A DNA stretch of 58,114 nucleotides, the filler included, from Sphacelaria rigidula (taxonomy: Eukaryota): the NCBI GenBank assembly GCA_964200075.2. It is 6 parts of 6 records of this genome, joined end to end, with 100 filler letters (N's around TTAATTAATTAA, not from the genome) between each part and the next. Parts side by side here need not be neighbours in the genome. Positions count along the whole stretch, not along the records: positions 48,514 to 58,114 come from CAXNAA020008122.1; 5 more parts are not named here. One strand, 5' to 3'. Positions 1-58,114 of this stretch are shown here, piece by piece. The position numbers and the translations under genes are program-made. Position 1 is the first letter of the stretch, and the number at the start of each line of letters is the position of its first letter. Under the pieces are notes generated by a model. It was not told the DNA's origin. It made no database searches and was given only the letters and a program-made list of their open reading frames with translations.

Positions 1-142
1 ATTATAACTGCTACATGTCCTAAACATTTTGATGTCAATAACCGAAATATTCACCTGAATTCCCCGAAATTGGGTTTTCCCGTAGGACCACAACATTTCG
101 GTTACTGACATCCAAATGTTTAGGACATGTAGCAGTTATAAT
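1..142. repeat. Small foldback/MITE-like hairpin (~50-bp arms)
   Basis: 1-50 (attataactgctacatgtcctaaacatttt...) is the reverse complement of 93-142 with about 3 mismatches, around a ~42-bp spacer. Confidence 0.85.
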
Positions 143-197
143 TAGCTACCAGCAGGTGAAGGAATGGCACCGCATTTCGAAGATTTGGTGTCGATAC

Positions 198-270
198 GAA
201 GATTTTAATCCTCCAGGTTCTCATCCTCGATGAAAATCTCCATCCTCAACATAGATGATCGGCTGTTTGT
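198..270 (+). repeat. Dispersed repeat, second copy at 48514-48590
   Basis: gaagattttaatcctccaggttctcatcctc...ccatcctcaacata.atgat.ggctgtt occurs in scaffolds 1 and 6. Confidence 0.75.
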
Positions 271-749
271 GATGAAGCATCGTGAGCATCACCCTACCCG
301 GCTCCACGGAATACAGCATGAAGTGCGTCACGGGCGATATTGGCGGATTTTATTACTACTACTGTAGCAATTTTGCAGCTGCTCCGTGCACACACGAGAT
401 TGTTTTCTTCGTATCGTGTGACACGTCCACGTGACATTTTGTTTGGCGTAGATTTCGTCAAAGTGGGCCGTTCATTCCATTTTCTGTCTTGCAGTCGCTC
501 GGCGTTCGCCGGTATGGATAACTCCCGGGCGTCACCAGGATTGACGGCTAGCCTGGCTGATCGTCATGATGTATTTTTCTTCATATTACCCGCGATCACT
601 GCCTGAAATGTCGGCACCAGGTTTACATCGAAAGTACGCCAAAAGTAGCAGAAGTTTCGATGAACAAAACGTTTCTCCGGAAAAATGCAGGGGGTTTAAT
701 AATGAATCATCCTGCGGAAGAGGTGGTGGGTGTCGGAGTGGGCTCAATT

Positions 750-2000
750 AAGCCCAAATCGTGGGCTTACAGGGAGGTGTGCCAGAAGACCTGAATTATT
801 CGCGATGCGCTTTGTTCGGGTGACTACGGTATCAGTCAGCGTGAAGCATTGTCTCTTGTTTGTAGCAAGCGCATTCGAATACAAGTTGCTGCTTTCAATA
901 TCAACATGACAACAGCTGGGGTGCGCCGCAAAACGCCTTTTCCCGTGACAGTTTTGGGGGCTGATGTGAGGGTCGCCTGTCGCAGAATAACTCATGTAAG
1001 GCATATGATACTTCGAATTCCAATGGCTTCAACTATTTACGTTCGTTTTCCAGGTGTACTTCGGCCACGTTTTTCGCATCCATGGTGTGGTATTTGGAAA
1101 AAGCCAGGTCGTGAAGTCCACAATGTTTATGTGTGCAAACCCGGTCGACTGAAAGAAAACGGCGGTCGACCGGGTCGGGTCGTGCCGCTCTCCAAGCGGG
1201 GCATGCCATGCACGTGGACCAAGGTCACCGATGGTGTAGTAGACGTTACCTAAAATCATTCACCATTTTCCCTTTAACACACCCGTACGTCCTTGAAGCA
1301 CATATACTGACCGTACGAAACATCCAGACACCAAATTGCAACGTACCAGCACAAATACGGTAGCATTGGCCCTCACAAGTGCAAACGTCGAGAAGCATCT
1401 TGGTGCATGGACAACAGGAGCTCCTAGCAAAAATGATCATCTGTACGCCTTACAACAACACCAAGTCTTCGCTCAAAACCGTCACGGCAATTTTACCGAA
1501 CAGATCGAAAGATCCCATCAGGGGAGTCCTACTTCAGCACCGCCCGCAGTCCCACATGTCCATTTTGCATCCCAAGAGATTGCCTTTGGGGTGCCCGACT
1601 ACGCTGTCCACGAGGCGATCCACCGTCCTGCGGTCGATTGCCTGGTTCTCGAGCTCATTTACGAGAGTAACCATGAAAACAAAATAATCACAGCCCATCA
1701 TGTTCAGAGAACGTATTTTGTTTTCTTGGAGTGATTCTGCTCATGGGAATTGAGATTGACGCCCGTCAACTCGTTACACGTCCTGAGCCCTCCAAACAAA
1801 GCTCGACACTACGGACCGTGATTTGTTTCGTGAGGTCCTTCGGGGGATAGGTACAGTCCGGCGCACTTTCCGAGAACCGGATGAGGCTGTCGAACGCGGG
1901 CGTTTGCGGGCGGTTGGATGTTGAAGGGAAGGCCGTAGCCCTCCACTACTCTCTCCTCACTTGCACTTCCTCCTGGGCTGAAATCGGATAGTGCAATCTG
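750..2000 (-). mobile_element. Degenerate hAT-superfamily transposase remnant
   Basis: With frameshifts, the minus strand gives GLPFNI..N-PAFDSLIRF...PDCTYPPKDLTKQI (~1940-1820), resembling the hAT LPFxxVxxxxF...P..YxxPSR motif. GCKMDMW (~1560) follows, resembling the DxW first catalytic Asp. Multiple stops are present. Confidence 0.5.
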
Positions 2001-2989
2001 CAAGCATTTCACAGCATGGACGGAGGTCCCAAACCCTGCCCCACTACTTAGTAAACGCATTGCAGGAGTAATGACGGCAACAAACAACAATTTTCAGCAG
2101 AAGAAAAATCGAAGATGTAACGGAGAGGCCGCTTCTGAAAAGGCGGATACTACCTGATGTACATCGTGACGAAACAGGAATAGCACGCTCCATGGAAAAC
2201 AAGGGAGGGGTGCGAATAAATCTGTGCAACTTTGAATCAACGAAAAACAGGCGACAACAGCAATAAATGCACCTGCTTCATCCTTCATGCGGTCATCGGC
2301 GGGTTGTAGGTCGGCAGCGATGAAGTTCATCTTGGTCTGCAGAAAAAAAACGCGACGGAGATTGCTGTAGATCGGCGACACACAGGACAAAACATCCGTC
2401 CTCAGTTCGTGAAATCCCGTGTCAGGTCACGGTGGAGTTAATAAAAACTGGCATTTGTGCCCCTGATTCTTGAGTTCCTAACCCCTTGTTACTGAAAATG
2501 CGAATTCGGTCAAGGGAAAAACTGTGACCACCGGGAAACAAAAATATGCCCTGGAACAGTTTCAACCAGTAGAGCAAGCCATTGCGAGGTGTCAACATCA
2601 TTCTAGCCTTCTTTTCGGGCGTGAAACGATGGAGAAGGGCGAAAAAGGCAGTGATCAAGAAGATTATTTTTCGAGACAAAATAAATGTCCTTGGATTTTT
2701 TGTGAGACGTTCCGCCCTCGTGAAAGCCTCTTACACTAGGTAGACCACGGGGTGCACCGGTTTCACAAACAAAAGTGGCTTGTACGGCCCAACGGGAGAG
2801 CTTCGACCTGAAATGTTATACGTGGGCTCCCGACGTCGATGCGCTGGAGATGAATGCGGTCGTCGAAAAACTCGATATACGTACGCCCAGTTGTGACATA
2901 CTAAAAATGTTGGTCACAATGTTGAACGGGCTCTGGTCTGTCGTTTATCGTTTTTCTGTCGGATACCACTGGATTTCTGTCGTTTATTG

Positions 2990-3890
2990 TTTTTATGCTT
3001 GATGATCTCAAACGCTTCCAAACCTCAATTTTTTCGCACTTTCGAAACCTGCCTACCTGTGCCCTACTCGTTTCTATTACTATATTGATGTGTGCATCCC
3101 AAGAACAGGTTTTGATATCTCTACAAAGGTATGTATACTATTCTACGATCGGCAGTTCCTCTTCTCCTCACATCCACTTGAACTCTACCAGATTTTTTTC
3201 TTTGTCTTCGTCACTGACGAGTACCTCGCATTTGTTTGCGTTCGCTGTCACTCTCCATTTCCTCGTGTATTCTAGCGCCTTCTCTTTTTGTTTCTGCAAT
3301 CCTTCTGGTGTGTTTGATACCCCGACGAAGTCATCTGCGAACATCAATCCTGACACCATATCTTTACCCACCTTGACTCGTTGCCTTGCTGCTTCTATTG
3401 CTATCATCTGGTCATTAATAAGTATCTTGGATAAAGAGAGTGATAAGGTACATCCTTGTGTAACTCCTCGTGAAAGTTACAAAAAAGTTTGATATTTTCC
3501 CGTCTAGCATCATTGCACTTTTGGCATATTCCGTCATCTTCACCATTCTCCACATTTTTCGTCTGATCCCAGTTTCCCACAACTTTCTCACAGCCCATTT
3601 CTCCATACTGTGTCATAAGCCTTTCGTACGTTCAGAAAGGCACAACCCGGCGTCTTTCTTACCTTGAGTAATCGTATCTAGTGCGTCTTCATGGTCTACG
3701 CAACTACGGTTTTGTCTGAAACCTCTTAGTCCCTCGCTTTTTTTTTTCCCTTTGCTATTATAACATCGTTCCTACTCCATCGTTCAGAATCTTACGGAAT
3801 GTGTTCCCTACCGTGCTCAGTACCGTTATCCCTCTGAAATTCTCTCGGTCCGCCTTGCCTCTATTTTTTTTAAGGATGACTACTATACCA
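2990..3890 (-). mobile_element. Non-LTR retrotransposon (LINE) reverse transcriptase fragment, pseudogenised
   Basis: Minus-strand frames give KADRENFRGITVLSTVG, KLWETGIRRKMWRMVK and GLMFADDFVGVSNTPEGLQKQ...KWRVTANANKC (RT F/YADD motif in LINE context), with frameshifts between blocks. Confidence 0.9.
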
Positions 3891-4179
3891 TAGGTGGGGT
3901 CACATTGAGAAGATTACTGGCAGGCAATTGTTTCCCTTGGAGTCGCACGCCTGACACAAACTCCTCACTTGCATGCATGCTCGTGGATCGGTATTTCCCA
4001 CATTGTAGCGACTACAGCGTGAGAGGTAACGAAACGCGACTCACCAGCCAGTGGTTTACTATTTCCACAACATCGTTTGCGCCCTCCGCCCTCCGCCCTC
4101 CGCCCTCCGCAAAACATGTGCGCGATCTGACTCCTTCCCGACGTGTAAAACTCTTCCACACCCGATGTCGCTGCAGACC

Positions 4180-4390
4180 CGTGTCCCAAGAGATGTTTAG
4201 AACACTTTTCGCTGCCTCTGGTACATGAGATGAAACGTGATTGGAGTTGCTTGAAGAGATCCACGAGCATTGCCTTGGTTGTGTAACTGGAAACAAGAAC
4301 ACCAGAGCCGTGAGGTTCGGTTGGAGACAATGAATGACAGGTCCAACGAAGAGCTCGTAGCATCGCAAAGGTGTACTACATTCGAGCAAA
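4180..4390 (-). mobile_element. Degenerate LTR-retrotransposon RNase H C-terminal fragment
   Basis: LRCYELFVG..IHC...LTALVFLF...SW....HVPEAAK resembles the Gypsy FRxYLxGxxFxVxTDHxALxxL...RW...HxPG motif. Heavily decayed. Confidence 0.35.
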
Positions 4391-4906
4391 GACGGTCATG
4401 TTGGAACTTTTACTCGTAATGGAAACTTCAAGTCAAAAGAGTCGGAGTCCTTGGATCAACAAGTAACGATACGCCTGTGCCCCCCAAATAAAACGGTCGG
4501 CGACACAGCATGGACTGCCAAGGAGCATCCAAAACAATCAAGACACAAAAAACGTGGTGAAGACATGAATTCGAGGCGATCACGAACCGATATTTCACGT
4601 GTAGCGTTTCACACGACGCTTCAGGGATTTCCGAGGCAAATGCAATAAACCACTTACGGTAGGCTCATTTGTGGGCGGGAATTACGAACCCTGCCCTTGT
4701 TTTTCTTGTTGTCGTTTCAGTTGTTGAGGTATAGATATGTCGCCAACAACGGCATTTTTAGCAAAACAAAATCAGATCAAACCTAGACGGTCATGTTGAA
4801 GCTTTTATCGCGAAGAAATATCCAAGTCAAACAAGGTGACTTTTCATCCCAACAACGTCGTAAATTATGCTGCACCCCCTTCCCCCCTGCCTCTCCATAT
4901 CGGCGA

Positions 4907-4950
4907 AACGGAATCGAGTGCCGAGTAGAACGGAATCGAGTGCCGAGTAG
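4907..4950. repeat. 22-bp tandem duplication
   Basis: aacggaatcgagtgccgagtag occurs twice in tandem. Confidence 0.85.
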
Positions 4951-5254
4951 CACAAAAAACAAGAAAAAATCTCAAGCACGGTGGATAAATAAATTCAAGG
5001 CGACTTCGTACCGTTTTTTTCACGTACAGCTTCTTGGACGACTGTTTAGGGCTTCTTTGGGCGAACCAAAAAAGCGACTTGTAACTTTTTTTTTCAGCTG
5101 GACAAGGCAAGCGGCCCTTGACTGCGGATGGCGCCAATAGCGTATTTCAAGCAGAGGGCGCGCTTAATTTTAAGTGCTCTGGGAAACTCACGAGTTCAAT
5201 TCAGCCTTGCCTCTGAAGCATCGGACGCAGAGATCGTAGAGTCATACATCCTCC

Positions 5255-5831
5255 AGCCACCGCGGCCGCCGCCGCCGCCCCCGTTCCCGTGCCCACCCCC
5301 CCTAACGCCGCTGCCACTGCGCCCGCCTCCGCTCCCGTCCCTGTCCCCGTCTCCGCTCCTGGCTCCACCCATAACCCCCGTCTAGCGGCCGCTCCCGCCG
5401 TCGCCGCCCCCTGTTCTCCCACCCCCCACCCCCCATGCCCCCACGGCTATGCCCTTTTTCGGGTACTCTGGAACGGTTGAACACACGGCGCTTCGTAGGA
5501 TGGAGTGATGCCTGGATCAGCACCTTGCACCTTGCGCATAACCATGACTCCACGCCGCCGTCTCCCCCTCCGCCGCCGTTCCTATCGCGACCGCCTCTGC
5601 CACCACCTCCGCCGATATACCGTCTGATTGACCGCACTTCCTCCATGCCTCCCCCCCCCCCCCCCCCCCCCCCCTCCTCCAAGATAATCAGCAGTTGCTG
5701 TTGTTTGCCCTCTTANNNNNNNNNNCCCCCCCCCCCCCCCTTCCCCTCCCCACCCCCCCTCCCACCCCCCCCCCCGCTCTCCCCTCGTGTTTACCGCCCT
5801 TCCTCCCTGCCTCCCCCCCCCCCCCCCCCCC
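5255..5831. repeat. C-rich low-complexity/poly-C tracts with small gap
   Basis: (CCG)n and long poly-C runs; N gap at ~5716-5725. Confidence 0.85.
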
Positions 5832-6510
5832 GTTATAAGAAGCGATATGTCTCGTTTGGTGTTTAGTCCCATCCTGCGATGCAGTAGTGCCGCGTGGAGT
5901 GCCCCGAACGACCAGTGTCGGTTCAGAACAACCAAATCCGTTTACTTACGACCAATCGGATCGCTTGGTAGGAGACGCATTACACGCAGGGTCGTATTGT
6001 ACAGAGCGTACTACCGGAGGATGAGCGCTGTCGCCCGCGTGTTGAGTGTTAACCGAAAAAAATGGGTCGAAGGCATCCCGTCCACTTCCTCGGCAACAAG
6101 CCCGCCTCTTCCATGGAGTACGGAGTTTCCGTTATCGATGTAGTTTCCCGCCAGAACGTCATGATTTCCCGCCAGTACAGCATGGAATTCACTCAACTCC
6201 ACACCCTCGCTGCTACCCATGCCCAACCTCTCTCGGGTACAAGCCCACAATTTCGCTGTGGTGTGATGATGCAGCCTTGACATAGACACTCGAGCTGTGC
6301 CGGATTGCGTCGCTCTGCCCTCGGCGCTACATCACCCGCATAGCAATTGCAGCAGCGGGAGGTGTAATGCGCAACTACTACGTACTATACTCGAAAGCGT
6401 GCACATGTGGCCAGACAAGTGTAATATATCACGTGAAGTCTTCTCCTCCACGCTGGTGCACTGCAGCAACTTGGCACGTCTAGGGGCAGCAGGAATGCTA
6501 CGCAATGTCC

Positions 6511-6511
<1 letters not shown>

Positions 6512-6551
<40 letters not shown>
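6512..6551. repeat. (GT)n microsatellite
   Basis: About 20 GT units. Confidence 0.95.
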
Positions 6552-6553
<2 letters not shown>

Positions 6554-6745
6554 CGCTCTTGCGGAAAAGCGGCGCAATTTTTCCGGGACTGTCACGCACG
6601 ACGTGACAGTACAGTTGGTGACGACCTGATGTCGCGAGAGGTGTTGGAAGTAGTGTGTCCCACACGGGTAGGCCACAAATCACGTTCTCCGTCCATCGGT
6701 TCGCATTCTGATGGAGTGAGGCTCTCTCCGCTGCAGCTGCTTGGG

Positions 6746-7037
6746 ATGACACGCGATGCTGCGGCTCGTCAAATTGGAAGGATCCTGCCGTCATCTCTCC
6801 GATGGTTCCGATACGTTTCAGCGTCGTTCGTGATCATGCTACACACCATCCCGGTTGATTCTGCGGCATGCGAATCCACCACAGTGACAAAGACAGTGGC
6901 GAGCGTGGAAGACGCAAATGTGCTAATCGATGCCCTCTTGTGTACGGGGAGGGGGACATTCGAGGTTTCTTGGGAGGGATCAGTGGAGATAACGCAGACC
7001 ATGTACCTGACTGGAGGCAGCACGCTCATCGTTACAG
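6746..7037 (+). CDS. First exon of an adhesin-like / polymorphic outer membrane protein-like secreted protein (brown-algal type)
   Basis: ATG at 6746 is followed by a hydrophobic signal-like stretch (WFRYVSASFVIMLHTIPVDSA) and then VASVEDANVLIDALLCTGRGTFEVSWEGSVEITQTMYLTGGSTLIVTG. This matches the CxGGxFxVxWxGxVxxxxTxxVxxGTxLxVTG N-terminal motif I recall from Ectocarpus adhesin-like proteins. The exon ends at donor ACAG|GTAACC. Confidence 0.7.
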
Positions 7038-7186
7038 GTAACCCGGGTATACACACGGCAGTTGGAATCAACTGCAAACAAAAGAAATGCCATAGCTTTT
7101 GTACACTACTGTCTGTACATCACATCTGTTGAAACGTTTCCCTTCAGTACGAGCTGGGCCAGCCTAGAGGCGGATTTGAAGTTCGC

Positions 7187-7459
7187 AGGCCCATGCTCCC
7201 GCCAGTATTTGGAGTTGGACCCTGAAATTTGGTATGGATTATGAATAGAGCATGAAGAAAAAAATTACGCCGGCACCAGATTTTTTTTCATGAGTTGAAG
7301 GCATTTTACTGATACCTGAAAACCGATTATTGCCCATAACTCATGGGAAAAAAAATCTGGGGAAAAAAAAATCTGGTGCCGGCGTTTTTTTTCATGCCCC
7401 ATTCGTTGTCCACACCAAAATTCAGGATCCAACTCTAAATATTGGCGGGAGCATGGACC
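7187..7459. repeat. Palindromic MITE-like element (~115-bp arms)
   Basis: ccatgctcccgccagtatttggagttggaccctgaaatttggt... pairs with ...accaaaattcaggatccaactctaaatattggcgggagcatgg. The same GPCSRQYLELDPE peptide appears in ORFs on both strands. Confidence 0.85.
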
Positions 7460-9604
7460 TTTGAAAACCGGGTCGGTAGAAATTCGGAACAGTATTTCGC
7501 AGGCCACTTACCGGCCCGTGTTGAGTTTTCGTGTATTGAAAATTTGTACGGGCGCTCTCTAAGGCATAATTAACAAAACAAAGTGGGTCGGGTTGATTTT
7601 TTTCATTTGTTTTTACTGGTTTGGGGCGTTCTACTGTGGAGAATACCATTACTTGACGAGAACGGCGTAACCTCTCTAAAAAATAAAATGACGGCTCATT
7701 TTTTTATTTATTCGGCACTCTTTTGTGGTTCTCCACACCAAAATTCGTCGCCATCCGCTGAATGCATCGATCGAGAGTTTCATAGAGATTTGAGTTTGGG
7801 CGCCCTCTCCCTTTCGTATAGGAATTACGAGACATGGGGTTTAATCAACGAAGAAAAATGGGCCCAAACTTTTGAGCAGATGGGCACCTTCCCCATGATT
7901 AGACAAATAATACGATATGCGGATCACGGCCCAACTCGCCTGTGTCGATGAGATATTGCTGTGAGAGCTCAAATCCGTTCTTAGGCTGGCCCAGCTCGTA
8001 CACGTTATGAGAGGGCTGTTCGCGTCAGCTGACCCGTGACACATCATTGCCACCTCATGAGTAGCATGACACACCTTATGCGGGGCAACATCCGCAAGTT
8101 CAGGCGGTGGAGCATAGGGGTAGCTGGTAGCAGTAGCAATGACAGTCACCGTTTACAAGCCCAAATAGCATGTGCTCTGCATAGTGTCCGTCCCGTGTAA
8201 AAAATCCGCCCTCATTGTTGTTATTTTTTTCCCGTTGCCGATCGCAGGTCGCCGCAGATCCTTGTACCGGGCATGCTCAGGTGCACGTTCAGCACGAAAA
8301 CTAACCGCCTGTCGAGCCTTCATCTGTCGTTCGACCCCACCGTGCCGGCCAAGCAGCTTGCGAGGGCTAACTTGGGGGCACGCCTGATGCAGGGAATAAT
8401 CGGACCAACCGGTCCTGCGCCCCCCCAGGCGGGACCGACAGGTTTACCCGGAACGTGAGTGAAACACCTGCACGCACGACAGATCAAGGTCTGCTACGAG
8501 TATCCATACGAAATTTGGGGTGTGTTTGTACGCGTACTTCACACAGAACATGTACATGTGGTCGCACTCTTGAGCATTGCTGTATAACTCCGCGGCGAGC
8601 GAGCGTGCACGTGATATTTTCCCTGGCGAACGAAGCAAGCAGAGTGGCCTGAAAGCTTTGCTAGTGCCGAGTAAATCGACATAAGACGACAGGACAAACC
8701 GTCCTATAACATGTTCTAGAAGCGCACACCAGCGTCGGTATATTTGATATGATCCCCTTATGTTTTACGCTGCTCTGTCGTATGTGTGGAGTTAACCGAG
8801 ATGCGCACCTTAGGATTATTGGTAATATTGGGGTTGGGGTTGGGGTTAGGGTTAGGCGTCGACACCCTGAATGATTGATTGATTGAATGATTATCTCATA
8901 TTAGCTGATTGCAACAATGATTACACAAGGTTACATAGTGAAAATAGTGTGCACCCTTCATGCATTGCTACGCCCAGAAAAGAGTTTTTGTGCGGTCTCG
9001 TGATCATCCTGTATGGACAAATCCACGGTGTACGCCTACTGGGTCACCACGGGGTCTTATTCCACAAGGGCCTTCCCAGGGGGTGCTCTGAGCCAAATTT
9101 CACCCGTCAGGAGGATACGGTGTTCGTGTGCAAAAATCGGTGTTCATTCGTAGAAATTATCCTCACGAAGAGATTCCGGCGGAGTTTTTTTATTTCCGCT
9201 CGAAATATCCGAAATCGGTAGATTTTGGGGGACCAAAGCAGATCATTCACGTTTATCATTTTCTGACTCGGGGTAGTCGGCGGAATACGGAGCATGAAGT
9301 CGTTTTTAGTTGGGGGAGATGTTGTGACCTGTACTTTGAATCTAAAACGTTTATTTCGTTGGTGGCAGTAGCGCGACAACACACCGACTGTGCGAAAAAA
9401 AATCCAGCCTCAACGATTGTTCACCAGAACGGTCAGACGCCATGCCATTCGCGCACATACTCGAATAAAATTGGGTACAAAGCTACAAAGCACGTGAGTA
9501 TGTGTTCTGTTTTTCCGTCGCCTTCTTCCCCCCCCCCCCCCTCTGCCCTCGTCCCCCCCTCCACACCACCCCCAAACACCCCTCCGCCCCTCCTCCAGCG
9601 GCTC

Positions 9605-9704
9605 NNNNNNNNNNNNNNNNNNNNNNNNNNNNNNNNNNNNNNNNNNNNTTAATTAATTAANNNNNNNNNNNNNNNNNNNNNNNNNNNNNNNNNNNNNNNN
9701 NNNN
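9605..9704. other. Artificial scaffold-joining spacer (also 19308-19407, 29010-29109, 38712-38811, 48414-48513)
   Basis: An identical 100-bp N44-TTAATTAATTAA-N44 block occurs five times; the flanked segments decrease in length from 9604 to 9601 bp. Confidence 0.97.
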
Positions 9705-9759
9705 GAGAATATACTCGTCTATTACGGTGAACTCTATTGCTACATCAATAGATGCCTTC

Positions 9760-10060
9760 TATTGTCCAGGGTGTGGATTTTTTCGGAGGAAACTGTTCAT
9801 CCAAAGCACGCTACTCTATAGAAGGTGATTGCGACTCGAAAAAGTATGCTTCTCCCGACCCCACCCTTAACAGTGTTGCACAACAAAATATACGTAAATC
9901 GTGCCCGTTTGATGTCGTCCGAACTCACACCAACCCTAGAAGCGGCTGCTCGTCCAAAGGATCAACACACAGCGCAGGATCTTTGGACGATCCCTCGCCG
10001 AATCCATACATGAAAGCATGTCGCTCAACTTCTCGCCTGAAATTCACCCACGCATGGCCC
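9760..10060 (-). mobile_element. Degenerate Copia-type gag N-terminal fragment
   Basis: With two frameshifts it reads WVNFRREVERHAFMYGF...GVSSDDIKRARFTYILLCNTVKGGVGRSILF-ESQSPSIE*RALDEQFPPK, resembling the gag SPxxAWxxLxxxF motif. Confidence 0.5.
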
Positions 10061-12261
10061 ATAATACTGTCTAAGGGACGAATTTACCGAGCCTTCACCC
10101 AATGTTTGAGAATCGACACTCAATAGTATCGACCTACGCAGGGTGTTCCTTTGTCTATGTGCATCAACACCCGCACTCAAATCCATTGGATTTGGGAATC
10201 CAAGACCGGACATCCTACCCAACGCGGTGCTATCGACATGAGTACCTGCAGCTTCTCCGGATCGAGCTCCTGTCAAGCTGCTGAGCGGTGTTCCCCTTGC
10301 TCAGAAGTCCATCGGGACAGCGTCCTGCTGTGGCGGGCCTCGTGTTCCCATCGTTACGGAAGCCTCTTTATCCCTACTAGCTCGCAATTCCTCGAAGCTA
10401 TGGTGATCTTCCGGCGAGACTAACATCTCCTACGCGGAAATGTCCCGCCCCGCTACTAAGTTTCTACTCGTTTGCTGCGCGCTTTCTGTGCCACTCATGG
10501 TGAAAATCTATGTACTAAACCAAGTCTACCGTAGGTACTATACGCTAGGGTGTCGATATACGTGGAGCACACGCTGATTCATGCAGCGCCGACTGCTACA
10601 TCAGAAAGTACAAGGCAGCTCGCACAACACCAGTTGTCGAGATTGAAGCGATCAAAGACAGGTGTGCAGATATCTTTATTATCACGTCGAATGCCACCGA
10701 CATAAGAGAAGAAAGCACACACACTGATATCAGAGGGGCGAAAAGTGCGGGAGTGCACTTCCATCAGCTTCTCCGTACGTTATCACAAATGTCCCGCATT
10801 TCTTCCAATCGAGAACGCACAGCATACCTTCAGACAACTCTGCTTTTGTTCCTTGTCACTTTGAGAAGGAAAGTGATAAAAACACCGTTCTGCAGATCAG
10901 TCCGTTCTGTCGGAAAATCCGCCGCACTTTCCACCAACAATCTCGAAGCAGTATACTGGATCTTATGCTCTTGCATATCACGCTGTTTCCCATGGGTCAA
11001 ATTACCACATGATCAACAGTTCAACCAAAGGACACCCTTGGTCCTTGTCATCCCTCGCCTCAGCTTAGGATGTCTCTCCTCGCATGAAATTTGTTTGCGA
11101 CAGACACCGACACAAACACACCTTGCTGAGCACGCGACTGTTTGTACGCAGAAATGCTCCGTAGAGGATGCCATGGGTCATGCCAGCAAGAGTTAAGCCA
11201 TCCCTGCAGATATCTCCTTTCCACTCCGCATGCCAAGAAGGTCTACACGAGTGTTTGATCTCTCATATATCCCCCCAACTGGGTGGGATGCGGCAGACTG
11301 TTGTCCTTGTTTTGCAGACATCGGGTGGAATCTACGATCACAGTAACATCCCCCATCTTGCGATTATTAGATCTTGGCGAAACGGCGCTACCGTTCTTGC
11401 TAGTTAGCATGTGTGTGAGAGAGAGAGAACAGCAGCGGGGAGGGAAACATCACCCAGCTACTCGACGACGTGTCCTGCTGCGGACAGAAAGCACGTCCTG
11501 CCCAAGCAGAGAGGCAGAGAGGAATCGATTGTTGCATTGGTCAGCGCCATGGGCAGGAGACGACAACTGCGGGTATCCCGACGTTGTTTCCGGAGCCGTG
11601 CTACAATGACCGGCCGGCCGACACATGACAACTTGGGCATGTGATGGGAGCATGCATGATGCCGGTCTCTCGAGCGATTGGGAATCGTTGAACGAGGACA
11701 CACAAAGGACACCGGCGAGGAGCTTCCTCTCCGCCGTTGCTCTTGTCTTTGATGATATCGTCATCGACACGCGTGTACACCGCATTCGTTCGGTGCACCT
11801 AGCCACAGCTGCTCAACTGCTGCGGACATTTGGGGGGGAAGATGGCTTCGCTTGGTGCAATTGTTTCGCACTATTCCTGAGAATCAGTTATGCTATTTGA
11901 ACCCCATTTAGAGTTTAGCTCCATTTTTTTAAATCGGTTGTTATATCTCAGGTGCTTCGTTGCAAGTCAAAGCCGGCGCTGTAAACTTGCATGGGACCTC
12001 ATCTCTTGTGTTCGATGCTGCACAAGAAATTGATTAGCTGGTGTTGTCAGAGTGACCTAGACTCAATAGAGTGGAATCTGTATTGAGTGACCAGTCGGGT
12101 CAGCGTGGCTACTGAAACATCTAAATATCCCGGTGTTTCATACTCGACACGGTGTTGTTGGGTGTAAGTGGTCAGGAAGTCGTTGCTGCTTTGTGCGCCC
12201 AGGCCGAAGGCTACAGCAGCATGGGTCGTGGGTAGAACTGTACCTTCTACCAAGGTGCCTG

Positions 12262-12417
12262 TAATGCGTGGGAGGACCACGTGCTTAGGGGATTGCGTCG
12301 TAATTCAAACATCCCTATGGTTAGGGTTAAGGTTACGGTTACGGTTAGTGTTGGGGTTAGGGGTCAGGGGCGTGTTCCCTGCAGGTCATCTAAGCACGCG
12401 ATCCTCCCACGCATTAC
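12262..12417. repeat. Small hairpin element whose loop contains degenerate TTAGGG repeats
   Basis: gtaatgcgtgggaggaccacgtgcttag pairs with ctaagcacgcgatcctcccacgcattac. The interior has ggttagggttaaggttacggttacggttagtgttggggttagggg. Confidence 0.8.
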
Positions 12418-12629
12418 GGTACCGATGTCGTAGAACGAGCTAAGAAGGAGGTATGGTAACGATATACAGACAGCACGTATTCGCACTAAATGGTGTGCAA
12501 TAAAATGACAGACACATGCTGCAATCGTGTAGTACAAAGGAGTACGGCATCGGCGGCGAATGCGAAAAGAATCCCAGAAAACAAAAAAGCCCAGGATACA
12601 ATAATGAGAAATACAAAATACGATCGTGG

Positions 12630-12867
12630 AGTTCTAAAACCAAACGGTCACCGCATATATGGTATCCGGCGATGCGGCGCAAGCGAAAACGCAAGGGTGA
12701 CGAACACAATACGATCATATAAAAAGTTAGCAAGGGTGATGAGCATAGGATACAATATTACTGTTCACAAAACCAAACTGTCACCGCAAGGATGTAACCC
12801 CGTGGTGCACGGGTAGCGACAGCATCAGTAAGGTGTGACGCGGATGCAAAGGTCGCCGTGGGAACAA
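12630..12867 (-). repeat. Dispersed repeat (possible LTR fragment); inverted copy at ~17567-17810
   Basis: The reverse complement matches ...cacaccttaccgacgctctcgctgcccgtacaccacagggtttcatccttgcggtgacagtt... at 17600-17670 and beyond. Confidence 0.8.
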
Positions 12868-13739
12868 AGCACAAGAGACTACGTATCGGATGATCGGTGT
12901 TTCGGCAAATATTAACATCCGATGCTCAAAATGGAGTTGAACACTGAGATCAGGTCAAAATGACATAATCGATTTTCAGGAGTGGTACGAAGCATTTGAA
13001 TCAAGCAAAAGCATCTCCCTACCTCAAAACAATCTTCAGCAGTTATCTAGCAGGTGTGACTAGGTACACCGAACGAATGCGGTGTACACGCGTGTCGATG
13101 ACGATATCATCAGAGACAAGAGCAACGGCGGAAGAGCAACGGCGGAAGAGCAACGGCGGAGAGGAAGCTCCTCGCCGGCGTCCGTTGTGTGTCCTCGTTC
13201 GGCGACTCCCATTCGCTCGAGAGACCGGTATCATGCATGTTACTATCACATACCCAAGTTGCCATGTGTCGGCCGGAGATTTATTGTAGGACAGCCCCGG
13301 AAACAACATCGGGATACCCACAATTGCTGTCTCCTGTCCGTGGCCCTGACCAATGCAAAGGTCGATTCCTCTATACCTCTCTGTTTGGGCAGGACATGCT
13401 CTCTGTCCGCAGCAGGACGCGTCGTCGAAAAGCTGGGCGATGCTTCCGTCGCCACTACTGTTCTCACACACACACATGCTAGCGAGAATGATGTAGCGGC
13501 AATAACAAGATCCAGTCGCAACTTGGTGGGGGATGTTATTGTCATGGTTGAGATTACCCGACCTGTGTGTTCACAAGGACGAGTCTGCCACACCCCAGTT
13601 GGAGTGTGTGTATGAGAGATCAAACACTCGTGTAGATCTTCTTTGGCATGCGGAATCAAGACAGGTACCTCTGCCGGTGACCTAACTGTTGCTGGCGTGA
13701 TCCATGTGGAGGCGGCCGCCCTGTAACCTGAGCTGTTCT

Positions 13740-15300
13740 GGTGTACAACGGGTCCTGTGCTCACCAGGATGTGGGTGTACGTGTGTGTTGCAATGGCAAA
13801 AAAGATGTCATGCGAGTCCATACTAAGGTGAGACGGGATAGGGTCATGGTTTTACCAGGAACAAGGGTGTTTTATGATCGAGAACTTGCCGTTGCATTTG
13901 TGATCCACGCCGTCAAGCGCCAACCGCAAAGGTTGTGGCAACAATAGCTTTCGAGCAGATTGGTCGGCATATCACCACGTCAAACAGTCCGGGACAGCTT
14001 TCGTTGCTCTGCGTACTTGCCCTGACTGCCTGTAGAACTGTTACAGGGTGGATGATGACCCTGAATAGAAGGCTAGAGGGTGATGCGATTGCGGGTCTGC
14101 CGAACCATTCTCCAGCCCAATTACGATTTATGAAAGATAAAGACGCTACCTCCCGCAAGCGCATACGAGGTCAGAGAAAGAAAGAGATCGAAACCAATGC
14201 AATCCGAGGGCAAATATGTCATATCATCTCACGATAACCGAACTGCACTGCACCATTGCTGACTACTGAATGCGACATCACCCACCTTCACCAAGGATAA
14301 CCTACATGCTATACGCAATGCTAATTGCGTGCTGATCTTCTGCAAGCTAATCGACTCAAGAAGCAAAAGGTATGCACGATCTTGGTGTGAAGTAGGGAGT
14401 TCGTATTGCCGTGTTACACTGTAACACGGGGTCCCAGGATGCCTTGCGTACCCAATGCAACCCATCTAGAGGCTATCTTCCACACCTGACCAACGCCTAG
14501 TTTGTTTCTGCGACATGGTGTCCAACCGAGAGAGCAGGAGAGACAAACGCACGCACTCAGCGTGCGGTTCGCTGGATGAAATGTAGACCGCAGCCCGGCT
14601 CGCAGTGAAGTGGACTTTGTTTCGTACTGTCTGTCACAACCCCTCAACCATCATGGTGTACAAGAGGTTGCGCCCCAGGTCAAATGCACAACCCGCTGCC
14701 GCAACCCGTCTTTCGTATTGTGTAGTCGCCGTTGCGCTGTAGTGCATCTAAACTCTCTACGGCGACCTCGGCGCGATGAGCGCTCAAGAGTGCGTGAGCA
14801 GTTGTGCCACTGCATGCTCTGTTTCCGTCCGCACAAAACCGGGGTGGGGTCAAAATGCGGCAGAATTCTCAAACAATCAGGTGAAGAGTCTGGAGCTGGG
14901 TGTTGGGTCTGCAGCAACCACTGTATACTCGTTGTACCGCAGAAGACACGCAAGGCAGGTGCATGCAGGTTGAGGCAAAAATATTGAACCAGCACGAAGC
15001 TGCTGTATCCTCGGTGACTGTTGGTAGCAGCTGTCTGCCTCACAGCAGCACAATGTGCGGGTCCAGGGTCAGATTTATGCTTATCAAAATCTAGGAAAAC
15101 TTCCCTACAGGGTCCGCAAATTTTTGTTGTTGCTGGCTTACGATCATGGTAGACACACCAGTTATCTCACATGATTTGGACGTGGTCACATACGACATCG
15201 CCCTAGGAAACAAAGGCATACAACGAACCTTGCCAGTGGTGGCGGGGTCACCTTTCCTAACCATCCTGCTTATCCAGCATCAACATCGCAGGGCTGGTAC
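13740..15300 (-). mobile_element. Possible highly decayed RLE-type (CRE/NeSL-like) LINE C-terminal region
   Basis: Ordered minus-strand fragments: LRVFCGTTSIQWLLQTQHP (cf. LLRxCxxxRxxxLLRTxPP), HQDRAYL (cf. AAYLAS) and MDSHD..CHC...TH..V (cf. zinc knuckle). Many stops. Confidence 0.3.
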
Positions 15301-18300
15301 CCGTGTCGGGCACGAACCAGGTTCTACTGCCACAATCAGTTTTCCCCCCGCACACAAACGCTCATATATGCCTTCTTACTCATCGATATGAGTAATCGGT
15401 ACACTGTACTACAGTATGCAAGCTAAGTCGATGAGCCGGCAGTGCATCTCGAGAAACATTGAGCTGAGGTAAGCAACGGTGACTGATAATTACCCACGGC
15501 TCTGTGTTCTCACACGACTGGCAAGTCAAACATGTGCGGTGCAACTATAGGCTACACGGATAATACAGAGCAGCATGATGAGAACCGTTTGTGCACAGTA
15601 GATTTTGGGACATCGTTCCAGCTTTAAAAACTAGAACACTACACAGGCATATTCAAATCAACTGGTTACTCGCGCGGACTGAACATAACGGATGTATCCT
15701 TCTTTTTGTTCGAGTCAACGAACATACTTTTCCAGGCAGCGGCGACGATCAGCTTTCGCATGAAAAGAGACTCATTACAAACGTCATGTTTATCTATGCA
15801 TGCTACCCACATGGTGTACACTCAACGAATCCATCAACATGAAATGTTAACCCAAATGTCAAAATACACCACACATGCAATGTACAAAATAACAGTAATC
15901 GCCGCCGCCATCGGAAAAATTGGTCGTAACTCCCACAAAGAGAACGGTATATCCGGTTGTACTCTCCCACAAGCGACCCAACACGCCGTATTTCCCCCCC
16001 AACCCTCCACGTACAGGAGGTTCCTTCTTTTCAGGCTATAAGCGCATGGGTGTCTATTACAAGTGAGTCCCCACATAGCTCCTACGACAGTGTAACGGAC
16101 ACAACGATTGACTTGACTCACATCCAGTGCAACGCGTATTCTTCCGTGCACAATATTGCACGAACAGGGATACATTGATTGCTTGCGAGACTAATCGGAA
16201 CTTCATGAAGTTTTTTTTTATGCGAGACATGAGCTCAGTTCCTTCTTTTTTGTTCTCTCTTTTTCCCCTTCCTCATTTTTCTTTCCTTCTTGGACATGAA
16301 CGATAATGAAACGACATGCACCTAGGTCATTGTTCTCCTCTGAACCGGCATGCAACACACGATGCTCATTCATCCCATCAACAACCATGAAACGCCAATC
16401 AATTTCAACAGCTAACATGACAACATTCTGTGTCGGGCAACGCGATCCACAGACCACTGATCACAGCAAAAATATGAATGAAGGAGAAAAAAGGAAATGG
16501 CTCATGCCCCGCACAGAAAAAAGTCATTATTCAGGATCGTTTGCCGCAAGCAATCCTCACGCAGCGCTTCATTTTGTTCTATTTCCGTCGGCATCATAAT
16601 AGGTCGATCACCAGCGTTGAATAGAACTGGTATACGCTTGTTTAGAACGGGATATGAGCTCATTCTTCTATTCTTTTTTGTTGTCAAGAAAGCGGCGATT
16701 AAACATTTTTTCATATACATAACCGACGTGTACTTTACTCACAATATACGCTACATTATGCATGATTATCCCACTATCACCCATGAAATGTCAAACAACA
16801 CACAATGTCTGCTCACATGTGAAAATATGCCGTGGAAGCAACGCGATTAATATATTACACCGCCGCCGCAAAAAAAAAGAAGGGAGAAGAAGAAGGATTG
16901 GTTCATTTTCCGCATTGAAAAATCGATATATCCAGGTCTGCTCTCCTGCGAGTAACTTCCATACATTCGATTTATCTATTTTGCACCACGCGGTTGAGGA
17001 AATCTATGCACAAGCCAACCCTTCACAGGTCTACCCCCTACCAGGTAAACCCTGCCTCAAGGTGGGGCGTCAAATGACAGGTATAATAATGGGTGACTCG
17101 ATCAGCTCCCACCCATCCATCTATCGGAAGAATATATTTTTCTCTTCATTCATTTTTTTTTATAGTAGCGTCCCAGAGCCCTTCTGTGAGTACCGCGAAC
17201 CATACCATTGTCGGTACCGCACCACAGCACGACTATACATGCGACCTAGAGCACAACACGACACACGCAACAAGACACCCAGGAGCCCGCCCAGCAACAC
17301 AGGTAATATCATCCAGTTCACGTACGAGCCGAGACGGAAAACAGAACCGGGAGGGTATCGTAGCAACATGTACTGGCAGTTTTATCCTCAAGCCCTAGTG
17401 CCAAGATTGTTCGACCATTTGAAAAATGAAAAAAGGGGAGATGAAGAACAGTTTCCTAATGTTGCATCTCATGCAACAACAGCCTTACGATCACGAGCAC
17501 TGAAACTCTGGAGGGGAACACATGTGATGACCACAATACATGCTGAATTGCCACTCATCCGCAATGCTCTTGGGCTTTTTCCCGCGACGACCCCTGCGTC
17601 CGGCTTCACACCTTACCGACGCTCTCGCTGCCCGTACACCACAGGGTTTCATCCTTGCGGTGACAGTTTAGCTTTTGGGGAACTGTGACATTGTATATTG
17701 TGCTCAACCTTGCTAAGTATATTTGATCGTGATTGTGTTTGTCACCATTGTGTTTTCGCTGGTGCTGCATCACCGGATATCATTTTAGCGGTGCCATTTT
17801 GGTTCGGGGATATACACGATTTTATGGGTTTCGCATTTTTTGCATTTTAGGATTCTATGCGCAATACATATTCTACACACGTACATTTCGTCGCTTACTG
17901 GTATGTCTGTACTTATTGCATTGGATGATGGAGCCCTTTTCGTACCCTTATTTATATGACAAGTCATGTGTCGAATTCAGTGCTCGACACGGAACGAGTC
18001 GATATGCGACAGGAGTGACAAGACCAGGGCATGCTCTTATCTTCATGTACTCAGTCCCCCCAACTTGTGTTGACCTTTACCCCATACCCTTGTCCTGGGT
18101 ATATGTGTCATCACGAGAGAAACGGCGCTAAATGCGATGGCGACTATTCATCCCCCACCAGGCCACGCCGGGACGCGGAAGCATGGTACATTGAGGACGG
18201 AATGTGTCCGCGTTGAATGCAATTAGTGGTTCGCTCGGTTGGGTGATAGCTGTACGTCTTTTGTTCACGTAACAGGACTAACTGTTTTTTGTGACTAAAC

Positions 18301-19407
18301 ATTGCGTATCTTATGTCATATTGCCAAGGGCTATGATAATAGCTTTCGTAAAAGTCGCTCCCGCCAAAAGTCCATGTTGCGTGCCACGCTTCACTCTGGT
18401 GTTGCAATGTTTATCTCGAGCGTGGATGCTTCTAGGTTTCATTTATTTTATTATGCTATCTTCACTGTACCTTCACACTCACGAATGACAACCGTCTTTT
18501 CTTGAACTGTGTGGTATATCAAGACCGTATCGTGACTCTGTCGTGACGACTCATCGTCGAAATGTTGGTATCCGGCACAACATCTTGTTACATTACGGTC
18601 AACTCAGGTGCTCTCTTGCTGTAAATTTATCCCAGATCTATCCATCGAGCTATTCTAGTTTCTATCTTATCGCTCATGCGCTTGGGTTTTGGGTAGGTAT
18701 GTTATCCTTCGGCTGTACTGTTCACAAGATTTGGGAACGATCCGCCCCATAGCGTTTCATGTCTGCAAGTGTTGAACCAGATATAGCCGCTTATTGCAGT
18801 AATTTGTCAGGAGTGTTGAACACCTGAGGTTTGTGCTCCGAGTTCGTTTAGTTTCATATCCAAAACCCCCAACGCTATCAGCGCTTTCCCCCCATTTATC
18901 CGGTGCAGTTGTTGAAATTTAGTGGCGAGAAAAAAAAGGGGGTAGAGAAAAGAAACAGTCGCCAAATGAACCGACCATGAGCTGCTCTATTCAACGATAC
19001 ACGAAGAGACTCGAAGAACGCTTTTCAGAGTGCTACATCAGGGACGATTAGTGTCTGTTGTGGGTACCGGTGATGACCATATGTCAACTTTAGTCATCCA
19101 GCGACAACTGATTTGTGACCTGACAACACTGATACACACTAAATACGCGCACATTGAATTAACACACACCGTGCTATTTTTGCAGGGTCATTTCTGCCCG
19201 AACAGTACAAACAGAGACTACCTCGAGTACGCTCGATCATACGGGTGTAGACGCTGGGAAAAGGCCGGTCTCAACTTATAACGATGGTAAACAGTTGCCT
19301 TTTGTAGNNNNNNNNNNNNNNNNNNNNNNNNNNNNNNNNNNNNNNNNNNNNTTAATTAATTAANNNNNNNNNNNNNNNNNNNNNNNNNNNNNNNNNNNNN
19401 NNNNNNN

Positions 19408-19505
19408 GGTCCGAAAAATCAATCCACGGGAGAAAATCGCCTGTAGATGGGCTGAAATCCTCATATTTGTAAAAATCGGGACTCGTTGCCATAAAAGTGG
19501 GTCTA
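19408..19505 (-). mobile_element. Terminus of a young high-copy TIR element at scaffold end; inverted copy at 28911-29009
   Basis: About 95 bp are near-identical in inverted orientation at both ends of scaffold 3 (gacccacttttatggcaacgagtccc...). Each copy abuts TAA/TTA and runs into the gap. Confidence 0.7.
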
Positions 19506-21008
19506 AGCGTCTTTCAAGTGTAATCCCCGCGCACCAAACACGGAGGCAGTACTCGTACAGTACAGTACAACAGTGTACTGTAGTTGGCGGTTCCAGCATC
19601 AGCACTTGGCGACGCCACACTGAAACGATGGTCATGCACGGCAGTGATGATGTACTGTAATATAATGCCACACCATCGGGAGCAGAGACGTGCAGCACGC
19701 GAGGGAATTGGGAATCGAGCATTGGAGTGATGGATGAGTCGCTGATTGTGAAATGCATGCACACAGATCCAAACACGTATCCCATCAGTCGTACACAAGA
19801 CGAGGTCAAGGACTCCGAGCAGTTCACCGTGCTGTTGTTACTGCTTGTCCCCTCACGCACACACAGCCGAACAATTCAAAGGCACATCCCACCCTCCATA
19901 TCGTCCCTCATGCACAATCGAGCGCAAGACCTCCTTCCCAGGATCCCGACAGGAAGTCTTTCCACAGACAGCATGCGTACACTGCCTTTACACACTACCC
20001 CAACAGCACAGGATGCCTCTTACCTAAGAGAGCCAGCTCCGCGTGACCCTCGACCCCTAGATGTAGGCAAAGCCGAACCTCTACACCCCCGATTCCGCAC
20101 CAAAAACTTGCTCTGACTGCGCGCCCCAACATCACAACCCACGGAAGAACCACCTCGCCATACACAAGCTGTTAGGAAAAGAGCGCTACTACGATAACCG
20201 CTGCCGCTGTTGCCGCCACTGCTGCCGCCGCCGCGGGAGCGCGGCGCTTCGCCGACTGCAAGTTGGGTTGGAGACCCGCGCAGACTGCTTGCTAAGAATG
20301 CATGGGAGGGTGCGCTTGCCACACTGAGGAGAAGGATAATTAGGATCTGGGGTAGTGTACGCAAAAATAAAGTTTTTTGTGGTGGTGGCGGTGTCGATGG
20401 TGTTGGTGGTGCGAAGGTGAGGTTCCTCATGATCACGAGATGAGGACGAAATCTGACAGGCTGGTCGGGAAATGGAGCACATATTTCGATAAGGTTCAAA
20501 ACTGTAGTATGACGACGGTACCCCAAAATGGAAAAAATAACGACAATGTTGTAGACATCAAATGCCATATCTTTGCTTCCGAAATACACGATGGAGGTCG
20601 TATTAGTATACCAGATGACAAGTTGTGAACACAACACACCCTCCGACCCATGATCAGATGGCTGCTTGTGCAAATAAGGCTGTGGAAACGTAGGTGGTAG
20701 CAGCAATCTCTGTGCCACTTTGGTAAGCACTAATCCAGTCATTATTTATTATGTTCAACTGCTGCGGTCGTACTACAAAACGTCCAGTTCAGGTTTTCCA
20801 GCCGAACCCCCTGGTCAACTGAGTTATCGGTTTCATGTTCCTGACGAGAACGTGGTTCGGGAGGCTGTCTACTGTAGCTGTGGCTGTGGCAGTATCGATT
20901 GCAACAATCGAAAGCAGAGTCGACGGTCTGCGAGTCCGCTCCTCGTTCCCACCCCTGTCCTCCTCCGGTTCTGCCAGCACCTATTCTCGCCAAGCTGTTG
21001 AAAGGATC

Positions 21009-21037
21009 ATGAGCGAGACTGCCGGGAAACCCATCAA
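21009..21037 (+). CDS. ADH5: Class III alcohol dehydrogenase / S-(hydroxymethyl)glutathione dehydrogenase (GSNOR), coding exon 1
   Basis: ATG AGC GAG ACT GCC GGG AAA CCC ATC AA|GTAAGG encodes MSETAGKPI(K). A phase-2 join to G|TGC at 28017 restores the canonical TAGKPIKCKAAVAW. Confidence 0.85.
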
Positions 21038-21995
21038 GTAAGGAAATGTGTGGATAGGTATGGTATGTCCTAGATACTTTAGACGGCCATACATAAGTCG
21101 TCTGGTCGTAACGGACCAACGCATTTTGAGGTCCGGCGACAAATATCTGTCGACATGCATACCTTCATGTATGGTGTTCACCGTCGGAGCACACGCACGG
21201 TTCATAGGCTGGATGGCCCTGGTCGGAGTGGCAGCCATCCGTCCATCGAAATCTGCTGTACCTCAGTGTAGTCCAGTCTGTTCTTACGTCGTACACGCTA
21301 TTCACACATCACCTCGAGAGTACAGACCTCGGTACTATCTGTGCGTTGCACCGTAAACGAACGGTACAGGTGCTGTGCCATAGCGAGTGACGCATCACGA
21401 GGGATGCATCAAGCCTGAAATACAGTACTAGCAAGGCATCGAAATTTTCCACATTCTCAACCAGGCAGGTCGAGTGACTTCAAGACATGGGACGCAACAA
21501 GGGGCCTTGGTACAAATGCGGAGAAAAAAAAAAACGTGCGAAAAAAAAAATTGACCGCCGCTTGCATCTCTTGTTCAACTTCCGAACCCCTGCCTGTGTA
21601 CTGGCGTGGGCCGCAAACGGAGAAGGGGATGAGGTTTCGTGTTCCGGGATATTTTCATCATAGATTCACGAGACCTCATGACTCACACAGAGCAAGATGT
21701 TTAGACCGGGATGCAGTAGTACAGCACGGCATCTCGGCGCTCTCTCGTAACCTCGAGCAGGTCCAGCTCGACCCACCATTATAGTGTAACATATCGATAC
21801 ACGAACGAACTTGACACTGACCTGTGCCCCATCATCGGTGTGGTTGAGAAATTCGACTTATGGAATCGCAAACTGTTTTATTTTCAAACCTCCGAAGCAA
21901 ACGAGGCCATCGTGCCTGTGATTCCTTGACTGCGGACCTAGCAGCGGTGATGGCGATCCGATGGATGGACAGAAACATTGATTTAAAATACGTTC

Positions 21996-22169
21996 CACAC
22001 TCTGGACAAAAAACCACGGCGTCGAAATATATGCTGCGTACGGTATGAAATCTATCGTCTAGCGCAACAGGCGTAACAGTCGCACACCGTGGACAAGAAA
22101 CCACGGCGTCGAAATATATGCTGCGTACAGTATAAAATCTGTCGTCTAGTGCAACAGGCGCAACAATCG
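21996..22169. repeat. 87-bp tandem duplication
   Basis: cacac..tggacaa.aaaccacggcgtcgaaatatatgctgcgtac...caacaggcg starts at 21996 and 22083. Confidence 0.9.
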
Positions 22170-22465
22170 ATACTGTACGCAGTACAGATATTGAAAATGG
22201 AATCTCGTCCAGGGTGCAGCACGGTCAGAAAAGCCCAGGGTTTAGGGGCGAGATATATTCTGGGACCAGTGGGGGCTGTGGAGTAAGAGTCCAGATAGAG
22301 GTGAAGTGGTGATGGGTATCGAGAAAAAAAGAAAGTAAAAGAATGGACACGATACCCGATATCTCGATATCTGCTATGCAAAATTCGCGATATCGATACG
22401 ATATGGGATTCCATATCGAAAAATTCGCCTTCATCAGTTGTGTCTTTTCAAGTTGTTTTCTTATT

Positions 22466-22790
22466 GAAAACGTGCGGTCGAATCGAATTCGCTCGTTCCT
22501 GATTCGTCCACGCTATTCATTTTCTCAGATGGCTGAGAACATGAGTGCCGTGAACGTATCAGGTACGAGCAAATTCGACTCCACCGTACGTTTTCGAGTC
22601 GAAAACAATCTGATGAGGGCGTGTCTTTGGCCGTGTCTCATCAAAATTGTTTCCGTGCCGAAAGCGTGCGGTCGAATCGAATTCGCTCGTTTCTGATTCG
22701 CCCACGCTACTCATTTTCTCGGATGGTTGAGGACATGAATGCCGTGGACGTATCAGGCACGAGCAAATTCGATTCCACGGTACGTTTTCG
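22466..22790. repeat. Tandem pair (194-bp period) of ~130-bp imperfect palindromic units
   Basis: gaaa.cgtgcggtcgaatcgaattcgctcgt...acgagcaaattcga.tccac.gtacgttttcga occurs at 22466 and 22660, with related motifs near 22830, 22970, 23570 and 25170-25250. Confidence 0.85.
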
Positions 22791-22964
22791 AACAAACTGA
22801 CGAGACACGGCCTTGACACTTTTTTTTTCGATCGAAAAAGTGCGGTCGATTTTTTTTTGCCGGTCTGATAGGTTCACCGCATTTATGTTCCTAGAAGGCT
22901 TCAACCCAAAATTATAAGTAGTGGCGCGCGGAGAAGAATAGCTCGAGGTAAAAAAGAATCGTTT

Positions 22965-23300
22965 TCGACCGAAAACGTGCGGTCGAAAGGCACGAAGCGG
23001 CACTTGACTCCTATCTTACAGACTACCACGCCAAATATCACCTGTTCACAGGACCATGCAAACTCCATCCAATTCATTCTTAGCCACCACCGCAACCCTG
23101 CAGTATAGAGCACGAGTTGAGCGCAGGGATGGATACACTGCAGTAGTCGGGTGTGCTTTGTTTATTTTTGTTGGCGAAAACTTGTGCATCTTATCTCATG
23201 GTTGGGATCAGCGACGGAACCGCGTGGTAAGGTGGGCAACCGAGTTGCGTGCACCCTCATGGACAGTGCAGGCGGTACAAAGCTGCACTTTGCTGAAGTC
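22965..23300 (+). repeat. Direct repeat, second copy ~24375-24730
   Basis: The copies share atatcacc..ttcacag.accatg.aaactcca...ttcattct.agc...aaccctgcag.atag...cgagttgagc.caggga and downstream blocks. Confidence 0.8.
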
Positions 23301-26080
23301 TTTTTCACGTCGCATTGTAAGCAGAGAGAACTGATAGTCCTGCGCTGTCTGTACTGAACGTTGCCCGCTTCTCCTTTACATCCTCCTCACGAAACACGTA
23401 CACACGCGCTCAAGACGCCCTGCTCGCAAGCAGTGCAGGCAGTACAGCCTGACTGTCTGTATGCACTGTACACCCGTGACCATGTACCGTTTCACGAATT
23501 TCACTGCGTTTTTTCGATCGACAGCTTGAAAATCCGTCTGGATCAAACTGCATCAAAACGAGAAATTTTCGCTCAAATCAATTCCACCGCCCCATTTTTT
23601 GATCGAAAAGGAAGAAGTGCTGAGACACGCCCTAAGACACGGCTTCGGAACAAAAAAAAGAGAGAGATGGTTCCACACCCTGTACAACTGCAATAGTTGG
23701 CAGTTGTTTCTCAAATAACCAACTGTTCAGAATCGTGTGCAACTACAGGCTGGGCCAGCTGACACGAACAGCACTATTGGTTGTTTCCTATGCCATGACG
23801 CCGATATGTGCAATGATCGCCAGCTCACGATACCACGTTCGTACATGGCTACGACAACCATGCACAGACAGGTGCATGTATGTATGCGCGGAACGTTTCG
23901 CCAATATCATGCCTCGCTCACGCACTATTGATTACTTATGAAGACAACGCGGATGGGACATACGATCTTGTAAAGAAATATCGCGCAATCTAAGGGGGGT
24001 ATCGACACGACATATCCCCGATATATCGGGGTAGACGTATCGAGATTGAGGATGTAATGTCCGTCACTAAAGCGAATTAACCCTCTGACCGCCAGGATAG
24101 GTCATGTGGGTCACCCACTATTTCTTCAAGTGAACGTGATGTCGAATCAACAGATGGCCTGCCCTGGCGATCTCCAGGTTGAATGTGCGTCTTCTCATTC
24201 TTTTGTTTCCCATAAAAAAAGTGCGGCGGAAAAGAAAAAATTGTATCTGGTACGTTCAGGTCATTTAGGTTCTCACATGACTTCAACTGCTGTTTGTAAT
24301 TATTTGCGCGCGACCCGGGGGGTGTGTGTGTTTGTGGGGGGGGGGGGGCAGCAACAGAAAAGCTTAGCCTTTTCGATCAAAAACATGCGGCGAAAAACAG
24401 CGAACGGACGCCTGATTTTTTTTGCAGGCCACCAAGCCAGATATCACCCATTCACAGAACCATGTAAACTCCACAGAGTTCATTCTCAGCTCCCAACGTA
24501 ACCCTGCAGCATAGGTCGCGAGTTGAGCACAGGGATACATACTCGGCAGTAATTGAAAACTGACGACACTATCACCCTCTGGGCATGATGTGTTTCTTTT
24601 TTGTTGGCGAAAAACTTGAGCATCCTCTACTATGGTGGGGGTCGGCGGCGGAATCGCGCGGTAGCGTGGGTGATCGAATTGCGTACACGGCCATGAACAG
24701 TGAAAGTGGTACAAAACTGCATTTTGCCCAAATCATTTCATAATCTTCTGTATGCGTTTTTTTCTTTTTCTTTTTTCATACCGACCATTTCTTTCTGTGC
24801 TTGCTTCTGTTGAATTTTTATGTTGATTTTTTCGCGTCTTAGTCTACTGATCGTTCTGTTCAACTTTTTATGTTCCTTCTTTTTCTTCTGCGAATGTTCC
24901 AGTTTTGTTTTTCTTGGGTACGTCCATCATGTGACGACCACTGGATCCCTCGGGGGTCACAGTCAGTGTGCGATACTCAATCAATCAAGAAGCAAGAGTA
25001 CAGATAGTGTGCTGTCGGTACCGCACATTGCCCGCTTCTTTTCAAATCCTACTGTACGAAATACACACACTCGAAGACACCATATGTAGATAGTACGGAC
25101 AGTTCTGTACTGTCTGTCCTGATTACAAGTGAACAAGTACCCCTTCACGATTTCCACCGTCATATTTCGATCGAAAAGCGTGCAAGTTTGCCGGGATCGA
25201 CACCGCGCGAAACGAACGAATTCGATTCAATCAATTCCGCCGCACTATTTTCATTCGATGACCCAGAATATTTCATGACAGGCACGCTCTGAAAGCCCCC
25301 CGTCCCATCAAGACAAGAAAAACGATACAGAAGCTGTGACAATGAGAACGATTACGACGAACAGCCCACGTGTGGCAACCGTTTTACGTTCCCTTTCGGG
25401 TTCTCAAAAGGGAACATATTATGAAAAAGGGACATGAAGTAGTTGTCACACATGAGACTGTTGGTCACTCTCATCCTCAGTACAAATATCACAATTTCGT
25501 TCTCACCATCACAATCTTATTCTCACTGTCACAATCCCATTCTCATTATCCCAATCTTATTCTAATTTATTTCCTTCGTTGGAATGGGACCCAATTGCAC
25601 ACCAATGACCACGGCTGGACCACCGATGGATGAGTTCACCCTTTCGGCGCCGGAACCGTCAGGTTGACCCTAGATGAATCCCAGAAGAATCCGCGAAAAA
25701 CGGCGACTTCGCCCTTATCGAACACGCCATGTTACACGGGTGAGGGGTTCGGGACCAGTCCGATGTTGTGCGCAAGGGGATGTTATCGGGCGTAAGTGGG
25801 TGGTGTATAAGGACATCAAAACCAAAATGGACACAAATGGACCCTTAACCCGTAGACAGTGAGGTAGGTCATCTGTTGAATCGGCATCAATTTTACTTGA
25901 AAAAAGTATGCATGATCCAAAAAGACTACCCTCGCGGTCTAAGAGTTAACTTGCTATTTGAATAGATCCATTTGACAACTCCGGCGGTGAAGCACGAAAG
26001 CCGAGCACAAAATGGTATCGTACCGTACACCATCACATTTGCCCGTCTTTGCAGCCGCGGGCTCGTGTGCGAGGGCTCAA

Positions 26081-27179
26081 CCCTTTGAGAACCCTCCCGT
26101 CCCGTCCCCGGTCCAGACGCCTCATTATTTCAAGCGCTGACAAAGAAGAAAGTATGGGGAAAGAACATACCGACAACAACCATTTTGACGGCGGGAGGCC
26201 ACAGAAGATTCCGACATGCATACGTCATGCTCCGACCGAAAATATCGCCCCGGTGTGGTCGGATTAGTTTTATCCAGTGAGGGGACGCAACGGGTGAAGT
26301 GTGTTCAACTTTGTGCACACAGCAAGAATCAGCATCGCGGCCTCTGAATTCCATACAACAAAAATCAGCACCACCCGTACATTCTCTTTATATTGAGTCC
26401 GGTGTGGCACTGAGGCACACTTTTTTAACGGCGACGCACCGCACCGGAGTTTTGTCGCGCTGCGGTCCGGAGGTCGTACCCTTCGAACACTTGGCTAGCG
26501 TGCTACAGTAAGCCACATCACAAAGACAAAGTAGTATGGCCGAGCACACAGAAATTCCCTCACCACGCGTGGGAGGATTGAGGTGCGATATTTCCGCGGT
26601 TCATTGCCAGTTGGAGCCGGTCACGCCTTGGGCAAAATAGTGCCGCGTGGAAGCTGCAAACAATCAATCATCCGTCGTTAAAAAAACAGCATCCCGAAAT
26701 CAGCACTTTTCCATCGCCAGTACCAAGACGGTTAATAACAGTCTCCAGTCTAACTTCGACTGGATGAGAGCGGTCACGGAGAACACCACGCGGTGTCTTG
26801 TCCTGTATTTTCCACAGGCGACCGTCAGTGATTCGTTCACCGTCCACGCTTCGTCGCATGACGCATGGCCCTTGTAAACTCGGGCGAGCAATAGGCTCCG
26901 GCGAGCGGTCGTAGGGTCACCATCAGTCACTGTCTCCTTTACACCGCCGCATGCTCGGTGGTGCTAGTACCTATTGTCCGCAGAGACCGCTGTACTGCTG
27001 TATGCAAACTGCCATCTACACCCTACTTATTGTATGCAGACAGTGCAGGCAGTACTGTACTCTCTGCACTGCACGTTATTCCAATCTTTTATTGGTACTA
27101 TACGTACACGGTTGCACATATCCCGCGGCACTGTCAGCCGAAATGTTGTACCGAAATGAGGGGCCCGGTATTCAAAGGG
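26081..27179. mobile_element. Non-autonomous piggyBac-like element (CCCTTT...AAAGGG termini)
   Basis: TCAA|CCCTTTGAGAACC ... GGTATTCAAAGGG|TTGA forms an inverted terminal pair. The first ~450 bp match 51305-51720. An alternative right end GACGG|TTAA lies at 26731. Confidence 0.6.
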
Positions 27180-28016
27180 TTGAGCACGCCCAAAAGTCAT
27201 GATCTCTACCTGACGTTAGAGCAGAAAGTAGGGGGTCAGGCGTGATTGGCCCGACTGGACAAGGACACTAGAGTCCGGCGAATCATCGCCGGTTCGAATC
27301 ATCAAAATTCACGTTTTCTGAGGCCTGATTGCTCCAAAGAGGCGAAAAAAAAGTTGACCGCGGGTCGGAAAAAGTCTCTAAGCAAACTCTGCCCTGTCCC
27401 ACGTTCGTGGGGTGCGCGTACCCAAGGTGCAACGCTGAAAACAAAGCTGAAGGTTTAATTGATTGATTCGTACGGTACGAATCAATCACACTTGAAGCAA
27501 AGCCATTTTGAAGACGAATCATTGTTCGTCCGACGTTTGCAAGGATATACTGTACACATGGTCACGCACGGCATGGTCAGACCAAGTGAACGTCGAAGCT
27601 CTCGCAATGATGGTGTGCACCGCACCAGAGTGTATAGATTACGCCAAGGGTCTAAAATCAAGCAAGCACCGGCTTCGCAGCTATTGCTTGGACGAGTGCC
27701 GCTTGTGGTACGAGTACAGCTTCTTGCCACAAATTAATTTAATCAATAACACTTCATCGCCGTGTCATGTTCTACTCACCTGCTGTACGTCGTGAGGACC
27801 CCCTCCCCCCCTCCCTCCGCCCCCCGCAAACGGTCGCAGAATCACTCGCATATTTGATCTCAACCGGACAGAGCAACTATCACGTGCATGTCATGTGCAC
27901 GTAGGCTACAAAGTCAGCATATTTTGATGTATGAATGGAATGCTTGTGTTTTGTGTGTATAGCGCACTGGCATGTATCTTGACCTATGACGATATATCAC
28001 AAATCCGTGTGGACAG

Positions 28017-28128
28017 GTGCAAAGCCGCGGTGGCGTGGGCCCCGAACGAGCCCCTAAAGGTGGAAGAGATCGAAGTTGCACCCCCCCAAAAGGGAGAGGT
28101 TCGCGTCAAGGTCATCGCGAACGCGCTG
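28017..28128 (+). CDS. ADH5: Class III alcohol dehydrogenase / GSNOR, coding exon 2
   Basis: After acceptor CAG|G it reads TGC AAA GCC... = [37 protein letters not shown], then donor |GTACGT. The exon ends just before the expected CHTD zinc ligand motif. Confidence 0.92.
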
Positions 28129-28510
28129 GTACGTACGTATGTATGTACCTTGGTTTTTGCAAGAACCCTCGCACACCCATCCCCCCCCCTTGAGACCCCT
28201 TGAGAGTATCAGAACAAGGCCTGCGGTGTGAAAACAAGAGCGAATCAAGACTTGAAGTAAGGGGCCTTACAGACTGGAATACGTTATTCACCGCCCCCGA
28301 TTCCCGAAACCTTATTCTGGGCGACATGTGTGTGGGGGGGTACCCGATTTTGGATAGTTGGGTACCCTTCTGATCAGATGGATAATGACGGTAGTAGGTA
28401 CCGTACTGTGCAGCACGTGCATGAACGGCTTTTCCCGGCTTGTGTCGGGCTTGTGTACAAGNNNNNNNNNNGCCTTGTCTGAGCAACGTCTGTATTTGCT
28501 GTGTCTGTAT

Positions 28511-28720
28511 CTGTGTTGTCGTCCCATCTGTTCTGGACGCCAGTCTACACCTTTCGGTATGTTTGGGCGGACGAGCCGGGGTCACACAGGAGGAAGCTCA
28601 ACACAAAAGCTTTTTTATTTTTTATTTGTCCTAGTTTTCCACCTCCCTGCTGCGGTGCTTCTCTTCTTTTTCTTTTATCGACAGAGGGGTTCAGCACTCC
28701 CTTTCCCTCGTTGACCGTGA
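28511..28720 (-). mobile_element. 5'-truncated copy of tRNA-headed SINE family
   Basis: Reverse complement of the 3' part of 39661-40032 (gtcgtcccatct.ttctggacgcc.gtctacacctt.cggtat...cacaggaggaag). Confidence 0.8.
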
Positions 28721-29109
28721 GGTTGAACTCAATTGGAACAGATGATGCCAGCACGAGAAAAGAATACAGAACTGTGAATTGTTGGCTACTTTCTTTGGCG
28801 ACACCATCTTCGCGAGATTATCATTTGTCGCTTCTACCTGTGTTGCTGTGCAGTATGCCGACCTTTAAAGATTGCCCCTCGACAGCTGTTCGGACGCGGG
28901 CACTGCCTAAGACCCACTTTTATGGCAACGAGTCCCGGTTTTTACAAATATGAGGATTTCAGCCCATCTACAGGCGATTTTCTCCCGTGGATTGATTTTT
29001 CGGACCCCANNNNNNNNNNNNNNNNNNNNNNNNNNNNNNNNNNNNNNNNNNNNTTAATTAATTAANNNNNNNNNNNNNNNNNNNNNNNNNNNNNNNNNNN
29101 NNNNNNNNN

Positions 29110-29182
29110 AATAATAATAATAACAATAATAATAGCAATAATAATAGCAATAATAATAGCAATAATAATAGCAATAATAATA
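29110..29182. repeat. (AAT/AGC)n microsatellite
   Basis: aataataat...aatagcaataataatagc array at the scaffold start. Confidence 0.9.
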
Positions 29183-30461
29183 GTGCAGGCAAGAAGTGGG
29201 GTCAGACCAGAAGTGGTCGCCAAACGCGACCAGGACCTCGGGAGATGTTGGACGGTCCTAACATTAGGCTCTTCCTGGCATCACCCCGAGTTGTCTAATT
29301 ACGTCGACATTACAGGGTCCTCGGTGATCTGGTCCTTCCGGACCGTTCCTACCTTGTCCCTGCTTGCGCTAGGTCTGCATACATGTGTGGCATCAGTCTC
29401 TGATGTGTCACTGTAAAGAGGTATCCTTCACATTTCCTCCCCATTGATGCGCCTCAAGCCCATCGAGGCTATGGCTGGTGGGACGAGGCGATCATCAGCT
29501 TCGCTGATGATATAATCATGGAGGTTTCTTTGAGTGAGAATCATTGGTTGAGTCACGCCACCACTAATCGCAGAGGTAGTCGTTCTCTAGAGCTCTATAC
29601 TGTGGTAATGAGTAAGCACCCCCAGTAAATTTTTGCTCTACCTTTTGTCAGTAACAGTGCATGTATTCCAAACCCTCTATTTTTTTTCTGTCATGCAGCT
29701 GTCATATGTGACATGTTTCCATCAGATGTATTTGCACTTGGGTGCTGGTTACATCTGCTGGTATGCATGACTGGACACTAATCGGTCCACATGCGCCTGG
29801 AGTATTCCTGCCCGGGTTCTGGGATACCTTCGGTTCCGCTGACACGGAAATAGCACAACGTCCTCGTGTTAGTAACAAAGCGGTGCATATGATGTTTTCG
29901 GCGTGTGAGCATTGTGCTTTTTTGTCTACACATCGTCGAAATGATCAGCACCCGATTGCTGAAAGGTTATCTTCCTTTGGAAGTTACACTCCAGTCACCG
30001 TTGACATGTCAGATATTTTCCCGTTCATGTCTGCGTTGTTCTAACGTCGTTTTTTGTTCTCTTCTCTTGTGACTCTCCTTGATCTCCGAATTGTGACCCC
30101 GGGTTACTGCTCAACCCTTGAGCGTTTTACTAGGACGTTCGAACAGTCTGTTGAACAGTCACATCCGTTTCCGTTACCCGGTACTTTCGGATTTCGACCC
30201 CGGATGTGAGCGCTTTGCTAACCCGTTGCCATGACGGTATATATTGAGGAGGTGTCTACCTTGTAGTGTTTCATCAGTTCGATAGGTTAGGTCAGCTGCT
30301 GTGCTGTAGCTTTTGAGTCTCATTAATCTCCGAATTTCGACCTCAGGTTACTGTTCAACCCTTGAGCGTTTTGCGAGGACGCTCGAACAGTCTATTAAAC
30401 AGTCACATCCGTTTCTGTTACCCTGTAGTGTTGGATTCCGAGTCCGGATGTGAGCATTCAG

Positions 30462-31350
30462 CTAACCTCTTGTCAAAGTCCGGTGCTGAGCAATGCTACA
30501 GTAGGTCAGGTCAGCCCCTGGGTCGTAGCCCTGGAATCTCAACAGATATTGATAGTTGTAACGACTTCTTCGACCTGGGCCTGGCGCGTGACCTACCACT
30601 TTTCCGACAACGTAATGTTTTGTTGTAGGCAACGTTTCGTGTGGTTGGCCTTTCTGGTAGAGGTATATGTTTGTCTGGGAACCACTCGCTCGATTTATCG
30701 ACATCTGATGCGGGTGGTGTCTCCCGCGGGTGATATTCCTTCAAGTGAGCGGGATGTACTGGCATTTCTTTAGAGTCGTCGCCTATTGTGATTATGTACA
30801 CAAACGGCGCTCGTCTCTCGGTTATAATGAAAGGTCCTCTCCATGGTAACTGGAGTTCGGTTTCGGCCTTCCTGAGTCCTGGTATTTCTTTGGAAAATTC
30901 TTCGGGTGTTGCTGTTTGGCTCTTTTCAGGCATGCCGAGTATAATGTCAGCTGGCGATCTGGGCTGTCTTCTGAACAATAAAAAATACGATGTCTCCCGT
31001 ACTGCACTGTGATAGGGAGTGTTGTACGCCATTTCGGTTCTTTGATTCGAACGCAGCTTTTCCGGGATGTCAAATGCAGTAAAGGCTCTGTCAACTATAG
31101 TTTTGGCTCTATTGATGTGGTCTGTTTTTTCGGCACCGGAATGAGCAAAGCATACCTTGTGAGGTGGTCCAATACGGACAATGCCTATCTAGTACTCCCG
31201 CTTTTGACATTGAAGCTGTTTTTCGTATTCGACTAGGTCTGTCGAAACTCTCTCGTATGACCGTCCTACCGGAACATATCCCATCGCCAACTTTGGGCCG
31301 GTTGTGGACCATTTTTTCGGCGTTGGCAGCCCTGACGTAGCGTGCACATG
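30462..31350 (-). pseudogene. Gypsy integrase core, GPF motif and chromodomain remnants
   Basis: ERVSTDLVEY, VLDHLTRYALLIPVP, FDIPEKLRSNQ, AYNTPYHSAVRETSYFLLFRRQPRSP, WRGPFII...VHPAHLKEY and YVVGKVVGH...YQYLLRFQGY, with frameshifts and stops. Confidence 0.88.
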
Positions 31351-31548
31351 TCCGGAATTGATTGATTGATTGATTGATTATCTCACATTGGCTGATTGCA
31401 ACAATCCAGCCCGTGACCAGGAGCAGCAAAAATAGAACACAATAATATAAAAAAATACAAAAAAGAAAGAAAGAAACAGAAAAACTACAGAATTAACGGC
31501 CTCAGAAAGGAAAGAAAGGGGGCAGCGATAAGAACAAAAACCACCACC

Positions 31549-31580
<32 letters not shown>

Positions 31581-33335
31581 CAACAGGAACGAACAACAAC
31601 AGCAGTAACAACAAAATAACGACAAACACAAACACAAACACAAGCACGAACAAAGACAAAAAAGATGATGATCGCGCATTACGTCGCTGATTGCAACACC
31701 CCAGCTCGTAATCAGAAACAAAAAAGAGAAACATGAAAACAAATGAAATAAAAATGAGAGATACAACATGAAGTTTCTCCGCTCTTGTTTCTTATCATCA
31801 TCATGAAGTTTTCCCGGGGTTTACGTGTGGGCTCGACCGGTTGGCGATTTGTACCGTTCCGTTTTATTCGTCGCCGATTACATGCCTGCTATCCTTGACA
31901 GAATAATGCGCGTGAATGTTTGAGGTACATCAGGCGATCAAGTGTCTCCCTCGGTTATTTTGTGCGGCTCCACGACAGCTGTTGTTGTTATTGACGGGGT
32001 ATTTTCTGTTTCAACTAATGCTGCCATTTTTTGCCGGAACCCTCGGACTTTTTATGGGGGAACCGTCCGCGCTTCTGAGATCGATGGGTCCTGGCGGTCA
32101 TGGTTTTGTATCATCAGCTGCCATGGTGGCCTGTTGTTCATCTGTAAACTTTTGCTGATTCACGGTACATCTGCTGCGGAGTCGATCGTGATTTTTTCCA
32201 GCGAGGGTACCGTTTACTCTGGCTGAAACTCTAACGCGGCTAGTGCACAGGATAGCGCTAGGGGCGCATCCGTATATCTGGCGGGTGATGATGAGTTGTA
32301 TGAGTCATAACGGTGATCGTCCGAGATCGGGTTGCAAAGGGGAGACTGGTGTTTCGATTCGGCATCAACAGCCCCTGCTTATAACATCGCTGTTTTTCTG
32401 GCTGCCGGTTGAAGATTTGTCCGCGCGGAATGTAACGTTACCGATTCATTGGAGTACGGCGGAGAATGTAATATGATGAGAGCCTCCACAAGCTGAGCTT
32501 CAATTTCGGCGATGATAGCCCTTTGTGTGGTGTATTATTTTTCCCGCGGCCGTTCTGACGGCTGCTTAGGAACCCATTCTCATCGTGCTCTTTTCCAGCT
32601 TCTGTTTATAGTGTATACTTTCACATCCCAATTGGGGTTGTTGTGGTGCCCGCCTGGAGGAGTGATTGTACTGACTAGGAAACCCGCTTCTCTCCGATAT
32701 ATATATTTTGTTTCACCAGACGGTTGACACTTTTCTCCATTCCATGCGTACTGAGGTGGGCTGGGATGCGGTAAGACCATCCAATACACCTCCTTCTTCC
32801 GCTTGCTACATGGTGGGGAATGACAAGGTCGTGCATTCGCAGGTTGGGTAACTTATTCGTCAGTGCTATTCCGAGTCACCGCGTTTCCAGAGGTCGGCCT
32901 GCTTAATTATTTACCGTGCCTTTCGCGCGATGGTGGTGGAAGGTTGGTTGATAAGTGTGGACTCGCTGTTTAATCGGCCGTTCTGGAGACATATAATGCA
33001 CGCTGATGGGACTAATTTCGCGTTTTCGCTGTTTGATTAGCCATACAGGTGACATATACTGCGCCCTGAGGAGTCTAACGTCGCGTTTCGCTCTTCGATT
33101 AGTTATGCGGGTGACATATTAATGCACATTGAGGGGGCTAACTTCGCTTTGACCCAAACACCTAACTCCAAAAACCTCTCAACTCGACTAATTAAGCGCA
33201 TGACCCATACGTTTCACCTGGAGTAGCGTTCCTCGGGAGACGCTAGTGTTTCCGGTGTCGGGGAGCAGTCGGTTCCCGTTCCAATTTTTTTCTTGTAAGG
33301 CCTGTCTTACTTGAGTTCTGTTCTGGTGTCGCCAG

Positions 33336-33672
33336 TGTGAGGAAGGCATATCGCTAGAGTAGTCAAAGACCTACGGGGGATACTGCCGTCCTGATGCCGA
33401 AGGAACTCCAAGGCTGGCGATGATTTCCTCTTGTATATGCAGGCAAGAAGTGGGGTCAGACCAGTAGTGGTCGCCAAACGCGACCAGGCCCTCGGGAGAT
33501 GTTGGGCGGTTCTAACGTTAGGCTCTTCCTGGCATCACCCCGAGTTGTCTAATTACATCGACATTACAGGGTCCTCGGTGATCTGATCCTTCCGGAACGT
33601 TCCTACCTTGTCCCTGCTATACATGTGTGGCATCAGTCTCTGATATGTCACTGCAAAGAGGTATCCTCCATA
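33336..33672 (-). repeat. 5' LTR of the Gypsy element (~337 bp)
   Basis: 33438-33672 matches 29185-29432 closely apart from a ~13-bp indel; the PBS is adjacent. Confidence 0.88.
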
Positions 33673-33890
33673 CATACATCATTTCGCATTTTTCACGACT
33701 TTTGCCGAGTTTTCTCTGGCGGCAGGGCATCTTATCACGCGCTTCTTTTTGCAGTGCACGAAGAAGGCGCAGCGGTACATTACCCTTTTGCGCGTGTTCT
33801 GACCATCGAAAGTCGCCCACACTGGCTCTTTTTTGCGGGGGGTCGATCCCAAACCACAAAAGCCTCTTCAATATGATGAAAAACTTCAAA
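33673..33890 (+). repeat. Dispersed repeat with further copies at ~35980-36080 and ~36160-36400
   Basis: The copies share atcatttc.c.ttttt.cac.a.ttttgccgagttttctctg.c.gca.ggcat; two of them also share tgcagtgcacgaagaaggcgcag. Confidence 0.85.
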
Positions 33891-34320
33891 CAGGAACCGA
33901 AACAACAAAAGCCTGTTCATGGCGGGGTATTTCTTTGCGTTCTCGTTGATTCGGGAGCACGAAGACAGCGGTTATGCATCGAATGTCACGAGAACACGAG
34001 AGCAAAGCACTTGGAAACAATTGAACATTACCTTCGTCTTACTCAGCAGCAAAAACAAGACCGTGCAATGAGCCGTTAGCGAGTCGAACAAGGCACACAC
34101 GTGGACGAACGTCCTCACTTTTGGTCAGCAGTGGAGGATCAGTGCAGGGGGGTGCCGAACTTCCTGTGATCGAGCAACCCGTAAGAGAGGGTTCCCTCAA
34201 ATAATGCACCTGTAACCGGCACAGGGATGCCCTTGCGACAGGGATGATAGATATGTCCTTGTGACAAAGATGCATCCCTACACAAGTGCTTCACAAAGGG
34301 AACCTAAAGAAATGTACGTA

Positions 34321-34430
34321 AACGGTGGTTGGTACTATGGAGATGCCACGAACCCTAACGCTAACCCTAACCCTAACATCGACCAAGGCATACCGAGAAC
34401 TCCCGGGCAAGGGGGTGCAGATTGTTTCTT
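34321..34430 (+). repeat. Dispersed element with internal (CCCTAA)n tract; related copies ~38985-39110 and ~46005-46262
   Basis: tggttggtactat.gag.tgcc.c.aaccctaac...gaccaaggcatacc.agaac...gggcaaggg is shared by 34321 and 46005. The downstream part of the 46005 copy also matches ~35290-35450 and ~49785-49885. Confidence 0.8.
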
Positions 34431-37400
34431 AAGGGCCAATATTATCGGCAAAGCTTTTTGGGAAATCACCAAGATTTCAGGCGTTTTCGCACCTGCCGCT
34501 TGGCCTTGAATGCAGCGGCTAGATTTTCCCGCCAAACCTTCACGTTTGGCGAACGCCAAATATTTCGGACCGCAGCGCAATACCCCGCAGAGCTGCCCTT
34601 GGCGGACGCCACGGTGCTCGCAAGCATGCGAGAATCTTCAGGAACCTTGCTATTGACACCCTGGGCTATGCCGTAGAGTAAAAAGCACCGCGGGTTGACG
34701 GTGTCTATTTTCTTAAACCGTGTATGCCCCGGCAGCGGTGTTGGAGCTGTTGGGGCCGAGCACGGTGGTCGTCGTTTGCAGACATACGCACTTTCAAAGT
34801 GAAGAGCAGAAACAATCCAATTGCTACCTACTTGCCTGTAGTGCTGCTACGAGTGTACGCTACTGCACCGTCTGAAAAGTGTAGCTGGTGGTTTGATTTG
34901 GTGCATCTGCGCATACAACTCACAGAAAGCAAGCATGCTGCAATATATGCACGGGGCTTTCTGCAGTCGGTATTTTTAGTCATGTGTGCTCCTGCACAGC
35001 ATCCCGAGAGAGCCGGTCGATCACGCCCTAGCCTGCCCGACTGCCCCCCCGTGTCACAGAGAGGCTGTGAGAAATATATTCACCACTGCTATGAACGCCA
35101 TACACGGGCAGGTAGCATAACCCTGTCCTTTATTTTGCCGGCGAAGGCAAGCAAACGACGAGATCAGCACCATCTACAAGGAGATATCTAACAGCAACAT
35201 TATATCTAGATGGTAACGAGCCTTCGGCGAATGCCGCAATTCCAGTCCTTCTTCCATTTTGTTTATTTGTCGATAATAAAGACCTTAAGTAAAGCGTGCG
35301 TTGCGAGAGCTCAAATCGACGCCTTTGAACCGATTTTGGACTAAAACACGTTGTGGACGACCTGGATCTACTTCTCATCACTGCTCACTTGCACCAAATC
35401 ATGGATTTTCACATAACTTTCTTCAGTCTGAAATCAAGTAAAGTCGAGTACCAATCATCACATAAGAAAATGCGGGTATATGATATGATGGGTGAATTGT
35501 GGCCAAAGGTGTGCAATCGAAGTCGTGACCTGTACACAAGGTGAGATTGATAGTGGAGCGCTGATTGAGAGTGACTTTGGTCATTCGATCTAATATGCCC
35601 GTTTTTTTATTTCGTGCGTGCTTTCCTTTGCCTCCATCACTGACTTGTGCTTATAGTTACACATCGATATCCTACTCGGGGATATCAAGGGCGTCAGTGG
35701 CACGCCACTACAGAAAGCATACCGGGCCTCGCGGAGGGGTATTTCGGAACTGAAACGATTAATTCACTACTTGACCGCTCCCCACTCTCAATCGTATCCT
35801 CTACTCTCAATCTCACAAAACCATTGTTCTGTGTAATTGGAGGATCCCTAATCAGTTGTGCATGTTCGTTCACGTCTCTTTATTTTTCGCGGAAGGCAAT
35901 AAATACCTGCTCGATCGTCGCGGACAAAACGACGACTCGCGCGCTTTTTCTCTATTTATCCAACCCATGTATGTTATATACATGTATCATTTCGCATTTT
36001 TCACCACTTTTGCCGAGTTTTCTCTGCCAGCAAGGCATTTTTTCCCACACGTCCTATTGCAGCGCACTGAGAAGGCATACGAAGTATATTTAATACTTTC
36101 GACTTGCGTCACCCCCGGGAGGCCCGTACCAACCTCCCGAAGGGGAACCTTGTATGTACATGTATCATTTCACTTTTTTCACGAATTTTGCCGAGTTTTC
36201 TCTGGCGGCAAGGCATTTCATCACGCAATTTCTTTTGCAGTGCACGAAGAAGGCGCAGTGGTACACTACCGTTCAGGTTTGGGTGTCATCTGATACCTGT
36301 GGCGCGTGTTCTGGCCATTGAAAGTCGCCCATACTGGCTCTTTTTCGCGGGGTGTCGATCCCGAACAACAAAAGCCTTCCCAGGTTCATGAAAAACTTCG
36401 GGCAGCAGGATGATTGTTGGTGGGGTATTTTCCCCCCGTGTTTCTGTCATGGCTCGATACTCTAGCTGGGAATGGTGCCAGTTCAGTGGGCACCAGGCTA
36501 GTTGCTCAAACACAATCATTAGTATCGAAGCCATTGAGCTCGATTTACTAGGTGGGAGTCAACCCACACACCAATGACCAGGCGCCATGCCCAAGGTTCA
36601 CGCCGACGACAAGACCCATAAAATGCGTGCAGTGCGGGCTGCAGCAAAACACATGAAGGTCAGGCTTACATTGTGTGAAGGCCAAAGGCTCCTCTGAGAT
36701 AGCAGTCCGAGATAGTGTTGATGCTTCTTGTATTATTGGCAACCGGCTGATAGCTGCTACGTGTGCGTTGAGATGAGTTCCCAAAAGACTGTGGCCAAGT
36801 GAGGGCACTCTCGAAATCAACCAGACTCAGAATGGCCCATGACTTGTCGGGCTGGACAACGCAAGAGTATGACACATGGAATCTACTCGACTGGACCATA
36901 ACCGATAAATCCGGAACACACATCATATGTGCCTCGTTGTTTATGTGTACTGGTCGTTTCCGAGGCCGCGATACTGCGATAAAAGGTATTTTCCAGGCAA
37001 CCCCGAAACTCAGCAGCCGCAACTCGTTTTTTTTCATCGCATGAAGATGGCTTTTCCGCCTCGTAGTCACCTTTCGTCAGTCTCTGAAACTCATGCACAT
37101 CCCCACTCGAAATTCATCAACAGCGTACTCAACACGTGAACCAAATTCAGTCTTACAGCTTTGACTACATCCACCAGCTTAGCTACTGGGTTCAACCCCC
37201 TCCCTCTTCGCCCCATTTTGTTTGCCTCGTCCGGCGACAACCCGGCGCGCTCCGTCCCGGCTTTGTAGGGGCGAACCCCTCATGGGGTTGGCGTCGGTTG
37301 GCGAGGACGCCGGCAAAACTCGCCACTTACTGCAAAAGCTAGGTAACTAGGCTACAGATCGTTTTGCGCGCTTGCATTTTATTTCAGTAACCATGGTGTT

Positions 37401-37515
37401 GGTGGAGCTGGATCAAATTGTGCGGGATGGGAGAACCTCAACTCCGCGCGAAGGGGATGATCGTATTACATAGTGTTTAGATGTGGAGGCACCCATAAGG
37501 CAGTGTATAAGTCGT

Positions 37516-37668
37516 GACTGTCTCTGGAAGCGGCGATACTAGAAAATGAAACGACTCATCGTAGGCTGCCATCCAAATGCAAGATAATCAGCAGGCTTGG
37601 GGCCGAACAATCTTCGCAGGATGCAGCTCACCCTTCATGCGACTTGCTGAACACATCACGGCGCTTCG
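37516..37668 (+). repeat. Dispersed repeat, second copy ~43037-43189
   Basis: ctgtctctggaag...gggccgaacaatctt.gca.gatgcagctcacccttcatgcgact...acggcgcttcg occurs in scaffolds 4 and 5. Confidence 0.85.
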
Positions 37669-37985
37669 CGCTTGGTGATTGATTGCGAGCCTATTCCGGC
37701 GAAACCCCCATGTGCTCCGTCCCGGCTTTGTAGGGATGCGATATCAATGGTCTTATGACTATGGCATGCAATATCTTGAGTGCACCCCTCGCCCCATTTT
37801 GGGCTTGTGTTCAAAGTAGGGTGTTGTGCAGTCTTCTCATGGATAATACTTATGATGTATTACCCGTTGCTATCAAGAACATGGTAGTTTGTACCCCCCG
37901 TGTGTAGCTATCGTCGTGTTTTGGCTTTGGGATTCTCCCCATCCCACCTTCGGCCCCGACGCACCGCGATGCATGACGGAAGGGA

Positions 37986-38156
37986 CTAATAAAAAAGTGT
38001 GAGCGTCCGGTGATGGGGTGCCATGTGATGGTCGAGGCGTTGGCCTTCGCACCGTAACCACTGGTCTATCTCCAAGCTGGTTTTCACTCTCCCGCGATGA
38101 GCAAGCTCGGTTTTCAACAGCTCCACCGCTTGAACGCTAGCGGCCCTAATCTCCAC
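37986..38156 (-). CDS. QNG1: Terminal exon of queuosine 5'-phosphate N-glycosylase/hydrolase (queuosine salvage protein, DUF2419/C9orf64 family)
   Basis: After acceptor AAACAG| it reads VEIRAASVQAVELLKTELAHRGRVKTSLEIDQWLRCEGQRLDHHMAPHHRTLTLFY*. This matches the family C-terminus EVEIRxxSxxAVExx...IDxxLW...PxHRTxxxxY-stop. Confidence 0.85.
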   Translation of the reverse strand: MEIRAASVQAVELLKTELAHRGRVKTSLEIDQWLRCEGQRLDHHMAPHHRTLTLFY

Positions 38157-39660
38157 CTGTTTTATTGTTGCCCCCCCCCCCCCCCCCCGCCCCCCCCCCC
38201 CCCCCCCCACCACCCCCCGCACCCCGGGCACAACAACACGCCCCACAAACACCACCAACACAAAACAAAACAAACACAACACGGNNNNNNNNNNCCGCGA
38301 GGAGCAAGCTCTGTTTTCACCAACTCCCCCCCTGTCACGCTAGCGGCCCCAACCCCCCCCTGTTTTTTTTTTTCCCCCCCCCCCCCCCCCGCCGCCCCCC
38401 ACCAGTGCAACAAACAGACGGGGAGAACATCAACACACGTGGTAGACACAACACACACAAAACAAAACTTAGACCTTGCGATGTCTGCCAAGAAAGCGGG
38501 GCATTTGATCATGTGATCTAACTTGCTGTACGAGTGGCACAAGGGTAACTGCACACGTTCGAGTGTAGGGTGCACGCCTCCTCGGAGGATCTCTCAACCG
38601 CGGAGCAATGAGGTTCCCGCAAGAGTGATAATCATAAAATAACAGCCGATTTTATATTTTGGGGTTCATACAGAATATGGGGCTGAAGTGGCATATCTCT
38701 CTTGCACGAAANNNNNNNNNNNNNNNNNNNNNNNNNNNNNNNNNNNNNNNNNNNNTTAATTAATTAANNNNNNNNNNNNNNNNNNNNNNNNNNNNNNNNN
38801 NNNNNNNNNNNTCACTGATTGATCGCTTTTCACTCTCAATCGTATCATCTACTCTCAATCTCACGAAAACGCTGTTGCAAGCAAGAAACAAAACAATGAA
38901 CACGCAAAAGCATAGAGCAGTGCTTGCGCCTTGATCGTAAATAATGGTCGAACTTTTGTCGGGATTCTTTATTTTGAAATAAGGTCAATCCTAGCCCTAA
39001 CCCTAGCCCTAACCCTAGCCCTAATCCTAACCCTAATAAAGTATACCGAGAACCCTCCGGTGAGGGGGTTTGCAAAGGGGTGATCCAATCAAAGTGTGCG
39101 CTGGCAGATCTTAACCCTTAGACCGCAAGGGTAGCCCATCTGGACCATGCATACTTTTTTCAAGAGGAATTCATGCCGATTCAACATATGACCAACTCTC
39201 GTTGGTGAGGGTTGAATCAACGCCGGTGGCGCCGATGGGGATGAAAAAGCATTCCGCGCAAGCTGAGAACGCGTGGGACTGTCAGCCCCACTAAAGATCC
39301 GGATCTCGGTGCTGACACTCAAATCAAGTGATATTCCGGGAAAGTTCTTCCTCGACAAATGCGTGAGCTCTTCTGAAACCAAAGAGGAAGCAATGAAGGG
39401 ATAAAATAAGGAAAGGACTGGGGAACATGGACGACGAAAATATGGATCTCATACACGCACCAGTTTTTCTGGACACAAAGATGACCAGCCCCTACCGTAT
39501 GGCCTCGGGTTAGGAGTCCGTACAAGATTGAACAAAACAAAACAAGACAAAATGGAAAATGATGTTATGCTGGTGGACACAGGTGTGCGCCTCCACTGTT
39601 GCGGAACCACATCTGGTTAAACGTGGACGCGTCCAATTTTGGGTATCGATACTTGTATAG

Positions 39661-40032
39661 ACCGGTCGCCCCGGTGGCTCAGTTGGTGACCTCGACACCT
39701 TCTGACGGTGGGATCGCGGGTTCAAATCTTGGAGCGATCTGGGATTTTTTCCCACAACATGCCCAACAGTGAAGAGCGACTACGAGTATGTCGTGGTAAA
39801 ATTCTAAAATGCGCTTGACGGTCGACGAGGGAAAGGGATTGCTGGACCCCTTTCGCAAAAAAAAACAGGCAAGCATCGCAGATGAAAGGTGGAGTACTAA
39901 AAATATACAATGAAAATAAAAACTGCTGTGTTGACCTTCTTCCTGTGTGACCCTACCCCGGCTGGTGCGCCCACATATACCGCAAGGTGTAGACCGGCGT
40001 CCAGAATAGATGGGACGATAACACACACACAT
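39661..40032 (+). mobile_element. tRNA-headed SINE (full-length copy)
   Basis: Pol III A box TGGCTCAGTTGG (39675-39686), B box GGTTCAAATC (39719-39728), unique body and (AC)n tail; three more copies lie in the window. Confidence 0.8.
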
Positions 40033-43000
40033 AGATAGACTTGGTTGCTTGCTCTGGCCACAGTGAAGTAATTCCAAACTAGTAGTAAAGCTAGCTGGTC
40101 AAAGGGTTGAAATAAAGACCGGAGTTGGCTTTTGTTTACTCTCTCGCACCCTCTTCCGTGGTTTTCGCCTGCTCTGTGCCCTGTTACGTATTTCCATGCC
40201 TGCTTTTGTTTTTGTTCCATGTTTTATTTTGCAACGGAAAATGATGAAATTTTCAGGTGTTGGAGACGGGAATGTACGTGGTGCTGATGGCGAATTGCGA
40301 ATCTAGGAATGATAATATTCATATAAACGGACACAGCGAGTGGATGAACCCCTACGGTGAGAGGTATTCCTTACGAGTACGTCATATTTTTTTCTCAGAT
40401 TTCTGTATTTTTTACTTTTCCCGAACATAAAGATTTTGATATTTATTTACTTTTCCCGATTTTTGTTTTTCTTCCCCCACTTCTCCCACAAATAAACGCC
40501 GAAGAAAATTTCGGGAGCTAGATTCTCGGAGAAATCTGTAGTTAGTCTTGAACTGGTCTATTGCCTGACCGACCTGGTTGTGACAAATCTGCTCTCACAT
40601 TTCGTTTTTTTTTTGCCCTGAAAAATCAGAGGAAGACACAAACCCGTTAGTAAGATCCCTGAACCAGATGTCCCACAGTTATGGGGGCGAGTGGGGGGGG
40701 GGGCATAACGACAAAAAAATCGTGCGCAAAAAATGAAAAAAACGCGGAGGAATAATGAAGAATAATGAAGACGTCATCGACTGGCCGGACCTGTGCCGAA
40801 CCTCCCCAGAACCTGTGCCGAACAAGACGCACGCTCCATCCCAGGTTGCCTGGGTTCAGTATGCGACAGCTGTAATGTTTTTCATCGCGTCGTTCTCGAG
40901 ACGGAAGCAAACCGGCCCGTGGTACTTCACAGCGCCCCGCACACACACTAGACCTAGTCACTCGCCCGGCGGATGGGCTCAATTCGCCACGGTGAACTCG
41001 AAAAGCCCCAAGACGTTGAAGGGAATCCATTTTGCAGTACATTATGTGTTTGGTGCAGCGGTTTGCAGAGTGCTGCGGCCTCTGTGGCACGTGTGACCTA
41101 AATCCGCCCCGCGAGTGACCAGGTCTGGTGTGTGGGAGCGCACAGATCAAGCCGCACATTCCAATCCTTCGCTTTGTTGCCGAGAGAAACGCGTTGAAAG
41201 ATCCGCACATCAACATACTGCAACAAGAGGGGTACAACAACCAACACGATCAGCAGTTTCTATCTTCCTGCTGTTGTGACCCTGTGTACAGGTGTACAGC
41301 AACGTCAGTCACAGGTTTGATGCAGAATGTACTAAAATAATAGTACACTGCATATGAGCGAGGTCGTTGTTTGGAGGTGTTGCGTGTATTTGTGATCCAT
41401 ATGACGGCTCGATCACGAGCCAGTTTCTCTGCAGAGAGGGATCAGAGTCCATTTCCCCGATATGTAGTCCCCAAAATCGGTCCCCATTCATCCCTACAAC
41501 ACTGCCAATCCTTCAACTTGTCGTACATGCGTGGCAGGCAGGCAACCCAGCTCCTTCGTGTGCGCAGATTGATTTTCTTTGTAGATATATACTCCTCAGA
41601 CAGCACAGTATCGCAAACATTGTTCGCAATATAAAATATAACGGTGAGTACTGTAATATTTGTAGTGACTGCAGAATGTGTCGTCCTCAAAGCCATGAAC
41701 ATGATGAACTTCACCGTCTGTATATATATGTAAAACGAACTAAATTGAATTGTTCCTCAGGTTCGGCTCTGATTGTGTCGTGTTGTGTGGTAAGTTTTTG
41801 CATGTGCCCCTGTCAACGAGTCATGTAAGTTCCCCTTAGAGGTGTCCGGAAATCCCCTTTCAAAAGGGGACATCAAAATTATGTTTCTGCACTTCCTGAA
41901 GTCCACTTCAAAAAGGGGATTTCTCGGTACGTTTTGGGGATTTCTGATGAAATTGGTATCGAAGCGACCAATCAGCGATCTTTTTTTCACTAAGAAGATT
42001 TTGGAAAAGGGGAAACCCGTACTCGATAACAAGGGTCTTAAGGCCAACTCTTACGGGAGCGTTTAGAATTTTACTTTGCAATAATTTTAAACGTTTTTCT
42101 TTTTCTTCTTTGCCGTGGTTGTGTATTTTGTGCCCGTTCACCATGATGACAAAGAAAAAAAACTCTTCTGAAACTGTTGCAAAATATAATTTCAAACGCT
42201 CCCATAAGAGTTGGCCTAACCAACTGAGGTTTATTACTTGATTAAACCAACAAATGATCATGATCAATGGGTGATTTGGAAAGTGTCAGCAAGTGTCTGC
42301 AGTGAGAGATATTCCGGACACGTGCCCCCCCTCCCCCCTGTCGAAGGGCACTTGTCGAGAAATGTAATGATTTTTGTGATTAATTTTGTTGAATATATTG
42401 TGAAAGAAATTGATCAAGAAACACGGACAAGAAACGAAAAGTCTGGTGGGCTTTGCGACGTTCGTATATTTACTTCTGCTCCCTGCCTGCTCTGTCACGA
42501 TGACCTCGGATGCTGGTCATGCTCACAAGCATGTATGCACACGAGCGCTCGGTGGTGACAACCAGTAGCCAAAGTAGCCACGATAACTCGCGCTGTGCCA
42601 AACTTGCCCGGGCTGTTGATAGGTGCTCGACGCACTCGACACGGAACCGGTGCCCTGCAAGCAGTATTCCAAGACACCCTATACCCTTGACATGAAAAAT
42701 GAACAATGCCATCGTCAAGGCATAATCGGTTGTATTTCCACCTTGACCGTTGTCAAGTGAGAGACTACACTCCGATGCGAAATTGCCGGTGGCGGGTCCA
42801 GTACATGCACCGCGACATACCGCGCTAATCATGGTGTAGAGTTGCGTGTAACCCTGAGCGTACTGCTTTGCTGCTGTGCCGTGTCTTGTGCGGTCTGCTG
42901 TGTGCTACTACTGCCATATGTGTGGACAATACTGTGTGGATCTGCTGTAGCCGTTTATCCTCGGCTTGAGTAAGTCCATCATTTTCTCCCGCACGCCGCA

Positions 43001-43598
43001 GGCACAAAAATAGCGTTACATGACGGCAACACTTTTGTCTGTCTCTGGAAGTGGTGATACCACAGAATAAAGCAACTCAATGTAGGCTGTCATCCAAATG
43101 AAAGATAATCAGTAGGCCTCGGGCCGAACAATCTTGGCAAGATGCAGCTCACCCTTCATGCGACTCGCCGAACACACCACGGCGCTTCGTAGATACAACT
43201 TATCAACCCTTCTTTGATAGTTGGTGTGCAACCCTAATACGCATAACTTGCGCGTTTTCTTTTTCGGTCTTCCGCACCAAAATCAAGTAGTTGTAACGCC
43301 TCGGCGGGGTTTTCATTTCAAAATGACAAAATGACCGCTTTTGAACTAGACACATATTTGTTTTTGGAAAAAAAACGCAGAAGAAACAAAAGCCTCGCGT
43401 GTCTCAGCGAACCTCCGATGGGGAAAAATGGGAAATCTGATAGATTGTGACCTCGAATAGATGGTCCAAGGCACGCCTTCAGGTACATGAGAGACGGGGC
43501 GCCGTTCTACTCGGTTTGGTCCTTGCTTCTTCGGGATAGGCTCTCCATGGTCGTGACGCTGTCGGATTGGCGCCAACATTGCCAGGCCTCATATCTTC

Positions 43599-43786
43599 CT
43601 TCGTAGTGATTACAGCTAGCCGTAGGGTTGGCAGTCCCTATCTGCTTCTACTCATGAACTATGACAAATGTTAGGGTCATTTTTGTTTTTCGTCATTTTG
43701 CTCAAAACCTCAACGCGTGCGAGACCTGTGCCGTTGATACCTGCAGCACTGCTGCCACGCGCGTCAGCCGTAGCTCACCACCAGCC
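43599..43786 (+). repeat. Dispersed repeat, second copy ~47110-47300 (the latter followed by an AT-rich microsatellite tail)
   Basis: cttcgtagtg...tagccgt.gggttgg.agtcc.tatctg ... tcagccgt.gctcaccaccag is shared. Confidence 0.75.
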
Positions 43787-44947
43787 CTATTCATTAATAG
43801 CGCATGATCTCTCCGCTCCATACAAAGACCAGTACATTCAAGTCCGGTTTTTCCATACTTTATCCAAGTATTTTTTCCCAATTCGGAACAAAATGTTACA
43901 CCAGACCCTCAAAGTGAAGAGGAGGAAACTGTCACGCTTCTCTATCGTCCTGCAGAAGCACGCTGGAAGATAATCCGTGACGAACGGTCACGTTGCATGT
44001 CCGCCCGTACAATCTGAAAACCCCCTAGTCTGGGGTCTACCTATACTACTCACTCACGCATCCATGCACAGCAATTCAGTGTTTTTTTAGCGCCAAGAAC
44101 CACCGCCACCTACCCTGCACATCCATCGGCCAATAACGGGGGGCCCAAAGTACGTGCGCTGCTAGAACGCAGTGTAATGTGTGCTCTCCGCCCTCACTTA
44201 TCTATCGAACTGCACTGTGTACTAGTAGTACGGTTGAATATTGAGCTCTATACTCTCTCGTATATATGTTACGCTGGGCACTTAATGTAGTACACACCAC
44301 CCCCGGAACAAAAATATGCACCCATGTAAGTAGGACGATCCACGACTCCCTCTTGAGCAAATTTTGTTGCGCAAACACGGCCGGCCCTCATCCAACACCT
44401 CACGGATTGCCGTAAAACATGTTAGGAGTACTGTGTATAGACTTGCAATAGCTAGCACCAAGCGTGCTGGACATATGCTTCGGATCCGTGCGTGTTTGCT
44501 CGGGTTGGGCTCTCAAGGTGTAACGTGGTTCAGTCATGTGGTTTAGTAACGCCTGTTGAGATTTCCTGACCTATCCCACATGAATTTATGTCAAACGAAG
44601 GCTGCTGTGTGTACATTACATAGCAAGGGCTGCCGCTAATGCGCTTTGACTAGCTAGGAAATGCAACCACATGCACGCGTCTGTGCGTGTTTTTTCAGGG
44701 CTCGGTGTGTACGTGCTGTGTTGCCGCCTCGCGTCTCCCGTACCGTACACACGTTTCAGTGATAACTGATGCACATGCTGTGCAGTGTAAAATCAAGATA
44801 ATAGCGGAGCAACTGTCCACCGCCACAGACCAACATGTATAGTTGGCTTGTATGCTTCACTATCGAAGCCTCAAAGCTACCATTCTGCTTCACTGGACCT
44901 CGAAATCCGCTGAGGGCCGTGCTGTTGGGCAATGCCTGCCCTGCGAC

Positions 44948-45097
44948 CGCTGGAGTGTCACTGCTTGCCGTTGGGCTCTGAGTGGTGTTCATGCCACCGC
45001 CGACTGGCCACTGCTTGCCGTTGGTCAGTGAGTGATATTCATGTCACCTCTGGAGTGCCACTGCTTGCCGTTGGGCAGTGAGTGATGTTCATGCCAC
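44948..45097. repeat. 50-bp minisatellite, three copies
   Basis: The core cactgcttgccgttgg....tgagtg.t.ttcatg.cac recurs at a 50-bp period. Confidence 0.9.
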
Positions 45098-45371
45098 TTT
45101 TGAATTGATTCCGACTAAGACCCCCCTACCCCCGACACCAAACCCCTCTGTCTACCCTTATTTTTCATTCGCTTCAATTGAGAACGGCGGGTTGGTCGGG
45201 CGACTCCTTCGAGGGGCCGACTTTAACACCCCAGTTGTCCTCGGTAACGTGTGCGATTCGAGCGCTATTTTTCAGGGATATACACGTCACACACATGACA
45301 CGTTTGAAAAAACCGGGAAAAACGCAATTTTGGGCCAGTTAACGCTTCGTAAGGTTTGATATTTTGAACTA

Positions 45372-45588
45372 GACAGATGTAACGTAGCGTGATGTAACGT
45401 GTAGGCCTTGAAGCAGTGTCTCTTTCAATTTTCCAGATGTGATTTTTTTTTTTTTAATTTTCAACGTGACACGTGACACTTTTTTAATTCACGAAAAAAA
45501 GCACAGTTTTCGTCACATTTGGAAAGTGAGACGCTGTTAAGGTTCATGCGAAGGACCACACGTTACATCACGCTACGTTACATTTGTC
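45372..45588. repeat. Inverted repeat (MITE-like interior)
   Basis: tgtaacgtagcgtgatgtaacgtgt pairs with acacgttacatcacgctacgttaca. Confidence 0.8.
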
Positions 45589-47886
45589 CCATCGAAAAGA
45601 ATCAAACCTGACGTAGCCGAAATGACCCAAGGTCACGTTTTTTCGAGTGTCACGTAAAAGCCTCACGTGTAACGTGTATACCCATGCTATTTTTCGAGTC
45701 GTGCGCTTCGAAATTGAATGCATAGGGTTGAATTTGCTTTTCAGCGCACGCCCCGCACTCAGCAAAACAATCGGGGGATTACTCTTTCTTGCAGGTTTTG
45801 AGGGTACGCTTGAAAAACACTTGGAAAAACACATTCACACCTGGGATGTATCAGCGTTGTGGATGTGTACGTGGCGTCTGAACAGGGAGCGTTGCCTCGC
45901 AACAGGTTCACAGGATGACACTCCAGGGACATCTGGAGGTTCCCAGGGGGAAGAGGGGTGGTTTTTGACCAGGGGTGGGGGAGACGACCTAAAGAAAAGT
46001 TCGTAAACAATGGTTGGTACTATTGAGGTGCCGCCAACCCTAACTCTAACCCTGACCCTGACCCCCCGACCAAGGCATACCAAGAACCGTTGGGCAAGGG
46101 AGATGCAGAGTGCTTCCCAAGCGAAGTGTGCCTTGCGAGACCTCAAATCAGCACCTGCGGCGCCGATTTTGGACGAAAACACGTTCTGGACGAGCTGGGT
46201 CTACTGCTCAGCTGCCCCAAACCATGAGTTCTATCAGAACTGACATAAGTGAAATCAAGTGCTAACCATCGTTTACGAACGTATCTTGAGGTCTACTGGG
46301 GTGGGGGCCTGTTCGCCGTACAGCCGAAAAGCTCACCATGTCAACCATGTGTATTTCGAAATTTACCTCGATTTTTTTTAAATGGAACGAGTCCCTACAG
46401 GAGCTGATTGACCATTCTGACCAATCACGGCTTCGTATCAAAATGGTCACTTTGTTCCCCTACAGGGTAACTACTTTGATGTCTAGCTGTATTCATGATG
46501 GTCATGGCAGTTCAACCATTGATTGCATGGGCACAAATAGCATGTGCTTTATACTCTGCTCGTGGTTTGCGCCGCCTTTCCGACGCCTCACGTATGCCAG
46601 CACAGCTTCGTGCTGCCTGTAGCGTCGTTGTGGAACACTAAGCAGAGACATCAGCAGCATGCAGCGGACTGTGCCCAGTGCAGAGCGATCGCACGGTCAT
46701 TGTTTCTTGCCGTTGTATCCAGCGAAGACATACAGCATACACACTGACTCTGCACGCGGTGTTCTTCAAGGTCAAAACCGGTCAGGGTTTTTTCGGGACT
46801 CTTTTCTATGCAAATGCCCAGCATCCACCTGTTGATAAAAAAGACGACTTGTATAGCGAGAAAAAAACTGTTCAGATCCCGAAGCATGGCATTGTCCATC
46901 TGACTCCATCTGAGAAGGGTTCGCAGTCTTGAGGCTAACGTACGGTTTCTCCATTTCGAGGATGTTGTCCAAAATCAAGTGTATCCAAGTAAACGAAGAA
47001 AAGTGGAGGATGATCGGTGAAGTGTCGTCGAACAGCTCGGACATTTTTCGAAGGCTAACCCCCCCCCCCCCCTCCCGCTAGCACCCCCAGCGGCCAGGTT
47101 TACTTGATTCCTTCGTAGTGGTGACGGTTAGCCGTGGGGTTGGAAGTCCTTATCTGGTTAATATAAAAAATGATACTGTAGTCTAAGTCAGGGCCATTTT
47201 TTTTGTTTCGCCATTTTGTTGACCTTCACGCATGCGACACCCGTTGCGTCGATATCTGCGGCCCTCCTGCCGCGCGCATCAGCCGTGGCTCACCACCAGT
47301 CATTATTGTTTTTACTATTACTACTATTACTATTACTATCATTATTATTTTTATATTTATTTTTATTTTATTTTTATTTTATTTTTAATGTTGTTTATTT
47401 TATTTGATCTATCATGAGTCGCAAAATATTGACACTGTTTTTTGTTTTTGTTCTTGTTGTTTTTGTTCAATCATACATTATCTCATCTTTATTTTTTTGT
47501 TTTAATTTTTCCGCACATTTACCCAATCTCCCGAAAACGTGGTCACACGTCTATCGTGCCTTATTGACCCTCTTCGAAAAAAATATACCAATGCTGTTCG
47601 CTTCTGCTATGCTCCCCCTTCCCGTTTTCTGTCCTCCCTTTTTTTTTTTCGTCTTCACGGGGGAAACAAAAACTCGACATTTATTCAGGCTACTTGCCCG
47701 GAGAGGTCTACGGATGCCTGCCGTTTTTCTTTTTCTTGGCCGTGGTCTACCTCGTCCTGGGCGTTGTGTGGATGGTTATGTGCATGACCTACATCAAGGC
47801 AAGACAACGAGTGAATTCGCAGAGGAATAGGAATTGATGTTGATGGTGATTACTTGTTACGTCTGCGGGAAATTTTGAATTTTCAA

Positions 47887-48245
47887 ACCGGTCGCCCCGG
47901 TGGCTCAGTTGGTAACCTCGAAACCTTCTGACGGTGTGGTCGTGGGTTCAATTCTCAAAGTGATGTGGGATTTTTTCTCACAACATGCCCAACAGCGGAG
48001 AGCGACGATGCCGTGGGTACACAAATTTCGCAAACGATCGACGAGGGAAAGGTACTGGTGGTCCCTCTCGCGATGAAAAATAAAAGGCAGGCACCGCAGA
48101 AGGAAGGTGGGGTACTAAGAAACAAATAAAAAAGAAAAACTCCTGTGTTGACCTTCCTCCTGTGTTACCCCGGCTGGTGCGCCCACATATCCCGAAAGGT
48201 GTAGACTGGCATCCAGAATAGATGGGACGACAACACACACACACA
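47887..48245 (+). mobile_element. tRNA-headed SINE (full-length copy)
   Basis: accggtcgccccggtggctcagttggt...gggttcaattc...ccagaatagatgggacgacaacacacac, colinear with 39661-40032. Confidence 0.8.
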
Positions 48246-48869
48246 TTCAAAGGCGATAGTTACTATAGGTACGATGATGATTCTACTCACTACTTTTTTT
48301 TTTGTTCATGATTCAGGGGTGGCCGAAAAAAGAACGCATGACGCCCTCCCCCCCCCCCCCCCCCCCCCCTGAGAGGACGCGGATCTTCTTTCTTTTCCTA
48401 AAAAGAGGAATGTNNNNNNNNNNNNNNNNNNNNNNNNNNNNNNNNNNNNNNNNNNNNTTAATTAATTAANNNNNNNNNNNNNNNNNNNNNNNNNNNNNNN
48501 NNNNNNNNNNNNNGAAGATTTTAATCCTCCGGGTTCTCATCCTCACTCAAAAGCACCATCCTCAACATATATGATTGGCTGTTATATGTTGGGCCTTGAA
48601 GTACGACCGTCTCCAATCGACGCCGCGGATGAATTATTATTTCCTTACAATTCCTCCGTAATATTGAAAAGGAACGACACTGAGTTGAATTTTGCATATC
48701 AGACCGAGAAAGAAGTTCGATAAATATTCTTGGAAAATCACCTGTCGAGCATTGAGTTGAATTTTGTGTACGCACGACTCACGACACTGTCGCCCACGAC
48801 TGACCCCAGATGGCTCCGAGAGTAGAATCCACGACACTGATCAGGGAGCGCGTTGTATGGACACGGATT

Positions 48870-48992
48870 TGGAAAAAAGCGGGAGCGATAAAATCGGGGG
48901 ATCACGAGATCGGAACGGTTTCCCCCGATTTTTTCTCGAAAAAAAATCGATGGAAATTTTTCCGATCTCGTGACTCCCGCCGCTTTTTTCTA
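48870..48992. repeat. Imperfect hairpin element
   Basis: gaaaaaagcgg...tcacgagatcggaa pairs with ttccgatctcgtga...ccgcttttttc. Confidence 0.65.
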
Positions 48993-51092
48993 GGTGACGT
49001 ACGTGCATTGAAGTACAATACTGGAGTGCGAGGCGTTTGATATTTTTGCAACAGCAGCAGAAAACAGCCTCGTAACACCACGGGGCGTGCTTTTCTCCCG
49101 CCCCAGCTGCTCGAGCAACTTCGCACGGGGTTTGACGAACGGATAACGAGTGCTCACGCCATACCCTGCGGCGATGGCGATATTTTTTGCCGCGCTGCGC
49201 TGCCGTATGTATCACTACAACAAACGCCATTTGGACTTGGCCATCTCTGGCTGTTGTCGCTGTACTTGGGGGTGATGTACAGCACTGTTGTAAAAAACTT
49301 TGCCTGCGCACTGTTTGTTCTCTGCTCTCGCAATACCGGCTGTGCCATTATGTACGACCACACGGCATCATCTACTATACCGATGTAGTATATACCTACA
49401 TCTATATAATAACGTCCTGCACTGTATCGCTCTAGGGTACCAAGGTTCGACACTGTACTCGAAGGATTGTTTACCACCCGCCTGCTCTCCGGCCTAGCAC
49501 AAGTACGCAGTACCACTCTCATTGAGAAAACGATCGTCTGTGTACAAAACCCATTCGCAAATCCGTGATACTGTACTGCCTGCACCACGAGACGGTCACT
49601 CCGATTTCGAGTCCATGAATTTGAGTCCCCCCGATTTTTGGGGATCCAAAAAATCGGGATGCGCAATAATAGTGGGTCCAACTCGATAAAACGTCGAGAG
49701 AAATCTCTCGTACGTGCGTTGGAGTATACTCATTTACCCGGATATGGTGTGCAACCGACGTGATTACCTCAGAGCGTGTCATGTAAAAATACGCTCTGGA
49801 CGAGCCGGATATACATACTGCCCACCTACAAATCATGAGCTTTCTTGGATTTTTTCAGTCTGAAATCAAGTGAAATCTAGTACCAAATGTTGATGTACAT
49901 TTCTCAAGGTCTACTGCTTGCCGATGGTACACGCGGAAGCCAGTGAAGAGCGGATAAACTGAAGAAAACTATTTTTTTCTTCCATTTGTAGCACCCTCAT
50001 CTTCCGAATTTTCAAGTTCGAGGAGGACAGGAGCTTTCGTATGAAGTCATGCAGAATAAACAACAAGCTTTCTTGGTATTTGCGGAGTATCGTACACGCC
50101 CCCCCCCACGGCTGGTGAGGGGGGCCCGCCGGAGGCAAGAATATTATGCCATTTGGCTTCACATCTCTTCAAAATCGCGGTGAATTCTAGCTGCCTACCG
50201 CCAGCAATTTGAGCACTTGATCAGTGCACAAGAGTGTACATGCATGGGAAGAAGAAAAATGTCACTGAACTTTTAGACTTGAATTAATAAAAAAGCGGTG
50301 AGACAGTAGTGCAGCATACATGGCGTTTCGCGTGTATCACCCAAGCGCCAGGAACTACTGGTGGCACGACAACTCGGTAACATTTTCCAGTGTGACATCG
50401 TCAATTCACAACTGATTGGAAATAAGAGCACCCCTGCCTGAAGTTGTGGGCTCCTCCATATGACGTCGTTCTCGCTCCCCTCGTCGCTGCTGCTGCTGCT
50501 ACTACTCCTGGTTCTCATATTAGAATATATTGTCTGTGGTATTCGTGTTCACTTCTAGGTATAAGCGATGTGCGGTCATTTTGCCGCCTCTTTAACAGCA
50601 TCCCCACGGTCATTGTAGTACGATAATACTTGGGAAATATTGGAATGAGTATGACTCATATTTACACAGAACGCTTTGGAGTATGATACATATGTCGGGT
50701 GACATGAGTGGTGTAACTGGTGACGAAACCGGTCAGTTGTTGCACCAGTCAACTGTAACCGACCAGTTGAACTGGCAGCCAGTTCCCAACTGTGGGATTT
50801 TGGCACGATTTCCCCATGTTTCTTGCGCTAACTTTACTTTTCGCGGGATTCCGTTTTTTTCAGGAGTCCCATGAATCTCAGAGTTCTCGGGTGGAAAGTG
50901 CGTGTTTTTGTAGAATCTGTTCCGCCTTCAAATTTGACGTGGTACGCCTGCAAAGTAATTTTTTGCGTCGTCTCCCTCTTGAATCAGCCTGTATTTGTCC
51001 ACTTTTGCTTTGAATGGTCTCACCTATCCTCGGGCAACAGGCTTTTCACCTCAGTTGCCTCATGTTGTGATTCGTGTGTTATTTCATTCCAG

Positions 51093-51242
51093 ATGAAAGG
51101 AAGCCTAGAATGTGGGCGCGCCACGAGAATGGACGGTGTGTTCGAGGGAAAACTCACTTCAGTCGGCAGCATCAGCATTGGGCCTACGGGGAAGGTCGTG
51201 GGCAACTTGAAGGGACTCGAATTCTTGAAAGTGGAAGGCCAG
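51093..51242 (+). CDS. Bactofilin (polymer-forming cytoskeletal) domain protein, exon A
   Basis: ttcattccAG|ATG...CAG|GTGATG; 150 nt encoding MKGSLECGRATRMDGVFEGKLTSVGSISIGPTGKVVGNLKGLEFLKVEGQ, with the bactofilin RIDGxxEGxI...IGxxGxVxGxI...VEG pattern. Confidence 0.85.
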
Positions 51243-51304
51243 GTGATGACCATTATATCCGTGCATTCATGGCTGTTGCTATTTCGCCGTGATATGTCCA
51301 TTAA

Positions 51305-51750
51305 CCCTTTGAGAAACCTTTTTCCCTCCCGGTCCAGACGCCTCATTATTTCAAGCGCTGACAAATAAGGAAAATACCGACAACAACCTTTTTGACGGTC
51401 GAGAGCCACAGAAGAATCCACCGACATCGTCATGCTTGCACCAAAAATGTCGCCCCGGTGCGGTCGGATTAGTTTGATCGAATGAGGGGACGCAACTTGT
51501 CAAGATGCTCAACCATGGGCACACAGCAAAAACCAGCACCGCGGCCTCCGAATATCGTATAAGAGAAACCAGCACCACCTGGAAATTTTCCATGTATGCA
51601 GTCCCGTGTGGTACTGCAGCACAAATTGATGACGGAATTTCTGGAGTCCTTTTTTGCTGCAGTCCGGAGGTCGTACCGCCCAACGCTTGGCAAGCGTGCT
51701 TAGCCACATCACTCGACATTGGCACTTTTCCATTTCCATTACCAAAAGGG
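51305..51750. mobile_element. Non-autonomous piggyBac-like element inside the bactofilin intron
   Basis: TTAA|CCCTTTG ... CAAAAGGG|TTGA; homologous to the element starting at 26081. Confidence 0.65.
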
Positions 51751-53010
51751 TTGACCAACATGAAGCTCTAGATGGCTGACAAATACGAGAACGGTCACGC
51801 ATTTGACCTGAACCTGCACCACGCATGTGATATAAGAAGATGCACGAAAATAAGTAAGGTTCTAGAGTTTCCGTGGATCTTTCCTTCATGAAGAATGGCA
51901 CATTGGAAACCGTATGCGCGCCTGTTGCTCAATCATCGTTGGTGCGCCTACTCGTGGAATCAAGGCGCCCTTTCGGCCTGGTCATTTCGAAGTACCGTGA
52001 AATGTGTAAGATAGAGTGGTACCCATAGATGGTTCTGACATTCTTGGCAGTCAAAATCGAAAGTCTATGGAATCGTGGCAAGAGTTCGATGCACCAGCGG
52101 TCATGATTTGTAGATGCCTCCTTTTTGCCATTCCGTCGGTACTAAAGCGTCAAGTGTGTCCTCGATTTGGTCCTCGACCTGCACTCCTGCTCTGTTACTT
52201 CACGCATCCCGAACGACTCAGCAAGAATGTATACGAAGCCGGCCTCGTTGATGTGCCACAGGTGTCCTCGACGGGCGCTCAATATTAAAGGTATTTTCCC
52301 CAAGCACCAACAACTCCTTACATGGGCCGTAACCCATGTGACTGTCCTTACTGCCTGAGCGTGCTTCACGCTAATGAAAACGGGTGTGGATGTGATGGCG
52401 TCAACTTGCAGAATGCAACTTTCCCCCACGTTCTGACTTGAAGCATGGCGTTCTGGTTCTCGATATTCTGGAGGGAAAGGAATGAAAGGTTTCGTGTGGG
52501 GTCTAAAAAACTCTCATCAGCCGAAGTTTTTGAGAAGGCTGCAAAGCAAGTCGGCAACACTTTCATGCTCAGTGCGAATTTTCTGCGACGGTTCCAGCCG
52601 ATGGTACTGTCATCCAACTCCACACCGTGAACAACAATGATGAAGTTTCATACGTTTATTTTTTTGTTGCTAAAATTTGCCATGGATTGGTGTGAAAAAA
52701 ACACTACAGTGTAGTTCGAACTTGGGTGCATCAATAGTGTCATATTTTGTCATGCAGGCCGTTACATTTTGCCGGACTCATGATGTCCACAGTTGAAGAC
52801 ACCACTTCTCAGGACGACCCCTTCATGTGTGCCCCGAGCAAACTTGTGTCCGGTATCAAGAACCAGAACACGGGTGCAATGGTCCTGTCTCGGAATTCGA
52901 GCCCACATTGTCGGAATGAGCATTTGACCATTGCCCCCCCTCCTTCGTTCTCCGTTTTGCCCGTTTTCTGTCGCCCACGACCTGTCCTCTTGTCGACGTG
53001 CGCCCTGTAG

Positions 53011-53106
53011 GTGATTGGCGATATCGTGTGCAACACGGTGATGGTGGTGAACCGAGGCAAGGTCCTCGGGGATATTACAGCCGTCAACCTAACAATCGGA
53101 CCCAAG
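53011..53106 (+). CDS. Bactofilin domain protein, exon B
   Basis: Pyrimidine tract plus ctgtAG|GTG...AAG|GTGATG; 96 nt encoding VIGDIVCNTVMVVNRGKVLGDITAVNLTIGPK, which continues the beta-helix pattern in phase 0. Confidence 0.85.
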
Positions 53107-53405
53107 GTGATGAAGTATTTCCCATTCCACAATAGTATAATCATGTGTTTTAGAGTGCTGGAAGAACTTGGGACAGATCCAACGTTTTTCATTCGCTTCG
53201 AACCCGAGGCTATCAGCATGTCCCACCATCCTTGGTGTTTGTCGACCGCGACGAAGGCTTTCGCTTGAGACGGTTAGCACCTCTTGGATGTAGTTTCTCG
53301 CCCGCGAGAACATTGATACGGGACACTTTANNNNNNNNTTTGTATTTTTTTTTTTTTTTTTTCTTGCTCACAAAATTTTTTTTTTTTTAAAAGAAAAAAA
53401 CGCCA

Positions 53406-53437
<32 letters not shown>

Positions 53438-53765
53438 AGGTGCCTGGTTCGGGGGGACAAAATCCTCACATGAATCGAAATGGGAAAAGCTGAGCACAAC
53501 GAGCAGCTGGGAATTCCAACGCTTGGGTTCGTTCTCGCCAATGCCGCCCCTATGAGGCGCTTAGTGCAGCCTGAACCCATACATTAGGCGCTGTATTGCC
53601 ATTTTTTTCGTGACACTTTTGGGCTGGTTCTGGGGGGTTCCATCGTAGAAGGTGTCACCGTTGACATGACGTTGCAGAATTTCGCCCCCCAGCTTCCATG
53701 CATGCGAAAATGCCCATCCGCATTTCCCCGCCATCTACCGACACACTGTATGCGCTTCTCATCAG

Positions 53766-54230
53766 ACTGTAATTCGTGGGATGCTGAACGTGGTGGAAAG
53801 CGCCGATGACCTCATGGACCTCGTGAAGCAAGCATCTGAGGAAGTCAACACCGAAAATCCATCGGATGACGCAGAGTCCGCGAAGGATAAAGTGGAAATT
53901 CCTGGAGACGCTGACACATCCATCACCACGATAGGGTCTTCGGCAATGCCAGAGAGCCCCGAGCCTCGCGATGAGTCGGAACGGGCCAGCGACGTCCGAT
54001 TGTCGATGTACCAGGATGACGTTTCCAAGGATTCTGTGGGAACCGCGTCTGAAACTGACGCCGCTTCAGAGAACGATGGCCATTCGGATTCCCCCTCCGT
54101 CAAAGCCGGTTCTTCCGCTTCGTTGTCGATTAGCGAGAACAGCGACGTCGTCCGAGGTGATTCCGACGCCCTTGCTTCCAAGCTTGGTCAAAGTGTGGTG
54201 GAGGGAGAGACGCATTTACGTGCTGAGTGA
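53766..54230 (+). CDS. Bactofilin domain protein, exon C (domain end plus acidic Ser/Asp/Glu-rich tail)
   Basis: ttctcatcAG|ACT GTA ATT CGT GGG ATG gives TVIRGMLNV, which completes the domain. About 145 aa of acidic low-complexity sequence follow to TGA at 54228-54230. A possible donor GTGAGG at 54227 means the gene may continue. Confidence 0.75.
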   Translation, partial: TVIRGMLNVVESADDLMDLVKQASEEVNTENPSDDAESAKDKVEIPGDADTSITTIGSSAMPESPEPRDESERASDVRLSMYQDDVSKDSVGTASETDAASENDGHSDSPSVKAGSSASLSISENSDVVRGDSDALASKLGQSVVEGETHLRAE

Positions 54231-55570
54231 GGTACAATTACTGGCTTCCGCAGGAGCGCCTAGTGGAGATGATGCCTTGTAAATTGCGTCACGGTTCCAC
54301 TTGTGTTCGTTTGCCGGTGACACCAATTCAAGCGTTGCACGATCGTTGATATATTCTTTCGCAATCCCCATGTGTTTGGCATGTGACGATTGCTGCCTGT
54401 TTGTGCTGGCTTTTTCTTGTAATGCCATTTAATCCGGCATTGTTGTGCTGTGCTTGTTTGTGAAAGTAGAACTGTTGCTCTGCCTTTTGGATATTAGCTA
54501 CCCGCTGATCGCCCCTTGCGAATGAAGACTCCCGGTTCATTTTTCTCCTTGGAGTTTTCTAGTGTGGAGCGGTTGAGCAATGATTTCTCACTACGTGCGC
54601 GGAGCCTCGCGGCACGGGTTATGGTTTTCGTTTTAGAATCTCTGTCGGCGAGTAAGCTGTGCTTTTGTTTCCTATCGTTACTATGTATGGATATACTGAG
54701 ATGAGACCGTGCACACCGGTGAACATATACGGTTGGAACAGCCGCGATTGGTGGTACTTTTTGTTGCGATTGAAGAATATGATCAAAAATCGCCTTACCC
54801 TGGGTCTAATTTTACCCTGACCACGCCGATGAGTTTTCAGGTCTCATACTCTATTACAAGTAGTCGTGTTTCATGTAACCTGGTTTTCCGTCAGAGTCTG
54901 ATGTCTACGCTCCCAGGTGATTGTATGCTTGACCTGCATTCATGTGTGCTAATAGTTGGCACGTGGTGTACATCGTAAGAGGTGGGAAAATGAGTCGCTT
55001 ATCCGACTCTCAGCGTGATTTGCTGGGTGCTTGCGTGGCGCCTGTGTATTTTGACTGAGGAACGATCCCGTGTCACAGTTGTTTCGTCTCCCCATGAGTT
55101 CGAGAGTGTTGGGGTTTTGCTGATGATTTCGTCTCCTCTGGAGTGCTTTGTTTCACGTCATTTTTATAGTTCCGATATTTATTTACTGTGAACAGCGGAA
55201 TGATCTTGTGGCAAATTTCGCTCGTACGGGAGTTTCATAGTCTTGTTTTTCCGTTGTAGCTTCTTACAAGGCTTCTTTGAAATTGCATTTTTGACGTTCA
55301 CTCCGTGGACTGTCATGTCTTGAGTGTTGAGTGATCGCGATACGTGCTGGCCGTGTTTTCATATCCGTATCTCCCCTCTAGTTTGGTACACATTGACGTG
55401 TCTCGTTCGTTTGGATCTTGACACGAAAATACACTTAATGAGTATTATTACATGTCTGACTGCGCACTCTGTGCGAGAATGCCATCCATTTACCCCGGAT
55501 TTCTCAAGTTGAGGTAAGCGAGTCTCTTTCCTCGCCCGTCGTGCCCGTACGTGTCCCGCCACCTCCTGAA

Positions 55571-55891
55571 TGTGTGTTGTGTCGTCGTCCCTTCTATTCT
55601 GGACGCCGGTCTACACGTTTCGGTACATGTGAGCGCAGCAGCCGGGGTCACACAGGAGGAAGGTTAAGGCAGGGGCTTTTTCTTTTTTATTGTTTCTAGT
55701 ACCCCAGCTTCCTTCTGCGGTGCCTGCCTTTTCATTTTGTCTCGAAGAGGGTTCAGCTGTCCCCTTCCCTCATCACTCTCTACTGTTGGGCATGGTGTCC
55801 GGAAAAATCCCAGTTCACTCCGAGAATTGAACCCACGACCCTACTATCACAAGGTTTCGAGGTTACCATTTGACCCACCGGGGCGACCGGT
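55571..55891 (-). mobile_element. tRNA-headed SINE (diverged copy)
   Basis: The reverse complement begins accggtcgccccggtgggtcaaatggtaacctcgaaacctt and ends ccagaatagaagggacgacgacacaacacac. Confidence 0.78.
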
Positions 55892-56747
55892 GACGAATAG
55901 AGGACCAAGAAGCAGCTGACTACCTCTTTACCCCCCACCACCGCCACATCTAACCTTCCAACCCTTTCAGTTTCCGTGTTGAATATGGATACAAATAATG
56001 TGTGCTGTGTAGTTGAGGATAGTTAGCTTGCTGATGAGAGACACTTTCGTCGTACGAACAAGCGGGTCAGTGTTGGTTCCATCTCTCGCTACGAACGTGA
56101 ATCGATCGCTCCTCTGCATCCTTATGTCCAGTCCTCCGAGATTCGGGTTGCATAGCAAGCCCCATATACTTGGGCTCCAAAAAAAAAGTGACAGAAACAA
56201 AACATCCACCCCCAATCGTGGCATTGCTCCATGACAGGACCACCACTACGTCCTTGAACCGTATATTGTGGCGAACAGATTTTTGGCCCCACAGATTGTT
56301 AACTTCTAGGACGTTTGCTCCACTTTTTTTACCCCAAAACAGAAAAAGTCGCCGACACGTCTCGGACACTGCATCCCACAAGAGGAGGCTAGCCCACTTT
56401 TTAGGTTCGCTTGACAAGGTTTCAAGATTGGCCGTTGAACAATACTTTCTTAGCAAAGATTTGTGCTTTCCAACATACGGCAGTTTTCCCAAAAGTCTGT
56501 GGCGCTCGCCGTGGATATTAACGACACGGATTATTACTGAGCGGCCACTCTCCTCGAAACCTTTGGGCCAAGCGAATCTGAGAAGACAAGTGGGCTGGGC
56601 TCCTCTCTGCGAGGTGATGAAAGTGTTGGAGACGTGTGTTGGCGATTTTCCCTGTTTTGGGGGTCAAAAGAGGGCTCAAACGTCCCAACAGAGAATAATC
56701 CGTGGGCCAAAAACGTGTGCCACATCATCCGGCCTTATTCGGCCTCA

Positions 56748-57194
56748 AACACGGGATCTTACAAATTATTGGTGATGGATCTTTTATTGGGGATTAGAAA
56801 CCAGGAGAACTAAAATCTTCGTATCCATACCAAATCTTCGAAATATGGATCCATTCTTTTACCCACTGATAACTATCGACAACAGCTACACGCCACACAA
56901 ATTTGGATTTCGATCACCGAAATTTTGGGGTTCTACGTGAAGAACCAATTCTAGGAAATTCCGGGTGTCCGAGCGGACACTACAGTGGTTCCGAAATTAA
57001 TTTTTCACCTAGAACCCCAACATTCCGGTGATCGAAATCCAATTTTTCATGGCGTACAGCTGTTGTCCATAGCTATCAGTATGTGAAAAAATGGAACAAT
57101 ATTTCGAAGAGTTGGTGTGGGTACGAAGATTTAAGTTCTCCGGGTTTCTCATCCCCAATAAAAGATCCATCCCCAATTTGTAAGATCCCGTGTT
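56748..57194. repeat. ~447-bp foldback palindrome (MITE-like)
   Basis: aacacgggatcttacaaatt...gatggatcttttattgggga... pairs with ...tccccaataaaagatccatc...aatttgtaagatcccgtgtt; the arms pair for ~200 bp around a short loop. Confidence 0.92.
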
Positions 57195-57240
57195 CTTAGC
57201 TTCGTATGCGCGCACAAGGTTTAGGTTATTTTGGAGAGAC

Positions 57241-57288
<48 letters not shown>
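57241..57288. repeat. (GTT)n microsatellite
   Basis: About 15 GTT units. Confidence 0.95.
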
Positions 57289-58114
57289 CTTTACATTAAA
57301 AAGCCGTTCCGGTATCTGCGCAGTGCTGTACTGGGCATCTGACTCGGATGTCTTCCGTGGTCACAGACTACCACCCCATGTCAGGGTAAAAGGAAAATCA
57401 GGAAGTAAAATCGGACTCACGAAAAATTGACACAGACAGACGCGATACAAGAAAAACGAAGCAAAAACAAGAAAAAAAAGGTGAAAAGAAACAGAAGAAA
57501 GAAGGAACCTATCCTTGGACCTCTGAGAGGACAGCTATACGTATGCATAAACTAGGCAAACTAGAAATAAGGGCGCCACGTGCCACCGCCCACCACCTCG
57601 GAGGGAGGGGTGCATCGGAGTCAGCAGTTAGTAGCGTCCATCCTCTCCCTACTCTCCTTGAGACNNNNNNNNNNTTGAGACTCCCGTTTCAGTGCACGTA
57701 GTCAGCTGGCCTCTTTTTCGGTCCTGTGCCAAGATGTGATGAAACTCTCCGCTGCCTGTAATAATAGAGATTAGGACTTGAAATAAGTTTTTTTTTTACA
57801 AGTTTCGGGCGAGCTTAAAATTTTTGACGAGCTTTTGATGTTCTTGAAATGAGCATGTAATTGCGATAATATTTTGGGCGCCTCCGCCAGTCATTGCAAC
57901 CGCTGTCTGAAAGTTCCCCAAATAGCCTATGGCGTGAGTCGTCACCCGTCACCAGACTGGTTTCAATACGCCAAACTGCCACGGTTGCGGGTCTGACCGA
58001 GAAACGTTCAATGATCGAAGAAATGCCATAGAGGGAAATGTACCAATTAAGATACGCGTAAGGCACCTGGCGGGAAAAACTCTATAATATCTTGGGACCC
58101 ATGGCACGTCAAAC

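Follow-up and report, generated by a model that had tools for sequence, protein, structure and literature searches.

A nuclear gene of the alga Sphacelaria rigidula that is split by GT-AG introns and represented by a spliced, transcript-like contig very probably encodes a bactofilin with an acidic tail, with a further exon upstream and a product that would assemble into filaments. Bactofilins are among the few cytoskeletal families that are regarded as bacterial. The gene was found in a 58,114-nt stretch of DNA from assembly GCA_964200075.2, referred to here as the window, in the part that comes from CAXNAA020008122.1 (positions 48,514 to 58,114). The gene model established here comprises two splice junctions, a stop codon and a long 3' untranslated region, and it is complemented by profile searches, structure models and a comparison with ochrophyte and bacterial-type proteins.

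Gene structure and transcript contigs

Three exons separated by two phase-0 introns were read directly from the sequence (Table 1). Their joining yields 711 nt, a multiple of three, with one terminal stop and a product of 236 aa that matches exactly the peptide given in a preliminary description of this DNA. The predicted intron borders were likewise borne out, since both junctions are present in contigs of the runs X1 and X7, which belong to two studies and whose RNA nature is guessed and not on record. The contig joints 51240>53009 and 53104>53764 both carry the mark 'cut +2', from which the junctions follow as 51242/53011 and 53106/53766, with GT..AG ends of the introns. The depth of the junction contigs amounts to 540 and 634.5 in X1 and to 319.1 in X7. 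The 3' untranslated region was deduced from unbroken contigs, with record 7 of X1 extending from 53764 to 55378 and record 20 of X7 reaching up to 55488. The GC content at third codon positions is 0.62 in the coding sequence versus a GC3 of 0.48-0.49 in the introns. The removal of two GT-AG introns in contigs of two runs, along with the host repeats located in these introns, identifies the gene as nuclear and eukaryotic. Elsewhere in the window, a Pfam search with 20 other long ORFs detected nothing above threshold. On positions 48514-57664, neither Rfam nor ARAGORN returned a match.

Table 1. Coordinates of the bactofilin gene, its introns and associated features in the window
Feature	Position	Strand	Remarks
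Weak candidate for the first coding exon	906-971	+	ATG plus 22 codons; donor at 972 (GTCGCC) or in-frame at 966 (GTGAGG)
AG acceptor of a further upstream intron	51091-51092	+	Polypyrimidine tract and CAG directly before 51093
Exon 1	51093-51242	+	50 codons, encoding bactofilin windings (Pfam profile positions 9-56); followed by donor GTGATGA
Intron 1	51243-53010	+	1768 nt, GT..AG, phase 0; joint in two contigs, one from X1 and one from X7
Dispersed repeat in intron 1	51303-51712		Roughly 400 nt; 74.6% identical over 444 columns to 26079-26521
Exon 2	53011-53106	+	32 codons; next bactofilin windings; preceded by AG, followed by donor GTGATGA
Intron 2	53107-53765	+	659 nt, GT..AG, phase 0; joint in X1 and X7
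Exon 3 (last coding exon)	53766-54230	+	Preceded by AG; final winding (~9 codons), acidic tail, stop
Stop codon TGA	54228-54230	+	Read directly from the sequence
3' untranslated region	54231-55488	+	At least 1.15-1.26 kb, from unbroken contigs

The repeats in the introns do not bear out the host MITE that had been claimed for them. The only inverted repeat around the dispersed repeat of intron 1 (51294-51310 and 51745-51761, 76% complementary) falls outside the part in common with the second copy, and a terminal inverted repeat common to both copies was not found. Intron 2 was searched for an inverted repeat with a negative result; it contains a gap of 8 Ns (53331-53338), homopolymer runs and a repeat of very high copy number, the depth bins of 53264-53763 ranging from 5567 to 17458 as compared with 319-634 on the exons.

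Assignment to the bactofilin family

According to Pfam, exon 1 alone matches only PF04519 (Bactofilin/DUF583); its score of 28.3 bits (E 2.1e-6) lies just above the cut-off of 27.9. With this margin of only 0.4 bits above the curated threshold, the deduced protein is a member of the bactofilin family, and the HMMER test that had been suggested for the spliced exons is positive for exon 1 alone. Exon 2 alone likewise matches only PF04519, under the threshold (14.6 bits, E 0.041), and none of the four Pfam queries returned a family besides PF04519 at E<=10. On the sequence level, exon 1 also matched the bactofilin structure 6RIA with an E-value of 0.0024.

The contribution of the spliced arrangement became evident from a profile of 32 homologues, which was made from the matches of the exon-1 search, so that the score of exon 1 on it is partly circular (64.6 bits for exon 1 alone). 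The spliced domain reached 105.1 bits in one contiguous stretch, in which exon 2 prolongs the match without a break, whereas skipping of exon 2 reduced the score to 60.6 bits, a wrong exon order fragmented the match and the best of 500 shuffles yielded 10.1 bits. The known exons span profile positions 9 to ~97 of a complete domain of positions 1-98 and about six windings, and they would therefore supply ~5.5 windings of a right-handed beta-helix that has roughly 6.

Predicted fold

The AF2 model of exon 1 consists of six strands and has a pLDDT of 91.3. When this model was compared with 48161 chains by VIA-align, the best match was chain 6ria_A of the bactofilin TtBac from Thermus thermophilus (6RIA, 6RIB), with 50/50 residues aligned at 1.1 Å and a Z-score of 7.1, which VIA-align itself rates as middling. 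Exon 1 is placed on residues 21-70 of TtBac with 26% identity. The same fold is present in BacA of Caulobacter crescentus (2N3D), which was aligned at 1.2 Å over 48 residues with a Z-score of 5.3. Foldseek returned 0 matches at E<=0.001 for the 50-residue model of exon 1 and no bactofilin among 28 rows. The model of the homologue P0017, which is 40% identical, has a pLDDT above 90 over residues 37-135, and its three top Foldseek matches were 6rib, 6ria and 2n3d, with TM-scores by target of 0.85-0.92. Both models agree in predicting a right-handed three-sided beta-helix, as had been proposed, and for the protein of the window itself the modelled part comprises the first three windings.

Homologues in stramenopiles and bacteria

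The search for homologues covered about 15 billion proteins, represented by one sequence for each 50%-identity cluster. Within the domain of 91 residues, the alignment with the homologues is nearly gapless; 14 eukaryote-type proteins are identical to the window protein in 30-39/91 positions (33-43%), and bacterial-type proteins in 28-35 of 89-90. All ten homologues of the profile that were tested with Pfam (10/10) belong to PF04519, with 60.8-93.2 bits over profile positions 1-97. The named homologues originate without exception from ochrophyte algae, namely Chrysoparadoxa, Pylaiella, Choristocarpus, Heterosigma and Paraphysomonas. An identity of 41-43% (37-39/91) was observed for a group that includes the proteins of Pylaiella littoralis (CAM9496010.1, P0048), Chrysoparadoxa australica (CAM9882534.1, P0012), Heterosigma akashiwo (CAM9781373.1, P0054) and Choristocarpus tenellus (CAM9468924.1, P0055). 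These ochrophyte bactofilins share with the window protein, whose N-terminus is not in the known exons, an architecture of N-terminal tail, helix and long low-complexity C-terminal tail, but their tails are unrelated in sequence to that of the window protein and the identity of the domain is modest.

The closest relatives, with 54-76% identity in exon 1, are genomic fragments, and a full-length sequence of this subgroup was not returned by the search of 50%-identity clusters. A word-index search for longer proteins, queried with exon 1, yielded only P0001 among 16 candidates; this ORF of a related contig is 100% identical to exon 1 on the protein level and agrees in only 13/29 positions of the in-frame upstream stretch, which speaks for selection on the exon. 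In genomic fragments of the Pylaiella type, by comparison, both ends of the exon lie upstream of those of exon 1 of the window gene, the start by ~10 codons and the end by 6 codons. Moreover, a scan of metagenomes detected one locus (L001, 38% identity) and a viral scan with P0017 detected nothing, while the long repeat proteins P0029 and P0031 (E about 1e-4) were treated as spurious.

A FastTree phylogeny was calculated from 94 columns and 31 rows, all of them matches of one exon-1 search. In this tree, which covers ochrophyte and bacterial-type sequences and lacks the oomycete protein PiBac and the Ectocarpus protein D7G0L1, the window protein groups with stramenopile rather than bacterial sequences, next to Pylaiella and Chrysoparadoxa (SH-like support 0.85). 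The support of the eukaryote-type clade is 0.74, and 0.96 with P0034 added.

The preliminary description had regarded eukaryotic homologues as sparsely reported, notably from oomycetes, a statement that has to be qualified. Eukaryotic bactofilins have been known since 2019, and the accessible parts of the respective preprint already contain stramenopile subclades, the brown-algal protein D7G0L1 of Ectocarpus and ascomycetes (Deng et al. 2019, bioRxiv 10.1101/617639); its list or tree of eukaryotic proteins may already include S. rigidula or its subgroup. PiBac of Phytophthora infestans (PITG_07992, UniProt D0N980) forms filaments in vitro and is, as far as these parts of the preprint state, the only eukaryotic bactofilin for which this was demonstrated; the authors attributed it to horizontal transfer from bacteria, and its mRNA was reported both prior to and in the course of spore formation (Deng et al. 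2019, bioRxiv 10.1101/617639). By its description in these parts, PiBac resembles the window gene, both being nuclear genes of stramenopiles that code for a PF04519 domain, and it differs in belonging to an oomycete and not to an alga.

The termini differ between the bacterial and the eukaryotic proteins. The bacterial TtBac comprises 123 aa and its tails are short; in contrast to the window protein, it has no long acidic tail, and it is described in the preprint as binding membranes via its N-terminal tail (Deng et al. 2019, bioRxiv 10.1101/617639). For BacA, the N-terminal membrane-targeting peptide MFSKQAKS is given in the accessible text of PMC12448750. A short peptide of this kind is visible in bacterial-type matches and absent from the eukaryote-type homologues, which instead possess long proline- and base-rich N-terminal tails. 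In the last winding of the bacterial proteins, charge substitutions (F105R in TtBac, F130R in BacA) have served as non-polymerising controls.

The acidic tail

The domain of the window protein is followed by a tail of 145 aa (residues 92-236) that contains 27 Ser, 19 Asp and 16 Glu residues, has a pI of 4.05 and a net charge of -24, in agreement with the earlier description of a tail of about this length rich in these residues. No Pfam family was found in it. This acidic, Ser-rich tail is presumably disordered, and in a filament the tails would project from the surface and might provide charges for partners, for cations or for regulation by phosphorylation.

The 5' part of the gene

The gene model is 5'-incomplete and its domain begins at profile position 9; the deduced protein, which lacks the N-terminus and profile positions 1-8, is therefore incomplete. 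That these parts reside upstream had been anticipated, and record 20 of X7 (2027 nt) indeed covers 51092-51240 and continues for 57 nt beyond the AG acceptor in the 5' direction. The additional 57 letters have no contiguous placement on positions 48514-51091. In 6/6 related ORF fragments in which it is visible, the residue preceding exon 1 is Q, with CAG being read through. At least one further upstream exon would accordingly encode the first half-winding together with the N-terminal tail.

The segment 906-971 is a doubtful candidate for the first coding exon, which the gene model lacks. Joined to the domain, it adds 13.8 bits, the best value of 2127 GT sites (mean 3.1, standard deviation 2.2; next sites 12.5), and among 3214 GT sites scanned with a simple matrix, 971 ranked highest with a score of 12.2. 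An equal score was obtained at 7 of 70203 window positions, so that ~0.3 chance matches are expected among the 3214 GT sites. The candidate would require a 50-kb intron, and protein searches with the surrounding ORF against proteins of near length and shorter ones revealed no relative. A scan for the donor type of this gene found nothing that beats 965/971. Other segments were rejected: a regular expression for the first-strand motif of the family gave three upstream matches, only one of which, at 26841, is followed by GT and is unconvincing; positions 35770-35811 scored 14.8 and lack a donor; and position 47959 has the donor GTGATG in a frame devoid of an ATG and resembles, by eye, a tRNA-derived repeat.

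Alternative interpretations

Two alternatives concern the nature of the product and deserve to be taken seriously, each being unlikely. The first assumes that the bactofilin fold no longer polymerises and serves as a monomeric or capped scaffold presenting the acidic tail, or in some other role. The restriction of demonstrated polymerisation among eukaryotic bactofilins to PiBac would fit such a protein, as would the fact that, according to the accessible parts of the preprint, the brown-algal and fungal candidates were not expressible (Deng et al. 2019, bioRxiv 10.1101/617639). Moreover, the first winding is unseen, and the motif after the last winding that is found in 10/14 aligned eukaryote-type homologues is absent from the window protein. 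The whole helix is, however, conserved on the family level, including the glycine pattern, and end-to-end stacking is the sole function known for this fold in the accessible text of both sources (Deng et al. 2019; PMC12448750), which argues for a product that would polymerise.

The second alternative, equally improbable, assumes that the three exons encode only the C-terminal end of a considerably larger and possibly multi-domain protein, with its other exons upstream. It is consistent with the extension of the transcript contig 5' of 51092 and with the size of the homologues, which have N-terminal extensions of about 30-380 residues (~385 in the Choristocarpus protein P0055) and, in P0061, roughly 290 additional C-terminal residues. 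On the other hand, a second domain was not detected by Pfam in the 10 homologues, the N-terminal parts of the homologues resemble low-complexity tails, and the known upstream transcript comprises just 57 nt. A bactofilin with at least one further 5' exon is preferred.

A far less probable explanation is that the spliced contigs stem from a processed DNA copy or from a transcribed pseudogene that yields no protein. As none of the 14 runs, which are unlabelled or guessed to be RNA, is on record as RNA and none of DNA was compared, a processed copy is formally conceivable, and the start codon is not in the known exons. This explanation is opposed by the frame of 236 codons, which is intact across both joints, and by the conservation of the exon-1 protein in at least ten related contigs (54-76% identity) and in P0001, while the flanks diverge. 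The same runs, in addition, contain low-depth intron contigs, a pattern that RNA with traces of precursor or of DNA would show. An expressed algal gene is thus the favoured reading of these contigs.

Bacterial contamination of the assembly, which the mainly bacterial distribution of the family might suggest, is refuted by two spliceosomal introns that are both removed in contigs, by repeats within the introns that are found again elsewhere in the window and reach very high depth in the runs, by a 3' untranslated region of more than 1.1 kb and by nearest full-length relatives that are eukaryotic, among them the five named ochrophyte homologues; the original view of an intron-containing eukaryotic gene is thereby sustained, also by the Pfam and custom-profile matches and the predicted fold. 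A left-handed hexapeptide-repeat protein of the acyltransferase or gamma-carbonic-anhydrase type, which has a similar short periodicity of glycine, valine and isoleucine, is refuted just as firmly by the absence of any hexapeptide family at E<=10, by the deviation of left-handed folds from the exon-1 model of about 7.5 Å, compared with 1.1-1.2 Å for the bactofilins, and by the comparison of P0017 with gamma-carbonic anhydrases (E about 1, TM 0.11-0.20).

Implications for eukaryotic bactofilins

Related algae, a brown alga among them, and water moulds were previously known to possess bactofilin genes. The locus described here adds a verified algal gene model, shows that the algal copy is intron-bearing and conserved, and points to a subgroup that is present in protein catalogues only as fragments. 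The accessible portions of the literature searched assign no function to eukaryotic bactofilins and report polymerisation for only one of them, the oomycete protein, and what such filaments would do is a question that the locus itself does not answer. Once the 5' exon is known, a clean design of expression constructs will be possible.

The window gene and its about ten relatives might, as a speculative proposal that we consider rather improbable at present, constitute a separate algal bactofilin lineage that builds a nucleotide-independent filament with a role in the architecture of the algal cell. On this reading, the lineage would have an exon pattern of its own, with introns directly before 51093 and after 51242, and an acidic Ser/Asp/Glu tail of its own. 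If the proposal is true, a photosynthetic eukaryote would possess an extra cytoskeletal element of bacterial derivation, which might act, for example, in the formation of spores or of the flagellar apparatus or in the patterning of cortex and wall.

Gene model and family membership

The locus carries an intact, spliced and conserved gene with a bactofilin domain. Its three exons were borne out at the coordinates proposed in the preliminary description (see the table), and splicing them by script yielded 711 nt whose only stop is terminal; the encoded protein of 236 residues is identical to the peptide deduced before. GC3 is 0.62 in the coding sequence versus 0.48-0.49 in the introns. The heptamer GTGATGA starts both confirmed introns (51243-51249 and 53107-53113) and occurs 11 times on the plus strand of the window.

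Coordinates of the gene, of the best lead for its missing exon and of the flanking repeat copies
Feature	Position	Strand	Remarks
Exon 1	51093-51242	+	followed by donor GTGATGA
Exon 2	53011-53106	+	preceded by AG, followed by the same donor, GTGATGA
Exon 3	53766-54230	+	preceded by AG; stop TGA at 54228-54230
Best lead for the missing exon	906-971	+	ATG plus 22 codons; last ten residues fit the first strand of the family
Repeat family flanking the gene in opposite orientations	47887-48249	-	
Same repeat family	55567-55891	+	
Same repeat family	39661-40032	-	
Same repeat family	28512-28709	+	

The assignment to the bactofilins holds for exon 1 alone as well as for the whole spliced domain. Exon 1 (50 aa) matched the Pfam family Bactofilin (PF04519) with 28.3 bits at a cut-off of 27.9, covering profile positions 9-56 of 98, and exon 2 alone gave an E-value of 0.041 with the same family. 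No match was obtained with the tail, and neither the exons nor the tail matched any other Pfam family at E<=10. Among the sequences of solved structures, exon 1 detected the Thermus bactofilin 6RIA (E 0.0024), and an exhaustive HMMER search of 1.84 billion cluster representatives yielded 56 matches at E<=0.001, including 8 at E<=1e-10. The full-length matches align with the spliced protein nearly without gaps across both exon junctions; over the 91-residue domain, identity amounts to 30-39 residues (33-43%) with 14 proteins of the eukaryote type, while with those of the bacterial type it is 28-35 of 89-90. All ten homologues compared with Pfam belong to PF04519 (60.8-93.2 bits, profile positions 1-97).

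A custom profile deduced from an alignment of 32 of these homologues (A1) matched the spliced domain in one stretch with 105.1 bits, compared with 64.6 bits for exon 1 alone, 60.6 bits when exon 2 was skipped and 10.1 bits for the best of 500 shuffles; the wrong exon order gave a match in pieces. The share of exon 1 in this score is partly circular, since exon 1 served as the query that retrieved the homologues, and the roughly 40 bits contributed by exons 2 and 3 are free of that circularity. The 145 C-terminal residues include 27 S, 19 D and 16 E, with a pI of 4.05 and a net charge of -24, and they contain seven Ser/Thr-x-x-Asp/Glu sites versus one in the domain.

Predicted fold

The fold was judged on two proxies, a model of exon 1 built with a 36-row alignment (A3) and a model of the homologue P0017, which is 40% identical and likewise combines the helix with an acidic tail. 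The exon 1 model has six strands and a mean pLDDT of 91.3. Foldseek returned nothing at E<=0.001 with this short model, and its 28 rows included no bactofilin. A search of 48161 chains, independent of Foldseek, placed the Thermus thermophilus bactofilin 6ria_A first (rmsd 1.1 Å, 50 of 50 residues, chain residues 21-70) with a Z of 7.1, values of 7-8 being, as the tool warns, a common best result of that search; this match spans the whole model, lies well above the later rows and is consistent with the sequence match. Caulobacter BacA (2n3d) was second (Z 5.3, 1.2 Å, 48 residues), and the next row had a Z of 4.6. In the P0017 model, pLDDT exceeds 90 over residues 37-135, and the top three Foldseek hits were 6rib, 6ria and 2n3d (TM by target 0.85-0.92). 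These models thus point to a bactofilin beta-helix, as had been predicted. A left-handed hexapeptide repeat, named in the preliminary description as a refuting outcome, is excluded by the same comparisons, left-handed acyltransferases deviating by about 7.5 Å from the exon 1 model and gamma-carbonic anhydrases giving E-values of about 1 with that of P0017.

Splicing and the missing 5' part

Public sequencing runs were searched for 53766-54600. Of the fourteen listed, 12 contain it wholly or partly, and nine at least half of its words; an RNA library is on record for none of them and was guessed for several. Contigs were taken from X1 and X7, which belong to two studies of one coded organism ('organism A'), and from two other coded organisms (X10 and X11), and were compared with 48514-56000. 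One contig each of X1 and X7 skips 51240>53009 and 53104>53764; both joints have GT..AG ends when cut two places to the right, so that the true junctions are 51242/53011 and 53106/53766, as predicted. Contig depth is 540 and 634.5 for X1 and 319.1 for X7, and intron sequence is present in these runs in low-depth contigs (2-13). From X10 and X11, nothing but matches to repeats and, in each case, a single short 3' piece was obtained. The spliced evidence comes as contigs from libraries without an RNA record, which leaves room for a processed DNA copy of the gene, an explanation we regard as unlikely. With regard to an mRNA-like form, X7 record 20 (2027 nt) extends from 55488 via exons 3, 2 and 1 to 51092 and carries 57 further letters that do not adjoin 51092 in the window, whereas X1 record 7 spans 53764-55378. 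These extents indicate that the 3' UTR measures at least 1.15-1.26 kb and, from the former contig, that one or more further exons precede the AG at 51091-51092.

Three agreeing observations show that the coding sequence continues upstream, in accordance with the earlier proposal that the first winding and the N-terminus reside in an upstream exon. Besides the contig that runs on beyond the AG acceptor, the Pfam match of exon 1 begins at profile position 9, while all full-length homologues start at 1-2, and exon 1 aligns with residues 21-70 of 6RIA. Moreover, the first exon residue is Leu and not Met in two of ten subgroup relatives (P0010, P0011), and the residue before the exon, where visible in relatives, is a read-through CAG in six of six. 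Scans of the window did not locate the upstream coding exon. The best lead, at 906-971, was marginally the best of 2127 sites (gain of 13.8 versus 12.5 bits; about 0.3 chance matches as good expected) and has a good donor, GTGAGG, 6 nt earlier. Its use would require an intron of 50 kb, and protein searches found no relatives of this ORF; we regard it as a doubtful candidate.

Repeats and surroundings

The gene lies in a repeat-rich locus that is otherwise empty. Twenty other long ORFs of the window matched no Pfam family above threshold, and Rfam and tRNA searches of 48514-57664 gave no match. Intron 1 contains a repeat of about 400 nt that recurs at 26079-26521 (74.6%). In intron 2 lie a gap of 8 N, long runs of single bases and an element with a run depth 10-50 times that of the exons. 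The earlier argument against bacterial contamination, that the introns contain host repeats, remains valid; the designation as a MITE is not supported, since neither the intron 1 nor the intron 2 repeat has terminal inverted repeats common to its copies. At 53339-53444, the 8-N gap is adjoined by extended poly-T, poly-C (about 25) and poly-A tracts; reads seem to be cut there, and the assembly of that part of intron 2 is therefore doubtful.

The flanking repeat family reaches run depths of 41197-55622 and is also present in X10 contigs; it may represent a tRNA-derived SINE. Its end at 47887-47960 is tRNA-like by eye. Paired 44-N blocks with 12 letters between them recur every 9702-9703 bases (9605-9704, 19308-19407, 29010-29109, 38712-38811 and 48414-48513), and 10-N blocks are located at 5716, 28462, 38285 and 57665; this pattern looks like a masking or scaffolding artefact and not biology.

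Relatives of the encoded protein

The five named full-length homologues, from Chrysoparadoxa australica, Pylaiella littoralis, Choristocarpus tenellus, Heterosigma akashiwo and an MMETSP transcript (taxon 36769, Paraphysomonas), all belong to ochrophyte stramenopiles, and several JGI sequences among the homologues are labelled 'CcmA (bactofilin family)'. A FastTree phylogeny was calculated from 94 columns for the window protein and 30 full-length matches, leaving out 26 sequences (22 fragments, the long repeat proteins P0029 and P0031, the truncated near-duplicate P0041 and the truncated annotation P0055). The window protein grouped with Pylaiella (support 0.68) and then with Chrysoparadoxa (0.85), within a eukaryote-type clade supported by 0.74, or by 0.96 once P0034 joined. 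P0034, P0038 and P0045 adjoin this clade and may mark the donor's closest bacterial lineage. The N-terminus of P0038 resembles a bacterial membrane-targeting peptide.

The closest relatives (P0002-P0011 and others) are short ORFs of genomic contigs with 54-76% identity in exon 1, each ending at the exon 1 end of the window. P0001 is 100% identical over exon 1 and 13/29 in the in-frame upstream stretch, as would be expected of a conserved exon within diverged intron sequence. The homology searches returned no full-length sequence of this subgroup. Pylaiella-type genomic ORF fragments (P0033, P0042, P0044, P0049, P0051 and P0052) have common exon limits, starting about 10 codons and ending 6 codons earlier than the window exon, which suggests that these algae have two types of bactofilin genes differing in their intron positions. 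The annotated end of P0055 (Choristocarpus tenellus CAM9468924.1) lies a few residues past the match to the exon 1 end; this protein appears to read into the intron at that site, and the rest of the domain is therefore probably missing from the record. P0061 (411 aa, ENA contig) continues for about 290 residues after its bactofilin domain and may be a fused form; these residues gave no Pfam match at E<=0.001. P0064 is a long protein (945 aa) that shares a 90% cluster with P0002, a fragment of 55 aa; it is unrelated, and the grouping is an oddity in how the collection was clustered.

Implications for the algal bactofilin

According to Deng et al. 2019 (bioRxiv 10.1101/617639) and PMC12448750, the helices of bactofilins assemble end to end, independently of nucleotide, into non-polar filaments, bacterial forms bind the membrane via a short N-terminal peptide, and the flanking tails are variable. 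By analogy with the family, the algal protein would fairly probably polymerise like known bactofilins, and its polyanionic, serine-rich tail would decorate the filament. In contrast to the bacterial proteins, eukaryote-type homologues lack the membrane peptide and often have proline- and base-rich N-terminal tails, and their targeting therefore probably differs. P0025, P0030, P0050 and P0054 begin with consecutive prolines and then basic residues, a pattern that may be a common targeting or binding motif replacing the bacterial peptide.

In the partly accessible literature, our search found no functional study of a eukaryotic bactofilin other than Deng et al. 2019; a halofilin paper (PMC11459167) also mentions bactofilin, and PMC12192438 reports it in giant viruses. 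Since a stramenopile bactofilin cluster and a brown-algal member are already reported by Deng et al. 2019, this kind of gene is known; the modest additions made here are a gene model that has been verified and a subgroup that lacks annotation.
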